From: Planctomycetota bacterium | GTDB lineage: Bacteria; Planctomycetota; B15-G4 | Reading direction: 5' to 3' | Assembly (NCBI GenBank): GCA_038212275.1 | Contig: JBBQUR010000020.1 | Span: 11,970 to 75,969 of the forward strand | Length of the DNA: 64,000 nucleotides | In this document: positions 1 through 64,000 of the stretch, in pieces | How the letters are laid out: the number at the start of each line of letters is the position of its first letter | Numbering within the stretch: position 1 is the stretch's first letter | The notes under the pieces: generated by a model | Database searches by the model: none | What the model saw: the letters and a program-made list of their open reading frames with translations, nothing else | What the model was told of the DNA's origin: nothing | Translations under genes and position numbers: made by a program

Positions 1-198
1 GAAGGCATCGAGACCTGCACGGAGATGCGCCGCTGGCATCCCGGCCTGCCCTTCCTCGCGATGTCCGGCGCACCCGGCGGCAGCAACTACGTACGCATCG
101 CCATGAAGCTCGGCGCAGCCGGCAGCCTCGCCAAGCCCTTCACCGCGCAGGAACTCAGCGACGCCCTGGACCACGCGCTGGCCGTCGGTCAGGGCTGA
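1..198 (+). CDS. Response regulator receiver domain, C-terminal fragment (gene starts before the window)
   Basis: Frame +1 reads ...LPFLAMSGAPGGSNYVRIAMKLGAAGSLAKPFTAQELSDALDHAL..., which fits the alpha4-beta5-alpha5 region of a CheY-like receiver (KPF, EL..L). The stop TGA is at 196-198. Confidence 0.45.
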   Translation, partial: EGIETCTEMRRWHPGLPFLAMSGAPGGSNYVRIAMKLGAAGSLAKPFTAQELSDALDHALAVGQG

Positions 199-2060
199 TA
201 CGACTCCAGCGTGACGCCGTTCTCGTCGGCAGCCACTGCCGAGATCGATCCGCCGCGGATGTATTTCTCCACGACCGCTGCGGGAGGCATCCGCATGTCG
301 GCCAGCGCCTGCAGGAAGCTCACCATCTCTGCGAAGCCCGGGTCTTGCTGCAGTGCCGAGATGACAGGGGTGACGGCGCCCGCCACGGTCTGCATGCCGG
401 TGATCGCGCTCTTGGCGGCGTCCGCGTAGCTCATCACGCCCGGCCGCATGCCGAGGCTCGCCAGCGCAGCCTTGTAGGAGTCGCTGTTCGCGAGGCTCGG
501 CAGATCCGTGGAGGCGCGATGCCGCAGCACGTCCTGCAACATCGTGGACGACAGCGACAGCACCAGCGCATCGGGCAGCACGCAGTACTGGATGGTCACC
601 GGCGGCAACGGCAGGCTGTAGATCTCCTGTCCCTGGAACTCGAGACGCTGACGCCCGGCGTGCAGCCCGCGGCGGCGGATCAGGTCCTCCAGGATGCCGT
701 TGAAGGCCTTGCCGTCGTTGAGCCCGATGACGGCCACGACGTTCATCGGCGCCGCTTCCGACCCCGGGAAGGCCTCGGAGGCCTCGACGTCGTCCGAAAC
801 CACCGTGACCTGGCCGTCGAGCAGCGTGAGCAGATCCTCGCGCACGCTGAAGCCGAGGTCCTGTTCCATCTCCGCCAGCGTGCTCGCGATTTGATCAGGC
901 GGCAGCATGCCGCTCTCGACCGCGATGCTGAGGGCCTCGTCGAACAGTCCGGGGAAGTCCACGTGCCACGCCGTCATGCTCCGGCTGTCGGCAGCGACCG
1001 AGGCGGCATGGCCCGTGGCGACCGGGCTGAGCAGGGTGCGCAGCAGACCCGGCACCCAGCCCTTGCCAGGCATGACCACGTGCGCCTGCATGCGCATGCC
1101 GCGCGCATCGGCCGTGGAATGCAGCGCGAACGAGCCGAGCGACAGCAATCCCAGCTTGTCGAAGAAGCCGGTCATCGTGACCCCGTCGATCGGAGAGTCG
1201 GCATCCTCGACGAGCTCGCCATCGTCGGCCCACCGCCGCGCATTGGCGAGCGACGATGCGAGGCTGAACGTCACCACCTGCGACAGGTCCACCCACACCG
1301 ACGAGCCGCCGTGCTGGCTTGCCACCGAGTTGCGGAAGGCGGGGACGTCCGCGAGCACGTCGTCGTCGTCGCCATCGAGCGCGCCCAGCACGGACTCCAT
1401 CACGTCGTCCTTGGACTCCAGCGCTCCGAGGACGCAGACCAGCGTGCTGCCGTGGAAGGCCACGCGCACCGAGAAGCTCTCGGGCTCGTCCTGGCCTTCG
1501 GTGTGGAGCAACGTGACTTCCGTGTCGCCGACGGTTTCCGTCGTGCGCGCGACGCGCTCTTTCTCGCCCGCACGATCGATGATCTGCTCCACGATCAGCC
1601 GGGCCTCATCGACGTCGTCGCCGAAGTCCGCCAGCAGCGCCGCGCCGAGGCCGTACTCGTCATGCTCCGTATCCAGCGACGGATCCGGAAAGCTGGTGAC
1701 CGCGACGGCGAACGAACCGTGCACCATGTCCACGAGTTCGGTCGGATCGACTCCGAGCTGCTCCTTCAGCATCGCGCCCAGCGCCTTCCACTGCTGCTCC
1801 ATGCCGGTGCGCATCGAGTCGCTCGCGGGGTCCTTCCAGAGCCTGCCCCACGAGGACTCCGAGGCGTCGTGCCACATGCCATCGACATCCGCGATGCCCA
1901 TGAACGCGCAGGTCCGGGCCGGCAGCACGTGCTCGAAGCCCTGGTGCGAGGACGCCGCGAGCGCAGCCGCAGCACGCGCCCCGCCGACCGGAGCCTCCTG
2001 CGCAGGGACTTGCGCCGCAAGCAGCAGCACCAGCAGAGTCGGGACGATGCGGATGCTCAT
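189..2060 (-). CDS. Secreted hypothetical protein (623 aa)
   Basis: Long ORF with a clear N-terminal signal peptide (MSIRIVPTLLVLLLAAQVPAQEAP) and codon usage typical of the window. No recognisable catalytic motif. Overlaps the downstream FG-GAP gene stop by 4 nt. Confidence 0.55.
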   Translation of the reverse strand: MSIRIVPTLLVLLLAAQVPAQEAPVGGARAAAALAASSHQGFEHVLPARTCAFMGIADVDGMWHDASESSWGRLWKDPASDSMRTGMEQQWKALGAMLKEQLGVDPTELVDMVHGSFAVAVTSFPDPSLDTEHDEYGLGAALLADFGDDVDEARLIVEQIIDRAGEKERVARTTETVGDTEVTLLHTEGQDEPESFSVRVAFHGSTLVCVLGALESKDDVMESVLGALDGDDDDVLADVPAFRNSVASQHGGSSVWVDLSQVVTFSLASSLANARRWADDGELVEDADSPIDGVTMTGFFDKLGLLSLGSFALHSTADARGMRMQAHVVMPGKGWVPGLLRTLLSPVATGHAASVAADSRSMTAWHVDFPGLFDEALSIAVESGMLPPDQIASTLAEMEQDLGFSVREDLLTLLDGQVTVVSDDVEASEAFPGSEAAPMNVVAVIGLNDGKAFNGILEDLIRRRGLHAGRQRLEFQGQEIYSLPLPPVTIQYCVLPDALVLSLSSTMLQDVLRHRASTDLPSLANSDSYKAALASLGMRPGVMSYADAAKSAITGMQTVAGAVTPVISALQQDPGFAEMVSFLQALADMRMPPAAVVEKYIRGGSISAVAADENGVTLESYQP

Positions 2061-4477
2061 GGCTTGCTCTCCTGCGGATAGACGATGAGTCGGTCGTGAA
2101 CGAGGATCGCGACGTCCGTGAGGCCGTCGCCGGTGAGCTCCGCGAGCACGATCTCGCGCGGCTCCTGTCCGCCGCGCCCGGACTCGAAGAGGCGTTCCTC
2201 ATAGACGGGGAAGCGCAGGGCGAACGCGAGCGCGTCGGGCTGCACGGCTGCGATCACGAGCTGATGCCGCGAGGTCTCGGTCATCACGACGTCGGCCATG
2301 CCGTCGTCGTTCACGTCGCCGATGGCGAGGGCCGTGACCCTTGCGTTCTTGACCGGCACCTCGAAGTCGTGCACCGCGACCAGCGTGGAGGCCGAGCCGC
2401 CGCTCTCGATGAGTCCGTAGCGATCCGCCCCGACGAGCACGAGCCGCTCGGCGCTTCCAGGCGATGCGGTGCCCGACGATGCGCCGTCCACGAGGATCGC
2501 GCGCGGCACGTTGCCGCCGAGATCCACGCGCGCCACCACGCGGTTCTCGCCGCCTGGCTCGCGACGCAGCACGTACAGCAGCTGCTGGCTGCGATCGGCG
2601 AGGACGATCTCGCGCCGGCCGTCGCCATCAAGGTCTGCCGCGGCGACGCACGCGATCTGCGAACCGGGATCGGGCAGGTTGAATTGCTCCACGACGACCG
2701 CCTGGCCGGCGGCGTCGAGGCTCAGGGCGCGCGTGAAGTTGGGGCCCGGCACGAGCAGCTCGGACGTGCCGTCACCATCGATGTCGCCGAAGTAGAGCGA
2801 CTCGCGCGACACGCCCTTGAGCAAGCCGAGACCCGGCCGCTGCTCGACGTTCAGCTCGGTGAACACCGAGCCGGACGTCGGATCGGCGTTGGCCAGCAGG
2901 ATGCGCGGGAGGTCGCCGGAGAGGAAGACGATCGCATCGCTGTCGCCGTCGCGATCGAGGTCGGCGAGCAGCAGGTCCTGCGGGTCGGCTTTCAGTCCGG
3001 CGAGCGGCGTGCGCGACTGCACGTTCCCGTCCGCGTCCAGCCTGCACAGGGCAAAGCTGCGCTTGCTGCCCTTGCCGGCGCCGGTGATCGCCCAGAGCGC
3101 GTCGGGCCCGCCCTGCACGGCCGGAGCGACGTCCAGCGCGAGCAGTTCCGGCTTCGTCGCGTCGCCATCGGTCACCGGCGGCAGCGGCAGCGCCGTCGGA
3201 AACGACAGGTCGCCGCCCGCGCCGATCCGCGCGAGTCCGATGGCGCCCTCGTCGGGCGCCGCGACAACGAGCGCGCGGCCCGTCGGCGAACCGGAGGCGT
3301 CGGCCAGCCGCAGAAGATGTGGCGTGCGCGAACCGAGCAGCGAGCTGTGCACGACCGCCGTGCCGTCGATCGACGCATCGACGAGCACACGCGCCGCGCT
3401 CGGCTCGGTCACGATCAGGTCGTTGCGACCGTCGCCATCCACGTCCGCCAGCACGAGGTCGCGCCCACCGCCGTCTTTCAGCGGCACGAAGGCCACGCTG
3501 CTGATGGACGACAACGGCAGCGCGCCGCTCTCCTGGCTGTCCGCCTCTCCGTAGCGGAGCAGCGTCACGCGGCCGCTCTGCTGGCGCACGACGGCGATCT
3601 CCGGCCGGCCGTCGCCGTCGGCATCGCCGAAACCCCAGGCGCGCAAGGCCGCGAGCCGCGCGCTTTCCTCGCGCCCGAAGCTGCCGTCGCCGGACCCGAG
3701 CCGCCAGCGCAGCGGCCATTCGGATGGCAGCTTCACGTAGAGCAGATCGAGCTTGCCGTCGCCGTTGAGGTCGAGCAGCTCGAAGTCGTCGGCCGCCGGC
3801 GTGGCCGCCGGAAGTTCCTCCGCCTCGAGGAGTTCGCCGTGGCTGTCCTGGCGCACCAGCCAGGTGGAGCGCGCGCCGCACACCAGCACGTCGACCCGGC
3901 CGTCGCCATCCACGTCGCCGGCGCGCAGGGCGGTGATGTCGCCGACGTCGGGCAGGCGCACGCGCCGCGGTGGCGGCATCGCTTCCGTCGAGCGCGCATC
4001 GTGCCACGCCACCGTGAGCTGGCCGCTGCTGCCCGTGAAGAGCAGCTCCGCGCGGCCGTCGCCGTCCATGTCGGCCAGCGCGAGCGCGAACAGCTTCTCC
4101 TCGGTCGGATACGACACGCGGTGGAAGAAGGCCTCCTCGGCGAGTTCGTTGATGCGGTCGGCCTCGGTGGTGGTGCCCTCGCCGGGCGCTTCGCCCTCGC
4201 GGCGACGCAGCAGCAGCTCGATGCGCGAGCGCGCGTTGTTGATCACCGCGAGGTCCGTCGCGCCATCACCGTCGAGGTCACCCTTGATCAGGCCGCGCAG
4301 GCCGTCATTGAAGCGGCTGACCTCCAGCCCCGAGAAGCCGTAGTTGCGGCCGAGTTCCGTGGGCAGTCCCGCCGGATCGTCGTCCTGCATCGCGGCGGCG
4401 CACGGCGTGGCGAGCGGTGTTCCGAGACCGGCAGCGAGAACGATCGCGGTGAACACGGCAGATGCAGGACGCGACAT
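2057..4477 (-). CDS. FG-GAP/VCBS repeat beta-propeller protein, secreted (about 807 aa)
   Basis: It contains more than ten Ca-binding FG-GAP-like motifs, D-x-[DN]-G-D-G-x-x-[DE] followed by hydrophobic residues (DLDGDGATDLAV, DMDGDGRAELLF, DVDGDGRVDVLV and others). The start is taken at the internal Met (MSRPASAVFTAIVLAAGLG) because it begins a signal peptide; the upstream 71 codons of the ORF are low-complexity. Confidence 0.7.
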   Translation of the reverse strand: MSRPASAVFTAIVLAAGLGTPLATPCAAAMQDDDPAGLPTELGRNYGFSGLEVSRFNDGLRGLIKGDLDGDGATDLAVINNARSRIELLLRRREGEAPGEGTTTEADRINELAEEAFFHRVSYPTEEKLFALALADMDGDGRAELLFTGSSGQLTVAWHDARSTEAMPPPRRVRLPDVGDITALRAGDVDGDGRVDVLVCGARSTWLVRQDSHGELLEAEELPAATPAADDFELLDLNGDGKLDLLYVKLPSEWPLRWRLGSGDGSFGREESARLAALRAWGFGDADGDGRPEIAVVRQQSGRVTLLRYGEADSQESGALPLSSISSVAFVPLKDGGGRDLVLADVDGDGRNDLIVTEPSAARVLVDASIDGTAVVHSSLLGSRTPHLLRLADASGSPTGRALVVAAPDEGAIGLARIGAGGDLSFPTALPLPPVTDGDATKPELLALDVAPAVQGGPDALWAITGAGKGSKRSFALCRLDADGNVQSRTPLAGLKADPQDLLLADLDRDGDSDAIVFLSGDLPRILLANADPTSGSVFTELNVEQRPGLGLLKGVSRESLYFGDIDGDGTSELLVPGPNFTRALSLDAAGQAVVVEQFNLPDPGSQIACVAAADLDGDGRREIVLADRSQQLLYVLRREPGGENRVVARVDLGGNVPRAILVDGASSGTASPGSAERLVLVGADRYGLIESGGSASTLVAVHDFEVPVKNARVTALAIGDVNDDGMADVVMTETSRHQLVIAAVQPDALAFALRFPVYEERLFESGRGGQEPREIVLAELTGDGLTDVAILVHDRLIVYPQESKP

Positions 4478-4690
4478 GCGGCAGGCCCCCGGAAGCTGAG
4501 ATCCGTGGGCGCCCGCAGCACCCGAGCACGCGGGCGGCTTGGGTCGGGCGACACGATCGGCGCGCAGGTTAGCCGACGATGCGCCGGCCGGGAAAGGGGG
4601 ACGGCGCGACGCGGACGGCAGCGCCGCACATGAGCCACGAGTATGATCCGCCCCGAGCGCGGCAAGCTCGCGCAGCCCGGGGACTCTCAC

Positions 4691-5755
4691 ATGCTCACGC
4701 GTCCGACCCGCTCACTGCTCACGACCTGCGCGTCGCTGCTCGCCGCGGCCACCCTGCTGGCGCCGGCCTCCGCCGCGCAGGTCGCAACACCCGGCGAAGC
4801 CGCGGCGCCCGACGCCCCCGTGGCGCCCGGGTTGCGGCCGCTGCCCTCGGCCGACCTCCCCGGCAGCGTGCTCTCCTCCGGCGCCACCAGCGAGGAGGAC
4901 GTGCGCCTCTCCGACGGCGCGTCCATCCGCGGCCGCATCATCAAGGAGACCGAGGAGAACCTCTTCGTGGACGTGGGCTTCACCGTGCTGCAGGTGCCGC
5001 GCGCCAATGTGCTCGCGCGCACGCCCGTCAGCCTGGACGTCGCCGAGCCCGGCGCGGAAATCCGGCGCGGCCTCTACAGCCAGTCCTCGCTGCCGGAGGT
5101 CACGGTGAAGGAAGCGGTGGCCAGGTTCGGCGCGGGCGTCGTGCAGGTCAAGGTGCCTGGCGCGCTCGGCAGCGGCTTCATCGTCAGCGACGACGGCTAC
5201 ATCATCACCAACGCGCACGTCGTGCAGGGCGAGGCCGAGGTGTCGGTGGTCATCTACCCGAACAACGGCGACGAGTCGCAGAAGGAGACGCTCAAAAAGG
5301 TGCGCCTCGTGGCGGTCAACCAGTTCGCGGACCTCGCGCTGCTCAAGGTCGACGACTCCGAGCTGGCCGGCCGCAAGCTCACCAAGGTCTTCCTCGGCGA
5401 CAGCTCCGACGTGCGCGTGGGCGAGTCCATCTTCGCGATCGGTTCGCCGCTCGGCCTCGAGCGCACCGTGAGCGAGGGCGTCATCTCGACGACCACGCGC
5501 GCCATCGAGGGCCGCATCTACCTGCAGACCACCGCCCCCATCAATCCGGGCAACAGCGGCGGGCCGATGTTCAACCGCAAGGGCCAGGTCATCGGCGTGA
5601 ACTCGCTGAAGATCATGTACACCGACGGCCTCGGCTTCGCGATTCCCGTGGACGCGGTGCGCCAGTTCATCGAGAACCGCGAGGCCTTCGCCTACGACCG
5701 CGAGAGCCCGAACAGCGGCTACAACTACGTGACCCCGCCGCGGCGTCAGCGCTGA
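4691..5755 (+). CDS. Trypsin-like serine protease, S1C (HtrA/DegP-like, no PDZ domain)
   Basis: Signal peptide, the motif GSGFIVSDDGYIITNAHVV (catalytic His region) and GNSGGPMFNRKGQVIGVNS (catalytic Ser GNSGGP). Start chosen at MLTRPTRSLL, which gives a signal peptide. Confidence 0.7.
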   Translation: MLTRPTRSLLTTCASLLAAATLLAPASAAQVATPGEAAAPDAPVAPGLRPLPSADLPGSVLSSGATSEEDVRLSDGASIRGRIIKETEENLFVDVGFTVLQVPRANVLARTPVSLDVAEPGAEIRRGLYSQSSLPEVTVKEAVARFGAGVVQVKVPGALGSGFIVSDDGYIITNAHVVQGEAEVSVVIYPNNGDESQKETLKKVRLVAVNQFADLALLKVDDSELAGRKLTKVFLGDSSDVRVGESIFAIGSPLGLERTVSEGVISTTTRAIEGRIYLQTTAPINPGNSGGPMFNRKGQVIGVNSLKIMYTDGLGFAIPVDAVRQFIENREAFAYDRESPNSGYNYVTPPRRQR

Positions 5756-6507
5756 GCGGAGCGCGCGCGGGACAGCAGCCGCGCCGCGTCCGCGTCGAGC
5801 ATCACGCGGACATCCGCGTGGCCGCGCAGCAGGCTGGCCGGCACGTCGCGGGTGACGGGGCCCTGCAGCGCGCGGGCCACGATGGCGGCCTTCCCCGCGC
5901 CGGTGACCAGCAGCCGGATGCGGCGCGCGCGGCGGATCGTGTGCAGGCCGATGCTCAGTGCGTGGCCGGGCAGGCCGCGCCCCGCATCACGGCGCGAGCC
6001 GGGCGAGAGCAGCACCAGTCGCGTGCGGCTGTCGGGCGCGCTGCCCGGCTCGTTGAAGGCGACGTGACCGTTGCGGCCGAGTCCCAGCAGCACCAGGTCG
6101 GGGCCACCGCCGGCCGTGACGGCATCTTCGCAGGCCCCGGCCGTCGCCACGACTTCCTCGCGGCTGACGCTGCCGTCGGGCAGATGCGCGGCGCCGGGCG
6201 TCAGATCCACGGCGCCGAGAAGCTGCGACTGCATGAAGGAGGCGAAGCTGCGCGCATCGTCGCGCGACATCGGCCAGTACTCGTCGAGGTTGAAGCTGCG
6301 CACACCGCGGAACGAGAGTTCACCGGCGCGATGGCGCGCAACGAGTTCCGCATAGACGGGCTTCGGCGTGGAGCCCGTCGGCAGACCGAGCAGCAGACCC
6401 GCCCCGCGGGCCGCGTGGCAGCGGATGAGTTGCGAGATCTCGTCGGCAACGGCGCGGCACGCCGCCGCCGCCGTGGGACGGATCTCGATGCGCAGCGGCC
6501 GGTTCAT
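5746..6507 (-). CDS. nagB: Glucosamine-6-phosphate deaminase
   Basis: The motifs SFNLDEY and GLGRNGHVAFNEPGS match the NagB signature (FN.DEY ... G.G.DGH.AFNEPGS). About 253 aa, start at MNRPLRIEI. Confidence 0.7.
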   Translation of the reverse strand: MNRPLRIEIRPTAAAACRAVADEISQLIRCHAARGAGLLLGLPTGSTPKPVYAELVARHRAGELSFRGVRSFNLDEYWPMSRDDARSFASFMQSQLLGAVDLTPGAAHLPDGSVSREEVVATAGACEDAVTAGGGPDLVLLGLGRNGHVAFNEPGSAPDSRTRLVLLSPGSRRDAGRGLPGHALSIGLHTIRRARRIRLLVTGAGKAAIVARALQGPVTRDVPASLLRGHADVRVMLDADAARLLSRARSAQR

Positions 6508-6616
6508 GCTGCGGAACGCTAGCACGCCGGCTCGCGCGCCATGCACCCGCACGCCCCGCACTCACGAGTCGAGTGCTCACGCCTCGCGCACTGGTGCCGT
6601 CGTGCAGCGTCCACGG

Positions 6617-7762
6617 TCACGCGCTGCAGGCCGTCACCTCGTTACCGTTCGCGCCGAGCTGCCGCAGCAGAAAGTCGCCACCGTGGGCGGCCAGCAGCGC
6701 CTTGCACTCCTCCAGCCGCGCGTAGTCCTCCGTGCCGCGGAATTTCAGGGTCACGACGAAGCGGTGGCAGGCCCGGCCCGGTAGCCAGCGCGCCAGCAGC
6801 TCCAGCGTGCGCTCCGGGAAGGCGATGACGTCGCAGAGCAGCCAGTCCACCGGCGCGGCGGGGTCGGGCGCGTGCTTGAAGGCGTCGCCCTGCACGAAGG
6901 AGAGCAGCGGGTGCGCCATGAGGTCCTCGCGCAGCGGCGCGCGATCCACGGCCAGCACGGACGCACCGCGCGCCAGGGCCACCGCGCTCCAGCCGCCCGG
7001 CGACGCGCCGAGATCCAGCACGTGCTGGCCCGCTTCGATGCGCTGCCCGAGGTGCAACTCCGCTTCGAGCAGCTTGCGATAGGCGCGCGACGGCGGGCTG
7101 CGGTCCACGGGCACCTCGACCACGCCCGCAGGATGACGCGACAGGACGTGGCGCCACGTGTGCCGCAGCGCGGGCGGCGCCACCGAGATCCAGCCCTGCT
7201 CGAGGTCGGTGAGGAGCACCTGCACGAGCGCCTCCTGCGAGGACGAGGCGCTGCGCACGTCGTCGGAGACGAGGGCGCGATGCAGCACACGGCGACGCTC
7301 CTTGAGCCGCGCGAGCAACTGCTCGCGCACGAGCTGCGCACGGCCACCTCCCAGCTTGCTGCCGGGCACCGGCGCGGCCAGGACGTGCAGGCGCCACGGG
7401 CCGACGTGCGCGGCCAGCGCGTCCGCGACGAGCGTGACGCAAAGGTCGGCCCAGCGCGCGACGGACGGCGCCGTCACCGGCCGGGCGTCCGGCAGCACCT
7501 GCGTGGCGAAGGCCAGCGACGGGTCGGCCGAGGCCTGCGCGCCCGCCACGCGCAGCAGGCCGGGCGCGAGCACGTCGACGCCACAGCCGGGCAGCGCGCG
7601 ACGGAGCTCGTCCCTCAGATGCTCGTCGCGACCGGGTGCGGCCAGCAGCAGCGAGGCCCCGGTCGATGCGTCGCCGCGTGCATCGGCCCGCGTGTCGGCC
7701 CGCGTGTCGGGCGGCGAGACGTCGGGCGGCAGGACGTCGGGCGGCGGATCGCGAGGTGGCAT
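6617..7762 (-). CDS. rlmM: 23S rRNA (cytidine2498-2'-O)-methyltransferase RlmM
   Basis: C-terminal FtsJ-like SAM methyltransferase domain (VLDLGASPGGWS) and a C-terminus that matches the RlmM-specific region (RFVVTLKFRGTEDYARLEECKALLAAHG). The N-terminus LLLAAPGRDEHLRDELRRALPG resembles the RlmM start VVLLCRPGFEKE. The only in-frame ATG upstream adds a roughly 35-aa Pro/Asp-rich low-complexity extension. Confidence 0.65.
   Translation of the reverse strand: MPPRDPPPDVLPPDVSPPDTRADTRADARGDASTGASLLLAAPGRDEHLRDELRRALPGCGVDVLAPGLLRVAGAQASADPSLAFATQVLPDARPVTAPSVARWADLCVTLVADALAAHVGPWRLHVLAAPVPGSKLGGGRAQLVREQLLARLKERRRVLHRALVSDDVRSASSSQEALVQVLLTDLEQGWISVAPPALRHTWRHVLSRHPAGVVEVPVDRSPPSRAYRKLLEAELHLGQRIEAGQHVLDLGASPGGWSAVALARGASVLAVDRAPLREDLMAHPLLSFVQGDAFKHAPDPAAPVDWLLCDVIAFPERTLELLARWLPGRACHRFVVTLKFRGTEDYARLEECKALLAAHGGDFLLRQLGANGNEVTACSA
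7690..7760. repeat. Short direct repeats (12-nt units ccgcccgacgtc x2 and gacacgcgggcc x2) inside the rlmM 5' extension
   Basis: Seen in the sequence. They encode PPDVLPPDVSPPDTRADTRADA. Confidence 0.5.
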
Positions 7763-7897
7763 GGGGACATCTTCACGATGCGCGTCGTCCGCGCATAGAA
7801 TGCGCGTGCCGAGCAGGACATGGCTCGACGTGGACGCGATCGCACGATCCGTCCGGCGTGGTCCGCTGCCACGCGCCGACTCCCGGAACCGCTGCCG

Positions 7898-8038
7898 ATG
7901 AATGCCGTGCTGGCCTATCTGAAGACGCACAAGCTGGCCTGGATGCTGCCCATCCTGCTGTTCCTCGTGCTGCTGCTGGTCATCGCGTGGAAGATCGCGC
8001 AGACGCCTGACGATCCCTTCGCGTATCGGAGCTACTGA
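7898..8038 (+). CDS. Small single-pass membrane protein (46 aa), hypothetical
   Basis: MNAVLAYLKTHKLAWMLPILLFLVLLLVIAWKIAQTPDDPFAYRSY has one strong TM helix and high GC3 codon usage. It ends 5 nt before the GTG start of the SGNH-like gene and is probably co-transcribed with it. Confidence 0.35.
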   Translation: MNAVLAYLKTHKLAWMLPILLFLVLLLVIAWKIAQTPDDPFAYRSY

Positions 8039-8042
8039 CGGC

Positions 8043-9677
8043 GTGACCGCGCCAGCCGGCGAGCGCAAGCCTTCGCGCGGGCGCCTGGCCGGCCTGCTGC
8101 TGGGGCTGCTGCCGCTGCTCGCGCTGCTGCTCGTGTCGGAGGCTGCGCTGTGGCTGGCAGGCGCGGGCGATCCGGGCGAGCGTCGCGCGTTGCGCGCAGG
8201 CTTCGACGATCAGGCCAGCTACTTCGTGCCGGACCCCGACGTCCCCGGCGGCTGGCGCACGCAGATGTACGTCGGCGACAACGAGCAGCACCCCGAGGTG
8301 ATCATCCCGCCGAAGAGCGCTCGGCTGCGCGTGCTGCTGTTCGGCGGGAGCAACACCGAGGGATTTCCCACGGAATTCATCCGGCAGCAGCTTCAGGCGG
8401 CGCTCGCCACCGGCGACGTGGAGGGTTCGGCCGACGTCTCGCGAACCCCGGGGGCACCGCTGGCCTCCGTCGAGGTCATCAACCTCGGGCGGCACGGCTA
8501 TGGCAGCGAGCGCATCGCCATCCTGTTCCGGCAGGCTTTCGTGCTGCAACCCGACGTCGTCTTCCTCTACATGGGCCACAACGAGTTCGTCGAGCGCGGC
8601 TTCGCGATGGAACTCGCGCAGCAGTGGAGCGCGCCATGGCAGTCGCGCCTCGCGGACGGACTGGCGCACCTGCGCACGCTCAACGTCGCCGTCGAGGCGC
8701 TGCGGCAGATGTCCGCGCCGGGGACAGGCGCCGGCCGGACGCCCGAGGCTCGCGCCGATCGCGGCCCCGAGTTCGACGCCTTGCAGCACGATCAGACGGA
8801 GATTTTCTTCGACGTGTACCGCCAGCGCTACGAGGGCATGCTCGCCCTTGCGGCCGAGGCCGGCGTGCCCGTGCTGATCTCCACGGTCATCGGCAACGAC
8901 TTCGACCCGCCCTGCCGCATGAATTTCGCGCCGAAGTACACGCAGGCACAGATCGACGCCTGCCTCGCCGCGCGCGGCCTTGCGCTGGAGTGCATTCCTC
9001 CGCGCTACCTCCCCGGCCTGATCCAGACGCGCGCCGACGATCCGGTGATTCACCTGCGCCCCACGAACTGGGGCGAGTCGCTGTCCGCGCAGAAGCAGGC
9101 CGCGCGCCGCAAGCTCAACGCGGGCACCGTCCCTCCCACGCTGCGCACGCTGCTGCCGCCGCTGGATCACGGGCCGTTCTGGACCGACCCGGCACTGTGG
9201 GACGCGGAGACGTCGACGCTGCTCGGCACCTTCGCCGCCGTCGTCGCCCGCGCACCGACGGAGCTGGAACGCCTCGCTCTGGTCACGGCCGCAGAGCGCT
9301 TCGAGGAGGCCAGGAAGCTCGCGCCGGAGCACGCCTTCACGCTCTTCGAGCAGGGCCTGTGCGTCTACCTCCTCGGCGGGACGTCACCTCGCGCCGAGAA
9401 GCTGCTGCGCGAGGCCGCGCGCGCCGACTGCTCACCCACGCGCGGCAACGACCTCAGCAACGACATCGTGCGGCAGCTTGCCGACGCGCACCCCGAGTGC
9501 GCCTTCGTCGACGCCGAAGCATGGATGCGGAGCTGCTTCCCGGACCGGCTCATCGGCTACGAGGTCATGATGGACAACTGCCACATGCACGCGCGCGTGC
9601 TGCCCTTCGTCATGGACCGCTTCGTGCCGCCGCTCGCGGCGCTTGCGCGCGGCGTGCTCGCGGAGCGCCAGCGCTGA
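8043..9677 (+). CDS. Membrane-anchored SGNH/GDSL-like hydrolase family protein with a C-terminal helical (TPR-like) region
   Basis: N-terminal TM anchor (LAGLLLGLLPLLALLLVS). Block I LFGGSNTEG resembles GDS(L)-type hydrolases, and there is a conserved GHNEFVERGF block and DNCHMHARV (a D-x-x-H catalytic dyad candidate). It is a paralog of the 48927..50525 gene, with high identity across these blocks. Confidence 0.55.
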   Translation: MTAPAGERKPSRGRLAGLLLGLLPLLALLLVSEAALWLAGAGDPGERRALRAGFDDQASYFVPDPDVPGGWRTQMYVGDNEQHPEVIIPPKSARLRVLLFGGSNTEGFPTEFIRQQLQAALATGDVEGSADVSRTPGAPLASVEVINLGRHGYGSERIAILFRQAFVLQPDVVFLYMGHNEFVERGFAMELAQQWSAPWQSRLADGLAHLRTLNVAVEALRQMSAPGTGAGRTPEARADRGPEFDALQHDQTEIFFDVYRQRYEGMLALAAEAGVPVLISTVIGNDFDPPCRMNFAPKYTQAQIDACLAARGLALECIPPRYLPGLIQTRADDPVIHLRPTNWGESLSAQKQAARRKLNAGTVPPTLRTLLPPLDHGPFWTDPALWDAETSTLLGTFAAVVARAPTELERLALVTAAERFEEARKLAPEHAFTLFEQGLCVYLLGGTSPRAEKLLREAARADCSPTRGNDLSNDIVRQLADAHPECAFVDAEAWMRSCFPDRLIGYEVMMDNCHMHARVLPFVMDRFVPPLAALARGVLAERQR

Positions 9678-9750
9678 TGTGCGCGAAGCGCACGGCGCTG
9701 ATGTGCGCGAAGCATGGAGGCGCTGAACGGTGCGCCGCGCGGCGGCCGCT

Positions 9751-12700
9751 TCAGGGCACCGAGCAGACCACGCACTTGAGTCCATTGCTGAAGCGCACCG
9801 GCCAGGGCGCCGGCTGATTCTGCGCGAAGGCCTGAAAGTGGAGGCTCACGCCCAGAAGTGCGGGCTCTTCGGGCAGCATGCCGCTGAGCACCGAATCCCC
9901 CGCCGCGCCGAACGGGATGGGGAGTTGCACGAGATTGGCTCCGCCCACCAGGAACTTGCCGCCGAGCAGCGGCACATTGCCGGGAAGAAAGGCCAGCATG
10001 AGCATGCCGGGACTCGGCCCCTGCGCGCCGGAGACGCGCAGCGTGAAGGGCAGACCCACGAAGGCCGGGTCCGGCGCCTCGAGCACCAGCGTGTGCGGAC
10101 CACCGAGATCCGTGCCGTACGCCTCGGGCTCGCAGCCTGCCGGCGCCGCCGGCGCCAGCACGCGCAGCTCGCCCGCACTCGTGTAGTGGCGCGAGCCGGC
10201 CGGCACGCCCGAGATGCGCACCGCATCGGCGAGCGTCGGCGTAATCGACAGCAGGTGCGACTCGTAGGACACGCCGTCGAGCCCGCCGTACTCCGGTGAG
10301 CTGACGAGCCCGGGCGCCTCCACCCAGGGCCCCTGCTCTCCGTTCCGCACCTCGACCTTCAGCGTGCCGGCGACGAAGGCGCCGCCGAGGACGGAATCCC
10401 GCCCCTCCTTGTAGAACAGTCCCGTGATCAGGCGCTTCAAGGGAAAGGCGTAGCCAAGCCAGTCCTCGGCGCCCTGGTCGCCGCCGTGCGCCGTGTCGAA
10501 CTGTCCGATCAGGCTGCTGCTGCCTTCGGGCGGATAACTGCCGTCGCGCATCACCTCGGGATCGTGATTGCCGGCGCCGGTCGGATGCGGCGGCGACAGC
10601 GTGAAGACCTTGGCGAGGATCGTCGTCGCCTGGTCGGTGATGTCGCGCACGGCGAGGACGGGCTTGATGCGCACGAGCTGCGCGCGCAGTTCCGCGCAGG
10701 TGACGTAGTGCGCGCTGCCGCCGGGCGCGCCGCGCAGACGGATCGCGTCTCCGAAGATCGGATCGAAGTGCAGCGTGTAGGTGTCGAAGCCGTGCCCGTC
10801 GAAGCCCGGTTGTCCGGCGAGCTCGAACGGATACGCGGGCTGGCTGGAGACATTCCCGACCGCCGTCCACACGCCTTCGTCGCGGACCTCCACGTGGAAG
10901 GAGCTGAACCAGCCGCCGCCCTGCGTGTGCAGGCCCTCCTGGAAGACGAGGCCGATGAAGCGCTGCTCCGGGGCGGGTGGCGCGTCCAGTTCGTAGCCCA
11001 GCCAGACGTCATTCGGGTCGCCGGCGGGATTCAGCGTGTCGAACTGCTGCAGCGGATCGGTGGTGCCGGGAGGAGGAAAGTTTCCGTCGCGCAAGATCTC
11101 GAGATCGTGCTGGCCGGGACCCTGCGAGCCCGGCGGAGTCAGCAGATCCGTCGACGCCATCGGCAGCATGGAGCCGGTGAGATCCTGGACATCAGACTCT
11201 GCGTAGACGAAGACGTGCGTGCGGCCGACCGCTCCCAGCGGATCGGAGGCGGCCAGTTCGATGCGGTGATAGATGAGCGAACCCTCGCTCCCGTGCAGGT
11301 CCAGCACGATCTCGGCGGTTGGCTCCGTGGCGTGGAAGCTGCCCGGATGCACGTGCGTGTTGTGATAGAGATCCGCGGTCCACTCCCACGCGGAGATCGG
11401 CTCGTCGTCGGGATCGGTGGCGTCGCCGACGAGCGGCAGCGTCGCGGGCGCCACGAAGGTGGTGCCCGGCACAGGCGCCAGGATGCGCGGGATGGGCGGC
11501 GCATCGCCCGCCGTGACGAGCACCGGAGAGGCGGTGGCCGAGAGGCCCAGCGAATCCGTCACCGTCAGGCGCACCTCGAAGACTCCGACACGGTCCCAGC
11601 TGTGAGAGGGCTGAAGTTCCGTCGAGGGCGGGCTGCCGTCGCCCCAGTCCCAGGACACGGTGATCGCATCGCCGTCAGGGTCGGCGCTGCCCGCAGCGCT
11701 CCACGAGACGTCGAGCGGCAGCGGCCCCGCCGTCGGCGTCAGCGCAACGGGCACGGGCACCGGCGTGAGATTGTCGACGCCGTAGCGCAGGCGATGGATG
11801 CGCTGCCCGAAAATGTCGGTGTAGTACAGCTCGCCGGTGACCGGGTGCATCGCGAGGTGCGTGGGCGAGTGGATCCCCTCGGCGAAATCGCGCACGCCCA
11901 GCAGGCTGCCGTCGGGCGCGAGGTCCACCTGGCGGATCCACTCCTGGCCGTAGTCGTAGATGAAGAGCCGGCCCTGGTACTCGGCCGGATAGGCCGTGCC
12001 GGTGTACACCGGGCCTGCCAGCGCGCAGCTTCCCGTGAAGCCGCCGAGCGGAACTCCCGCCGCGTCGACGTGCAGGCCGACCGGCACGAGCAACTCCTTG
12101 TTGTAGTGATGCCACGAGAGCGCGGGCGCGGTGAGCACGCCGGGACCCGCCGTCCCGCAGCCCGGAACTCCGGGCTGGGTGGGCGTCACCCCTTGATACA
12201 TCGTGTTGACATCCGTGCCTTCGAAGCACGGCCAGCCGAAGTTCTCGCCGCCACGGCAGATGTTGAGGTCTTCGCGGGTGTTCCAGCCGACATCGCCCAC
12301 GTAGAGCAGACCGGGTCGCCCCTGCGCAGGGTCCGCGAAGCCCGTGCCCGGCTTGAGCGTCATGCGGTACGGGTTGCGGAGGCCCAGCGCCCACACGCGG
12401 CTGCGGAGGCTGCCGACATTGCCGTCGTAGAAGGGATTGCTGGGCAGGCCGCGGCCCGTTTCCGGATCCAGGCGCAGCACCTTGCCCGCGAGGCTGTTCA
12501 GCTGCTGGGAGCGGAAGGCGCCGACATCCTGCGCCTTGGGGATCGGGCCGTGCAGGCCCGTGACGGGATGCACGAAGTCGTCGAAGCCGGCATCGTCCGC
12601 GCCGCCCGCATCCACGAAATCATAATGCGCGCCGTCCCCCGCGGAGACGAGCAGCGTGCCGTCGGCGCCGAAGACGAGCGTGCCGTTGGAGTGGCTGTGG

Positions 12701-13251
12701 TGCAGCGACGCGATGCCGTCTGGCACCGTGCCGTCGGGGAGCTGATGTCCCAGCAGCACCTGGCGGCTGCTCTCGACGGCGACGATGTCGCCCTCCTCGT
12801 CCACCTGCGTCCGGTAGCGGGTCAGGCGCGAGAAGCTGTACTGGTCGTTCTCGTTGTAGGTGAAGTCCTTGCCGGACTCGGGCGAGACCAGGTAGAGCAG
12901 GTAGACCCAGCTCGTGCTGCCGGAGTCGGGCTTCCAGCCGGGGTGCAGCGCGAAGCCGAGCAGGCCGCGATCGAGGTCGTTGTTCACCTCGTCCGCGAGG
13001 TAAATCAGCGGCTTGACGCGCAGGGTTCCGGACGCGTCGTACACCCGCACGACGCCCTGCTTCTGCACCACGAAAAGCGTGCCGTCGGGCGCGAAGGTGA
13101 GATTCACGAGGATGATGAAATCGTCGGGCAGCTCGAGGTCTTCGAAGTGAGGAGGCAGCACCTCGTCATGGGCGCGAACAGCCGGCGCCGCGAGGGACAG
13201 CGCGACCGCGCAGAGGACAAGCAGGCCCGCGGTGCGCGCCGCCAACGCCAT
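9751..13251 (-). CDS. Large secreted multidomain protein: PQQ-dependent sugar (glucose/sorbosone) dehydrogenase-like beta-propeller, PKD domain, further beta-sandwich domains, and the shared C-terminal domain
   Basis: Signal peptide MALAARTAGLLVLCAVALSLAAPAVRA. GSDH-family motifs (GLLGFALHPGW, VLRLDPETGRGLPSNPFYDG, RVWALGLRNPYRMT). PKD-like WDWGDGSPPS...VRLTVTD. The C-terminal about 110 aa are related to the CTD family of this window. The start is uncertain; M120 of the ORF is also possible. Confidence 0.7.
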   Translation of the reverse strand: MALAARTAGLLVLCAVALSLAAPAVRAHDEVLPPHFEDLELPDDFIILVNLTFAPDGTLFVVQKQGVVRVYDASGTLRVKPLIYLADEVNNDLDRGLLGFALHPGWKPDSGSTSWVYLLYLVSPESGKDFTYNENDQYSFSRLTRYRTQVDEEGDIVAVESSRQVLLGHQLPDGTVPDGIASLHHSHSNGTLVFGADGTLLVSAGDGAHYDFVDAGGADDAGFDDFVHPVTGLHGPIPKAQDVGAFRSQQLNSLAGKVLRLDPETGRGLPSNPFYDGNVGSLRSRVWALGLRNPYRMTLKPGTGFADPAQGRPGLLYVGDVGWNTREDLNICRGGENFGWPCFEGTDVNTMYQGVTPTQPGVPGCGTAGPGVLTAPALSWHHYNKELLVPVGLHVDAAGVPLGGFTGSCALAGPVYTGTAYPAEYQGRLFIYDYGQEWIRQVDLAPDGSLLGVRDFAEGIHSPTHLAMHPVTGELYYTDIFGQRIHRLRYGVDNLTPVPVPVALTPTAGPLPLDVSWSAAGSADPDGDAITVSWDWGDGSPPSTELQPSHSWDRVGVFEVRLTVTDSLGLSATASPVLVTAGDAPPIPRILAPVPGTTFVAPATLPLVGDATDPDDEPISAWEWTADLYHNTHVHPGSFHATEPTAEIVLDLHGSEGSLIYHRIELAASDPLGAVGRTHVFVYAESDVQDLTGSMLPMASTDLLTPPGSQGPGQHDLEILRDGNFPPPGTTDPLQQFDTLNPAGDPNDVWLGYELDAPPAPEQRFIGLVFQEGLHTQGGGWFSSFHVEVRDEGVWTAVGNVSSQPAYPFELAGQPGFDGHGFDTYTLHFDPIFGDAIRLRGAPGGSAHYVTCAELRAQLVRIKPVLAVRDITDQATTILAKVFTLSPPHPTGAGNHDPEVMRDGSYPPEGSSSLIGQFDTAHGGDQGAEDWLGYAFPLKRLITGLFYKEGRDSVLGGAFVAGTLKVEVRNGEQGPWVEAPGLVSSPEYGGLDGVSYESHLLSITPTLADAVRISGVPAGSRHYTSAGELRVLAPAAPAGCEPEAYGTDLGGPHTLVLEAPDPAFVGLPFTLRVSGAQGPSPGMLMLAFLPGNVPLLGGKFLVGGANLVQLPIPFGAAGDSVLSGMLPEEPALLGVSLHFQAFAQNQPAPWPVRFSNGLKCVVCSVP

Positions 13252-13621
13252 GAGCCGCTCAGGAAGGGAGACCGCGGCGCCCCATCGAGCGGGACGGGGG
13301 AATGGGCGGCGGGCGGCCATGTTTCTGCATCTCGGGTGGGAATTGCGTCGGAGCGGGTATCGGCACTTTCGCGGCGGCATGCGCAGCTCTTGCGGCGGTT
13401 CACGAGCCTGACCGTGAGCTCGGCAGGACATGCTCGCGGACACGTGGCGCGTGTCCGATCGCGTGCTGCCGAAGGGCTTCGGTGTCGTCGAGTTCCGTGA
13501 ACATCGTGGTGGTGGGCGACGGCGGCGCGGCATTCTACGGGCGGTCGCCGAAACGCGCAGCCGGCGGATTCCGGCGCCGGCGACGGTGCGTCGCGCCACC
13601 TCGGCCGCTACCGTAGCGCCC

Positions 13622-15262
13622 ATGGCGACACCGGCCCCCATCCCCGCGCGCATGCCGCGGCAGATCCCGTTCATCATCGCGAACGAGGGCTGCGAGCGCT
13701 TCAGCTTCTACGGGATGCGCAACATCCTGACCACGTTCCTGGCCGGCGCCTTCTTCGCCGGCCTGACGACGGCGGAGGCCGAGAGCGAAGCCAAGGACAT
13801 CTTTCACGTCTTCGTGCTGGGCGTGTACTTCTTCCCGTTGCTGGGCGGCTGGCTGTCGGACCGCTTCTTCGGCAAGTACCGCACCATCCTGTGGGTCTCG
13901 CTCATCTACTGCCTGGGGCATGCATGCCTCGCGGCGTACGAGGACGTGCCCGGCGGCTTCTACTTCGGGCTGTTCCTCATCGCGCTGGGGTCGGGCGGCA
14001 TCAAGCCGCTGGTGTCCACGTTCATGGGCGACCAGTTCGACCAGCGCAACAAGCACCTGGCCAAGGTCGCCTTCGACGGCTTCTACTGGATCATCAATTT
14101 CGGGTCCTTCTTCGCGTCGCTCGTGATGCCCAAGCTGCTGCAGGGCTGGGGCCCCGCCGCGTGGTGGGGACTCTCGCCGGCGTCGGTGGCCTTCGGGATC
14201 CCCGGCATCCTCATGGCCATCGCCACGCTGTTCTTCTGGATCGGGCGCAGGCGCTACGTGATGGTGCCGCAGACGCCGCCGGATCCGCACTCGTTCGCGT
14301 GCGTGGTGCGCACCGCGCTCACGGCCCGCGGCGGCAGCCCGGGCGTCGCGGGCAGTCGAGGCGGCGTCGCGGGCGGCGACGGGGGCAGCCGCCCGGGCCT
14401 CGTGGTCGCCTGCCTCGGCGGGTTGTTCGCGCTCGGCTCGATCGCGCTCATTCCCCTGCTGCACTGGACCAGCGGCAAGGACATCGTCATCGCGCTCTGC
14501 CTCGCCCTGGTGTTCGTGCTCATCGGCGTGGGCACCGGCGCGTGGATGCAGCTCGAGCGCGCGCGCGGCAGCCATCCCGACGAGGCCGTGGACGGCGTGC
14601 GCTCCGTGCTCCGCGTGCTGGTGATCTTCGCGCTGGTCACGCCCTTCTGGTCACTCTTCGACCAGAAGGCCTCCACCTGGGTCTTCCAGGCCGGCGAGAT
14701 GACCAAGCCCGACTGGTTCAGTCCGGCGCAGATGCAGGCCGTCAACCCGGCGCTGGTGCTGCTGCTCATCCCCTTCAACAATCTCGTCGTCTATCCCTTC
14801 ATGCGGCGCCGCGGCCGCGAGCCGAGCCAGCTGGGTCGCATGGGACTGGGCATCGCGCTCTCCGGCGCGTCGTGGATTGCCGCCGGCTCGCTGCAGCTCG
14901 TGCTCGACGCCGGGCAGCCCGTTTCCATCGCGTGGCAGCTCCTGCCGTATCTGCTGCTCACGGCGGGCGAGGTGCTGGTGTCGGCGACGGGCCTCGAGTT
15001 CGCCTACAGCCAGGCGCCGCCCGCGATGAAGGGCGTCATCATGAGCTTCTGGAGCCTGGCGGTGACCGTCGGCAATCTGTGGGTGCTCATTGTGAATGCC
15101 GCCGTGAAGAACGATGCCGTCAACGAGGCCATCCTCGGCACGGGCCTGTCCCTCATCGCCTTCCAGATGTTCTTCTTCGCGGCCTTCGCCTTCGCCGCGG
15201 CGCTGGCCTTCCACGCCGTCGCGCGCCGCTACCGCATGGTGGACAACTACCGGCGAGCCTGA
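13622..15262 (+). CDS. Proton-dependent oligopeptide transporter (POT/PTR2 family, MFS)
   Basis: The PTR2 signature ERFSFYGMRNILTTFL is near the N-terminus, and there are about 12-14 TM helices. Start chosen at MATPAPIPARMPRQIPF. Confidence 0.75.
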   Translation: MATPAPIPARMPRQIPFIIANEGCERFSFYGMRNILTTFLAGAFFAGLTTAEAESEAKDIFHVFVLGVYFFPLLGGWLSDRFFGKYRTILWVSLIYCLGHACLAAYEDVPGGFYFGLFLIALGSGGIKPLVSTFMGDQFDQRNKHLAKVAFDGFYWIINFGSFFASLVMPKLLQGWGPAAWWGLSPASVAFGIPGILMAIATLFFWIGRRRYVMVPQTPPDPHSFACVVRTALTARGGSPGVAGSRGGVAGGDGGSRPGLVVACLGGLFALGSIALIPLLHWTSGKDIVIALCLALVFVLIGVGTGAWMQLERARGSHPDEAVDGVRSVLRVLVIFALVTPFWSLFDQKASTWVFQAGEMTKPDWFSPAQMQAVNPALVLLLIPFNNLVVYPFMRRRGREPSQLGRMGLGIALSGASWIAAGSLQLVLDAGQPVSIAWQLLPYLLLTAGEVLVSATGLEFAYSQAPPAMKGVIMSFWSLAVTVGNLWVLIVNAAVKNDAVNEAILGTGLSLIAFQMFFFAAFAFAAALAFHAVARRYRMVDNYRRA

Positions 15263-15409
15263 GCGCCCGATTCGACAGCGACACGCACGCGCGTCCCGAG
15301 CTGCGCGCTTCAGCCGCTGATCGCACAACGGATCCGGCAGCAGATCGCAGGGCCGTCGGGTGCCGCCCATCCATCTCATGCTCGGCCACGGGAAGGATGC
15401 CGCGCCGGC

Positions 15410-17140
15410 TCACTGCCAGTGCACGTCCTGCCCTACCGGACACTCCACCTGGAAGACGTAGGCGATCGTGGTGGGGCTGCCGGCGGCCGCGTCGAGCGTC
15501 CAGCGCAGCATGCCGGACTTGGGATCGAGCGTGTGCGGGCGGCTGGACTCGAGGAACGTGACCTGAATCTCCGCGGTGGTCGAGACGGGAATCTGGTCCG
15601 TCACCTCGACCTCGACGGCGCGCTGGTTGAAACTCTCGACCACGATCTCGTAGCGATACGTGATGACCTGCGACAGGCGGAAGGCCTCGGGCCCCTTGAC
15701 GGTGCGCGAGACGAGATGCCTGTCCACGATGAGGCCGTCGTCCGGGCCGAAGCCGAAGGCGAGGCCCTCGTTCTGTGCGGCGCCGGACTGCTGCGATGTG
15801 CCGATGTAGGACTCGTCGCCGAAGATGGCCACGCTGCCCTCGAGGATCGGGTGGCCCGTCGTGTTCACGATCTCGCCCTGCAGCAGCACCGAGTTGCCCA
15901 GCGCGGGTGTCGCCACGTACTTCAGCTTCGCGGGCACGGTTGCGCTGAAGGCCACGACCTTGTGTGGCGCCGAGTTGAACGGGATCGACTCGCGCTGCGC
16001 AACTTCGTAGCGCACCGCGGCGAAGCGGTCCACGAGCCTGGACATCGCGTTGCGGATCACGTCCGCGTTGAGGCCGTACTGGACCAGCGCCTGCTCGCTG
16101 TAGCGCGACAGCAGCTCAAGGTTCCGGCGGAAGGTCTCGCGATCCTGGCGCCGCTGGAAGCGCCCCGTCATCCACTTCTGCAGCGAGCCCTGCGCCACGG
16201 CGTTGAGCACTCCCACCTCCTGCGCGATCTTGATCATCTGCGTCGCATCGAGGCTGGCCTGCATCGGCGTGAGTTCGGGCAGCGCGAGTTCCAGGTCCGG
16301 CCGGGTCATCGCCAGCGACAGCTCCACGTCGTCCCAGGCCTCGCCCGTCCACTGCATGACCTGGCCGTAGCCGGTGATTTCGATCTGCTCCGTCGCGCGG
16401 TCGAGGTGCACGTCGTAGCTGGGCTTCCACACGGCCCCCTCGACCATGTAGTGGATCTCGACGCGCGTCGGACCGCCGGTCTCGGAGTGGAACGAGACAA
16501 GCGCCTCCTTGACCTCCAACGGCTGGCGGCCGGCGAATTCCTTGCGCTCGTCGCTGCGCGCGGAGAGCTCCTTGCCCAGGCTGCGCTCGTGCGCCTCGAT
16601 GGCGCGACGCTGATCGTCGCAGCGCTGGAGGCCGGCATCCACGAAGGCGAGCACGTTCTCCCACTCCGCGACGGTGGGCCGGCTGTCGGTCAGCTCGCGC
16701 GTCATGTCGCCGCCCAGCCGGCCCTTTACCGACGCGTAGAACGCGGCCTGCTCCGCCAGCCGCGCCTTGCCATCCGACTCCGCCGACAGCTCATCCGTCA
16801 GCTCCTGGATGCGCGCATCCAGCACGTTGATTTCCTCCGAGACCGACTCGTTGAGGAACACCTTCTGGATCTCGGTGCCGGCGATCCGCGCCCCCGCGGA
16901 GACGCTGGCTCGCAGCGTGTTCGGATTGAGAAGCGGAATGAGATTGAGAAAGCGCACGGCATTGAGGCCAGGCACCGCTTCCACGCTGATCTCCCGCGTG
17001 ACCTCCGCGTGCTCCGGGTACACGACGACATGCGTGATGCGCGAGGCGCCGGGGGCCGGCGGCTGCGGGGTGGCGGGCGGCTGCTGCACGAAGCTTGCGG
17101 CCAGCATCAGCGGCACGACGAAGAGGTCATTCCCGAACAT
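15410..17140 (-). CDS. DUF4140/DUF4139 family protein (mucoidy-inhibitor MuiA-like), secreted, with a central coiled coil
   Basis: It has the architecture typical of TIGR02231-like proteins (an N-terminal beta-rich domain, a coiled coil, and C-terminal DUF4139). Signal peptide MFGNDLFVVPLMLAASFVQQ. The first 59 codons of the ORF track look like non-coding read-through. Confidence 0.5.
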   Translation of the reverse strand: MFGNDLFVVPLMLAASFVQQPPATPQPPAPGASRITHVVVYPEHAEVTREISVEAVPGLNAVRFLNLIPLLNPNTLRASVSAGARIAGTEIQKVFLNESVSEEINVLDARIQELTDELSAESDGKARLAEQAAFYASVKGRLGGDMTRELTDSRPTVAEWENVLAFVDAGLQRCDDQRRAIEAHERSLGKELSARSDERKEFAGRQPLEVKEALVSFHSETGGPTRVEIHYMVEGAVWKPSYDVHLDRATEQIEITGYGQVMQWTGEAWDDVELSLAMTRPDLELALPELTPMQASLDATQMIKIAQEVGVLNAVAQGSLQKWMTGRFQRRQDRETFRRNLELLSRYSEQALVQYGLNADVIRNAMSRLVDRFAAVRYEVAQRESIPFNSAPHKVVAFSATVPAKLKYVATPALGNSVLLQGEIVNTTGHPILEGSVAIFGDESYIGTSQQSGAAQNEGLAFGFGPDDGLIVDRHLVSRTVKGPEAFRLSQVITYRYEIVVESFNQRAVEVEVTDQIPVSTTAEIQVTFLESSRPHTLDPKSGMLRWTLDAAAGSPTTIAYVFQVECPVGQDVHWQ

Positions 17141-17282
17141 CGCTGCGTCTCTCCAGCCTCGGTGCGCACGGCGCCCGTCCGGAGGCGGAGCCGCAGCCGC
17201 GTCTTGAAGAGACACAGCGGACGGCACGCGCTCCGGATCTGCCGACGATGAAGTAGCGGCACGCGACGCGTGGTTACACGTC

Positions 17283-17348
17283 GCGTCGCTCAGCCGGCCG
17301 TCGCGCTCAGCTGGCACGCGCGCTCAGTCGGTTGTCGCACTCAGCCGG
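17283..17348. repeat. Degenerate tandem repeat (about 15-17 nt unit containing GCTCAGCCGG, 4 copies) at the 3' end of the NUDIX gene
   Basis: Seen in the sequence: tcgctcagccggccg / tcgcgctcagctggcac / gcgcgctcagtcggttg / tcgcactcagccggccc. Confidence 0.5.
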
Positions 17349-17881
17349 CCCGCGCGCAGTTCCTGATCGAGGCGCATCAGCGCGCAGAGCGTCTTGCCGT
17401 CGGTGATCTCCCCGCGTGCGACGAGCTCCAGCGCCTCGGCGAACGGAAGGCGCACCAGCTCGATGAGTTCATCCTGCTCCAGCGCCTGCGGCACCGCTGA
17501 GAGCGCCGTCGCGGCGTAGAGCCAGATGCGCTCGTCGGTGAAGCCCGGCGTCGTGTGGATCACGCCCAACGGGGTCAGCACGCCGGGCAGCAGCCCCGCC
17601 TCTTCCTGCACCTCGCGCAGCGCGCACTGCTCGGGCGACTCGCCCGGATCGAGCTTTCCCGCCGGCGCCTCGAGGATGGTGCCACCCGCCGCGTAGCGAT
17701 ACTGCCGGATGAGCGTGAGGCTTCCATCTTCGTGCAGCGGCAGCACCGCGGCCGCGCCTGGATGCTCGATGAATTCCAGATCCACCTCCTGGCCGTCGGG
17801 AAGCCGCACGCGATCCACGTTCACCGTGAGGATGCGTCCCCGGTACGCAACGCGGCGCGAGATGCGTTCGCTCATGCTCAT
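17324..17881 (-). CDS. NUDIX hydrolase (ADP-ribose pyrophosphatase-like)
   Basis: Nudix box GKLDPGESPEQCALREVQEEAG (G-x5-E-x7-R-E-V-x-E-E-x-G). Start at MSMSERISRRV. Confidence 0.7.
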   Translation of the reverse strand: MSMSERISRRVAYRGRILTVNVDRVRLPDGQEVDLEFIEHPGAAAVLPLHEDGSLTLIRQYRYAAGGTILEAPAGKLDPGESPEQCALREVQEEAGLLPGVLTPLGVIHTTPGFTDERIWLYAATALSAVPQALEQDELIELVRLPFAEALELVARGEITDGKTLCALMRLDQELRAGRLSATTD

Positions 17882-17896
17882 CGTCGCCTCATCGCC

Positions 17897-17951
17897 GCCT
17901 CGTGGTCGCCTCGTGGTCGCCTCGTGGTCGCCTTGTGGTTGCCTTGTGGCC
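17897..17951. repeat. 11-nt tandem repeat (gcctcgtggtc x3 plus two variants) immediately upstream of the NUDIX start codon
   Basis: Seen in the sequence. In mRNA sense it reads GACCACGAGGC repeated, ending GAGGCGGCGATGAGCATG. Confidence 0.6.
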
Positions 17952-17971
17952 GCGCGCATGTCGCGGCTGTG

Positions 17972-19034
17972 TCAGCGGCCGGCCGGCGCCGGCGCTTCCG
18001 CAGAGACCGCCGGATCGGGCTCATGCGCCTTGGCGGCCCGCGCGAGTTCGGCCTCCGCGGCGATGCGACCGAAGGCGGCCCACATCTCCGCGCCGGCCAC
18101 CTGCTTCAGGAGTTCCGTGCCGCGCTCGAGGTGGCCCTGCGCGAGCTGCCACTGCGCGATGCCGTAGCCCAGCGTCGCAAAGTCGACCGACGTTTCGCCC
18201 GTGGGTGCGAGGCCAGCGAGCACCTCGTCCGGGTCCTTCAGGCCGCGATAGACGAGCACCGCGTCGTGGTAGGCGTGGTAGTCCACGATGTCCATCTCGG
18301 GCGTGATGGACGCGATGGCCGCGGCTGCCTCGTCGGGGCGCCCGAGCTTCTGCAGCGTCAGCCAGGTCCAGTGCGCGACCATCGCGCGGCCGTCGCCGTT
18401 CTTCACGCAACGGCCCGTGGCCTCCCATTCGGCCAGCGCGGCTTCCCACTCGCCGCGCATGTAGTGCGCCAGGCCGAGGTGGTAATGGATGTTCTCGTGG
18501 AAGGTGTCGAGCACCACGCCCAGGCTGTTCGGGTTCGTCGGCGGCTCGTCCTCGTCCGGCTGGCCCTGCACGAGTTCGGCGGCGCGCGCGAGGTCCTCGA
18601 CGGCCTTGTCGAACTGCCGCAGCGTGATGTAGCGGTGGCCGCGGAAGCGCAGCAGGTGCGCGTCCTCGGGATGCAGCTGCAGGCCCACGCTGAAGAGCGC
18701 GACGGCCTCCTTGTACTTGCCCATGGCGGCGAAGCGGCGCCCGAGCCAGGTGATGGACTCGGGGTCGTTCGGGCGCTCGCCGTAACGCTGCTGCGCCTTC
18801 TCGAGCGCCTGCTTGGCGCGCGCGAGCTCCGCGGCCGGCAGGGGCGGAATGTCCAGCGGCTCCCCGAGGAGCGACGTGGTCTGCGGCGTGGCGGCCGGTG
18901 CGGCCACCCTGGCGCCGGCCTGCGGATGCACCTTGGCGGCGGCGTCCTGGGGTGCGGCCGGAGGCGCCATCAGGGCAAGACCCAGGCACACGCTCGCGCA
19001 CCGAACTGCCGCCATCGCCGATCGTGCTGACATG
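17972..19034 (-). CDS. Secreted TPR-repeat protein (354 aa)
   Basis: Signal peptide MSARSAMAAVRCASVCLGLALMAPPAAPQ followed by several TPR-like helical hairpins (AMGKYKEAVALFSVGLQLHPEDAH..., YHLGLAHYMRGEWEAALAEWE). The longer ORF-track entry (651 aa) extends over sodC antisense and is rejected. Confidence 0.6.
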
Positions 19035-19242
19035 GGACCTCTCCGACACCCGGTTCGCGGCCGTCGCCGCAGCACGCGCTGCGGGACCGGCGGATCGCCC
19101 GTGATGGTACAGCGCGAGCGCCGGGCACCGATGGCAAAGTCACTCGCATCTGGACGAGCCCGCTGCGGTTCGGAGAATGAGCCGGGCATTCTGCGTGCCA
19201 TGCGCGAGTCTGCCCCGCCGCCCGCCGGCCTGCCCGGCGGGC

Positions 19243-19282
19243 CACGCATCCACGCATCCACGCATCCACGCATCCACGCATC
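19243..19282. repeat. 8-nt microsatellite (CACGCATC x5) about 35 nt upstream of the sodC start codon
   Basis: Seen in the sequence: cacgcatccacgcatccacgcatccacgcatccacgcatc. Confidence 0.7.
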
Positions 19283-19316
19283 AAGGCTCCGCTTCCCATC
19301 CCGATCCGAGGTCGAC

Positions 19317-19940
19317 ATGAAGACGAGTTCACTGTCCTGGTGCTGTCTGCTCCTGCTCGCGGCGTGCGCGTCGCACGATGACGGCTCGAAGGCGAAGGAC
19401 GCGCAGTCCAAGGCCGCGATGAAAGCGCCCGTCGCGGCGACGACGACCGGCAGCACGGCCACTGCCCCGGACGGCACGATGCCGGCCAGTGCCCCGCGAC
19501 GCGCGGTCGCCAAGCTCGTGGCGGCGTCCGACTCGAACGTCACCGGGACGGTCACCTTCACGCAACAGGCCGGCGGCGTCGAGGTGCGCGCGCACGTCGA
19601 GCACCTCACGGCCGGCAAGCACGGCTTCCACGTCCACGAGATGGGCGATTGCAGCGCGCACGACGGCGCCTCGGCGGGCGGCCACTTCAACCCTGACACC
19701 AAGCCGCACGGCGACCGCCTCGCCGCCGAGCGCCACGTCGGCGATCTCGGCAATCTCGTCGCCGACGGCTCCGGCGTCGCGGACGTCGTGTTCGTCGACA
19801 CGGAGCTCGCGCTCTCCGGCCCGCATTCGATCGTGAACCGCTCGATCATGGTGCACGCCGACCCCGACGATGGCACCACGCAGCCCACCGGCAACTCCGG
19901 CAAGCGCATCGCCTGCGGCGTCATCAATGCCGAGCCGTAG
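19317..19940 (+). CDS. sodC: Copper/zinc superoxide dismutase, lipoprotein form
   Basis: Lipobox LLLAAC. Cu/Zn-SOD motifs GFHVHEMGDCS, GGHFNP, HVGDLGN and GKRIACGVI. Confidence 0.85.
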   Translation: MKTSSLSWCCLLLLAACASHDDGSKAKDAQSKAAMKAPVAATTTGSTATAPDGTMPASAPRRAVAKLVAASDSNVTGTVTFTQQAGGVEVRAHVEHLTAGKHGFHVHEMGDCSAHDGASAGGHFNPDTKPHGDRLAAERHVGDLGNLVADGSGVADVVFVDTELALSGPHSIVNRSIMVHADPDDGTTQPTGNSGKRIACGVINAEP

Positions 19941-19943
19941 ACG

Positions 19944-19985
19944 CAGGGGCTGAGGCGCCTTGCGCCGAGCCAGCCTCAGCCCAGC
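19944..19985. terminator. GC-rich hairpin between the convergent sodC and cphA-paralog genes (candidate bidirectional terminator)
   Basis: Inverted repeat GGGCTGAGGC ... GCCTCAGCCC (10-bp stem, about 16-nt loop) directly after the sodC stop. It overlaps the last codons of the convergent gene. No clear U-tract. Confidence 0.3.
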
Positions 19986-21898
19986 CCCTCGCCGGGTTTC
20001 CAGCCGCGCGTCCGTAGCGACTCCAGCAGCGCGAGGCACTCGTCGCGCTGGCTGTGCAGGAAGAGGCCGAGCAGGTCGCCGGGGCGGGCCCAGGCCAGCG
20101 CGTCGCGCACGGCGTCCAGTTCCGACGGCGCGCGACTCACGCTCTCGGCGGGCGCGCCGAGGCGCGCGAGTTCCGCCTCGATGACGGCGGGTACTTCGCC
20201 CAGGGCGCGGCCGCGCAGATCCTGCACCTGCTCCTTGACGATGACGCGGTCGGGACGCGCGCGCCACGCGATGCCGACCAGCGCGCGGATCGCGTCGTCG
20301 CTGCGGTCGCCGGCCTGACCGAGGATGAGCAGGCGGCGCTGCGCCGGCAACGCGCCGAAGGTCTGCACGAGCGCGGTCATCGCGTGCACGTTGTGCGCGA
20401 AGTCCGCCAGCACCGTGACGCCGTTCAGTTCGAAGCGATTGCCTCGTCCGGGGTTTGCCTCGCTGTCCGGCACGAAGCCGCGCAGGCCGCGCGCCATCGC
20501 GTCGACCGGCAGGTCGAGCGCGTCGGCCGCGAGGATCGCGGCCAGCGCATTGGCGAGGTTGTGCCGCGCCGCCCCGCCGAAGGCGACGGGCAGCTCCGCC
20601 GCGGCGACGATCTCGTCGCGCCGCGCGCCCCGTCGCAGGACGAGCATCCCGCCCTCCAGCAACGCGGCGCTGCCGCCGCGCGCGATGTGCGCCGCGACCT
20701 CCGGCTGATCGGCGCGCAGCGTGAACCACGCCAGCGCACCGTCGTGCTGCGCGGCGCGGGCGACGAGGCCCGCGTCGTCGGCATTGAGAATGAGCGGCGC
20801 GTGTCCCGTGCGGCCGCCGCGCTCCACGAGCCGGCCGACCACGGCCTTCGTGTCGATCATGCCGGCCAGGTCCAGCACGCCCCACTGCCCGAGGTGATCC
20901 TCCGCGACATTGGTGATGATGGCGGCGTCGGCGCGCGTGAGCGGCAGGCCGCGACGCAGGATGCCGCCGCGCGCGGTCTCGCAGATCGCGAGCTGCACGC
21001 GCGTGTCGCGCAGCAGCGTGCGCGCGCCGTCGGGGCCGGCACAGTCGCCGCGCTCCACGATGTCGGAGCCCACGCGGATCCAGTCGGTGGACGTGAGGCC
21101 GGTGACCTTGCCGGCAGCGAGACCGATCGCGTGCAGCAGGCGCACCGTCGTAGACTTGCCGTTCGTGCCGGTGACGAAGACCACGGGGATGTCGTGCAGT
21201 GCGTCCCACGTCACGTCGGCGGGCGCGGGCAGCTCGGTCGTGTCGAAGACGCGGCTGCCGGTGCCGGTGCCGATCGATGTGCGCCGGTCGTCGCAGAGCA
21301 GCGCAATGCCGCGGCGGTGCGCCTCGCGCTGCAGCTCATCGAGGTGTGCGCGGCGACGCAACTCCTTGCGGTGCGAGGCGCGCAGCGCGTCGATCGAGGC
21401 GCCCATGTCGAAGGGCGCTCCGCGAACATCGGCCATCGCGGCGCGCACGGCGTGCTCGCACACCTCGGTCGCGGTCCACAGGCCGCTCTGCGGCGCTGAG
21501 ACGGCCAGCGTCGCGCCGCGCAGCGGCCCCCCGCTCTGGTTGCGGCCGGCGAAGCGGCGCACGAAGACGCCCTCGCCCTCCCACGACAGCGCGTCGAGCA
21601 AGGTTCGGGCACAGGCCCTCCACGACGCGATGACCTGCCCGAGCATCATGTCGAGCGCTGCAAGCGAGGCGGCGTCGGGCACGCTGATCGAGGGTGGTGC
21701 CACCGGGTCGCGCCAGCCGGGCGGCGCGGGGAGGACGTGGTCGCCGCCGGGCTGCGCGGAACGGTCTTCGCCCCAGACCAGTTCGAGCGCGCCGCCGGGG
21801 CCGTCGTGCAGCAGATTGGGGCCGATCTGTCGACGGCTGTCGAAGACGTGCAGCGTGATCGTGCGCGTGTCGCCGTCCATCGGGGAGTCTTCGGTCAT
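19976..21898 (-). CDS. Cyanophycin synthetase-related protein: CphA-like N-terminal region plus a Mur-ligase domain, with no ATP-grasp domain (640 aa)
   Basis: Mur-ligase P-loop VVFVTGTNGKSTT and downstream Mur-ligase motifs (ITNVAEDHLG, DFAHN, C-terminal GQAGDR). It is collinear with the C-terminal half of the adjacent cphA. The ATP-grasp module is missing. Confidence 0.6.
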   Translation of the reverse strand: MTEDSPMDGDTRTITLHVFDSRRQIGPNLLHDGPGGALELVWGEDRSAQPGGDHVLPAPPGWRDPVAPPSISVPDAASLAALDMMLGQVIASWRACARTLLDALSWEGEGVFVRRFAGRNQSGGPLRGATLAVSAPQSGLWTATEVCEHAVRAAMADVRGAPFDMGASIDALRASHRKELRRRAHLDELQREAHRRGIALLCDDRRTSIGTGTGSRVFDTTELPAPADVTWDALHDIPVVFVTGTNGKSTTVRLLHAIGLAAGKVTGLTSTDWIRVGSDIVERGDCAGPDGARTLLRDTRVQLAICETARGGILRRGLPLTRADAAIITNVAEDHLGQWGVLDLAGMIDTKAVVGRLVERGGRTGHAPLILNADDAGLVARAAQHDGALAWFTLRADQPEVAAHIARGGSAALLEGGMLVLRRGARRDEIVAAAELPVAFGGAARHNLANALAAILAADALDLPVDAMARGLRGFVPDSEANPGRGNRFELNGVTVLADFAHNVHAMTALVQTFGALPAQRRLLILGQAGDRSDDAIRALVGIAWRARPDRVIVKEQVQDLRGRALGEVPAVIEAELARLGAPAESVSRAPSELDAVRDALAWARPGDLLGLFLHSQRDECLALLESLRTRGWKPGEGLG

Positions 21899-21926
21899 GG
21901 CGTGCGCGTCATCACGGTCTTGGGGC

Positions 21927-21954
21927 GTCGGGCTTCGGGCTTCGGGCTTCGGGC
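21927..21954. repeat. 7-nt tandem repeat (TCGGGCT x4) upstream of the cphA-paralog start
   Basis: Seen in the sequence: tcgggcttcgggcttcgggcttcgggct. Confidence 0.6.
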
Positions 21955-21979
21955 TGCTGGCTCCGGGGCCGCGCGCCGC

Positions 21980-24841
21980 TCAGTCGTCGGCTTCGCGGGC
22001 GAGGCGCACGCCGCGTTCGTCGCGCACCAGCGTCTCGGTGCCCAGCGAGTGCGCGAGCGACGGCTGGTCTTCCAGCACGACGTGCGGCGGCGCGGCGCGT
22101 TCCTCGGCGGCTTCCGCGGCAGGCACGCTGTCAGCCTGGAAGCCGCTGATCTGGCGCCAGCAGCGCGCGGGCTTGTCGCCGAAAATCAGCAGCAGGTCGT
22201 CCTTGCGGCCCATGGCCAGCGCGGCGGTGATGGCCTCCTGCTCGTCGGGAATCACGGCGATGCGCGCGGCCGGCACGCCCTGCGCGAGCAGCGTGTCGCG
22301 CAACATCTTCGGCACCTCTTCGGCGCCTCGCCCGCGCAGGTTGTCGTCGCGGCGCAGGATGTAGTGGTCGAACTTTCCCGCGCAGAGCGAGGCGATGGCG
22401 CGGATGTCCTCGTCACGCCGGTCGCCGGGCGCCGCGAGCACCAGCAGCTTGCGGCCCTTGGGCTCCATGCGCTGCACGAGGCTCACCATCGCCTGCACCG
22501 CCGCGGCGTTGTGGCCGTAGTCGAGGATCACCTTGAAGGGGTGGCCGTCGAAGATGTTCATGCGGCCCGGCGCCTGGAAGTACGTCGTGTCGAAGGTGCG
22601 CAGGCCGTGGCGGATGTCCTCCAGCTTGCGGTTCATGGAGAAGGCCATCGCCGCCGCAAACATCGCGTTCTGCACGTTGTGCAGCGCCTTGCCCTCCACC
22701 GTCGCCGGGATGAGGTGCGTCCACAGCAGCGGGATGTGCGCGCCCTTGTCGTAGAGCGTGATCATGTGGCCGTTCATGCCGGCCTCCAGCACCACCGCGC
22801 GGCCACCGCTGCGGATGTGCTCCTTCACCAGCGCGTGGGCCGGGTTCATCGTGACGTAGCAGACGTGCTTCGCCTCGGTGTAGTCGGCCATCTTGAGGCA
22901 CAGGTCGTCGTCGGCGTTGAGCACCGCGGTGTCCGTCGCGACCTCGACGATGATGCGCTTGACCTCGGCAAGGTCCTCCAGCGTGTGGATGCCCTTGAGC
23001 CCAAGGTGATCGGACTGCACGTTGAGCACGGCGCCGACGTCGTGCCTGGTGTAGCCGAGGCCCGAGCGCAGCAGCCCGCCGCGCGCCGCCTCCAGCACGG
23101 CCGCATCCACCGACGGATCGCGCAGCACCATCCGCGCGGCCATCGGGCCCGTCATGTCGCCCTCCACCGTGAGGTGGCCGTCGATGTAGACGCCATCCGT
23201 GGTGGCGAGGCCGACGTGAAAGCCGGCCAGCTTGAAGATGTGCGCCAGCATGCGCGACGTGGTGGTCTTGCCGTTGGTGCCCGTGATGGCGGCGATGGGA
23301 ATGCGGCTCGGGCTGCCGGGCGGAAAGAGCATGTCCATCACCGGGCCTGCCGCGTCGCGCGGCGTGCCTTCGGACGGCGCCACGTGCATGCGGAAGCCCG
23401 GCGCGGCATTCACTTCGCAGATCCCGCCGCGCGTCACCTTGTAGGACTGCGCGATGTCGGAGCAGAGGAAGTCGATGCCCGCGACGTCGAGGCCGATGGC
23501 CTTCGCGGCGCGCACGGCCATCTCGCGGTTGTCGGGGTGCACCTGGTCCGTGACATCCACCGCCGTGCCGCCCGTGCTCAGGTTCCCGGTGCTGCGCAGG
23601 TACACGACCTCGCCGGCCGGCGGCACGGTGTCGTGGCCGAAGCCTTTCTTGGCCAGCAGGCGCTCGGCCTGGTGGTCGAACTCCAGGCGCGTGAGCACCT
23701 TCTCGTGGCCGATGCCGCGGCGCGGATCCGCGTTGGTGATGTCCACGAGCTGCGCGATCGTGTGCTCGCCGTCACCCACGACGTGCCCGGGCACGCGCTT
23801 GGCCACCGCGATGAGCTCGCCGTTCACGACGAGCATGCGGTGATCGAAGCCGGTGATGAAGCTCTCCACGATGACGGTGCGGCTGTGTTCCTGCGCCTGT
23901 GCGAAGGCCGTGGCGATCGCGTCGTCCTCGGAGAGGTGGATGGAAACGCCGCGGCCGTGGTTCGCATCGAGCGGCTTGACCACCACCGGGTGCCCGATGC
24001 GCCGCGCCGCGCGCACCGCCTCGCCCGCACTGCGCACCGGAATCTGCCGCGGCACGGGCAGCCCGAGGTCCGAGAGAATGCGGTTGGTCTCCTCCTTGTC
24101 GGAAGCGATCGCGACGGCGATGTGCCGCGTCTCGCTGGTGACCGTCGCCTGGATGCGCTTCTGCAGCTTGCCGTGCCCGAACTGCACGAGGCTGTAGTTG
24201 TTGAGGCGCAGGTACGGGATGCCGCGATCCCCGGCCGCCTTCACGAGCGACGCCGTGCTGGGCCCCAGCGCGCGCTTCTGCGCGAAACGGATGAAACCGT
24301 CGCGCGCCTCCGCGAAGTCGAAGGGCTCGCGTTCGGCGGCGACCTCCTTCGGCTGCAGTGCTGCCGGCAGCAGGTGATGCAGCACGGACAATGCCAGCTC
24401 GCCCGCAGCGACGCCGATGTCCTCCTGCTCGTACTCGTAGACGACGTCGTAGACACCGTGGTCGCCGGAGCCGCGCGTCTTGCCGAAGGTCACGTGCGCG
24501 CCGGCCTCGTTCTGCAGCTCGATGGCGACGTGCTCGAGCACATGTCCCAGCCACGTGCCCTCGTTCTCGTGCAGCCGGCGCACGAAGCCGCCGGCCTCGC
24601 CGAAGCTGCAGCCGTGCTCGGCAAGTCCGGGCAGCAACGCGAGCAGCGACTCGGTGAACGGCCGCCCGAGCCGCGACGTGGGCCACGCTTCCAGCTCGCC
24701 GAGATCGACGCGCAGGCGCATCACCGGGAAGTGCGCATAGAGACTCGGGCCGATGTACACCGACGATTCGACGATCTTCACGGGAGCGCGCACCTCGCAC
24801 GGGGGCCGCGGGCCATGCCGGCCCGCCCGAAGGGGAGGCAC
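21980..24841 (-). CDS. cphA: Cyanophycin synthetase (ATP-grasp plus Mur-ligase)
   Basis: N-terminus VKIVESSVYIGPSLYAHFPVMRLRVDLGELE resembles the CphA start. The ATP-grasp region includes GHPVVVKPLDANHGRGVSI, and the Mur-ligase P-loop is IAAITGTNGKTTT. About 930-950 aa. The true start is probably a GTG near 24781-24841. Confidence 0.85.
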   Translation of the reverse strand: MPPLRAGRHGPRPPCEVRAPVKIVESSVYIGPSLYAHFPVMRLRVDLGELEAWPTSRLGRPFTESLLALLPGLAEHGCSFGEAGGFVRRLHENEGTWLGHVLEHVAIELQNEAGAHVTFGKTRGSGDHGVYDVVYEYEQEDIGVAAGELALSVLHHLLPAALQPKEVAAEREPFDFAEARDGFIRFAQKRALGPSTASLVKAAGDRGIPYLRLNNYSLVQFGHGKLQKRIQATVTSETRHIAVAIASDKEETNRILSDLGLPVPRQIPVRSAGEAVRAARRIGHPVVVKPLDANHGRGVSIHLSEDDAIATAFAQAQEHSRTVIVESFITGFDHRMLVVNGELIAVAKRVPGHVVGDGEHTIAQLVDITNADPRRGIGHEKVLTRLEFDHQAERLLAKKGFGHDTVPPAGEVVYLRSTGNLSTGGTAVDVTDQVHPDNREMAVRAAKAIGLDVAGIDFLCSDIAQSYKVTRGGICEVNAAPGFRMHVAPSEGTPRDAAGPVMDMLFPPGSPSRIPIAAITGTNGKTTTSRMLAHIFKLAGFHVGLATTDGVYIDGHLTVEGDMTGPMAARMVLRDPSVDAAVLEAARGGLLRSGLGYTRHDVGAVLNVQSDHLGLKGIHTLEDLAEVKRIIVEVATDTAVLNADDDLCLKMADYTEAKHVCYVTMNPAHALVKEHIRSGGRAVVLEAGMNGHMITLYDKGAHIPLLWTHLIPATVEGKALHNVQNAMFAAAMAFSMNRKLEDIRHGLRTFDTTYFQAPGRMNIFDGHPFKVILDYGHNAAAVQAMVSLVQRMEPKGRKLLVLAAPGDRRDEDIRAIASLCAGKFDHYILRRDDNLRGRGAEEVPKMLRDTLLAQGVPAARIAVIPDEQEAITAALAMGRKDDLLLIFGDKPARCWRQISGFQADSVPAAEAAEERAAPPHVVLEDQPSLAHSLGTETLVRDERGVRLAREADD

Positions 24842-24889
24842 AGAATCCGGCCGGCGGGCCGCGCCGTCAAATCCGCTGCCGCCCCGCGC

Positions 24890-26203
24890 TCACCCGCCGA
24901 GCCAGGTTTCGATGGCGCCGCGTTCGGCGGGCAGCAGGTAGGTGGCGGACTGCGTGTCGGCGAGGAGCTGCCTGCCCCAGCGCTTGCTGAACTCGTCGGG
25001 CGGCCCGGCCTCCATGCAGGCCTTGACCGCGACCGCCAGGCCGCGCGCGCCGAGCGATTCGCGCAGGTGCGCGACGACGGCGCCGGTCGCGCTGCTGTCG
25101 CGACCGAGCAGCGCCACGCGCACGCAGCACCGGCCGACCTCCTCGCGCACGTCCGCCGTCGCGCCGACCTCCGCAAGCGACTCCAGCCGATCTTTCAGAT
25201 AGGCCGGGAGTTTCGGGCCGATGAGCAGGCGCGCCGCGCCGAAATTTCCGTCGCCGCAGAGCAGGTCGAAACCGCCGTCGCGCGCGAGCGCGAAGGCCAA
25301 CCTGCCGGCCGGGTCGAATTCCATGTGGCGTCGCACCTGCAGCGCGAAGGTGCCGGGCTGCCCCAACAACGCGCACAGCAACTGGATGTCCTTGAAGATG
25401 AACATGTCCTTGGAGTGCTGGTCGCCGTCGGAAATGGAGCGCTCCAACTCGGCCTGCAGAGCGGCGCGCGTGCCGTCGGGATCGACGGCAAGCAGGTCCG
25501 ACCACATGTGCCCGAGATAGACGCTCCGTACACCGAGGAACACGTGCGAACCGCGCGTGGCGTCCCAGACCTGGCGCGCACCGACCAATGCACGCTCGTG
25601 CTCGCGCAACGACGAGAACAGCGAGACCACGGCAAGGCATCGGGCGATGGCCTCGGCATCGTGTTTCCCCTGGGCGGAGAACGAGTCGAGGTTTCCGTCG
25701 CCCAGTTCCGCCATGGCCACGAACCCCGCCGCCTTGCCCAGCATCCCACCCACGCTGCCGCGCGGCAGCTCCGCCGGATCAAACAGCTCCACGCCATCCA
25801 GCTCGCCGCTCACGACGCCAGCCACCCAGAGGAAGACGCTGCCGTCCCATGCCTCGTTCCAGTAGAGCGCGAGCGGCTTGCGGCCTCTCCACGCGATGAG
25901 CGCCGGCGTGAAGGCGTCCGGCGCAAGGCCCGCGGGCGACGGTATCGCCACGCAGAGCGCGTTGCCGTCGATGAGCCGGCGCACGTCGGGCGCACACAGC
26001 GCCGCTTCCAGCTCCGCGTGGCGCGAGAGAATCGCGATGACCAGCGGCCCCTCCTCCGACGGTGCGCCCGGACCGAAGGCCGGGGCGACGGCGTGGTCCG
26101 CAGGCAGGTCGAGGACAAGATCACAGGCGTGCTGGGCGCGGGCAGCGGGGACCGCGCCGACGATCGCCCCCACGAGCAGGATCGCGAGACAACGTGCACG
26201 CAT
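24890..26203 (-). CDS. Secreted hypothetical protein (about 437 aa)
   Basis: Signal peptide MRARCLAILLVGAIVGAVPAARAQ. No recognised motifs. The codon bias fits the window. Confidence 0.5.
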   Translation of the reverse strand: MRARCLAILLVGAIVGAVPAARAQHACDLVLDLPADHAVAPAFGPGAPSEEGPLVIAILSRHAELEAALCAPDVRRLIDGNALCVAIPSPAGLAPDAFTPALIAWRGRKPLALYWNEAWDGSVFLWVAGVVSGELDGVELFDPAELPRGSVGGMLGKAAGFVAMAELGDGNLDSFSAQGKHDAEAIARCLAVVSLFSSLREHERALVGARQVWDATRGSHVFLGVRSVYLGHMWSDLLAVDPDGTRAALQAELERSISDGDQHSKDMFIFKDIQLLCALLGQPGTFALQVRRHMEFDPAGRLAFALARDGGFDLLCGDGNFGAARLLIGPKLPAYLKDRLESLAEVGATADVREEVGRCCVRVALLGRDSSATGAVVAHLRESLGARGLAVAVKACMEAGPPDEFSKRWGRQLLADTQSATYLLPAERGAIETWLGG

Positions 26204-26239
26204 GGGCAGCCCCCCGGTGAGTGCGGGCATCCTATCCTG

Positions 26240-26779
26240 CTACCCGAGGGGGTGCCGCAGCACTTCGCCGGTGAGCGTGTCGTCACCTATGGTGAGGTAG
26301 AGGTGGCCGCCGGTGACGGAAAGCGTGAAGGCCATGCGGCGCTTGAGGCGCGCCACGACGCCCGCGATGAGCGTGCGGTCGAGGCTGAGCAGCTCCACGG
26401 CCTCCGCGCGGTGGATCTTCTCGCCCTGCCACTGACGCACGAGCACGGCCGGGTCCTTGTGCGTGTAGATGACGACGCGCGGCGCGGCCTTGCTGGCCTT
26501 GTGCACGCGGCGCGCGTCCGGCGCGCCCACTTCGATCCACGCACGCAGCTGCCCGGTCAGGTCGCGCACGGTCAGCGCGGGGTCGTCGGGCTCGGAGAGT
26601 CCCTTGCCGAAGGCCAGTCCTTCCGTGAATTCCAGGCAATACGCCAGCACACGCGCGACGAGGAACTCCTCGGACTCCGACGGATGGCACGCGACGCGCA
26701 GCGCCAGCGCCTCGTAGACGCCGCGATCGGCATCCGCGAGCTCGATGTCGAAGTTGAAGATGGTGGACGGATTGGCCAC
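26240..26779 (-). CDS. yaeQ: YaeQ family protein
   Basis: ANPSTIFNFDIELADADRGVYEALALRVACHPSESEEFLVARVLAY matches the YaeQ N-terminal signature (TI.K..I.LSD.DRGVYE...LR.A.HPSE). Probable GTG start (VANPSTIF). About 180 aa. Confidence 0.6.
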   Translation of the reverse strand: MANPSTIFNFDIELADADRGVYEALALRVACHPSESEEFLVARVLAYCLEFTEGLAFGKGLSEPDDPALTVRDLTGQLRAWIEVGAPDARRVHKASKAAPRVVIYTHKDPAVLVRQWQGEKIHRAEAVELLSLDRTLIAGVVARLKRRMAFTLSVTGGHLYLTIGDDTLTGEVLRHPLG

Positions 26780-26894
26780 GTACAGGACCGGAGAGTGCGG
26801 AGCGCGCCGCGATGCGCCGCGTCGCGGCGCCGACGGTTGTAACACCGCACCGGCCGGTTCGCGGCTGGTTCGCGGCCGTCGCGCGGGCCGCGCG

Positions 26895-27356
26895 TCAGCG
26901 CGGGCCGGCTTCGCGGTTGTCCTGCTCCAGCCGCTCGACATCCGCCAGATCCTGGAGTCGGCCCGCGGCGCGCTTGTTCGTGATGAGGTGCCGGCGGGAG
27001 AGCACGGCGACCGGCACGCTCCCGAAGCTGGTCATGACTCTTTCCGGCCATGCTGTCGCGAAGTCGATGCCATCGATGTCGGTGATGACATCGATGCGCA
27101 GAGGCGGCACGCCGATCTGGAAGATCAGACCGGGACGCGAGAGATCGCTCTGCGAGAGTCCCTGGATCGGGGCGCCGAAGTCGGCGAGTGCCCGCAACAC
27201 GCGACCGGCATTCTCCTGATCCGGTCGAACCCAGACATCGAGGTCCTTCGTCGCACGGACATGGCCGTGCGCTGCGAGCGCATGTGCGCCGACAATCAGG
27301 TAGTCAACGCGCTGCGCGTTGAACGCTGACAACAGATCGCTGAAGTCGCGGTTCAT
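26895..27356 (-). CDS. Nucleotidyltransferase-fold protein (MNT/AbiEii-like minimal NTase), possible toxin-antitoxin-type component
   Basis: 153 aa. YLIVGAHALAAHGHVRATKDLDVWV resembles the hG[GS]-x9-13-D-h-D motif of minimal nucleotidyltransferases. It overlaps the upstream small ORF by about 50 nt. Confidence 0.4.
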   Translation of the reverse strand: MNRDFSDLLSAFNAQRVDYLIVGAHALAAHGHVRATKDLDVWVRPDQENAGRVLRALADFGAPIQGLSQSDLSRPGLIFQIGVPPLRIDVITDIDGIDFATAWPERVMTSFGSVPVAVLSRRHLITNKRAAGRLQDLADVERLEQDNREAGPR

Positions 27357-27519
27357 CGCAGGATTCGAGCCCCCAGGAATTGCACAGCTGCGTCAGCATC
27401 CAGACAGCCTCGATCCGTTCTTCCATGGAAGCGTCCGCCCAGCTGTCGTCGGCCGGCCGGAGATCTCCGCGGCGCAGGACGCGGACGGTCACCGTGCGGC
27501 GTGAATCGCGATCCGTCAT
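27304..27519 (-). CDS. Small hypothetical protein (71 aa) upstream of the NTase-fold gene and overlapping it
   Basis: Only ORF and codon-bias evidence. It sits where the partner of a two-gene NTase module would be. Confidence 0.2.
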   Translation of the reverse strand: MTDRDSRRTVTVRVLRRGDLRPADDSWADASMEERIEAVWMLTQLCNSWGLESCDEPRLQRSVVSVQRAAR

Positions 27520-27615
27520 GGCGCAAGTCTAACATGGCCAGGTCTGCATGCGCGCAGCGCCACCGGCGCACCGGCGCCTCTCCCGGCCTCCGCGCTTCCC
27601 GCGGAAGCGTCTCCG

Positions 27616-29025
27616 TCAGCGCCGGGCCTTCGCGATGCGCTCCACCTGCTCGAGGTAGCGTGCGACGTCCTCGTTGGGCTTCAGTTCCTGCGCGCGGCGC
27701 AGCAGCGGGACCGCGTCGGCATAACGGCCGAGACCGACGAGCACCCGCGCGTGGTAGATCCGCGCCTTGACCTCGAATTTCTCCAGGCTCTCGGCGCGCT
27801 CGTAGTAGAACATCGAGCGGTCGGGCTCGTTCGCGCTCGAGTAGTGCTGGCCGAGCAGCATGAGCACCTCGCCATCGAGCGGATCGAGCGCCAGGATCTC
27901 CTCGAGCACGTGGGCGGTCTCCGCGCTGCCGGGGCCGTCGGCCATGCTGATGCGCGCCTCGAGCTTGAGCAGCCGGCTCTTTTCGGCGTCGTCCAGACGC
28001 GCCTGCCAGGACGAGCGCATGCGGGCGGCCACGAGCCAGGCCTGGGACAGCGCGCCGCGGGTCGCCAGCGCCTCCGCCGAGCTCATCGAGCGCGCGACCG
28101 GCTGTTCGGGATCCAGGTCGATGGCCCGCAGGTAGGCATTCACCGCGAGGTCCATGAGGTTCTCGCTGATGTAGATGTCGCCGAGCATGTAGAGGCTGTC
28201 CACCGTCGACTTGCCGAGGATGTCCATCGACTCGAGATTCTCGGCGGCGCGGATCGGCTGCTTCATGCCCAGGAAGGTGTTCGCCTGCAGCAGCCAGAAC
28301 TTGGCGTTGTCCGGGTAGCGCACAATGAGCACGTCGAGCAGCGTGGCCGCGTCCTCGTACTTCTTCTGCTTGAAGGCGCAGGTCGTGAGGCCCAGGCGCC
28401 AGTCGGTGCTCTCCGGCTGCAGCAGCAGCGCGTTGCGGAAGGCCGCTTCGGCCGCCTGGTAATCCTGCTTGGCGGAGTAGACGGACCCGAGCAGGCCGTA
28501 GGAATAACCGTCGCCGCCGCCCAGCTCGATCATGCGCGTGAAGGCGGTGATCGCCTCGTCGTTGCGCCCGTCACGGGCATGGATGAGGCCGAGGTTGCGC
28601 CACGCGCGCCGGAAGCTCGGGAACTTCTCCACGGCCCGCGTGTAGTTGGCCAGCGCGTCGGCCATGCGGTCCTGCTGGAACTGGATGCTGCCCAGCGTGA
28701 AGTCCAGCATCGCGGAGCCGTCGGGCTTCATCTTCTTGATGAGCAGGGCCTCGGCGCCGGGCAGGTCGTCCGCCATGAGCGGCCGCACCGCCTCGAGGAG
28801 CTTGACCTCGTCGGGCGTGACGCGCGGCTCGATCTCCGCGTTGATACCGTACGTGCCGATGAACTGCTTCTGGAAGGTCGGGTCCTTCCAGATCGCCGCG
28901 ATGTCGTCCTTGTCGTCCGCGCGGCAGGTGCCGGCCAGGGAGGCCAGGGCGAGCAGGGTTGCGGAGGCCGCGAGCGAAGCGCGGGTCGCGAAGCTGGAAC
29001 GGTGCATGAGCGTCGGCATGTGCAT
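27616..29025 (-). CDS. Periplasmic TPR-repeat protein, last gene of the TonB/Exb operon (TtpD-like)
   Basis: Signal peptide (LAASATLLALASLAGTCRA) and multiple TPR motifs. It sits directly downstream of tonB, as TtpD does in TonB2 systems. Confidence 0.6.
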   Translation of the reverse strand: MHMPTLMHRSSFATRASLAASATLLALASLAGTCRADDKDDIAAIWKDPTFQKQFIGTYGINAEIEPRVTPDEVKLLEAVRPLMADDLPGAEALLIKKMKPDGSAMLDFTLGSIQFQQDRMADALANYTRAVEKFPSFRRAWRNLGLIHARDGRNDEAITAFTRMIELGGGDGYSYGLLGSVYSAKQDYQAAEAAFRNALLLQPESTDWRLGLTTCAFKQKKYEDAATLLDVLIVRYPDNAKFWLLQANTFLGMKQPIRAAENLESMDILGKSTVDSLYMLGDIYISENLMDLAVNAYLRAIDLDPEQPVARSMSSAEALATRGALSQAWLVAARMRSSWQARLDDAEKSRLLKLEARISMADGPGSAETAHVLEEILALDPLDGEVLMLLGQHYSSANEPDRSMFYYERAESLEKFEVKARIYHARVLVGLGRYADAVPLLRRAQELKPNEDVARYLEQVERIAKARR

Positions 29026-29030
29026 GGGTT

Positions 29031-29762
29031 TCAACTCGGTGGAAAGCGGACCGACACGCGCATCTTGCAGGGGACGCGCTGGCCGGCCTTGATGGCTGGT
29101 TCGAACTTCCAATTCTTCACGGCGTCGAGCGCCGGTTTCTCGAAGGCAACGCCGTTGGACTTGTCGATGCGCGGGTTCTCGACCTTGCCGTTGCTGTCGA
29201 CGACGAAGAGCACGGACACGACGCCCTCGATCTTCTTGCCGCGCATCGACGAGGGAAACGTGGCCGCGGCCTGGTAGACGACGCGCGGCTGCTGATCGAT
29301 TTCCGTGAGGCTGAAGGCGCTCTCCACGGCCTCGCCGACGACGCCGGCCTTGCCGGTGCCGCCGATGCGCCCGCCCGACGCGAAGTCGAGCGAGTCGGCG
29401 CCGAAGCCGGCATTGCCGCCGGCCGACTGGCCGGAGAGCGCCGCCTCGATCGCGCTGAGGCTCGCCGCTTCCAGCTCCGGCATGCTGGCGGCCGCGGAGA
29501 CCTCCATGTTGCGGATCATCTCGGCCGAGTCGGGAGCCTCCTCGGCGTCGGCCTTCAGTTCGTCTTCGTCCAGGGCCCGGTCCGCGGTCTGCTCGTCGGG
29601 CTTCTTCTCGTCGGTCGCCGCGTCGTCATCGCTCATCAGCTCCACCACGGTGTGCGTGGCGGGTCCCTTGTCGTCGTGCATGAAGAAGATCCCGCCGAAG
29701 AGCAGGACCGCGACGTGCAGCACGACGGCGCAGAGAATGCCGAGCGCGAGTCCGAACTTCAT
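29031..29762 (-). CDS. tonB: Energy transducer TonB
   Basis: N-terminal TM anchor, an acidic Pro/Glu/Asp-rich linker, and a C-terminal TonB domain (VVSVLFVVDSNGKVENPRIDKSNGVAFEKPALDAVKNWKFEPA). 4-nt overlap with exbD. Confidence 0.7.
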   Translation of the reverse strand: MKFGLALGILCAVVLHVAVLLFGGIFFMHDDKGPATHTVVELMSDDDAATDEKKPDEQTADRALDEDELKADAEEAPDSAEMIRNMEVSAAASMPELEAASLSAIEAALSGQSAGGNAGFGADSLDFASGGRIGGTGKAGVVGEAVESAFSLTEIDQQPRVVYQAAATFPSSMRGKKIEGVVSVLFVVDSNGKVENPRIDKSNGVAFEKPALDAVKNWKFEPAIKAGQRVPCKMRVSVRFPPS

Positions 29763-30187
29763 TTCTTGTCCGTGTTGATGCCGACCTTGGCGATGCCGCT
29801 CTTGCGCGCCTCATCGAGGACGGCGACCACGTGCTTGAAGTCGGCGCCGGCATCGCCGTTGATCAGCACCTTTGGGTCCTTGTTCGTGGACTTCAGCGTC
29901 GCCAGCTTGATGGGAAGCTGCGCGAGCGTGATCTTCTCCTTGTTGTAGAAGACCTCGCCCTTCGCGTTGATGCTGAGCGTGACGGCCTTGTCCATCTCGG
30001 CCTGGGTTCCCAGGGACGCCGCCGTGCTCGCACCCGGAAGCGGCACCTGGATGCCCTGATTCTTCGTCATCGACAGCGACACCATCACGAAGGTCGCGAG
30101 CAGGAAGAAGATGATGTCGATGAGCGGGATGATCTCGAGCCGCGCCTTCTTGACGCCTCCCGCGCTGCCGCCTCCTCCGCCGTGCAT
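29759..30187 (-). CDS. exbD: Biopolymer transport protein ExbD/TolR
   Basis: IIPLIDIIFFLLATFVMVS single TM helix, and the periplasmic domain typical of ExbD. Confidence 0.8.
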   Translation of the reverse strand: MHGGGGGSAGGVKKARLEIIPLIDIIFFLLATFVMVSLSMTKNQGIQVPLPGASTAASLGTQAEMDKAVTLSINAKGEVFYNKEKITLAQLPIKLATLKSTNKDPKVLINGDAGADFKHVVAVLDEARKSGIAKVGINTDKK

Positions 30188-30188
30188 C

Positions 30189-31640
30189 TCAGTGACTCCC
30201 AGCCAGCTGCGGGCGTGGCGCGGGAGGCGCCGGCGGCGTGGCCCGGGGAAGCGCCTCGCTCCCGGGCTGCAGCAGCAGTTCGAGCTGGGTGGCGGCCGAC
30301 TCGATCTCGGCGCGCGCCTCCTCGAGCTTGGTGTTGAGGATGTTGAACGGGATGAGCGACGTGATCGCGATGCCGAGACCGAAGGCCGTCGCGATGAGCG
30401 CTTCCGCGATGCCGCCCGTGATCGCGCCCGGCGCGCTGAGGTCGCCGCCGATGAGCGCGAAGGACGCCATCATGCCGGTCACCGTGCCGAGCAGGCCGAG
30501 CAGCGGCGCGAGCGTGATGACGGTGTCGAGGATCGGGATGCCGCGCCGGAAGCGCTTGAGCTCCGCGGCCTGGGCGTAGAGCACGGCGTTGGCCAGCGAG
30601 CCCTCCTTGTGGGACAGCGCGTAGGCCAGCGTGCGCACCACGTAGAACTTCGACTCGTTGCCGATGCGGATCGCCGCGTCCATGTCACCCCGTCCGGCGG
30701 CGGCGAAGAAGCTCTCCATCGCCTTCGGGTCGCGCTTGCGGCGCGTGCCGAGCAGGAAGATGACGCGCTCGATGACCACGCCCAGCGCGATGATCGAGCA
30801 GATGAGCAGCGGCCACATGATGGGACCGCCCTTCTCGAAGATGTGGATGAGGTTGGTCTTCTGGACCAGCTCCTTCAGCGCGCCGCCGCGCGACGGGTCG
30901 AGCGGCAGCGAGCCCGTGCCGCTCTCCACGAGGCCGGCAAGTCCCGCCTGCATCTGTCCCTCGAGCGGCCGGATGAGCGGCTTGGTCGACCCGGACTGCG
31001 GGATGACGAGGCCGGCCATGCCCGTCGTCGCACGGAAGAGCGCGACCGGGCCGATGAGCGCGAACTGTCCGTCCACCACCGCGCCGGTCAGGTCCACGCC
31101 GACGCCCGGAAAGCGCATGCCGCCGATGGCGTCGAAGAGCCGCTTCAGCGAGACGTCCACGAAGCTCGCCTGACGCGAGAAGCGCTCCGGCGGGGTGAGC
31201 GTCGTGTTCTCGGTGGCCTGCTTCGCGGTCTCGATCGCCTCGCCGCAGTACTGCAGTTCGCTGATGTTCACCTTGGACTCGAAGGTCCGCGCGTACTCGT
31301 CGAGCAGGTTGGCGATGTAGGACTGCTCGTCCTCGCGCGCCTTCATCTCGGCCTTGATCGTGGGAAGCTCGAGATTGCTCGAGTCGATGAGGCGCGAAAC
31401 CTTGTCGTAGTCCTTGCGCAGCTGGCCGAGCTGCTCCTCGAGCCGGGTCAGCTCCTGCGCGAGCGGGAGCTTCTCGTTGGCGATGGTGTCACGCAGCGCG
31501 TTGAGCGCCGCCGTGCTCGTCGCAAGCTCCTGCGTCGCGGAACGCGAGACCTGCCCGAGCGTGTCGGAGGAAGCCGCGTCCTGGGCGCGGCTACCCGCCG
31601 CAAGGACGAGGATGACGAAGAGGCTGCTGAGAGTCTTCAT
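30189..31640 (-). CDS. exbB: MotA/TolQ/ExbB proton-channel protein with a long N-terminal periplasmic coiled-coil extension (TtpC-like)
   Basis: Signal peptide plus a coiled coil of about 230 aa, then a C-terminal MotA_ExbB domain (PIMWPLLICSIIALGVVIERVIFL..., LGLLGTVTGMMASF). 483 aa. Confidence 0.75.
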   Translation of the reverse strand: MKTLSSLFVILVLAAGSRAQDAASSDTLGQVSRSATQELATSTAALNALRDTIANEKLPLAQELTRLEEQLGQLRKDYDKVSRLIDSSNLELPTIKAEMKAREDEQSYIANLLDEYARTFESKVNISELQYCGEAIETAKQATENTTLTPPERFSRQASFVDVSLKRLFDAIGGMRFPGVGVDLTGAVVDGQFALIGPVALFRATTGMAGLVIPQSGSTKPLIRPLEGQMQAGLAGLVESGTGSLPLDPSRGGALKELVQKTNLIHIFEKGGPIMWPLLICSIIALGVVIERVIFLLGTRRKRDPKAMESFFAAAGRGDMDAAIRIGNESKFYVVRTLAYALSHKEGSLANAVLYAQAAELKRFRRGIPILDTVITLAPLLGLLGTVTGMMASFALIGGDLSAPGAITGGIAEALIATAFGLGIAITSLIPFNILNTKLEEARAEIESAATQLELLLQPGSEALPRATPPAPPAPRPQLAGSH

Positions 31641-32518
31641 TGGATGGTCACCGGAAGCGGCACGAAGGCCGGGGAGTGCTTGCCCTGGAGGATGTCGAAT
31701 GCCATGAGGACGTCGCCGGCAATGGAGTTGGAGGATTCCCAGACCCAGCCGTCGGGCGTCGGCTTTCCGATGCCGGCCTCGCCGCCCGCGCTCACGTAGT
31801 AGGCCTGCGCGAGTCCGACGTACATGACCTGCACCTCGGCCGGCCTGCCGTCGGAGAGGTTGCGCACCTCGAAGGCCACGGTGATTTCACTGTTGGCCTT
31901 GTTGACCTCGTTGAGGATGCCGAGCACGTTCTGGAAGCGCTCGGCGGCGGAGACGTTCGTCTTCGTCGGGTCCTCGGGGACGCGCTGGTACAGCGGCTGC
32001 AGCCGCGTGGCGATCGGCTCGGGCAGCGTCTTGAACAGCTTGCGCACCTCGGCTTCCATGCCGGCCACGGCTTCGTTGAGCTGTGCATTCGCCGCCTTGA
32101 GCCTGTCGTTCTCCGCGACGAGCTCGCCGCGCTTGCGGTCGGCCTCGACGACGCCGGCCTGCGCCTCGCCGATCTTCGACTGCAGGCTGGCGATCTCGTT
32201 CTTCACGAGCTCGAGGCGGCCGAGCAGGATCTCCTTGCCCTGCTGCCAGTCCTTGCTCTCGCGCGAGATGATCTGCTGCGTCTCGATCCACTTGTCCATC
32301 GTGAGGCGCGTCTCGTCGAGCGTCTGCGAACCGCCGGCATCCTGCGCGACGGTCTCGTCGGGGCCGGGGCGCGCACCGGCCGACAGCAGGCCGATGGCGC
32401 CTGCCAGCACGAGCGAGCCGACCGTCCGCCGGCGGCGCACGAGCCCTGACGAACGCTCGCCGCATCGCGCTCGCTGCGCTGCGGGGCTCTGCTGTCTGGG
32501 TGCTTTCACTGGATTCAT
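31637..32518 (-). CDS. DUF3450 family periplasmic coiled-coil protein (TtpB-like)
   Basis: 293 aa with a signal peptide and a coiled coil. This is the position and architecture typical of DUF3450 genes at TonB2 loci. ATGA overlap with exbB. GGGAG lies just upstream of the ATG. Confidence 0.55.
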   Translation of the reverse strand: MNPVKAPRQQSPAAQRARCGERSSGLVRRRRTVGSLVLAGAIGLLSAGARPGPDETVAQDAGGSQTLDETRLTMDKWIETQQIISRESKDWQQGKEILLGRLELVKNEIASLQSKIGEAQAGVVEADRKRGELVAENDRLKAANAQLNEAVAGMEAEVRKLFKTLPEPIATRLQPLYQRVPEDPTKTNVSAAERFQNVLGILNEVNKANSEITVAFEVRNLSDGRPAEVQVMYVGLAQAYYVSAGGEAGIGKPTPDGWVWESSNSIAGDVLMAFDILQGKHSPAFVPLPVTIQ

Positions 32519-32556
32519 CTCCCGTTTGCCTTTCTGGATCTCATGGCCGCGCGCTC

Positions 32557-35500
32557 CTAGAACCTCACGCTCAGGCCGATCGAAAACTCCCGGCCGAGCG
32601 TGTAACTGGACCTCAGGGTCTCGCCGTCGGTGCCCTGTCCGCCGTAGACCGTCTCGATCGCCTCGTTGGTGAGATTCTTCGCCTGGAAGGTCACCTTCGT
32701 CTGCTCGGTGACTTCCTGCGACACGCTCAGGTTGAGCGTCCCGTACTCCTTGGCGTACACGCTCGGCACGAAGTTGCCGTTCGACTGCCCCGCGCCGGCG
32801 ATGAGCGTGTCGCCCTTGATCGTGTAGAAGAGCGCGAACTGCGTGCCCGTGCTCTCCACGTCGTAGGTGACATAGAGGTTGTAGAGGTGATCGGGGGCGT
32901 TGGTCGCGTCGCGCGACGTGATCGGCACGTCGATCGCCGGCGCAGCGAAGGCCGCAGCCTCGGAGGCCGGCAGCGTCACCTCGGAGTTGATGAACGTCGC
33001 GTTCGCGCCGACCGAGAGGCCGTCGAGGTCCTCCGTGTAGTTTCCCAGCGCCTGCCGCACCTCGAACTCGAAGCCGTTCAGGTTGCCATCCGGGTAGTTC
33101 TCGGGCGTCGTGTAGTCGAAGCCGACGATCTTCTGCACGTTCTCGATCGGGCCCTTGATGTCCTTGTTGAACCAGGACGCGGAGTAGAGCTCGCCGTTGC
33201 GGGGCACATAGTCGAGACGCAGGTCGTCGTTCGTGAGCTCGGCCGTCTGCAGGTCCGGGTTGCCGATGAACACCGGTCCGCCGAGGAACTCCTGCTGCAC
33301 GATCGGCGTGAGCTCCTTGAAGGTCTGGCGCGCGATGGTCTGGCTGTACGAGGCGCGCAGCGTCCACTCCTCGGTGAACCTGTAGACCAGGCCGAGCGAC
33401 GGCAGCAGGTCGTCCTGGCTGAAGTCCACGTCGGCGTCGCCGGGGTTCAGCTTCACCGGTGCGGTGGCGCCCGGCGGGAACCAGACCGCATCCGCCTCGG
33501 GCTGGTTGATGATGCTGATCTGCGTCGACTCGTAGCGCGCGCCGCCGATGATGTTCAGCTTCGACGTGACCGGCAGGTCGACCATGCCGTACTCGGCCGT
33601 GATGTCCTGCTTGCCCTTGTAGTCCACGTCGGTATTCGACGCGTTGATGGGGTGATCCTCGCTCGGGAACACCACGCTCCACGGGTCGTCCCACCCGCCG
33701 AGATAGAAGGACCCCGAGTCGCCGAAGTTGCTGAAGGTCTCCTGGTCGAACGTGCGCTTCACGCGGTCGGCGAAGTAGCCGAACTTGAAGTAGCCCTCGT
33801 GGCCGTCCCATTGCTGGAAGGGCAGCTTGAGGTTCAGCGCGCCCTGCTTGCTGTGCTCGTCGATGGTCTTGTAGATGCGCTGGAGGTTGCCGAGGTTGAA
33901 GTTGGCGCCGGGCTTGTAGGGCAGCCACGTCTCCGGCGTGGTGAAGGGCGGCACGAAGGGCGGGAAGCCCGGGTTCTGGGATTCGGGCAGCCAGATCGCG
34001 CCGAACTGCCGCTTGTCGGGCTCGTCCAGGCTGGAGTCGCTGTCCGACAGGGTCCAGTCCACTTCGGGCGCGCTGAAGTCGAACAGCGTGCCGAGCGAGA
34101 AGTCCTCCATCGGCAGCACGTGCGTGCCGTTGAGCTGCAGCGTGCCGGTCTCGCGTTCGGCGTAGTCGAGCGTGTCGGTGCGGATGTAGGGCGCCGCGTT
34201 CAGGTTGCCGGGCTGGTTGCCCTCGCTGCTCGGATCGTCCGGGTTGTAGCCCGGGAAGAAGTATTTCTTGCCGTTCGTGTCCTCGGCGAGCGTGGCCGTG
34301 GAGACCGTCTCGCGCGTGTAGAGGTACGTCAGGCCGAGCGAGTTGTTCTCGTTCTCGATGCCCAGCGTGCCGAGCCCGCCCCAGTTGATGGACTCCGTGC
34401 TCTCGGTCACGTCGAAGAGCGCCGTCTTGAAGTCGCCGTCCGACGGCGTGCCCTGGTTGGTCTTGGGTGTCAGCGGATTGCCGGGCGCGGTGCGCCAGTA
34501 GGAGTTGTCCTTACCGTCGTCGAAGAAGGAGCTGTCCTGCTCGTAGAAGCCGGTCACGAGTCCGCCGACGGTCCAGCCGTTCTCGAGGTCGTGCTTGCCG
34601 CCCGCGGTCGCGGACCACTTGTAGTCGATGGGCGCATTGCCCTTCGTCACGCCGGTGGCGCCCGTCCAGCTCTTGCCGATGTTGTCGTACTGGATGCCCT
34701 TGCCGTCGGTGTCGCCGGGAAAGTGGACGCCGCCGCCGTCGTAGGAAATGAAGTCGTCGTTGCCGGTCACCTGCGAGTTGCCGCTGACCTGCGTGTTGAT
34801 CTGGAAGATGGTCTCGTCGGGGATCGACTTCAGGCGCACGTCCACGGCCCCGCCCGAGGCGTCTCCCTGCTGGTCCGGCGTGAAGGTCTTGGTGACCTGG
34901 ATGCTCTCGATCACCGCCGCGGGGAAGAGGTCCAGCTCGACGGCGCGCGTGTTCTCGTCCGCCGACGGCAGCCGCACGCCGTTCACCTGCGAGCTCACGT
35001 AGCGATCGGGCAGGCCGCGGATCACCGCGAACTTGCCGTCCTGGATGGAGGCGCCCGAGACGAGCTTCAGCGCGCTGGCCGCATCACCCGCGCCGGCGCG
35101 GCTGATGAAGTCCGAGCTGATCGAATCCAGCACGGAAGAGCTCTCGAAGCGCAGGCCGAGCAGTGCCGCTTCCGTCCCCGTGCCTCCCTGCAGGATGTCC
35201 TGCACCACGAACTCGTCCATGTCCGTGAACTCGCCGGGCAGTTCCGCCTCCACGTCGGTGAGCTGGCCGGCCAGCACGATCACGTCGGGTCGCACGACCC
35301 TCACGTAGCCTTCCTTGAAGAAGACGACCGTGTACTTGCCCGCCGGCACTCCGCTCAGGACGAAGCTGCCCTCGGCCGTGGTGTTGGTCCGCTGGCTGGT
35401 CTCCACGATGAGCACCTGCGCGGCGGCGAGTGGCGTGCCGAAGTCCTTGTCGCGCACGGCTCCGCGGATCGAACCCGCAGGCTGCTGCTGCGCTATCGCT

Positions 35501-35562
35501 CCCATGCCGATGATCAGCATGGCGGCGGCCACCAACATGAAGCGCAGACCGAAGGCGACCAC
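32557..35562 (-). CDS. TonB-dependent outer-membrane receptor with an N-terminal carboxypeptidase-regulatory-like domain (SusC/RagA-like)
   Basis: Signal peptide, the CarbopepD_reg-like segment (IRGAVRDKDFGTPLAAAQVLIVE...GKYTVVFFKEGYV), a plug region, a long beta-barrel, and a C-terminal ...GLSVRF ending in Phe. 1001 aa. Confidence 0.8.
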   Translation of the reverse strand: MVAFGLRFMLVAAAMLIIGMGAIAQQQPAGSIRGAVRDKDFGTPLAAAQVLIVETSQRTNTTAEGSFVLSGVPAGKYTVVFFKEGYVRVVRPDVIVLAGQLTDVEAELPGEFTDMDEFVVQDILQGGTGTEAALLGLRFESSSVLDSISSDFISRAGAGDAASALKLVSGASIQDGKFAVIRGLPDRYVSSQVNGVRLPSADENTRAVELDLFPAAVIESIQVTKTFTPDQQGDASGGAVDVRLKSIPDETIFQINTQVSGNSQVTGNDDFISYDGGGVHFPGDTDGKGIQYDNIGKSWTGATGVTKGNAPIDYKWSATAGGKHDLENGWTVGGLVTGFYEQDSSFFDDGKDNSYWRTAPGNPLTPKTNQGTPSDGDFKTALFDVTESTESINWGGLGTLGIENENNSLGLTYLYTRETVSTATLAEDTNGKKYFFPGYNPDDPSSEGNQPGNLNAAPYIRTDTLDYAERETGTLQLNGTHVLPMEDFSLGTLFDFSAPEVDWTLSDSDSSLDEPDKRQFGAIWLPESQNPGFPPFVPPFTTPETWLPYKPGANFNLGNLQRIYKTIDEHSKQGALNLKLPFQQWDGHEGYFKFGYFADRVKRTFDQETFSNFGDSGSFYLGGWDDPWSVVFPSEDHPINASNTDVDYKGKQDITAEYGMVDLPVTSKLNIIGGARYESTQISIINQPEADAVWFPPGATAPVKLNPGDADVDFSQDDLLPSLGLVYRFTEEWTLRASYSQTIARQTFKELTPIVQQEFLGGPVFIGNPDLQTAELTNDDLRLDYVPRNGELYSASWFNKDIKGPIENVQKIVGFDYTTPENYPDGNLNGFEFEVRQALGNYTEDLDGLSVGANATFINSEVTLPASEAAAFAAPAIDVPITSRDATNAPDHLYNLYVTYDVESTGTQFALFYTIKGDTLIAGAGQSNGNFVPSVYAKEYGTLNLSVSQEVTEQTKVTFQAKNLTNEAIETVYGGQGTDGETLRSSYTLGREFSIGLSVRF

Positions 35563-35741
35563 GAGCGGACCGTTTTCTCCTTGGGGTGTCGAATCCGCGG
35601 GAGCGTAGGAATCGCTTTGCAGGACGAAGTGAACGCTGCGTGGGGATCGCGTGAAGGCGATTCTCGCGCGATCACACAGGAGACCGGGGCCTGTGAAGAT
35701 TCAGGGAAGATCCGACAGGCACGCGCGATGCCCGGCGGTCT

Positions 35742-37049
35742 TCACCACGGAGCGCGCAAGGCTTCCCGGAGTTGCGCGAGCCTGGCGAGCAGCTCCGGCC
35801 CGGGCTCCACCGCATGCACGGCCATCGAGCAGCACGTGGCCGAGAGGTCCTCCGCGCGTGGCCGTGCATTGGGATTCACGGCGCCCGCTTCGACCGCCCG
35901 GACGTAGATGGCTCGCGCGGTGTCCGTGTCCCCCATCGACTGGTACGCCTCGGCGATCGGGCGAAGCGCACCGGCGCGCGAGATGTCCGGGATGCGCACG
36001 AGCTCCGCATCGAAGAGCGCCAGCGCGGCGGCAAGGCTGGCGCGGGCCGGTTCGGCCTCGCCGGCGCGGGCGCGCGACTCGGCGACCGTTGCCACCAGCC
36101 GGATGCGGTCCTCGGGCAGCCAGGTCTGGCCGTCGACGATCTGCTGCACCTCGTCCAGAAGGGCGCGCGCGCCGTCGGTGTCACCGTGCTCCACCGCGAC
36201 ATCCGCCAGGTCCAGCATGAGCTGCAGGCCGATGGCGACCGGCAGCTTCTTCGCCGAGGCGACGATGCGCTGCTTGAGCTGCGCACGCCGGCCTTCCTGC
36301 GCGTAGTCGCGGTCGAAGAGCCGCGAGCAGGTGACGAGTGCGTTGCGCACGCCGTCGAAGCCGCCCGTGGCCAGCTCGGCGTCCAGCTCGGCGAGCTGCT
36401 CGTCGAAGCGGTCGCCGTCCACGAGCAAGGCCTGCGCCGCCTCCCATTCGCAGGACTCGGCAGCGGCGATGTCCGTCGCGAACGACGCGGCGCGATCCGA
36501 CTGGCCAAGGACGAGGCACGTCCGGGCGATCTTCGCCCTGATGCGGTCACGCCGCCAGGCCTGTCCGGTGCCGCCGTCCTCGCTGCCGCTCTCCTCGCTC
36601 TCCGAGCATTCGCGGGCGCGGCTCAGCGCCTGCTCGGCCCCCGCGGCGTCACCCTGCTGCGCGAGATGCAGCGCGAGGTCGGCCCAGCAGGTGCCGCGCC
36701 TCCAGTTGTCGATCTTCTCGATGCAGGCGATGGCGAGCTGCGGCCGGTCCAGCTGCAGGCATGCGGCCACGACGGCTTCCTGGGCCCGCGAGCGATCCTT
36801 GAGGTGCGGCTCGACGGGGATGGCGGACGACGCGCCGATCGCCATGTCGAGCAGCGAAGCGGTCAGGTCCGGCTGCGCTGCACTCGATGACGAGAGGGAC
36901 GCGGAGTCCGCAGCCGGCACGGTCTCGCCGTCGGCGGGGCTCGGGCCGGCGGCGCGCGAGTCCGAGCATGCGCTGCCCGTCGCGAGAATCACGCAGGCCG
37001 TCGCGAACAGTGCGGCCGTGCGGAGGAAGTTGCCGGTTGCCGGAATCAT
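35742..37049 (-). CDS. Hypothetical lipoprotein, Ala-rich alpha-helical (about 435 aa)
   Basis: Signal peptide with Cys (LATGSACSDS), then helix-rich repeats. No catalytic motif. Confidence 0.45.
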   Translation of the reverse strand: MIPATGNFLRTAALFATACVILATGSACSDSRAAGPSPADGETVPAADSASLSSSSAAQPDLTASLLDMAIGASSAIPVEPHLKDRSRAQEAVVAACLQLDRPQLAIACIEKIDNWRRGTCWADLALHLAQQGDAAGAEQALSRARECSESEESGSEDGGTGQAWRRDRIRAKIARTCLVLGQSDRAASFATDIAAAESCEWEAAQALLVDGDRFDEQLAELDAELATGGFDGVRNALVTCSRLFDRDYAQEGRRAQLKQRIVASAKKLPVAIGLQLMLDLADVAVEHGDTDGARALLDEVQQIVDGQTWLPEDRIRLVATVAESRARAGEAEPARASLAAALALFDAELVRIPDISRAGALRPIAEAYQSMGDTDTARAIYVRAVEAGAVNPNARPRAEDLSATCCSMAVHAVEPGPELLARLAQLREALRAPW

Positions 37050-37218
37050 CTGTCAGCCCCGTGGGGAGGAATCATCGCGTGGAGGTTCGAAGTGGTCAGT
37101 CTTGTCGAGGGCCGGCCCGTGCAGGCGCCGGCGCGATGCATCGCATCGGAGCACCCCGGGCGGCCTCCGCCCGGCCGAAGCCGGACGAAGACCGCCTGGA
37201 GCGAACGCGTGGCACTGC

Positions 37219-39096
37219 TTACGGCTGGCCCGTGGCCTTCATGCAGTTGGACAGCGAGACGCCCTTCACGGCGGCCGCGTCCTGGATGCCGTACTGGAAG
37301 TAGAGCGAGACACCCGTCAGGTTCGGAACCGTGGGCCACACGATCGGCAGCGCGAGCGCGCCCACCGAGTTGGTGCCCAGGTCCAGCTGGAGGATGATCG
37401 GAATCGTCTTCAGCGTGCCGCCCTTGAACGGAACCGGCGTGGAGGAGACCGACACCAGCAGCACCGCGAGGGCGTTGGCCTTGGCGTTGGTCAGCTCGAG
37501 CGAGTTCACGCTGTTCGGCGTGAGCGGGCCCGTGCCGGTGAGCGTCGGATACGCCCGGTCGGCCGGAAGCGCGCAACCTTCATCGGTCCACGGATTGTCC
37601 GTCGTGGTGAAGCCGAACGCCGCGGAGGCCGTCCAGTCGGAGAGCCAGCTCTGGCCGGGAGCGAACGCGCCACGGTACTTGGCTGCCGAGAAGAAGCCGT
37701 CGGCCGGAGCCGTCGCCACGCTCGTGAGCGCCGAGGCCGCCGGACGCGGATCGAGCGAGATCACGGGAAGCATGTTCTTGCCGCCCTTGACGACGAGCGG
37801 GCCGCGGGTGATCGCCGCGATCGGCTGATCAACCAGGGCAGAGCCGGCGTTCACGTTGTTGTTGGCCGGGTTGAAGACGCCGACAGTGGTCGCCTCCGTG
37901 TAGGCCGACGCGAACAGGTTGCGGAAGAAGACGCTGTCCTTGATCTCCGCGAGGTTGCCGTTGACCTGGGACTGGTTGAGGGCGGAGAACACCGCCGGGG
38001 TGGTCCACGTGTTCAGCCACGAGAGCGTGCCGTTGAAGCCGTAGCCGGCGCCGCCGTCGCCATCGACGTTGTCGAGCTGGACGAGACGCTCGCCCAGGTC
38101 CATCCAGATGCAGTTCCGGTACTGCACGCGGGCGTTGTCGCGCCACGCCGTGCCATGGTCACCGTCGATCGGCTGGCCGATGCAGGTGAAGTTGTAGATC
38201 GAGGCCGTGGTGACGGGGAGCCAGTCGGAGTTCTCCGCGCCGTCGGTCTCGAAGAGGTTGTCGCCGACACCCGAGCCCTGCGACGCGTTGGCCGCATAGC
38301 CCTGCACGAGCAGGCCGAACTGCGCCTTGCCGCGCCAGCCCTGGTCGATGTCGAAGCTGTCGTCACCGATGTTCCAGATGTTGACGTACTTCAGGTTGAC
38401 GGTGCCGCCCCAGATCTCGATGCCGTCATCGACGTTGTTCATGATGTCGATGTGGTGGATGTCCGTCTCGCGACCGACGCCGCCCAGCGAAAGGCCGTTG
38501 AGCTCGTTGTTCAGCGCGACGACCTTGCCGCCGTAGCGCAGCGACAGGTACTCGATCGTGCCGCTGTTGTCGTCGTCGTCACCGCCGCCGTAGAGCACGT
38601 TCGGGTCGCCGGGGAAGGCAGCCACGAGCCCCTCCATCGCGCCGATGTTGTTCGCATTGGGCGTCGGCACGTTGCCGAGGATGGCGTCCTCCGAGATGTA
38701 GCCCTTGCCCATGATGGTGAGGTTGCCCCACTCGTTGACCGCCTCGCGCCATGTGCCGGTCTTCGGGTTGCCGCCGACCCACGTCGCGACGTCGGCCTTG
38801 GAGGTCATGATCACCGGATTGTCCTGCGTGCCGAGCACGAAGATCTTCGCGCCGCGCGCCACGGCCAGGCTGCCGCCGATGTTGGTCGTGCTGGCGACGA
38901 TCGTGCCGGCCTCGATCGTCAGGGTCGCACCCGGGAGCACGTAGATCTGGGTCTGCAGGTTGTAGGTGTTGTTCGCTGTCCACGTGGTGGACACGGCGAT
39001 GTTGCTCGACACGAGAATATCAGCGGCCTGCGCCGAGCCGGTCAGGCCGACTCCCAGCGCGACGGCTGCTGCTGCTGCTTTGATGGAACTGCTCAC
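37219..39096 (-). CDS. Secreted right-handed beta-helix (pectate-lyase-fold-like) protein carrying the shared C-terminal domain
   Basis: GTG start preceded by a perfect GAGGAG Shine-Dalgarno with a 9-nt spacer. Signal peptide SSSIKAAAAAVALGVGLTGSAQA. Repetitive N/G/D-rich beta-helix-like turns (IDIMNNVDDGIEIWGGTVNLKYVNIWNIGDDSFDIDQG). The C-terminal about 95 aa carry the PFKGGTL...LYFQ...SN motif. Confidence 0.6.
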   Translation of the reverse strand: MSSSIKAAAAAVALGVGLTGSAQAADILVSSNIAVSTTWTANNTYNLQTQIYVLPGATLTIEAGTIVASTTNIGGSLAVARGAKIFVLGTQDNPVIMTSKADVATWVGGNPKTGTWREAVNEWGNLTIMGKGYISEDAILGNVPTPNANNIGAMEGLVAAFPGDPNVLYGGGDDDDNSGTIEYLSLRYGGKVVALNNELNGLSLGGVGRETDIHHIDIMNNVDDGIEIWGGTVNLKYVNIWNIGDDSFDIDQGWRGKAQFGLLVQGYAANASQGSGVGDNLFETDGAENSDWLPVTTASIYNFTCIGQPIDGDHGTAWRDNARVQYRNCIWMDLGERLVQLDNVDGDGGAGYGFNGTLSWLNTWTTPAVFSALNQSQVNGNLAEIKDSVFFRNLFASAYTEATTVGVFNPANNNVNAGSALVDQPIAAITRGPLVVKGGKNMLPVISLDPRPAASALTSVATAPADGFFSAAKYRGAFAPGQSWLSDWTASAAFGFTTTDNPWTDEGCALPADRAYPTLTGTGPLTPNSVNSLELTNAKANALAVLLVSVSSTPVPFKGGTLKTIPIILQLDLGTNSVGALALPIVWPTVPNLTGVSLYFQYGIQDAAAVKGVSLSNCMKATGQP

Positions 39097-39486
39097 GGGG
39101 TTGGACTCCTCAACAGGTTCGCTCCACGGATCGCGGAGGAGACACTCTCCTTCGCCTGATGGCTCCGTGTTCCGGCAAGCTAGAGACGCGATGTGGGCCG
39201 GACGTGAAGAGCCGGTGCGATTTCGCCCAATTCCGGCGGGCTGATCGCGAACAGGTCGGCCACGCACGACGCGACATCTGCAGCCTGGAGTGAATGCCGT
39301 CAGCCTGCGGCGAAGACGGCGTGAAGATCGCCACAAGACTGCAGAGGCCGCGTCACGCTTCGCCGCGAGAGCCGCCGCCGCCCTGCGTCACCGCCGGCGA
39401 GTCACGGAAGGCGCCCGGACGACCTCAGCGGCCTGTCGCCGTGCGGATCCTTCGGCAGGTGGCGTGCCGCGAGGGGCGCGCGGGGT

Positions 39487-40419
39487 TCAGTGCGCCTCGC
39501 TCGTCGTCGCGCCGGCTGCCGTCGCCTTGCGTGCGTGCAGGTCGTAGCGGTCGCCGCGCGTGAGGATGTGGAGGCGGATGTTGATCAGCGAGATGGGCTC
39601 ATTGGCCTTCAGCGCATCCACCGACGAGAACTCGAGGTCGTGGGCATCCACGATCGTGACGCCGCCGCTGCCCACCACTTCCAGGCTGTCGTCCGGGCCG
39701 ATGAACACCGAGGTGTCCTCGTCGAGGCCGACGCCGATGGCGAAGGGGTTGTAAGCCAGCGCCGTGAGCAGGCGCCCGAGGCGGTCGCGCTGCCGGAAGT
39801 GCTGGTCCACGATGATGCGATTGGTGAGGCCGAGCCCCGGCGACAGGGCGACCATGCGGCGGTGCGGCGTGGCGCCCTCGTCGCCGTACGCGATCATGTG
39901 CTCGCAGACGAAGGCCGCGCCGGCCGACGTGCCGGCGATGTGCATGCCGTCGGCGTTGCGCTCGCGCAGCAGCGTGGAGGCGCGCGTGCCGCCGAGCGTC
40001 GTCGCCAGCCGCAGCTGGTTGCCGCCGGTGATGAACACGCCGTCGGCTTCCTCGATGAGTTCCAGCCAGTCTTCGCGATGACAGTCCACGCGCGTGTCGA
40101 AGGGCACCACGACGGCGCGCCGCACGCCCAATTCCAGCAGCGTCTCCTCGTAACCCGGGCCGGTGCTCTTGTCCCCCGACGCCGTCGGGATGACCACGAT
40201 GCGCGCGCGGCGCCCGCCGCACAGCTGCACGAACTGTTTGAGGATGGTCGGGTCCTTGACCTTGTCGATGCCGCCGCCGATGGGAACGATGAAGCCGCGC
40301 GTCAAGGTGGGCACTCCGGGGAGAGACGGGCCGGGGGCCGGCGGACCGGGAGCGCCCGGCCAGCCGTCGCAGGCCTGCCGGTCTCGGGGCGCCGGCAGCT
40401 CGTGATGGCGGCCAAACAT
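39487..40419 (-). CDS. cphB: Cyanophycinase (peptidase S51)
   Basis: IVPIGGGIDK..., FITGGNQLRL, the catalytic-Ser motif GTSAGAAF, and a downstream His/Glu region. About 310 aa. The start is uncertain (M116 of the ORF). Confidence 0.7.
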   Translation of the reverse strand: MFGRHHELPAPRDRQACDGWPGAPGPPAPGPSLPGVPTLTRGFIVPIGGGIDKVKDPTILKQFVQLCGGRRARIVVIPTASGDKSTGPGYEETLLELGVRRAVVVPFDTRVDCHREDWLELIEEADGVFITGGNQLRLATTLGGTRASTLLRERNADGMHIAGTSAGAAFVCEHMIAYGDEGATPHRRMVALSPGLGLTNRIIVDQHFRQRDRLGRLLTALAYNPFAIGVGLDEDTSVFIGPDDSLEVVGSGGVTIVDAHDLEFSSVDALKANEPISLINIRLHILTRGDRYDLHARKATAAGATTSEAH

Positions 40420-40531
40420 CGCCCACGAATGGCCTTCGGTCAACCGCGGAATGCGCGGCCAGCGGCGCGTTGCCGATGCGCGCCGAGTCGTCGCGTCGGC
40501 AGCGCGCCGTGACGGAGCACGCTGCGAGCCG

Positions 40532-41227
40532 TCAGCGCCCGTGCAGTGGCTCGGGATCCGAAGCGGGAGGCACCTCGGGAAGTGCGGGAAAACGAGCACG
40601 CTCCTGCCAGCGCTGGCTGCCCTTGTTCTCCCCACGATCCAGGAGGACGAGCGGCCCGAGCGTACGGGGCACGACGAAGAACGCGAAGGGCGTGACGCGG
40701 TCGCCACCGTCATCAGCATCGGCCGACCAGAAGAAGGCCCCCGCTGACGGCGGCTCTCCGCCACTGCCGGGCGGCCCGTTGTTCAACGTCTGATAGCCGA
40801 GTTCCTTGATGATCAGCCGGGCCGCACCATCGCCGGAAGGAATGCCGGCACCGCCCGCAGGCACAGTCCCCGCCGCGTAACCCGCCGAATTGACCGAGGC
40901 GCCGCCGAAGATCGCGACGACCATGCAGCGCTCGAAGTCCACCACCGGCAGGCCGGCCTTGTTGTGGTAGAGGCTGTCGTCGGCCTTCGACGCCTCGCCC
41001 AGATGTTCGAGCCACAGCGCCGCCCACTCGGCCTGCGTGGTGATGCGCAGGCAGCGCGCGTCGGCGATGTGACTGTGCGCGCCCGTCAGCGTCACGAGCG
41101 CGGGCAGCGTCGAAGGCGGCGCCTCCTGACGCTCACGAGGCTGCATCTCCGCGGCGCAGCCCAGCACGAGAAACAGTCCGCCGACAGCGACAAGCTTGTT
41201 CTTCCGCACACCCTGCATGCTGCGCAT
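40532..41227 (-). CDS. Hypothetical lipoprotein (231 aa)
   Basis: GGAGGAG Shine-Dalgarno 6 nt upstream of the ATG. Lipobox LVLGC. Gly-rich mature protein. Confidence 0.55.
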   Translation of the reverse strand: MRSMQGVRKNKLVAVGGLFLVLGCAAEMQPRERQEAPPSTLPALVTLTGAHSHIADARCLRITTQAEWAALWLEHLGEASKADDSLYHNKAGLPVVDFERCMVVAIFGGASVNSAGYAAGTVPAGGAGIPSGDGAARLIIKELGYQTLNNGPPGSGGEPPSAGAFFWSADADDGGDRVTPFAFFVVPRTLGPLVLLDRGENKGSQRWQERARFPALPEVPPASDPEPLHGR

Positions 41228-41460
41228 GACGAGCTCCTCCTGCGTCCGGGCCCCGCGGTTTTCGCGCACGGGCCCATGAGTGCGCCGGTCCAGCGAGGCA
41301 ACGGAACACGCCCTTTGAAGACGGGCAGCGTCGCACACCCCCCACGACACGTCCAACCGAGCGCCGCGCTCGGGTGCCGCAGCGATGCCGCGCGAAAGGC
41401 GCGCCCCGTCGCGTCGTCGGGCGCGACGCGACGGGGCCTGACGCGACGGGGCGCGTCCAC

Positions 41461-43101
41461 TCACGGCATGAAGTGCGCCGACACCACGTTGGAGATGCCG
41501 ACGCCCTTGGGCTGCGCCGGATCCTGCACAATGACCTGCAGCAGCACATCGAAGGCGCCGAGACCTCCCGGCACGCCGGGGATCAGGACCTTTCCCTGCG
41601 CGTTGGTCGTGAGCGTGAACGCCGCGCCGAGGCCGAGATCCGGCACCAGCGTGCCGCCCTTGAAAGGGAGACTCGCTGCCTGCAGCGAGACGGCCAGCAA
41701 CGCGGGCCGGTTCGCCGGCGCGTTCTTCAGCAGCAGGTCGGCCTTGCCGCCCGGACCCAGCGTCGTGCCGCACAGGCTCAGCTTGCTGACGCCCGGGCCG
41801 CCGAAGCCGAGGTCCGCCTGGCAGACCAGCGGCGAGATCACCGACACGGTGCCTTGCTTGCCGTTCGCTTGGGTGGCGTAAGGCGCGCCGATGAGCATCT
41901 CCGGCCAGCCGTCACCGGTCACGTCGCCGAGGTGCGAGAGCGCGGTGCCGAAGGAATCGCCGAGTTGCCCGGTCATGTCCGGCAGCAGCGCAGCGCCGGT
42001 CGCGAGCGACAGCACCCGCGCAAAGCTCGGCTTGCCGGGCGTGAGCGGCGCGCTGCCGACGAGGAGGTCCGGCGTGCCGTCCTTGTCCACGTCGCCCGCC
42101 ACATCGAGGACCACGCCGAACTGGTCGCTCATCGCGTCGCCGGTGAAGACCCACGAGGCCGCGCCCGCCGGGCCACGGAAGACGCGCACCGACCCGCGTC
42201 CGCCGTTCTCGCTGTAGGCCCCGACGGCGATGTCGGCAAAGCCGTCGTGGTCGAAGTCGCCGAGGCCCGCGATCGCCGTGCCGAAGAGCGTGAGTTCCCC
42301 GGCGCCGTAGCGCGAGTAGAGCACCGAGCCGTCGACGCCCGAGCGCACTTCGACGCGCCCCGTCAGGTCACCCAGGCTCTGGTCCCCCGGTACGCCGACG
42401 ACGAAGTCCGGCTTGCCGTCGCCGTTCACGTCGCCCGCGGCTGCGACGCACCAGCCCATGCGCTGGTTGGCCGAGCCGTAGAAGGTGTTGAGCACGACAC
42501 CGGTGGCGCCGTCGATCAGCCGCGCGCGGCCCGCGAGCGGCACGAGCGCGCTGCTCTCGTAGTCGGGCGCACCGACGACGAAGTCCGGCCGGCCGTCGCC
42601 GGTCACGTCGCCCACACCGGCGATGGAGAAGCCGAAGCTCTCCTTCGACTTGGTGCCGTTCACCGTGTAGAGCTTGCTGCCGGTCAGTCCGGAGAAGACC
42701 TGCACCGAGCCCGTGTCCGTGCCGTTGACGTCCGTGCCGAGTGCGCTGATGGCGACGTCGCCGTGACCGTCGCCGTTCACGTCGCCAAGGCCGGCCACCG
42801 CGTAGCCGAACTGTTCGTTGACCGCCGCACCGTGCAGCGAGAGCAGCAGCGACCAGTCCTTGCCGGAGTAGACGTAGGCGCTGCCGCTGTTGGCGCCGAA
42901 GTCCGTGTCGCCGGCCTCGCCGACGAGGATGTCCGGCACGCCGTCGTGGTCGACGTCGCCAGCCGACGCGACGGCGCGTCCGAAGTGGCCCTGCGGCGCG
43001 GTGCCGCTGAAGACGTGCTGACTGAGCTGTGCGCGAGTCTCGGCGCAGAGCAGGGCGCTGCCGGCGAGCGCGAGGAGACCGGCGATGCGAAGCTGAATCA
43101 T
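41461..43101 (-). CDS. FG-GAP repeat (integrin-alpha-like beta-propeller) secreted protein with the shared C-terminal domain
   Basis: Signal peptide. Seven or more FG-GAP blades (GDVDHDGVPDILVG, GDVNGDGHGDVAIS, GDVTGDGRPDFVVG, GDVNGDGKPDFVVG, GDFDHDGFADIAVG, GDVDKDGTPDLLVG, GDVTGDGWPEMLIG). C-terminal CQADLGFGGPG...PFKGGTLVP...LLQVIVQDP...SNVV. Confidence 0.7.
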   Translation of the reverse strand: MIQLRIAGLLALAGSALLCAETRAQLSQHVFSGTAPQGHFGRAVASAGDVDHDGVPDILVGEAGDTDFGANSGSAYVYSGKDWSLLLSLHGAAVNEQFGYAVAGLGDVNGDGHGDVAISALGTDVNGTDTGSVQVFSGLTGSKLYTVNGTKSKESFGFSIAGVGDVTGDGRPDFVVGAPDYESSALVPLAGRARLIDGATGVVLNTFYGSANQRMGWCVAAAGDVNGDGKPDFVVGVPGDQSLGDLTGRVEVRSGVDGSVLYSRYGAGELTLFGTAIAGLGDFDHDGFADIAVGAYSENGGRGSVRVFRGPAGAASWVFTGDAMSDQFGVVLDVAGDVDKDGTPDLLVGSAPLTPGKPSFARVLSLATGAALLPDMTGQLGDSFGTALSHLGDVTGDGWPEMLIGAPYATQANGKQGTVSVISPLVCQADLGFGGPGVSKLSLCGTTLGPGGKADLLLKNAPANRPALLAVSLQAASLPFKGGTLVPDLGLGAAFTLTTNAQGKVLIPGVPGGLGAFDVLLQVIVQDPAQPKGVGISNVVSAHFMP

Positions 43102-43172
43102 GGAAGTGTTCCGTGTGAAGTGGAGGGTCCTGTCGCCGCGCCGCGCGCGGCCTGCAGCACGCGCCTGCGCAC

Positions 43173-43205
43173 TGAGGTCCTTCAGATCCGGATCGCGCGC
43201 GAAAA
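43173..43205. promoter_or_regulatory. Conserved palindrome-containing element (CAGATCCGGATCGCGCGCGAAAAGGTCTCAGCC) upstream of the FG-GAP gene at 41461..43101
   Basis: A near-identical 33-nt copy lies at 45011..45043, upstream of the paralog. It contains the perfect palindrome GATCCGGATC and the self-complementary CGCGCGCG. Confidence 0.4.
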
Positions 43206-43285
43206 GGTCTCAGCCGAGCGCGCGCTGTGCCCATGAAAGCGCCCGCCCGGGAATCGATCCCGGGCGGGCGTCACGTCGGCTGCCC

Positions 43286-44929
43286 TCAGTTCAGGAAGTG
43301 CGCGAGCACCACGTTGGAGAGCGCGAAGCCCTTGGCCTGCGCCGGATCCTGGATCACCACCTGCAGGAAGACGTCGAAGAGTCCGAGCCCGCCGGGAATG
43401 CCGACCAGGTGCATCGCACCGTGCGTGTCGGTCGCGAGCACGAACGTCACGCCGCTGGCAAGGTTCGGCACGATCACTCCGCCCTTGAAGGCCTTGGCGG
43501 ACGCCTGCAGCGACGCCGCCAGCAGCGCGGGCCTGCTCACCGCCGCGCCCTGCAGCACGATGTCCGCCTGGCCCGCCGCGCCGAGCGGCGCGCCGCACAT
43601 CGAGAGGTGCGCGAGACCCGGGCCGCCGGAGCCGAGGTCGGCCTGGCACCAGAGCGGCGAGTAAACCGTGACCTGGCCCTGCGTGGCGCCGACGATGGCG
43701 TACGGCGCGCCGACGAGCACGTCCGGCCAGCCGTCGCCGGTGACGTCGCCCGCGGCGGCGAGGGCGCTGCCGAAGCCGGAGATGTTCGGGCCTGTCGGAC
43801 TGCCGTATAGCGGCAGGCCCGTCGCGCCGGAGAGCACGCGCACGTAAGGGAGCTTGCCGCCGTTCGGCGGGAAGGTGCCGACGAGCAGGTCGGCGTGACC
43901 GTCCTTGTCCACGTCACCGGCTGCGGAGACGGCCGTGCCGAAGCGGTCGTCAGGCGCGTCGCCGACAAAGATCCACGAGGCCGCGCCGCTCGGGCCGCGG
44001 TACACGTGCGCCGCGCCGGCAGCGCCGGACTCGCCCGAGGCGCCGACCAGCAGGTCCGCGAAGCCGTCGCCATCCACGTCGCCGACACCGTCCAGCGCCG
44101 TGCCGAAGAAGGACGCGGCGTGCGGGCCGAAGCGCTGGTAGAGCAGCGCGCCGCCGTTGCCGGAGCGCACGTCGATGCGGCCGGTTGCGGCGCCGAGAAT
44201 GGCCTCGCCGGGCGCCCCCATCGCGACGTCGTCGCGGCCGTCGCCGTCCACGTCGCCGGCGCCTGCCACCACGCTGCCCAGCCGGTCGCCTTTCTTGCCG
44301 ACGAAGGTGAGCAGCGTCGCGCCCGTGTTGCCCGAGACGACGATCACGCGCCCCGCATCCGGCGTGAGCCCGAGCACGCCGTCGTAACCGGGCGCGCCGA
44401 TGACCATGTCCGGGATGCCGTCGAGGTTCACGTCGCCGGCCGCGGCGATGGAGAGGCCGAAGTTCAAGCCGGCTGCGCTGCCGGTCAGCGCATAGATCAA
44501 CACGCCGGTCTTGCCGGAGTAGACGCGCACCGCGCCGGCCTGGGCGGCGACGCTGCTGTCGTAGGGCGCGGCCACGGCGAGGTCCGCGAAGCCGTCGCCG
44601 TTCACGTCACCCGGGCCTGCCACGGAGCGGCCGAACTGCTCGAGCGTCGTGCCGCCGTGCAGCACGCGCAGCAGCGACCAGTCCTTGCCGGAGTAGACGA
44701 AGGCGCTGCCGGAGGCGTAGCCGTTGACGCTGTCCGCGGGCGCGCCGAGCAGGATGTCGTCGATGCCGTCGGCATTCACGTCGTGCGCGGCCGCCACGGC
44801 CTGGCCGATCTGCGCCGATTGCGTGATCGACGTGAAGACGTGCTGGGAGATCTGCGCGTGAACCGGCGCGCAGACCAGCGCGCTGCCGGCGAGCGCGAGG
44901 AAACCGGCCGTGATGTGAGATTGATGCAT
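43286..44929 (-). CDS. FG-GAP repeat secreted protein, a paralog of 41461..43101, with the shared C-terminal domain
   Basis: Same architecture, with a near-identical N-terminus (LALAGSAL.CA...AQ.SQHVF) and C-terminus (CQADLGSGGPG...AFKGGVIVP...FLQVVIQDPAQAKG...SNVVLAHFLN). AAGGAA Shine-Dalgarno 8 nt upstream of the ATG. Confidence 0.7.
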   Translation of the reverse strand: MHQSHITAGFLALAGSALVCAPVHAQISQHVFTSITQSAQIGQAVAAAHDVNADGIDDILLGAPADSVNGYASGSAFVYSGKDWSLLRVLHGGTTLEQFGRSVAGPGDVNGDGFADLAVAAPYDSSVAAQAGAVRVYSGKTGVLIYALTGSAAGLNFGLSIAAAGDVNLDGIPDMVIGAPGYDGVLGLTPDAGRVIVVSGNTGATLLTFVGKKGDRLGSVVAGAGDVDGDGRDDVAMGAPGEAILGAATGRIDVRSGNGGALLYQRFGPHAASFFGTALDGVGDVDGDGFADLLVGASGESGAAGAAHVYRGPSGAASWIFVGDAPDDRFGTAVSAAGDVDKDGHADLLVGTFPPNGGKLPYVRVLSGATGLPLYGSPTGPNISGFGSALAAAGDVTGDGWPDVLVGAPYAIVGATQGQVTVYSPLWCQADLGSGGPGLAHLSMCGAPLGAAGQADIVLQGAAVSRPALLAASLQASAKAFKGGVIVPNLASGVTFVLATDTHGAMHLVGIPGGLGLFDVFLQVVIQDPAQAKGFALSNVVLAHFLN

Positions 44930-45010
44930 GACGATGTTCCTTGCGTGGAGGGACCGACGGAAGCCGCACGATGTGCGACGGGGAGCACGCTGCTGCGCGC
45001 CGTGGCCCTA

Positions 45011-45043
45011 CAGATCCGGATCGCGCGCGAAAAGGTCTCAGCC
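45011..45043. promoter_or_regulatory. Second copy of the conserved palindromic element (overlaps the kinase stop codon and lies upstream of the FG-GAP paralog)
   Basis: cagatccggatcgcgcgcgaaaaggtctcagcc, identical to 43173..43205. Confidence 0.4.
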
Positions 45044-48000
45044 GGGCGCGCAGGCCGCCAGAAGCTCCTCGAATTCCGGCAGCTCCCGCAGCGAGGCCAG
45101 GTCGTCCGAGGTGGCGAGGTTCGTCCGGTCGTCGTAGCCCGCGGCGATCGCCTGGCGCAGAAGGTCGAGCGCTCGCGCACGGATGACATCGGCCAGCCCC
45201 GCGGCCTGTTCCGGCCCCACGGCACCCGCGGCGGAAGCATCGCCCGCGGCGGATGCGCCGGGTGAGGGGCCCGCAGCGGTGGCCGTCAGCGCGGCGGCCG
45301 TCAGCGCGGCGGCCGTCAGCGCGGCGGCCAGCTCGGCGTAGAGGCCCGCCCCCAGGCGCACCTGCAGCGCGGTGCCCGGCGGGTCGGCGAGATAGTCGTC
45401 GGCGGCGGCGCGCGCGGCGTCCCAGTCCTGCAGTTCGCGGCACATCGCGGAGAGCCGGCGATGCTGCCCGCGCAGCGTGGTCCTCCAGGTCGTGTTCGTC
45501 GGCGCGCGCTCCGCCGCGAGGCGCTGTTCCTGCGCGGCGCGCTCGAGAATCGGCCGCGCCTCGGCCAGCGCCCCCTGCTGCGAAAGCAGCTCCGAACGGT
45601 TGGTGAGCATGAGCGCGAAACGCGCGCGCATGTCGGGCGAATCGGGCGCCGCGTCCAGCACGCGCTCCTGCGCGGAGATTGCTTCGGCCAGCAGCGCACC
45701 GGCTTCCTCGAAGCGTTGCTGCTGCAGGCACGCCACGCCCAGCCCGTTGGCGGACATCGCGAGGAGCGTCAGGTTGTCCATCGAGTCGGGGAATTGCTCG
45801 ACCAGCTCGCGCTGACCCTGCAGCGCCTGCCGGTAGCGGACCTCCGCCTCGTCGACGCGTCCGAGTTCGCGCAGCAGCAGCCCGAGGTTCTGACGCAGGC
45901 TGGCCAGTTCCTGGCGGCAGACCCGGTCGGTCGGGAGGATCTCCAGCGCCGCCAGATAGTGCTGCTCGGACGCGTTGTAGAAGGCCTCGGCCTCGGGCGT
46001 GCGATCGAGCGAGCGCATCAGCCCGCCCAGATTGTTCTGCAGGTAGGCCACGCGGCGCTCGTTTTCCGGATCGCCGGGCTGCTCGTCCGCAATCCGCAGG
46101 AGCAGCTCCAGCGCTTCGCGCAGCGGCACCTCGGCTTCCTGCAGCTGGCCCGCGCGCAGCAGTCTCACGCCCACGGAGTTGGTCAGGCTCGCGATGCTGC
46201 TGGCCGTGTGGAGGTCTCCGGGTGCGATCTCCTCGCGGCGCCGGAACAGCTCGCGCGCGCGCGCGTCGGCCTCGTCGGAGGCCGGATAGTCGCCCGCGGT
46301 CTGCTCCGCCAGCCCGATGTCCATCCACACGTCCCCGAGGTCCGTGAGAAGCTCGGGCGTGTCCGGATGCGAGGCGTTCAGCTCCTCGAACAGCGCGCGC
46401 GCCTCCTCGAAGGCCGAGCGCGCGATCTCCACGTCCTGCGACACCATCGCCAGCTCGCCGATGCGTCGCGCGGTCCGTCCCGCCGCCTGGCGCAGCTCGG
46501 GCACGTCCCGGTGGCTGCTCAGCAGCTCGCGGTAGAAGCCGAGCGCGTCCTGCAGCAGTTGCCGGCGCACGGGTCCGACCTGCGGCACGTTGGCCAGCGA
46601 CTTGTCGCCGACACGCGCGAGCATCGTGTCGACGGCCCCCATCGCGCGCTGCAGGTCCATGCGCGCCGCATCGCGCTGTGCAGCCGCCTCCTCGCCTTGC
46701 AGGCGCGCCTGCTCTCCCTGAAAGGTCGCCTCGTCCAGCGCGGCCCGGATCGCGATGTTGGCGCGCCGCTCCCACAGGCCCCAGGCCAGCGGTCCGCCCA
46801 CCACGAGCAGGACGCTCATGACCAGCGCGGTGCTGGCCGCCGGATGGCGCTGCACGAAGCGGCGCGCGCGCAGCAGCATGCCGGGGCGCCGCGCCTCGAC
46901 GGGCCGGCGCTGGAGCACGTTGTCCAGGTCGCGCGCGAATTCGCCGGGGCCTGCGTAGCGGCGCGCGCAGTCGGCCTCCATCGCCACGAGGCACACCGTT
47001 TCGGCGTCCCGCGGCACGGCGGGATTGCGCACGCGCAGCGGCGCCGCCGCACCCGCAAGGATCGCTGCGCGCAGGCGCTGCTCGTCCTCCGCCGCAAAAG
47101 GCGTGGACAGAGCGAGCAGCTCGTACAGCGTCACGCCCAGCGAGTAGACGTCGCTGCGCGCATCGAGGCTCGTCACCTCGCCACGCACCTGCTCCGGCGA
47201 CATGTAGGCCAGCGAGCCGAGCTGGCTGCCGCTGCGCGTGATGCGGCTGCTGCCCTCGGCGGCGGCCAGGCCGAAATCGAAGAGCAGCACGCGGCCGTCG
47301 GGCGTGAGCATCAGATTGCTGGGCTTCACGTCGCGGTGCAGCACGCCGCGATCGTGCGCATGCTGCAGCGCCTGGGCCGCCTGCCCCACCAGTCGCAGGC
47401 AGGCCTCGACCCAGCTGCCCGCAAAGCTGCGCGCGCCAGTATCGCTGCCGCTGCCGCGGCTGCCGCGCGAGTCACGCCCATCGCGCGCACCTTGCGCCGC
47501 CGGCTCCGGAGCCGGCGCCCCCTCGCGCCGCGCGACGACGGCCACGACCGCGCGCTGCAGGTCGCGTCCCGTCAACGCGGCGGGATCGCGGCTGTGCAAC
47601 TCCGCAAGCACCTCGGCAAGCGTCGCGCCGCGCACCCATTCCATCGCGAAATAGGGCACGCCGGACTCTTCACCGACGGTGTAGATCGGCACGATGCCCG
47701 GATGCGCGAGGCGCGCGACGGACTCGGCCTCGCGGCGGAAGCGCTCGCGCGCTCCGGGGAAAAACAAGTGCTCGGGTCGCACGAGCTTGAGCGCCACGCG
47801 ACGCTGCAGCGAGGTCTGCTCGGCGAGGTAGACCACGCCCATGCCGCCGCCGCCGAGCCGCTGCAGCAGGCGGAACTCGCCGAGGCGTTCGGGGATGGCT
47901 TCGGGCGCGGCGCCGTTGGCGTCGCCACCGAGTTCGAGCAGGCCCGCGGCGTGAAGCATCTGCAGGCGTTCGCGGATCGCAGGCGCGAGGTCCGGTCGCC

Positions 48001-48115
48001 GCGCGCAGACGTCCTCGAAAACCGCCGAGCCCTCCTCCTCGACGCGCTGCAGGCATTCCTCGACGAGTGCCCGGATCTCGAGCGCGCGCTGGCTCTGTCC
48101 GTCGCCCTGGGTCAT
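45038..48115 (-). CDS. Serine/threonine protein kinase (Hanks-type) with a TM segment and a long C-terminal TPR-repeat region
   Basis: Kinase subdomains: GGGGMGVVYLAEQ (Gly loop), VALKLV (Lys), HRDVKPSNLML (catalytic loop), DFGLAAA (DFG), SLAYMSPEQ (APE-like). A TM helix (ASTALVMSVLLVVGGPLAWGLW) followed by about 600 aa of TPR-like repeats. Start chosen at MTQGDGQSQRALEI. Confidence 0.8.
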   Translation of the reverse strand: MTQGDGQSQRALEIRALVEECLQRVEEEGSAVFEDVCARRPDLAPAIRERLQMLHAAGLLELGGDANGAAPEAIPERLGEFRLLQRLGGGGMGVVYLAEQTSLQRRVALKLVRPEHLFFPGARERFRREAESVARLAHPGIVPIYTVGEESGVPYFAMEWVRGATLAEVLAELHSRDPAALTGRDLQRAVVAVVARREGAPAPEPAAQGARDGRDSRGSRGSGSDTGARSFAGSWVEACLRLVGQAAQALQHAHDRGVLHRDVKPSNLMLTPDGRVLLFDFGLAAAEGSSRITRSGSQLGSLAYMSPEQVRGEVTSLDARSDVYSLGVTLYELLALSTPFAAEDEQRLRAAILAGAAAPLRVRNPAVPRDAETVCLVAMEADCARRYAGPGEFARDLDNVLQRRPVEARRPGMLLRARRFVQRHPAASTALVMSVLLVVGGPLAWGLWERRANIAIRAALDEATFQGEQARLQGEEAAAQRDAARMDLQRAMGAVDTMLARVGDKSLANVPQVGPVRRQLLQDALGFYRELLSSHRDVPELRQAAGRTARRIGELAMVSQDVEIARSAFEEARALFEELNASHPDTPELLTDLGDVWMDIGLAEQTAGDYPASDEADARARELFRRREEIAPGDLHTASSIASLTNSVGVRLLRAGQLQEAEVPLREALELLLRIADEQPGDPENERRVAYLQNNLGGLMRSLDRTPEAEAFYNASEQHYLAALEILPTDRVCRQELASLRQNLGLLLRELGRVDEAEVRYRQALQGQRELVEQFPDSMDNLTLLAMSANGLGVACLQQQRFEEAGALLAEAISAQERVLDAAPDSPDMRARFALMLTNRSELLSQQGALAEARPILERAAQEQRLAAERAPTNTTWRTTLRGQHRRLSAMCRELQDWDAARAAADDYLADPPGTALQVRLGAGLYAELAAALTAAALTAAALTATAAGPSPGASAAGDASAAGAVGPEQAAGLADVIRARALDLLRQAIAAGYDDRTNLATSDDLASLRELPEFEELLAACAPG
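45253..45315. repeat. In-frame 15-nt tandem repeat (CGGCCGTCAGCGCGG x3) in the kinase C-terminus, encoding (LTAAA)n
   Basis: Seen in the sequence. Protein ...AALTAAALTAAALTATAAG. Confidence 0.6.
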
Positions 48116-48293
48116 CGCGCTCCGGTCTGCCTCAGAGGCCCCTGCGCAACCCGCCTGGCCGCCACGGCCGCGCAGTCTATCCGGCCGCCGACCGGCCCGT
48201 GCACGCGGCGCTCCGTCGCGTGGCGTACGGCGGCCCTCACGGCTTCCGGAAGCATCGAGTCCCGACACGTCGACGGCGGGTTAGGATTCCGCC

Positions 48294-48920
48294 GTGAGCG
48301 ATGACAGCCGCATCCTCGTCGAGCAGGCGGCGCGCGGTGATGGCGCGGCGATCGAGCAGTTGCTGCAGCGGCACATGCCCGGACTGCGCGCCTATGTGCG
48401 CCTGCGCTCCGGCGCCATGCTGCGCGCGAAGGAATCCTCCAGCGATCTCGTGCAGTCCGTCTGCCGCGACGTCCTGCAGAACATCGACACCTTCCGCTTC
48501 CCCGGCGAGGCGGCGTTCCGCGGCTGGCTGTACACGACGGCCATGCGCAAGATCGCCGATCGCGCGGAGTACTGGAGCGCCGGCAAGCGCGACGCGGCGC
48601 GCGAGGCGCTGCCCGTCAGCCAGCGGCTGGGAGCCGGCAGCCTGTCGGCACCGAGCGCCGCGGACGACGAGCTGCTTTTCGACTGCTATCGCAGCGTCTG
48701 CAGCCCGAGCGGCGAGGCCGCCGGGCGCGAGGCGCTGGAGCACATGGAGCGCGCCTTCGAGAAGCTGCCCGACGACCATCGCGAGGTCATCGTGCTCTCG
48801 CGACTCGTGGGCCTGACGCGCGTGGAGATCGCCGAGCGCATGGGCCGCACCGAGGCGTCCATCCGCAACCTGCTGCCGCGCGCGCTGGCCGAGCTGGCCG
48901 ACCACCTCGCAGGAAGCTGA
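48294..48920 (+). CDS. ECF-type RNA polymerase sigma-70 family factor
   Basis: Region 2 (RAYVRLRSGAMLRAKESSSDLVQSVCRDVLQNIDTFRFPGEAAFRGWLYTTAMRKI) and region 4 (EVIVLSRLVGLTRVEIAERMGRTEASIRNLLPRALAEL). GTG start. It is divergent from the Ser/Thr kinase gene, with about 180 bp of shared upstream region. Confidence 0.75.
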   Translation: MSDDSRILVEQAARGDGAAIEQLLQRHMPGLRAYVRLRSGAMLRAKESSSDLVQSVCRDVLQNIDTFRFPGEAAFRGWLYTTAMRKIADRAEYWSAGKRDAAREALPVSQRLGAGSLSAPSAADDELLFDCYRSVCSPSGEAAGREALEHMERAFEKLPDDHREVIVLSRLVGLTRVEIAERMGRTEASIRNLLPRALAELADHLAGS

Positions 48921-48926
48921 GCCGCG

Positions 48927-50525
48927 TCAGCGCGCGGCGCGACGCGTCCCCAGCTCGAGCAGGCCCGGCACGAACAGGTCCATGAGCAGCACGCGCACGG
49001 GCTTGTAGAAATGGCAGTTGTCCATCAGCAGCTCGTAGGTCATCAGGCCGCCGGGACACGACGCGCGCACGAGGTTCTCGGCGTCCACGAACATCGCGTC
49101 CGGGTGCTGCTCGGCGAGATCGCGCACGATCCCGTTGGTGACGTCGTTGCCGCGCGTGGGTGCATGGTCGTAGCGCGCCGCGTCCCGCAGCAACTGGCAC
49201 GCGCGCGCATCGTCGCCGCCCAGCAGCCAGGTGCACAGGCCCAGGTCGAAGAGCGTCACCGCGTCCGCTGGCGAGATCGCGAGCGCTTTTTCGAACGTCG
49301 CCATGGCGGCCGTCACGTCGGCGCGCTCTGACTCCGACAGCGTGCGCGCCAGCACCGCGGCGACGGTGGGCAGCAGCTCGCGCACCTCGCCGTCCCAGAG
49401 CGCGGGTTCGGGCCAGTACGGGCCCTGCGCGAAGGGCGCAGGCAGCGCGCGCAGCTCCGGAGGCACGAAGCCCGTGTCTGGCAGCGAGCGGCGGCGCTCG
49501 CGTTCCTCGGCAGTGACCGTATCGCCCCAGTCGCGCGGGTCGACGCGGAGGGGCGTGCTGGTCTTGCCCACCTGCGCGAGGCCCGATCGCAGGCGCAGCG
49601 GGATGCTGTTCACGCCCTCGGCCTGCAGTTTGCGCAGGCGCGCGACCGTCGCCGCCGAAAGCTCCGGCGGATCGGTCACCACCATCGGCGGGACGAGCAT
49701 GTTGCCGACGACCGTGGACATCATCACCTGCGCCCCGTGCCGCTGGGCCGTGGAGATCATGCGCTCCAGGTTGTGACGGTATTCCTCGTAGAACTGCAGC
49801 GTCTTGTCGTAGCTGAGTCCGCGGAAGTCGGCGCCGCGCTCCACGCGGCGTTCGGGCGGCGGACCGGTGGTCGCCGCCGCGTCGGGCCGGTGTTCCAGCG
49901 CCGACACGAGGACATTGAGCGTGCGCAGCCGCGAGAGCCTGTCCACGAGGCGCACGATCCATGGCTGCTGCCACTCCGCGACCAGCTCCATCGCGAAGCC
50001 GCGCTCCACGAATTCGTTGTGCCCCGAGTAGAGGAACACGATGTCGGGCTGCAGCACCATGGCCTGATCGAGCAGGATGGCCACGCGTTCGCTGCCATAA
50101 CCCTGCCGTCCCAGGTTGATGACCTCGAAGCCCGGGTCGGGCGCGCGGCTGCACAGCGCAGCCTGCAGGTCGTCGGCGGGAAAGCCCTGCGTGTTCGAGC
50201 CGCCGAAGAGCAGCACGCGCAGCCGGCCGTCCTTGGGCGGGATGTGAACCTCGGGCACCACGCCCTCGTACATCTGCGTGACCCAGCCACCCGGCACGGC
50301 GGGGTCCGCGACGAGATAGCGCGCGCGCTCGTCGAAGCCGCGGGTGAGCGAGAGGCGCTCGCGCGGATCGCCGAGCCCCAGCGCCCGGAGGAGCAACTCG
50401 GACAGCAGCAGCAGCAGCGCCAGCGGGATCAACCCGAACAGCACGCCCTTCAGCGCACGGCTGCCGCGGCCGGCGCCCGCCTCGCGATCGCCCGACCGCG
50501 GGCTTCCTGTCGAGGTGTCACCCAT
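48927..50525 (-). CDS. Membrane-anchored SGNH/GDSL-like hydrolase family protein, a paralog of 8043..9677
   Basis: LFGLIPLALLLLLSELLLRALGLGDP (TM), LRVLLFGGSNTQGFP, GHNEFVERGFAMEL and DNCHFYKPV align block-by-block with the 8043..9677 product. Start at MGDTSTGSPRS (M143 of the ORF track), which gives a length similar to the paralog. Confidence 0.55.
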   Translation of the reverse strand: MGDTSTGSPRSGDREAGAGRGSRALKGVLFGLIPLALLLLLSELLLRALGLGDPRERLSLTRGFDERARYLVADPAVPGGWVTQMYEGVVPEVHIPPKDGRLRVLLFGGSNTQGFPADDLQAALCSRAPDPGFEVINLGRQGYGSERVAILLDQAMVLQPDIVFLYSGHNEFVERGFAMELVAEWQQPWIVRLVDRLSRLRTLNVLVSALEHRPDAAATTGPPPERRVERGADFRGLSYDKTLQFYEEYRHNLERMISTAQRHGAQVMMSTVVGNMLVPPMVVTDPPELSAATVARLRKLQAEGVNSIPLRLRSGLAQVGKTSTPLRVDPRDWGDTVTAEERERRRSLPDTGFVPPELRALPAPFAQGPYWPEPALWDGEVRELLPTVAAVLARTLSESERADVTAAMATFEKALAISPADAVTLFDLGLCTWLLGGDDARACQLLRDAARYDHAPTRGNDVTNGIVRDLAEQHPDAMFVDAENLVRASCPGGLMTYELLMDNCHFYKPVRVLLMDLFVPGLLELGTRRAAR

Positions 50526-50715
50526 CGCCGCAGGATGAAGGCGGCAGCGCGCTCTGGCAAGTCCGGCCTCTGCGGAGGAGTTCGTGCCTTCCTCCGCGCG
50601 GGTGGGAGAACTTCCGGGCAGCCCCCCGGAAAGCATGACGCGACGTTCACGGCCCCGCGGCAGGGCGACTTCTATCCTCCGGGCGTCCTCCAAGACTCCT
50701 CTCCGGATCAATCCC

Positions 50716-51735
50716 ATGAACACGATGGTCATGTCCCTGGACACGTTCAACCGAGGCCGCTTGCGCACCGCCGCGTGCGCGTTGCTGCTGCTCGCCGCCT
50801 TCGGGCCGCGCGTCCACGCCCAGGTGGTCTTCGCCAAGGCGCCGAGCCCGGCCGGCGGCGTGAATGCCTCCTCGTGGGTGCCTCCGGACGGCAGCGACTC
50901 CGACATGTACTCGTGGGACGACTTCACGCTGGCCACGACGCAGACCATCACGGAGGTGCGCTGGCGCGGCGGCTACGCGCTCGGCGCGACCTACGGCAAG
51001 GCCACGGACTTCCGCGTGTCCTTCTTCGCGTCCAACGTGACCGGCTTCGAGCCGAAGATCGTCGCCATCCCCGAGAACGAATCCCAGGAGCAGGCGCTGA
51101 TCAACGTCCACACGAACAACAATGCGGGCGAGAGCTTCGCGGGCGTCTTCGGCGGCGTGGCGATGTACGACTACCACTTCACGCTGCCCGTCCCGTTCGT
51201 CGCGCAGGCCGGCGTGAAGTACTGGTTCCGCGTCGTGTGCGGGCAGCCCGTCTACCCGGACTGGGGCATGGCCACGAGCGATCCCGCGGGCAGCCACTTC
51301 CGCTACAGCACCGGCAGCACCATGTTCCACAACTACTCGCACGACCTGGCGTTCTCGCTGCATGCGCGCTGGGCCGACCTCGGGGGCGCCATCGCCGGCA
51401 CGTCCGGCGTGCCGGCACTTGGCGGCGCCGGAAGCCTGACGAGCGGCTCGGCCGACACGCTCACGTTGACCTCGGCGAGGCCCTCGTCCGCCGTGACGCT
51501 GCTCTTCGGCGTGTCGAAACTCGGCGCGCCCTTCAAGGGCGGCACGCTGGTGCCTGATCCGTTCCTGCTGCTCGCCTTGACCAGCGACGCGCAAGGCCAC
51601 GTGTCGCTGCCCTTCACGCTGCCGGCGGGCCTGCCCCCCGGAACGTCGCTCTACTTCCAGGCCTGGCTGCCCGACCCGGCCGCGGTGAAGGGGCTTGCCG
51701 CGAGCAATGGCCTCGCCGGCACGACGCCCGGATGA
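50716..51735 (+). CDS. Secreted hypothetical protein (339 aa) with the shared C-terminal domain
   Basis: Signal peptide MNTMVMSLDTFNRGRLRTAACALLLLAAFGPRVHAQ and an N-terminal domain of unknown function. C-terminal ...APFKGGTLVPDPFLLLALTSDAQGHVSLPFTLPAGLPPGTSLYFQAWLPDPAAVKGLAASNGLAGTTPG. Confidence 0.55.
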   Translation: MNTMVMSLDTFNRGRLRTAACALLLLAAFGPRVHAQVVFAKAPSPAGGVNASSWVPPDGSDSDMYSWDDFTLATTQTITEVRWRGGYALGATYGKATDFRVSFFASNVTGFEPKIVAIPENESQEQALINVHTNNNAGESFAGVFGGVAMYDYHFTLPVPFVAQAGVKYWFRVVCGQPVYPDWGMATSDPAGSHFRYSTGSTMFHNYSHDLAFSLHARWADLGGAIAGTSGVPALGGAGSLTSGSADTLTLTSARPSSAVTLLFGVSKLGAPFKGGTLVPDPFLLLALTSDAQGHVSLPFTLPAGLPPGTSLYFQAWLPDPAAVKGLAASNGLAGTTPG

Positions 51736-51738
51736 CAG

Positions 51739-51812
51739 CCGTCGCGGCCATCCGTCGCGGCCATCCGTCGCGGCCATCCGTCGCGGTCACCGTCGCGGCC
51801 ATCCGTCGCGGT
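51739..51812. repeat. 13-nt tandem repeat (CCGTCGCGGCCAT x about 5.5) in the convergent intergenic region
   Basis: Seen in the sequence immediately after the stop of 50716..51735. The unit length is not a multiple of 3. Confidence 0.7.
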
Positions 51813-51867
51813 AGCTGACTTCGACGGACCCGGTGCGGCAGCCTCGCGCTCCGCGCCGGGTCTGCTG

Positions 51868-52521
51868 CTACCTGGCGAGGCGCGGCGCGCGCAGGCCCGT
51901 GACGATGTCCGCCTCGAGCGGCGCGTAGTGCTCGATGAGGTCGGCGGCGTGCACGCGCAGCTGCCAGTCGTCGTCGAAGGCGACGGGCGGCTGCATCGCC
52001 GCGGCCACCGCGGCTGCCGACGGCGGCGCGATACCCGCACGACGCGCGGCGGCCAGCTCGCGCGCAATGATCGCGGCATCCACCTGCTCGGGCAGTTCCG
52101 CGCTGCCGAAGAAGATCGGCGACGCGGCGAGGTCGAGCGACACGCCACCCTTTGCATCGAGGTCCGCGGGCACGAGGACCACGAGCATGCCCGACGTGTC
52201 GCCCACGTTGACGCGCTCGGCCGTCTGCGCGCCGACGTAGAGCACGGGCTCGGCCGTCTGCCGCGAGGCGAGCACGTCCACCGGCGCGCGCAGCACGAGC
52301 AGCATCCCAGCGCGGTAGGACGGCTGCTCCTTGCGCCACGCGTGCGTCGTGGGCGTCGCCAGCACGAACGGACGTGCGAAGACCAGCTCGACCCCGCCCG
52401 CGGGGAGCACCGCGGGCAGCGCGGGCGGGCTGTCATCGACGTGGCCGATGAAGAGGGCGAGGCCGCCGCCGGCGAGCAGCAGCACGAGCGCGATCGGAAG
52501 CACGATGCGTGGAGTGCTCAT
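51868..52521 (-). CDS. Hypothetical membrane-anchored protein (217 aa), downstream of the hydrolase gene and overlapping it
   Basis: N-terminal TM (MSTPRIVLPIALVLLLAGGGLALFIG). ATGA overlap with the upstream hydrolase stop suggests co-transcription. Confidence 0.4.
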   Translation of the reverse strand: MSTPRIVLPIALVLLLAGGGLALFIGHVDDSPPALPAVLPAGGVELVFARPFVLATPTTHAWRKEQPSYRAGMLLVLRAPVDVLASRQTAEPVLYVGAQTAERVNVGDTSGMLVVLVPADLDAKGGVSLDLAASPIFFGSAELPEQVDAAIIARELAAARRAGIAPPSAAAVAAAMQPPVAFDDDWQLRVHAADLIEHYAPLEADIVTGLRAPRLAR

Positions 52522-52524
52522 GAT

Positions 52525-54939
52525 TCAGTCCTTCACCAGTTCGATGTCGTCGATGCCGAGTCGCCCGGCCGGCGAGCCGAAGCCCGGGCCGAAACGGAAA
52601 GTGACGCGCGCGAGCCGCGCGAGGTCCAGCGCGCTGCCATCCTGCGCGCCCACCCGGCGGAAGTCGGCGAGCGCGAGGCGGATGGTCTCGAAGTCATTGC
52701 CCCAGCCGGCGCCGACGCCGCAGCCCGTGCGCTGGTAGGGCTCCTCGATGCCGCCGCCGTACGCGCCGATGTTCATCGAGCTGGAGTGCCCGTCGAGGTC
52801 GGACAGCTCGACCGTGAAGGTGGCGTCGCCCAGCTCGGCGATGGTGAAGGGGTGGCGTGTCACCTGCGCGGCGCGGAACGAAAGGTAGCGGAAGCCGCGC
52901 ACATCCTGGGACCACGGCGCGACGTCGAAGGAAAGCGAGCGCGGGCCGCTGCCGTCGTACTCGAGCACCAGCCCGCGGGTCGTGTCGGCGGCGCTGCCGT
53001 TGGTGAAGCCGTTGAGCATCGCGCCGTCCCAGGTGAAGTTGGCGTTCGGGTCGTCGAGACGCCCCTCGGTCACGATCTGCACGTCGCCGCTGATGCCGGC
53101 GCCCGAGCTGGACGTGCCGTTGTCCTCGTGCGTCTGGAAGTCGTCGATGACGAACTTGCCGGACGCCGCCGATCCGCGGTACTGCATGTCCACCGTGACG
53201 CACGGATTGAGATCCGGTGCGCCGATCGGCCGGAAGTCTTCCCATTGCCGGCACAGGAAGTCCTGCGCGGGCACGTTGCCCTCGATCTCGTGCTTCACCA
53301 GCGCCAGCAGGTAGCCGCGCATGATCGTGTGCGTGTCCGCCTTGCCGACGAGGCACGGGCCGCTGGCGACCGAACCCGTGCTGTTGTGGAAGTCGCCGTG
53401 TCCCACGCCGTGGAGCGAGATGGACAGCCGCCGGTCCTGTGCGCGATCGAGCAGATGGAAGGACTGCGCCACGTTGTTGTTCGCGCAGCCGGTCACGTCA
53501 CCGTCCGCCCCGCCGACCCAGAGGTGGTAGTCCACGTCGTGCGGATCGGCCTGCGTCGGTCCGAGAAAGTCCGTGGGCGCCATGCTCGAGATGAGCTTGA
53601 TGTCGCCGGCCGTGAAATTCACCGGCACGTAGTCGCCCTCGACGACGCGGTCGTAGGCGCGCACCACGCCCTCGCCGCCGCGGCTGTGCCCCATCCACGT
53701 GATGCGGTGGGAATCCACGTGCCCCAGCAGCTTGCCGCCCTCGATCGTGGCCAGGTTGGAGAGCAGGTAATCCGTGTTGGTGAGCGTGGTGGTCGAGGCC
53801 GCCTCGATGCCCGGCCCCGTGTTGTTCTGATGGCTCATGACGATGTAGCCGTAGGAAGCAAGGTGCAGGCCGATGTGGTCATACCACTGGTAGTTGTGGC
53901 CATTGCCGTGGCTGACGACGACGAGCGGGAGCGCGCCCATGTTCGCGATGTCGGTCGGATAGAAGAGGTTCTGCCCGAGGAAGGAGCCGCCCGAATAGAG
54001 CGCCTCGGTCACCGCGAGCGGCCCGGGCAGCGTGATGTCGTGCACGACGTAGAGGCCGGCCTCATCGGAGAAGCCGTCGATCAGGTCGTCATTGTCGAAG
54101 CGGCCGTCGCGGTCCAGGTCGACCACGACGTCGTAGCCGACGCCCAGCCCGATGCCTGCGTCCGCCGGGAGCGTGCCGGTGTCCAGCGTGAAGAGGTTGT
54201 CGGTGATGGGCCCGCCCGGAAAGGTGAAGGTCCGGGCGCCGCCGCCGACATCGATGAGCGAGTCGTCCGCGAGCCACTCGGCGCGCGTGCGCTTGGCGGT
54301 GATGTACACGTCGCCGGTGACGCCCGCCGTCCACGGGTAGCGCACCGGATCCACGGCCAGCAGGATGGGCCTGCCCGCGTTGAAGGCGCGCACGAACTCC
54401 ACGTGAGGAAAGCCGGGCAGCGCGTTGCCGGCAAGCTGCACGTTGCGGTCGTCCACGTGCAGCGCCACGCCGTTGCTCACCTGCAGCGGGCCACCGGAAA
54501 GCACCACCGCCGCCATGTAGGCGTCGACGCCGATGAGCCCGTCGTTGAACGGAATGGCCGACGCGAGCTCCAGCGTGCCGCCGGCTGGCATGGCTCCGAA
54601 GTCGAGCACAGCCAGGTTCGGGCTGAGCCCCACGGGCAGCATCTGTCCATTGATCGTCGTCGGTCCGGGCGACGAATCCACGAGCACGAAGACCTGCGCG
54701 CCCGGCGGACCCTCGATGGTCATCGTGATGGGCTGGCCGAGCAGGCGGATGACATCCACCTGGCCGTTGATGGTCAGGTCGGCGGCGCGGGCCTGGGTCA
54801 CGACGGACAGCAGCAGCGCCAGTGCGGCGACCGGCGCGGCCAGACGCGCGGCCAGACGGGCGGCCAGACGGGCGGCGAGGAGCGCGGCCGGGAGCGCGGC
54901 CAGACGCGCGACAAGGGACATGGAAAGGGCGGACTTCAT
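52525..54939 (-). CDS. Secreted alpha/beta-hydrolase-fold protein (esterase/lipase-like) with additional beta-rich domains (804 aa)
   Basis: Signal peptide with an (ARLA)n repeat. Nucleophile elbow GHSRGG in a plausible alpha/beta core (LVVVSHGNGHNYQWYDHIG...WMGHSRGGEGV). Calx/FG-GAP-like acidic loops. Confidence 0.55.
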   Translation of the reverse strand: MKSALSMSLVARLAALPAALLAARLAARLAARLAAPVAALALLLSVVTQARAADLTINGQVDVIRLLGQPITMTIEGPPGAQVFVLVDSSPGPTTINGQMLPVGLSPNLAVLDFGAMPAGGTLELASAIPFNDGLIGVDAYMAAVVLSGGPLQVSNGVALHVDDRNVQLAGNALPGFPHVEFVRAFNAGRPILLAVDPVRYPWTAGVTGDVYITAKRTRAEWLADDSLIDVGGGARTFTFPGGPITDNLFTLDTGTLPADAGIGLGVGYDVVVDLDRDGRFDNDDLIDGFSDEAGLYVVHDITLPGPLAVTEALYSGGSFLGQNLFYPTDIANMGALPLVVVSHGNGHNYQWYDHIGLHLASYGYIVMSHQNNTGPGIEAASTTTLTNTDYLLSNLATIEGGKLLGHVDSHRITWMGHSRGGEGVVRAYDRVVEGDYVPVNFTAGDIKLISSMAPTDFLGPTQADPHDVDYHLWVGGADGDVTGCANNNVAQSFHLLDRAQDRRLSISLHGVGHGDFHNSTGSVASGPCLVGKADTHTIMRGYLLALVKHEIEGNVPAQDFLCRQWEDFRPIGAPDLNPCVTVDMQYRGSAASGKFVIDDFQTHEDNGTSSSGAGISGDVQIVTEGRLDDPNANFTWDGAMLNGFTNGSAADTTRGLVLEYDGSGPRSLSFDVAPWSQDVRGFRYLSFRAAQVTRHPFTIAELGDATFTVELSDLDGHSSSMNIGAYGGGIEEPYQRTGCGVGAGWGNDFETIRLALADFRRVGAQDGSALDLARLARVTFRFGPGFGSPAGRLGIDDIELVKD
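54838..54915. repeat. 12-nt tandem repeat (GCCAGACGGGCG-like, about 5 copies) inside the hydrolase signal-peptide coding region, encoding ARLAARLAARLAA
   Basis: Seen in the sequence. Confidence 0.6.
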
Positions 54940-55067
54940 GCGGCCGGGGTCCAGCGGGGGAGCGGGCTTCGGGGGACCGGGAGTCGGGACAGACTACACG
55001 CGACTCGGCGGGCCGTCATCCGCTCGTCCGCTGGAATGCGGCCTTCCTCGCCCCGCGCGCCCCGCGC

Positions 55068-56393
55068 TCACGCCGGAGACGCTGCGGGCTCCGGCTCCGG
55101 CGGCGTGTGCGGCTCGCCGCGACTCACCACCACCGCCGCCGCGAGGTCGCCGCTCACGTTGAGCGTGGTGCGGCACATGTCCAGGAAGCGGTCCACGCCG
55201 AGGATGAGTCCGATGCCCTCGGTCGGCACATTCACCATGCCCAGAATCATCGCGATGACCGGGATGGAACCCGCCGGCACGCCCGCCGTCCCGATGCCTC
55301 CCAGGATGCACACGAGGCACACCAGCACCTGCTGCCCGAACTCCAGGTGCACGCCGTAGAACTGCGCCAGAAACAGCACCGTGACGCCTTCGAAGAGCGC
55401 CGTGCCGTTCTGGTTGGCGGTGGAGCCGATCGTCAGCACGAAGCGGCTGATCTGAGGCGGAAGCCTCAGCTTCTCCTCGGCCACGCGGATGGCGGTGGGC
55501 AGCGTGGCATTGCTGCTCGCCGTCGAGAAGGCCGTGATCATGGCCTCGGAGATGCCGCGGAAGAAGAACACCGGGCTCATGCCGCCGACGTACTTCACCG
55601 CCAGCGAAAACACCACGAACTGGTGGAGCGCCAGCGCGAGCACCACCACGCCGACGTAGCGCCCGAGCTGCACGAGGATCTCCACGCCCAGCTCGGCCGT
55701 CAGCGTGAAGAGCAGCGCGGCCACGCCCCAGGGCGCGATGCGGATCACCAGCCCGATGAGGTTCATCGTGACGTCGTAGAGGCCCTGCGTCATCTCCTCG
55801 AAACGGCGCGCGGCCTCGGTGCGCGTGAGGCGCAGGCCGATGCCGAACAACAGCGAGAAGAACATGAAACCCAGCATGTCGCCGCTGGCCGCCGCATCGA
55901 GCGGATTGCGCGGCACGATGTTCACCAGCAGCTCGATGCCCGTCTTCGGCGCGACGCCTCCCGAGACGGCCGACGCGCGCGTCCCGGCGCCGGCCAGCAT
56001 GCGTGCGCGCACCTCCTCGCTCATGCCGCCGCCGGGCTGCAGCAGGTTGACGAGCCCGACGCCGATCAGCACGGCGATGCTCGACACCACGACCGTGTAC
56101 AGGAGCGTCTTGAGGCCCACCCTGCCGAGGCTCTTCAGATCGCCAAGACCGGCCACGCCGAGCACCAGCGCCGAAAAGATGAGCGGCACCACGAGCATGA
56201 GCAGCAGGCGCAGATAGACCTGCCCGATGGCGCGCGTGACGGGCAGGATGTCGTCCAGCGGCGAGGCGGGCGTGCCGCCCCACAGCGAATGCGCCGCGAT
56301 GCCCGCGACGATCCCGGCCAGCACGCCGAGCAACATTCTGGTGTGCAGCTTCACCGGCGCACTATCACCGGGCCGTCGCGGGTGATCAATCAT
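55068..56393 (-). CDS. Dicarboxylate/amino acid:cation symporter (DAACS family, GltP/DctA-like)
   Basis: 441 aa. Collinear with GltP (LLGVLAGIVAG..., SSIAVLIGVGLVNLLQPG, FSTASSNATLPTAIRVAEEKL, GTALFEGVTVLFLAQFYGV, AGVPAGSIPVIAMILGMVNVP, DRFLDMCRTTLNVSGD). Confidence 0.8.
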   Translation of the reverse strand: MIDHPRRPGDSAPVKLHTRMLLGVLAGIVAGIAAHSLWGGTPASPLDDILPVTRAIGQVYLRLLLMLVVPLIFSALVLGVAGLGDLKSLGRVGLKTLLYTVVVSSIAVLIGVGLVNLLQPGGGMSEEVRARMLAGAGTRASAVSGGVAPKTGIELLVNIVPRNPLDAAASGDMLGFMFFSLLFGIGLRLTRTEAARRFEEMTQGLYDVTMNLIGLVIRIAPWGVAALLFTLTAELGVEILVQLGRYVGVVVLALALHQFVVFSLAVKYVGGMSPVFFFRGISEAMITAFSTASSNATLPTAIRVAEEKLRLPPQISRFVLTIGSTANQNGTALFEGVTVLFLAQFYGVHLEFGQQVLVCLVCILGGIGTAGVPAGSIPVIAMILGMVNVPTEGIGLILGVDRFLDMCRTTLNVSGDLAAAVVVSRGEPHTPPEPEPAASPA

Positions 56394-56480
56394 GCCGGGC
56401 CGCGTGCGCAGGTCGGGCCGCGTGCGCAGGCCGGGCCGCGTGCGCAGGCGCCGGGCCGCGTGTGCGGGATGCGGGCCGCG
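56394..56480. repeat. About 18-nt tandem repeat ((C/T)CGGGCCGCGTGCGCAGG x4-5) directly abutting the start codon of the DAACS symporter gene
   Basis: Seen in the sequence. The array runs from -1 to about -90 relative to the ATG. Confidence 0.7.
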
Positions 56481-56497
56481 CGCGCACGGCTCTGCGG

Positions 56498-59029
56498 CTA
56501 CGGCAGGAAGCTGAGCTTCACCGCATTGGTGATGGCGACGCTCTGCGGCAACGAAGGATCGAAGACGCGTGCCTGCAGGTACACGTCCGCCGGCCCCATG
56601 CCGCCGGGAATCAGGATCTGGATCAGGCCCGACGGCGGCGCCACCAGACCGATGTCCAGGAACGAGGGCACGGTGACCAGCGTGCCGCCCTTGAAGGGCT
56701 GCGGGTTGAGCGAGAAGGAGGCCGAGAGCAGCATCGGCTTGCCGGGAGGCAGGTGGGCCAGCGTCATCGTCGCGTACTGGCAGCTTGCCAGCGGCTGACC
56801 GCACACCGCGAGCGTCGATGCACCGGGGCCCTGGAAGCCGAGGTCCGTCTGGCACGTGACGCAGGCGTCTCCGAAGCCGTCGCCGTCGAGATCGGCCTGA
56901 TCCGGATTGGGAAAGTCGGGACAGTTGTCCCAGTCGTCGGGCCAGCCGTCGCCGTCGGCATCCAGCTGACTGCGGCGCACGTCGGAGAGTCGCACGTCGT
57001 CGAAGGTCCAGCCCCTCGCGCGGTGCTGGTTGCTGACGTCGCTGCCGAGGCGGAAGACCGGGCTCACGGAGCTCACGCGGAAGGCGGGCCCGCGCAGCGT
57101 GAAGGCATTGGCGGACTTGCCGGCATTGCCCGTGCGCAGCTCGAGCAGACCCTGGTTCGGCGCCCACTCCGCCTGCACGTGACGGAAGCCGTTCACGTTG
57201 TCCTCGGCGTTCGCGTCGGGAAACGGGGCGACGACCTCGTGACGCCCGTTGAGGCGATCGACCACCACGAAGTGGAGCTGTCCGCCTTCCACGTACAGAT
57301 CCATGCTGTTGCTGGTGTCGTGCACCGTGCCGTAGGTGGTCGTGCCACCCACCACCGCCGCGAACACGCCTGCACCTTCGCCGAAGGGACTGTTCATCGT
57401 GGGCTGCGTGGTCACGAGCTGGCTGGGAAGCTGCTCGCCCCCGGGACCTGTGCCCGCCAGCGAGCGCCCGTCCGCGTCCAGGTAGAAGATCGCGGACTGC
57501 GTCGAGGTGCACGAGCGATAGAAGATGTCCGAGAGGCCGTCGCCGTTCAGGTCGCCCAGCGTCATGCTCACGGCGCTTTCCACCTTGTAGGTCAGCGTCT
57601 CGGGCGTCAGCAGGTCGCTGAAGCCCATCGGATTGAGCGGGCCCAGCAGCACGGTGGAGGCAGGCGCGTTCACCAGTCCCTGGCGCCAGTTGGCCACGGC
57701 CACGTCCACGAAGCCGTCGTTGTTGACGTCCTTCACGGCGGAGACGGTGAACGGGCGCGGCGTCTTGATGATGCCGTCGGGCTCCGGATTGAAGGTCCCG
57801 TCGCCGTTGTTGAGGTGGATCGCGACGCGGCCGAACAGCGAGCCGCTGCCGTCGTCGTACAGCGGTTGAGTGAGCACGGAATCGAGGAACCCGTCGCAAT
57901 TCACGTCGCCGAAGGAGGCGCCCAGCACCTGATTGCTGCGATCCGAGGACAGGAGCGACAGGTTCTCGAAGGTGTAGCCGGTGGGCCCGATCCTGCCGAT
58001 GAGTACGCGGCTCGCGGGCTCGCCGAAGCTGCCGTAGAGCACGTCCAGCACGTCATCGCCGTTCACGTCGCCGGCGGCGATGGCCTCCGCGCCCGCGATG
58101 ATGTTCGCGTACGGGAAGTCCATGATCGTGAAGTTGCCGGAGCCGTCGTTGGCGAAGCCCACCACGGCCGGCGTGTTCTGCGCGTACGAGGCGACCACGA
58201 TGTCGAGGTCGCCGTCCTTGTCGAAGTCCGCGAGCACGAGTCCCTGCGGAAGGTCCATCTCGAGGGCCATCTGCGGCTGGTAGATGCTGCCCTTCTTGAA
58301 GGGGCCGCGGAAAATCTGCACCTCGCCGGGAGTGGGCGTGAGCGGGTTGGCCAGCGTGCTGCCCTGGTGCATCGACACGACGAGGTCGAGGTAGCCGTCG
58401 CCGTCCACGTCACCGATCTCGAGGCCGCGCGGCACCTGCGACTTGAAGCGCGCCGGCGCCGAAAAATCGAGGCCGTTGCCGCTGTTGAAGTAGATGCGTG
58501 AGAGCGAGCCGGGCGTGACGCCAAAGGGCTCGCCCACGATGAGGTCGTTGAAGGCGTCGCCATCCAGCGACTTGGTGCCCTGCAGGCTGAAGAGATGCTG
58601 GCGCGCCGAGGTCTCCGGCCCCGGCTTGACCCACATCTCGAGCGTGCCGTGGTTCAGGTCCAGAGCGCCGGTGCTGTACATGCCCACCGCGGCAGCCGCC
58701 GGCATGACGACGCAGCCAGTGTTGAAGACGCCGCCGCCGACGGGCAGCAGGCCGCTCTTCACCACGTTGGTGGTGCCCACCGCAGTGAGCATGGCGGGTG
58801 TTCCCTCGAACTGGCCGAGGACCACCGTGTGGCTGTCGAGTCCACCGATCGGCGCGTGTGACAGAGGCAGCCCGCTCGGCGGGCACTGGGCGCTGGCGGC
58901 GCAGGCCACCAGCGACAGGGTCGTCGTGCACGCGATCAGCGTGCCGCGGATCGGAGTGCCTGGGCGCGCGCCGGCGTCGGGCGTCGGGGTCTGCTGCAAC
59001 GGCATCGGGGCGTCGGCTCGGGGCTTCAT
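56498..59029 (-). CDS. Large secreted protein: FG-GAP repeats, a ConA/LamG-like region, thrombospondin type-3-like Ca-binding repeats, and the shared C-terminal domain
   Basis: Signal peptide. FG-GAP blades (GDVDGDGYLDLVVS, ADFDKDGDLDIVVA, GDVNGDDVLDVLYG, GDVNCDGFLDSVL, KDVNNDGFVDVAVA, GDLNGDGLSDIFY). TSP3-like repeat DADGDGWPDDWDNCPDFPNPDQADLDGDGFGDAC. C-terminal CQTDLGFQGPG...PFKGGTLVTVP...YLQARVFDP...TNAV. The start is M39 or M47 of the ORF. Confidence 0.7.
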   Translation of the reverse strand: MKPRADAPMPLQQTPTPDAGARPGTPIRGTLIACTTTLSLVACAASAQCPPSGLPLSHAPIGGLDSHTVVLGQFEGTPAMLTAVGTTNVVKSGLLPVGGGVFNTGCVVMPAAAAVGMYSTGALDLNHGTLEMWVKPGPETSARQHLFSLQGTKSLDGDAFNDLIVGEPFGVTPGSLSRIYFNSGNGLDFSAPARFKSQVPRGLEIGDVDGDGYLDLVVSMHQGSTLANPLTPTPGEVQIFRGPFKKGSIYQPQMALEMDLPQGLVLADFDKDGDLDIVVASYAQNTPAVVGFANDGSGNFTIMDFPYANIIAGAEAIAAGDVNGDDVLDVLYGSFGEPASRVLIGRIGPTGYTFENLSLLSSDRSNQVLGASFGDVNCDGFLDSVLTQPLYDDGSGSLFGRVAIHLNNGDGTFNPEPDGIIKTPRPFTVSAVKDVNNDGFVDVAVANWRQGLVNAPASTVLLGPLNPMGFSDLLTPETLTYKVESAVSMTLGDLNGDGLSDIFYRSCTSTQSAIFYLDADGRSLAGTGPGGEQLPSQLVTTQPTMNSPFGEGAGVFAAVVGGTTTYGTVHDTSNSMDLYVEGGQLHFVVVDRLNGRHEVVAPFPDANAEDNVNGFRHVQAEWAPNQGLLELRTGNAGKSANAFTLRGPAFRVSSVSPVFRLGSDVSNQHRARGWTFDDVRLSDVRRSQLDADGDGWPDDWDNCPDFPNPDQADLDGDGFGDACVTCQTDLGFQGPGASTLAVCGQPLASCQYATMTLAHLPPGKPMLLSASFSLNPQPFKGGTLVTVPSFLDIGLVAPPSGLIQILIPGGMGPADVYLQARVFDPSLPQSVAITNAVKLSFLP

Positions 59030-59223
59030 ATCGTCGGACGGGTGGCCCTGAAGTCTACCCGCAAGGCACGATCGGCGTGGGGCTTTCGCGGGTCGGAGGG
59101 CACCCCCGGAACTCCTTGTTCCCTCATCGGTGCACGCTCCCATCAGCCTTGAATGCCTGAGGGTCGACGGCAGGAGACCGCCCCCCCTTGGACCGGGATG
59201 GTCCCGCTCCTGTCACGCCGCGC

Positions 59224-59300
59224 ACGGCCCGACCACGCACGGGCGGGCCGCGCACGGGCGGGCCGCACACCGGCGGGCCGCACACCGGCGGGCCGCGCTC
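59224..59300. repeat. 15-nt tandem repeat (C[GA]CAC[GC]GGCGGGCCG x5) in the divergent promoter region upstream of the CPXCG/Rieske genes
   Basis: Seen in the sequence: cacgggcgggccg cgcacgggcgggccg cacaccggcgggccg cacaccggcgggccg cgctcgggcaggccg. Followed by TAGAAT 9 nt before the ATG. Confidence 0.7.
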
Positions 59301-59333
59301 GGGCAGGCCGCGGGGTGGCATAGAATCCGCGCC

Positions 59334-59522
59334 ATGGACGACGACGCGAGCTACCGGTGCGCCTTCTGCGGCGAGGAGATCGTGGTGTCGATCGACCTCA
59401 GCGCGGGCAACGAGCAGGAGTACGTCGAGGACTGTCCCGTCTGCTGCCGGCCGCACGTGATCCGCGTGACCATCGAGCGCGACGGCTCCGTCAGCGTGCA
59501 CGCCGAGGCAGAGACCGAGTGA
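59334..59522 (+). CDS. CPXCG-motif cysteine-rich small protein (zinc ribbon, 62 aa)
   Basis: MDDDASYRCAFCGEEIVVSIDLSAGNEQEYVEDCPVCCRPHVI: C-x2-C ... C-P-x-C-C. Its stop overlaps the GTG start of the downstream Rieske gene (GTGA). Confidence 0.55.
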   Translation: MDDDASYRCAFCGEEIVVSIDLSAGNEQEYVEDCPVCCRPHVIRVTIERDGSVSVHAEAETE

Positions 59523-60796
59523 GCGCGGTGCCTTCCGGCGCGCCCTTCGACCTGCGCACGCTGGCCATCGACCCGGACATCCGCCGCGCCCGCACCCTGC
59601 CGGCGGCCTTCTACATCGACCCCGCGGCCTTCGCGTCCAGCCGGCAGTCCGTCTTCGCGCGGAGCTGGCAGCTCGTCGGCGACGCGGCCTCGCTCGCCCG
59701 GCCCGGCGCCTGCGTCCCCGCCACGCTCCTCCCCGGCCTGCTCGATGAGCCGCTGCTGCTCACCCGGCCGGCGGACGGCGCCGACGCGGGGCGCGCGGGC
59801 GGCGACTCGCGCATGGCCACCGACGTCCGCTTCACCAACGACGCCCGCTTCGCCGGTGACCAGCGCTTCGCCGCCCATGGCATCGCCTGCCTCTCCAACG
59901 TGTGCACGCATCGCGGCATGCTGCTCTGCGACGCGCCGCGCACCGGGACGCAGCTCCAGTGCCGCTACCACGGGCGGCGCTTCGCGCTCGACGGCCGCCT
60001 GCTTTCCGCGCCGGAGTTCGACGGCGCGGAAGACTTCCCGTCGCCGCGCGACGATCTGCCGCGCGTGGCGCTCGCGCGCTGGGGCCCGCTGCTCTTCGCC
60101 AGTCTTGACCCCGCCGTGCCCTTCGCGGAGTGGATCGCGCCGCTGCAGGCGCGCCTCGGCTGGCTGCCGCTCGACAGTGCGCGCCTGCACCCCGAGCGTT
60201 CGCGCGACTACCCCGTGGCCGCGCACTGGGCGCTCTACTGCGACAACTTCCTCGAGGGCTTCCACATCCCGTACGTGCACCCGGCCCTGGCCGGCGCGCT
60301 GGACTGCGGCAGCTACCGCACGGAGCTATTCGCGCACGCCAATCTGCAGGTGGGCATCGCGCAAGCGAGGGCAGCGAACGCGCTCGCTGCCGTCGTGTCA
60401 CGGGACGCGCGCCTCGGAGACGGCGACGTCCCCGTCTTCGACCTGCCGCGCGAGTCGCCGGACGCCGGCCAGGCCGTCGCCGGCTACTACTTCTGGCTGT
60501 TCCCGAACACGATGGTGAACGCCTACCCGTGGGGGCTGTCGCTCAACATCGTGAAGCCCGTCGCGCCGGACCGCTGCGTGGTGAGCTTCCTCAGCTACGT
60601 GTGGGACGAGAGCAAGCTGGACCGCGGCGCCGGCGCCGGTCTCGACCGCGTGGAAGCCGAGGACGAGAGCGTGGTGGAAGCCGTGCAGCGCGGCCTGCGC
60701 AGCCGGCTGTATCGCGGCGGGCGCTACTCGCCGTCGCGCGAGGCCTGCGTGCACCACTTCCACCGGATGCTCGTGGAGAGCCTGCGCGGCGGGTGA
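59519..60796 (+). CDS. Rieske [2Fe-2S] non-heme iron oxygenase, alpha-subunit-like
   Basis: Rieske motif CLSNVCTHRGMLLC-x17-CRYHGRRF (C-x-H ... C-x2-H). Mononuclear Fe motif DNFLEGFHIPYVH (D/E-x3-H-x4-H). GTG start. Confidence 0.7.
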   Translation: MSAVPSGAPFDLRTLAIDPDIRRARTLPAAFYIDPAAFASSRQSVFARSWQLVGDAASLARPGACVPATLLPGLLDEPLLLTRPADGADAGRAGGDSRMATDVRFTNDARFAGDQRFAAHGIACLSNVCTHRGMLLCDAPRTGTQLQCRYHGRRFALDGRLLSAPEFDGAEDFPSPRDDLPRVALARWGPLLFASLDPAVPFAEWIAPLQARLGWLPLDSARLHPERSRDYPVAAHWALYCDNFLEGFHIPYVHPALAGALDCGSYRTELFAHANLQVGIAQARAANALAAVVSRDARLGDGDVPVFDLPRESPDAGQAVAGYYFWLFPNTMVNAYPWGLSLNIVKPVAPDRCVVSFLSYVWDESKLDRGAGAGLDRVEAEDESVVEAVQRGLRSRLYRGGRYSPSREACVHHFHRMLVESLRGG

Positions 60797-60844
60797 TGAC
60801 GCCTGCGTGCGCCGCCGGGGCGCGGTCCGCGTTACGCTCAGCGC

Positions 60845-63172
60845 GTGCGATCCGACCTGCCCGCAAGCGACCTCCGGCGCCCGACCGCTGTCGCGGCGCT
60901 GCTCGCCCTCATGGTGGTCAGCCTGCGACTCGGGCTGCCCGACCTCCGGCACGGCCTGCCCTTCGTCTTCCACTCGGACTTCGTGCAGATCGAGCAGGCG
61001 GCGCAGCTGCTGCGACAGGGCTGGTTCACGAACGACAGCATCTATCCGCTGCCGCTCGTGTGGCTGTACGCGGGCGCGGCCTGGCTGGCGCACGTGCTCG
61101 GTGCACTCGGCGGCGCCGCGGGCGAGGGCATGGACGCCTTCGCGCAGCGCTTCACCGACCCGGCCGTGCACCACCCGCTCGGGCGCTTCGTCGACGTGGC
61201 CTGCGCTGCGCTGCTCGTGCCGGCCACGTACCGGCTCGCCCGCGTGCGCTTTCCGCGCGGCGTCGCGCTGCTCGCGGCCGCGGTCATCGCCGTGGACCCG
61301 GTGCTCCTGCTCACGGCGCGGCAGGTGCGGCCGCATGCGCCGGCGGTGCTGTGCCTGGCGCTGGCGGCGCCCTCGGTGCTGGCCCTTGCGCGCCGCGGCG
61401 CCGGCCCGCGGCAGGGCCTGCTCGCCGGAGCGCTCGTCGGCATGAGCGCCGCCGTGTTCCAGGTGGCGTCGCTGCAGGGCGTGGCGCTGCTGCTCATCGT
61501 GGCGGCGTGCGTGCGTCCCGCGCGGCGCGCGCTGGCGACGGCGTGCACGGCGCTGGCCGGCATGGCGGGCAGCGCGTGGCTGGTGAGCGTGCTCGCGGGC
61601 GCACCGGCTTCCGTGCGCGCGCCCTCGGGCGCAAGCCTCGACGACGCGGCGCACTCGGCCGGCTTCCTCATGCGCATGCTGGACTGGGGAATGACCGGGC
61701 CCTTCCAGCAGGCCGGAAAAGCCTGGTTGCTGGCAGAGCCAGCTCTGTGTCTCGGCGTCGCGGGCGCCGTGCTGCTGGCGTTGCGCACCGCGCGCCGCCG
61801 GCGGGACGCGCTCGCAGCACCCGCACCGCCGGGCGCGTCGGCCCCCGGCCTGGTGGATCTGCTGCTCTACGGAGCGTGTCCGGCCATCGTGCTCGCCTGC
61901 ACGGCCACGATGCTCGGGGCGCACGTGCGCTACGTCGTCGCGGCCCTGCCGTTTCTTGCGACGCTCGCTGCGGCGGCGTGTCTCTCGGCGCGACCCGCCC
62001 TTCCGCGCATCGCCGCGGTGGCGCTGCTGCTCGCGGTGCCGCTGGCCACGACGCTGCGGACGCGCGCGCTGCTGCACACGGCGGACTCGCGCTTCGTGCT
62101 GGATGCAGCTCTGCAGTCGATCGGGGCGGGCGAGGCGCCGCTCGTCATCGCGTTGCAGGACACGCTGGTCCTGGACCGCAGCGCGCTGCCGCGCGGCGTG
62201 CTCGAGTTTCCGCCGCACGGCGACCTGTCGCGCTGGGACGAGGCGAAGTTCGTGCCGCGCGCCGAGCTCCGGGCCTGCGGCGCCGCGGTCTACGCACGCG
62301 TGCCCGGTGCGCGCTGGGCCACCGGGCCGCTCGACGCGGCCTCGATGCAGCGGCTCGGCTTCCAGCTGTGGGGCACGCTGGGCGACGCGCCGACGAGCCG
62401 CCTGTACCTGCCCGACGTCCCCGATGCGCTGGTCATCGACGCGTGGTCCGCGAGCCGCACGGGCCCGCCCATCGAGCTTTGGATCGCGAACGGTCCCGCC
62501 GGAGACCTGGCGCGCTCGCGACTCGCGACGGCGGACCTCGCCGCGGCGGCCGCATCCGATGCCGACGCCGCCGTGGCCGCCACGCTCGCGCGGATCGCGA
62601 GCCAGCGCGCGGCACGCTCGGGTGCAGGTGCGGGTGCAGGTGCGGGTGCAGGTGCGGGTGCAGGTGCAGGTGCAAGTGCGGGTGCAGGTGCAGGTGCAAG
62701 TGCGGGAGCGGGTGCGGGCCGGGGCGCAGCGAGCGGCGCGCAAGGCTCCGGCATCGTCGATCCGGCGCTGCTCGCGAAGCTGCTGGCGCTGCCGACGGAC
62801 CGCTGGCAGGCGACGGGAGGCGCTCTGCCGGGTGCGGCGCACGCGCCCACGCTCTCGGCGCGCGGCACGATGCGCCACGACGAGCCCGTGCTGCTGCTGG
62901 TGGACGGCGCGCCGCCCGGCAGCACGTGCCGGCTCGTGCTCGGCGCGCGCGAACTGCGCGCCCCGTTTCGCGGCGGCACGCTCGTCCCCGCGCCGGACCT
63001 GCTCCTGGACGGCCTGATCGTGGGCGACGACGGTCGACTCGCCCTCGGCGCCCTGTGGCCGCACAGTTCGCCGGCAGGCCTCACCCTCTGCGCCCAGGTC
63101 TGGGTGCAGGATCCCAGCGGGCCGCACGGCTACTCGGCCACGAACGCCGTCGTCGGCACGAGCCCCGACTGA
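60845..63172 (+). CDS. Polytopic membrane protein, GT-C fold-like (ArnT/PMT-family-like glycosyltransferase), with an extracytoplasmic C-terminal extension containing a Gly-Ala repeat and the shared C-terminal domain
   Basis: At least 10 predicted TM helices. The first loop LRLGLPDLRHGLPFVFHSDFVQIEQAAQLLRQGWF resembles the D-E loop of GT39/GT83 enzymes (LRLW.LG.P..LVFDEVY). C-terminal ...APFRGGTLVPAPDLLLDGLIVGDDGRLALGALWPHSSPAGLTLCAQVWVQDPSGPHGYSATNAVVGTSPD. Confidence 0.45.
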   Translation: MRSDLPASDLRRPTAVAALLALMVVSLRLGLPDLRHGLPFVFHSDFVQIEQAAQLLRQGWFTNDSIYPLPLVWLYAGAAWLAHVLGALGGAAGEGMDAFAQRFTDPAVHHPLGRFVDVACAALLVPATYRLARVRFPRGVALLAAAVIAVDPVLLLTARQVRPHAPAVLCLALAAPSVLALARRGAGPRQGLLAGALVGMSAAVFQVASLQGVALLLIVAACVRPARRALATACTALAGMAGSAWLVSVLAGAPASVRAPSGASLDDAAHSAGFLMRMLDWGMTGPFQQAGKAWLLAEPALCLGVAGAVLLALRTARRRRDALAAPAPPGASAPGLVDLLLYGACPAIVLACTATMLGAHVRYVVAALPFLATLAAAACLSARPALPRIAAVALLLAVPLATTLRTRALLHTADSRFVLDAALQSIGAGEAPLVIALQDTLVLDRSALPRGVLEFPPHGDLSRWDEAKFVPRAELRACGAAVYARVPGARWATGPLDAASMQRLGFQLWGTLGDAPTSRLYLPDVPDALVIDAWSASRTGPPIELWIANGPAGDLARSRLATADLAAAAASDADAAVAATLARIASQRAARSGAGAGAGAGAGAGAGAGASAGAGAGASAGAGAGRGAASGAQGSGIVDPALLAKLLALPTDRWQATGGALPGAAHAPTLSARGTMRHDEPVLLLVDGAPPGSTCRLVLGARELRAPFRGGTLVPAPDLLLDGLIVGDDGRLALGALWPHSSPAGLTLCAQVWVQDPSGPHGYSATNAVVGTSPD
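62618..62720. repeat. Coding hexanucleotide microsatellite ((GGTGCR)n, about 17 copies) encoding a (Gly-Ala)n linker
   Basis: Seen in the sequence. Protein SGAGAGAGAGAGAGAGASAGAGAGASAGAGAGRG. Confidence 0.8.
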
Positions 63173-63202
63173 CGCGCGCGATTCAGCGCGGAGGCGCGGC
63201 CC

Positions 63203-64000
63203 TTACTTCTTGAAGCCCGCCGAGGACGTCGGGCCCGTCGCGAGCAGCTCCTTCAAGCTGCCGATCGAGCCCAGCACGGCCGCGCTCTCGTAGGGCAGGA
63301 AGACGGTCTTCTGGCCGCCGCTGCCGGCGGCGATTTCGCGCATCATCTTGAGATACTCCAGCGCAATCAGGTACTGCGCGGGGTTGGTGCCGCTGGCGGA
63401 CAGCGCCGCCGACACCTTCTCGATGGCGCCGGCCTCGCCGGTGGCCTTGAGGATGAGGCGCTGGCGCTCGCCTTCCGCTTCCGCAATGGCCGCGTCGCGC
63501 AGGCCCTCGGCGCGCAGCACGCGCGCGGCCTTCTCGCCCTCGGCCTCCAGCACGACGGCGCGACGGTCGCGCTCGGCCTTCATCTGCTTCTCCATCGCCA
63601 CCTGGATTTCCGGCGGCGGCGAGATGTCCTGCAGCTCGACGCGATTGATCTTCACGCCCCACTTGTCGGAGGCGTCGTCGAGCACGGCGCGCATCTTGGT
63701 GTTGATCTCGTCGCGGTTGGAGAGCGCCTTGTCGAGGTCGAGCTCGCCGATGATGTTGCGCAGCGTGGTCTGCGCCAGTTTCTCGATGGCCATCGGCAGG
63801 TTGCTGACCTCGTAGGCGGCGCGCGTCGGGTCCGTGATCTGGCTGAAGAGCAGCCCGTTGATCTGGATGACCACGTTGTCGCGCGTGATGACGCGCTGCT
63901 CGGGGAAGTCCATCACGGACTCGCGCAGGTCGATGCGCTCGGTGAAGCGCGCGACATTGACGGCGCGGCCGCTGGCGGTGATCGGCGTCATCCACGCCAC
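63203..64000 (-). CDS. SPFH/band-7 (stomatin/HflK/C-like) protein, C-terminal part (gene continues beyond the window end)
   Basis: RDNVVIQINGLLFSQITDP..., NLPMAIEKLAQTTLRNIIGELDLDKALSNRDEIN and a coiled-coil tail are typical of SPFH proteins. No start lies within the window. Confidence 0.7.
   Translation of the reverse strand: MAWMTPITASGRAVNVARFTERIDLRESVMDFPEQRVITRDNVVIQINGLLFSQITDPTRAAYEVSNLPMAIEKLAQTTLRNIIGELDLDKALSNRDEINTKMRAVLDDASDKWGVKINRVELQDISPPPEIQVAMEKQMKAERDRRAVVLEAEGEKAARVLRAEGLRDAAIAEAEGERQRLILKATGEAGAIEKVSAALSASGTNPAQYLIALEYLKMMREIAAGSGGQKTVFLPYESAAVLGSIGSLKELLATGPTSSAGFKK

Follow-up and report, generated by a model that had tools for sequence, protein, structure and literature searches.

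Why should a polytopic membrane protein of a planctomycete end in the same domain as several secreted proteins encoded nearby? The question is raised by a gene at 60845-63172 of the window, the whole 64,000-nucleotide stretch of Planctomycetota DNA analyzed here; it lies on the forward strand, as do all of its parts described below. It encodes 775 amino acids and reads from a GTG, the earliest in-frame start downstream of a stop at 60800 in the ORF list, to a stop codon at 63170-63172. Its GC3 of 0.88 is similar to that of the remaining genes of the window, and a promoter and terminator scan around it found none. We find that it specifies an inner-membrane GT-C glycosyltransferase whose periplasmic end bears, on a Gly-Ala tether, the C-terminal domain (CTD) of secreted proteins, an architecture repeated in 8 full-length or nearly full-length orthologs. 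A glycosylation enzyme is here physically joined to an undescribed surface-protein tag.

A GT-C glycosyltransferase of the PMT_2 clan

Residues 1-404 (60845-62056), delimited by the helices of an AF2 model, Foldseek and positive-inside counts, constitute a GT-C glycosyltransferase of the PMT_2 clan. The Pfam PMT_2 model (PF13231) matches residues 114-248 (61184-61588) with an E-value of 4e-9 and 37.3 bits, above its gathering cut-off of 26.1 bits, and the orthologs carry precomputed PF13231/PF02366 matches, with one of them (P0007) being named 'phospholipid carrier-dependent glycosyltransferase' by NCBI. When the AF2 model of the whole fusion protein (pLDDT 73.8, pTM 0.68) is compared with the PDB by Foldseek, GT-C enzymes fill the first 36 ranks (best E 6.8e-6; target-normalized TM-score up to 0.56), among them ALG9/12/3, AglB/STT3/PglB, Pmt1/Pmt4, ArnT and AftA/AftD/Emb. 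At the sequence level, the sole PDB match of the family profile is yeast Pmt1 (E 2.2e-4), in which Asp45 of the fusion enzyme is aligned to D77, a catalytically important residue (PMC10214176). A phmmer search of PDB sequences with the full protein was discarded, as it matched only artificial Gly-Ser/Gly-Ala linkers.

The preliminary description had proposed a multi-TM protein with a PMT-like first loop and a GT-C-like N-terminal part, and had named structural comparison as the means of checking this; both proposals are borne out by the PMT_2 match, the top 36 Foldseek matches and the alignment to Pmt1. The loop that it quoted, LPFVFHSDFVQIEQAAQ, corresponds to residues 38-54 and includes Asp45 (codon 60977-60979), a putative catalytic residue that is invariant in every ortholog that includes the N-terminus and at least 90% conserved once distant PMT_2 proteins are added. 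It belongs to the first periplasmic loop, EL1 (residues 31-105; 60935-61159), which is predicted to form three surface helices. Family membership further allows us to predict, by analogy, a polyprenyl-phosphate-linked sugar as the donor.

We propose 11 TM helices, at residues 12-30, 106-128, 139-158, 164-182, 192-204, 207-222, 231-250, 299-313, 336-356, 364-381 and 386-404. Between TM7 and TM8 lies a long, flexible periplasmic loop with two short helices (residues 251-298; 61595-61738), in which the AF2 pLDDT falls below 50 at residues 253-276 and 281-284. Under an 11-TM model with the N-terminus inside and the C-terminus outside, the cytoplasmic loops hold 16 Lys and Arg among 53 residues versus 9 among 137 in the periplasmic loops (about 30% versus about 7%), and the pattern recurs in 8/8 orthologs. 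Together with homology, this charge bias fits a cytoplasmic N-terminus and a periplasmic C-terminal region. The extracytoplasmic placement of the C-terminal region claimed at the outset thus agrees with the positive-inside counts, which give no sign of a cytoplasmic C-terminal region, and with the occurrence of the CTD elsewhere on signal-peptide proteins.

Among characterized enzymes, Pmt1/Pmt2/Pmt4 (GT39) share with the fusion enzyme the GT-C fold, 11 TM helices, the N-in/C-out orientation and the position of the catalytic Asp in the first luminal or periplasmic loop. However, the fusion enzyme is bacterial, lacks MIR and PMT_4TMC domains (no Pfam hit at E<=1), has a TM7-TM8 loop of 48 residues and continues into a C-terminal α/β domain, a linker and the CTD; its similarity to the Pmt proteins is marginal (E 2e-4). 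ArnT and the bacterial PMT_2 clan (GT83) likewise share the PMT_2 match, a periplasmic active site and a C-terminal periplasmic domain, and ArnT is among the fold matches (E 7e-4), but the fusion enzyme has 11 TM helices instead of 13 and matches no NCBIfam model, ArnT or other, at E<=1.

The periplasmic middle domain and the Gly-Ala tether

The membrane module is followed by a predicted periplasmic α/β domain specific to the family (residues 405-591; 62057-62617), recognized from the alignment and from DSSP of the AF2 model, with the motifs EFPP, LPDxPD and GPxIExW conserved among the orthologs. It has no Pfam match, and a profile search of PDB sequences gave no significant match. Next comes a Gly/Ala/Ser linker of 45 residues (592-636; 62618-62752; pLDDT 25-37), the longest unbroken G/A/S run of which spans 32 residues (594-625), AGAGAGAGAGAGAGAGASAGAGAGASAGAGAG. 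The length of the 'roughly 35-residue pure (GA)n' linker of the preliminary description is therefore about right, but its purity is not, because two Ser are present. Between the linker and the CTD, an ortholog-conserved helical segment, IVDPALLAKLLALPTDR (residues 637-653; 62753-62803; helix at 640-647 in the model), includes an LLALP stretch that is invariant across the orthologs.

The linker is encoded by a tandem repeat of the hexanucleotide GGTGCA (15.8 copies at 62621-62715; TRF score 127), also detected with a period of 12 at 62619-62718 (TRF score 158), which is far beyond chance expectation. Its Gly codons are GGT in 13/19 cases versus 5/61 in the rest of the gene, and the repeat is found only in this ortholog. 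The disordered tether reflects a recent microsatellite expansion that kept the reading frame. A tandem repeat is a typical place for assembly or slippage errors, and the fusion could in principle be an artefact in which a frameshift or assembly chimera joined two genes; yet about 10 independent metagenomic orthologs, none with the GGTGCA repeat, have the same N-to-C architecture, and GC3 is even across the gene. As the architecture is shared by these orthologs, an artefact is effectively refuted.

The CTD and its relatives

The CTD proper (residues 654-775; 62804-63169) is predicted to be an all-β, Ig-like sandwich (AF2 pLDDT 97.3) and a divergent member of the family found on secreted proteins. 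BLASTP with the last 125 residues of the enzyme matches five other ORFs of the window. These are a secreted DUF7901 protein (ORF 50539-51735; CTD at 51370-51729, forward strand; E 4e-23), and, all with their CTDs on the reverse strand, a secreted 722-residue protein without a Pfam match (ORF 37219-39387; CTD at 37225-37590; E 2e-11), an FG-GAP/thrombospondin-type-3 protein (ORF 56498-59143; CTD at 56504-56851; E 3e-7) and two secreted FG-GAP propellers (ORF 41461-43209, CTD at 41464-41820, E 9e-7; ORF 43286-45007, CTD at 43292-43645, E 1e-3). An HMM built from the CTD of ORF 50539-51735 and seven database CTDs, with the enzyme itself left out, scores the enzyme CTD at E 2e-33 (111 bits) over HMM positions 1-121. 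By these comparisons, the enzyme CTD is a genuine copy, homologous to the CTDs of the five secreted proteins. The earlier claim of a CTD shared with secreted β-propeller proteins thus stands as regards homology, but not in making every partner a propeller: FG-GAP β-propellers account for 3/5, with DUF7901 and a protein lacking any Pfam match making up one each.

The fold itself is generic: Foldseek against the PDB returns only FN3/Ig-like folds for the CTD (best E 5.8e-3), including weak hits on glycoside hydrolase accessory domains (dextranase, CITase), and the CTD profile has no significant match among PDB sequences. Relative to the secreted (cargo) proteins, the enzyme CTD has Arg at the position of the signature Lys of the PFKGG motif, and two conserved Gly are also missing. 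This Lys is kept in 94% of 251 cargo CTDs and is present in only 1/9 of the CTDs of the GT-C family, which retain the fold core and have their own conserved signature of R20, E27, L30, L32 and G35. Lacking the Lys and the two Gly, the enzyme CTD may differ from the cargo CTDs in its binding partner. The enzyme ends one residue past the conserved Pro (..TSPD), and a single extra D, E or R is present in all orthologs.

The family at large comprises 6,544 clusters at 50% identity in an index-free profile search; word-indexed homolog searches were insensitive (6 hits with the full protein, 11 with the N-terminal profile and 14 with the CTD profile). No Pfam or NCBIfam model covers its roughly 120 residues. 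Matches to the CTD invariably fall at the very C-terminus, and 120/148 top hits end in Pro; of 103 further CTD ORFs inspected, 80 terminate with the CTD. A contig scan with a tightened CTD alignment revealed more than 10 copies in each of several Planctomycetota/Phycisphaerales MAGs. The passengers are diverse (FG-GAP, PKD, choice-of-anchor and C25 peptidase), with the peptidase (P0089 family) showing a weak PorU match. The norm in the family is a signal peptide and a soluble passenger, from which the 11-TM enzyme departs: cargo proteins bear signal peptides, and none of the 103 other CTD ORFs is polytopic or has more than two hydrophobic segments. The cargo CTD adjoins its passenger without a linker, at a junction of the form [PGS][GSD][PA]-W-[TS]-D-L-G, apart from which no conserved cleavage motif or linker was found upstream of cargo CTDs. 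Ser113 is conserved in cargo CTDs and a Thr-Thr-Pro ending is very frequent; this ending is missing from the CQxDLG subtype, to which the window's three FG-GAP proteins belong. In its family size, end position, copy number and varied passengers, the CTD behaves as a dedicated C-terminal tag. Our literature search found no described C-terminal sorting domain of Planctomycetota, and the family would merit a curated model and phylogenetic profiling even if its coupling to the enzyme proved false.

Orthologs and distribution of the fusion

The fusion family is tiny, with about 10 sequences found, and a metagenome scan yielded just 3 further loci. Its members are 39-57% identical, all keep the CTD and their synteny is conserved. 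Preservation of the CTD core and of the family's own signature across this divergence points to purifying selection on a specific function, and the GT-C + CTD fusion is, on this comparative evidence, real and selected. Two strict peptide patterns, by which diverged orthologs could be missed, did not find the fusion in GTDB representative genomes, several of which hold more than 10 CTD genes each; the fusion is therefore not a universal component of a CTD system.

Proposed role and alternatives

Acceptors are usually assigned to GT-C enzymes from their extracytoplasmic accessory domain, which in the present case is a copy of the tag present on thousands of uncharacterized secreted proteins of uncultured Planctomycetota. 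The best explanation, to which we assign a probability of about 0.5, is that the protein is a PMT_2-clan GT-C enzyme with its CTD as a recognition or localization module for the CTD-protein pathway. Its active site would face the periplasm, built around Asp45 of EL1, and, by analogy with every characterized GT-C enzyme, would transfer a sugar from polyprenyl phosphate to a periplasmic acceptor. The CTD would act as an accessory module equivalent to the TPR, MIR or CBM of other GT-C enzymes, a role with precedent in the C-terminal luminal modules that serve GT-C enzymes in client recognition, as with TMTC and TMEM260 and their Ig-like β-sandwich clients (PMC10214176), and might bind either the ligand of the cargo CTDs or the cargo CTDs themselves, which would place the transferase in the display pathway of the CTD proteins. 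We infer the acceptor and the functional coupling of the enzyme to the CTD proteins, and consider a role in glycosylating or anchoring them, as suggested at the outset, plausible. If the coupling is true, the gene offers an experimental entry to the role of the tag (sorting, anchoring or glycosylation) and to the surface decoration of diderm Planctomycetota.

An unlikely alternative is a client-specific protein O-glycosyltransferase that modifies Ser/Thr of exported Ig-like CTDs upon their emergence in the periplasm, with its own CTD pairing or competing with that of the client. The nearest solved sequence relative is indeed a protein O-mannosyltransferase, Pmt1, and both the conserved Ser113 and the frequent Thr-Thr-Pro ends of the cargo CTDs would suit such an activity. 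Moreover, PMT-clan enzymes devoted to Ig-like β-sandwich client domains exist in TMTC1-4 (GT105; cadherin EC) and TMEM260 (GT117; IPT), which resemble the fusion enzyme in joining a PMT-clan GT-C module to a C-terminal accessory domain in the lumen that presumably recruits clients (PMC10214176). That module is a TPR in TMTC and TMEM260, whereas in the fusion enzyme it is a copy of the β-sandwich tag itself. The absence of the TTP end from the CQxDLG subtype, including the window's three FG-GAP proteins, the apparent lack of the enzyme in CTD-rich genomes and the presence of lipid- or glycan-modifying enzymes, such as ArnT, in the PMT_2 clan all weigh against it. We regard as comparably doubtful an envelope-glycan transferase that extends or decorates a surface polysaccharide to which secreted proteins are anchored by a lectin- or CBM-like CTD, with the copy on the enzyme holding the acceptor. 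The mycobacterial EmbA/B/C and AftD are GT-C enzymes with a C-terminal extracytoplasmic β-sandwich (CBM) that holds the glycan acceptor, and EmbC and AftD are among the fold matches; yet these matches are weak (E 8e-3 to 3e-2), the Emb and AftD proteins are much larger and the CTD has no specific CBM similarity. While its Ig/FN3-like fold weakly matches the accessory domains of dextranase and CITase and the choice-of-anchor passengers point toward anchoring, the fold matches are generic, binding modules are seldom confined to the exact C-terminus as the CTD is in 80/103 proteins, and the loss of the signature Lys from the enzyme CTD argues against identical ligand binding.

The Lys-less CTD also enters a broader scheme that we consider quite unlikely, in which a so far undescribed sorting and anchoring pathway for surface proteins of Phycisphaerae-related Planctomycetota recognizes the CTD as its tag, with C25 processing, a GT-C glycan step and Lys-less docking. 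Such a pathway would be functionally analogous to T9SS CTD/PorU/A-LPS, and processing would fall to the CTD-bearing C25 peptidase (P0089 family). Within the window's sub-lineage, synthesis or transfer of the glycan for cargo attachment, or else glycosylation of the tag, would be the task of the GT-C enzyme, which, having a CTD without the Lys, could dock to the machinery while escaping processing. The more literal version, that the CTD is itself a T9SS CTD and the fusion protein a T9SS-related component, is very improbable. The likeness lies in a strictly C-terminal, Ig-like sandwich tag found on many secreted proteins per genome and also on a C25-family peptidase with a weak PorU match. However, neither the fusion protein, an FG-GAP-CTD protein of the window nor the families common to 84 CTD proteins match TIGR04183/Por_Secre_tail, the Foldseek PDB matches include no structure of a T9SS CTD, the CTD has about 120 residues, no linker separates it from the passenger in cargo proteins, and the CTD hosts are Planctomycetota, a phylum without a known T9SS. 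Lastly, recombination could have appended the 3'-terminal part of an FG-GAP-CTD gene to an ancestral GT-C gene, leaving the CTD as a mere structural periplasmic domain or spacer. CTD genes are abundant, with FG-GAP-CTD genes near the locus in several genomes, an FG-GAP-like motif precedes the CTD in most orthologs, the signature Lys is lost and the fusion family is rare, all of which would suit domain capture; we nevertheless hold it to be improbable, as the CTD core and the signature R20, E27, L30, L32 and G35 are kept at 39-57% identity.

Genomic neighborhood

The preliminary description had suggested looking for glycan-biosynthesis genes in the genomic context, but none flank the fusion gene in the window (of which 21980-37052 lies outside the Pfam annotation) or at the ortholog loci. 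Its conserved neighbors encode a Zn-ribbon protein, a Rieske oxygenase and Band_7/NfeD. FG-GAP-CTD genes lie close to the fusion locus in several genomes, and in most orthologs a DxDGDGxxE motif resembling the FG-GAP Ca loop directly precedes the CTD. At one ortholog locus (L001), a PMT_2+TMTC_DUF1736+TPR enzyme is encoded 5 kb from the fusion ortholog.

GT-C module and membrane topology

The gene at 60845-63172 (+) is a single ORF of 775 codons with a GC3 of 0.88, typical of real genes in this window of ~70% GC; its GTG is the earliest in-frame start past the stop at 60800. We find that the N-terminal module of its product is a GT-C glycosyltransferase, as the preliminary description had surmised. 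Residues 114-248 match Pfam PMT_2 (37.3 bits against a gathering score of 26.1; E = 4e-9), and a Foldseek search of the PDB with the AF2 model (13 sequences; pLDDT 73.8, pTM 0.68) returned GT-C enzymes without exception at ranks 1-36 (best E = 6.8e-6), including ALG9/ALG12/ALG3, AglB/STT3/PglB, Pmt1/Pmt4, ArnT, AftA/AftD/EmbA-C and GPI-MT-I. A profile of the N-terminal halves of the orthologs matched yeast Pmt1 and no other PDB sequence (query residues 16-243 against Pmt1 50-263; E = 2.2e-4). In this alignment, the invariant Asp45, which lies in the ArnT/PMT-like first loop noticed earlier (LPFVFHSDFVQIEQAAQ, residues 38-54), falls on Pmt1 Asp77, a catalytically important residue in the first luminal loop (PMC10214176). 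The NCBI pipeline names one ortholog (P0007) 'phospholipid carrier-dependent glycosyltransferase [Planctomycetota bacterium]'. Since no NCBIfam model matches the protein and the Pfam search detects neither a MIR nor a PMT_4TMC domain, it belongs to the PMT_2 clan, yet not to GT39 or GT83 in the strict sense; as an enzyme, it is a divergent but otherwise ordinary representative of a known superfamily.

The Pmt1 alignment places the hydrophobic helix 69-88 within the first periplasmic loop rather than across the membrane, and with this helix excluded the AF2 helices yield 11 TM segments. Lys and Arg account for 16 of 53 residues in the cytoplasmic loops of this model versus 9 of 137 in the periplasmic ones, with the same bias in all eight orthologs; if helix 69-88 also spanned the membrane, a reading that we rejected, every Arg-rich loop would be periplasmic. 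On the basis of this bias, residues 405-775 are predicted to be periplasmic, as had been proposed for the C-terminal region and in agreement with the occurrence of its terminal domain otherwise on Sec-exported proteins. The invariant polar residues of the orthologs (D45, D105, H109, D151, Q160, R162, H164, R258, H360, R362, Y363 and D414) would, in the same topology, cluster at the periplasmic face. Residues 405-591 form an alpha/beta domain kept across the family (motifs EFPP, LPDxPD and GPxIExW), for which we found no Pfam match and no sequence relative in the PDB, and a conserved helix (..LLALP..) directly precedes the C-terminal domain (CTD).

A C-terminal domain family of exported proteins

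BLASTP shows that the last ~120 residues (654-775) share homology with the C-terminal ends of five further ORFs in the window (E 4e-23 to 1e-3). Family HMMs match the window copies at E 1e-8 to 7e-49 and reveal none in the window beyond those found by BLASTP, while an HMM made without the target matches its CTD at E 2e-33. All five partners have signal-peptide-like N-termini by eye, but the earlier ascription of the CTD to secreted beta-propellers holds for only three, which are FG-GAP propellers (one also with thrombospondin-type-3 repeats); of the others, one has DUF7901 and one lacks a Pfam match. Upstream of the target, these five genes (37219-59143) form a cluster of 22 kb. Among them, the three FG-GAP proteins share a CTD subtype that begins with C-Q-x-D-L-G, ends in hydrophobic-x-P or -N instead of T-T-P, and has a second conserved Cys, making a disulfide possible; the FG-GAP/TSP3 protein (56498-59143, -) has a possible lipoprotein signal (..TTLSLVAC..) in place of a plain signal peptide.

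Modelled alone from 22 sequences, the CTD is an all-beta sandwich (pLDDT 97.3, pTM 0.90), whose only PDB neighbours by Foldseek are generic FN3/Ig-like domains (best E = 5.8e-3, TM-score <=0.56). We searched 1.84 billion cluster representatives with an index-free profile method, which recovered 6,544 clusters at E<=1e-3, of which 4,393 also pass E<=1e-10. With few exceptions among the best 150 of the 6,544, the match extends to within a few residues of the protein end, and among the 148 new matches listed the C-terminal residue is Pro in 120, with Thr-Thr-Pro in 47. No Pfam or NCBIfam family is common to 84 CTD proteins, so the domain is unannotated, and its passengers are diverse: FG-GAP (20/84), DUF7948, PKD, beta-helix, CBM96, metallophosphatase, PHB depolymerase, several of Haft's 'choice-of-anchor' domains and one C25 peptidase. 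The pattern APFKGG[TV][LV]V, run against a single genome for each GTDB species, gave 180 confirmed loci; the best 80 come from about a dozen MAGs, of which several supply more than 10 copies each and all but two are labelled Planctomycetota or Phycisphaerales. In the listed loci, 80 of 103 CTD ORFs end exactly at the last profile position and none has more than two hydrophobic segments; in such cargo proteins the CTD directly follows the passenger without a linker. With its strict C-terminal placement, diverse passengers and multiple copies in several MAGs, the domain looks, at the sequence level, like a C-terminal tag dedicated to sorting or anchoring. A literature search found no description of such a Planctomycetota C-terminal domain, and the family is undescribed in the resources searched. 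Three loci (L039, L052 and L059) are in MAGs labelled Gammaproteobacteria or Pseudohongiellaceae and may represent mis-binned Planctomycetota contigs or horizontal transfer.

Distribution and linker of the fusion

The GT-C-CTD fusion has only about ten members, namely the window protein, seven database orthologs (P0001-P0007) and three from the metagenome scan (L085-L087); the two peptide patterns used in that scan did not find it in GTDB representative genomes. Every member with its C-terminus present has the full architecture at 39-57% identity (L087 ends at a contig edge). The neighbourhood is conserved: Zn_ribbon_21, a Rieske oxygenase and an optional MauE/DoxX gene precede the fusion gene, which is faced by Band_7, NfeD and LplA on the opposite strand, and FG-GAP-CTD genes occur near these loci. 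This order is kept in the window (59130-60796 and 63203-64000), L001 and L003, with orthologs 41-47% identical; the upstream genes, on the target strand, encode a Zn_ribbon_21 protein of 60 aa and a Rieske/Ring_hydroxyl_A oxygenase, and Band_7, NfeD and LplA are transcribed toward the fusion gene from its downstream side. When each is taken from its first start codon, the window Zn-ribbon and Rieske ORFs overlap, and their 5' ends are probably over-extended.

The linker (SGAGAG...GSG, residues 592-636) has a longest unbroken G/A/S run of 32 residues; the ~35-residue (GA)n stretch reported earlier is thus real in substance, but with two Ser it is not strictly pure. In its DNA, GGTGCA is repeated 15.8 times in tandem and in frame (62621-62715; TRF score 127 at period 6 and 158 at period 12), and GGT makes up 13 of 19 Gly codons in the linker versus 5 of 61 in the remainder of the gene, a skew that points to a slippage-generated expansion instead of ordinary coding sequence. 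Short tandem repeats are numerous elsewhere in the window, apparently mostly intergenic, with periods of 8-18 nt (51739-51811, 56394-56486, 59217-59312, 17883-17953, 19242-19282, 45276-45329 and 54834-54910); several lie between CTD genes or directly 3' of them, and the linker repeat is the top-scoring one. The linker varies across the family, the expansion being restricted to the window protein among the orthologs aligned. At this position most orthologs carry a short segment rich in Gly and Ala and then V-x-[LIV]-D-[LIV]-D-G-D-G-x-x-E (alignment A1; e.g., L085:2531-6064), a motif similar to the calcium loop in FG-GAP repeats. It is gone from both the window protein and P0001, its nearest relative. 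This motif, possibly a relic, hints that the family captured its CTD from an FG-GAP-CTD gene.

Proposed function

We aligned 251 cargo CTDs and nine GT-C-family CTDs to one HMM. The enzyme copies keep most fold-core positions (W1, G5, P15, L17, G21, A36, P62, P64, G77, W85, P86, P90, Q98, D103, G109, S113, N114 and P121); however, the Lys of PFKGG, present in 94% of cargo CTDs, is found in one of the nine and is Arg in the target (62804-63169). They also lack G13 and G19, display their own signature (R20, E27, L30, L32 and G35) and always have one extra residue beyond the terminal Pro. These features suggest that the enzyme CTD is conserved but specialised.

GT-C enzymes are modular, with TPRs at the C-terminus of TMTC and TMEM260, MIR in PMT and CBMs in Emb and AftD; the target has no MIR domain and features the CTD where the others have TPRs or CBMs. 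For TMTC and TMEM260, the specific clients are Ig-like sandwich domains (PMC10214176). Given these precedents, we posit, with a probability of about 0.5, that it is a periplasm-facing, polyprenyl-phosphate-sugar-dependent transferase with the CTD as an accessory recognition or localisation module. Its active site would face the periplasm and draw sugar from a polyprenyl-phosphate donor, and the CTD, tethered in this ortholog by a probably disordered linker of ~45 residues (by our estimate roughly 15 nm if fully extended), would link the enzyme to a recogniser of cargo CTDs or to those CTDs themselves. What is new here is the joining of a GT-C enzyme to a lineage-specific cargo tag. The observation behind the preliminary description is confirmed and its interpretation partly supported.

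Two more specific versions of this reading are each considered unlikely: the enzyme might glycosylate the tag itself, as a CTD-specific protein O-glycosyltransferase, or it might transfer envelope glycan and bind glycan through its CTD. The main arguments against functional coupling are the rarity of the fusion relative to the CTD family, the loss of the PFKGG Lys and the want of linked glycan genes; the annotated parts of the window show no genes for glycan biosynthesis. Neutral domain capture, with no such coupling, appears less probable still. An assembly artefact joining two genes and a T9SS relationship are both essentially excluded.

A second GT-C enzyme (PMT_2 + TMTC_DUF1736 + TPR, 1033 aa) is encoded 5 kb downstream of an ortholog (L001:17655-20756; L002:8605-11706), and the lineage therefore has PMT-clan enzymes with differing periplasmic accessory modules. 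The C25 peptidase among the CTD passengers (P0089) is gingipain/PorU-like, with a signal peptide, Propeptide_C25 and Peptidase_C25 preceding the CTD, and it weakly matches the T9SS sortase PorU in NCBIfam (E = 5e-13). PorU itself carries a CTD, and the parallel is suggestive: the CTD-bearing peptidase is a candidate for the enzyme that processes the tag. C25 homologues fused to or adjoining CTDs occur in at least four Planctomycetota-type MAGs (L067:940-2991, L071:3682-5646, L080:3726-5609 and L052:1-666).
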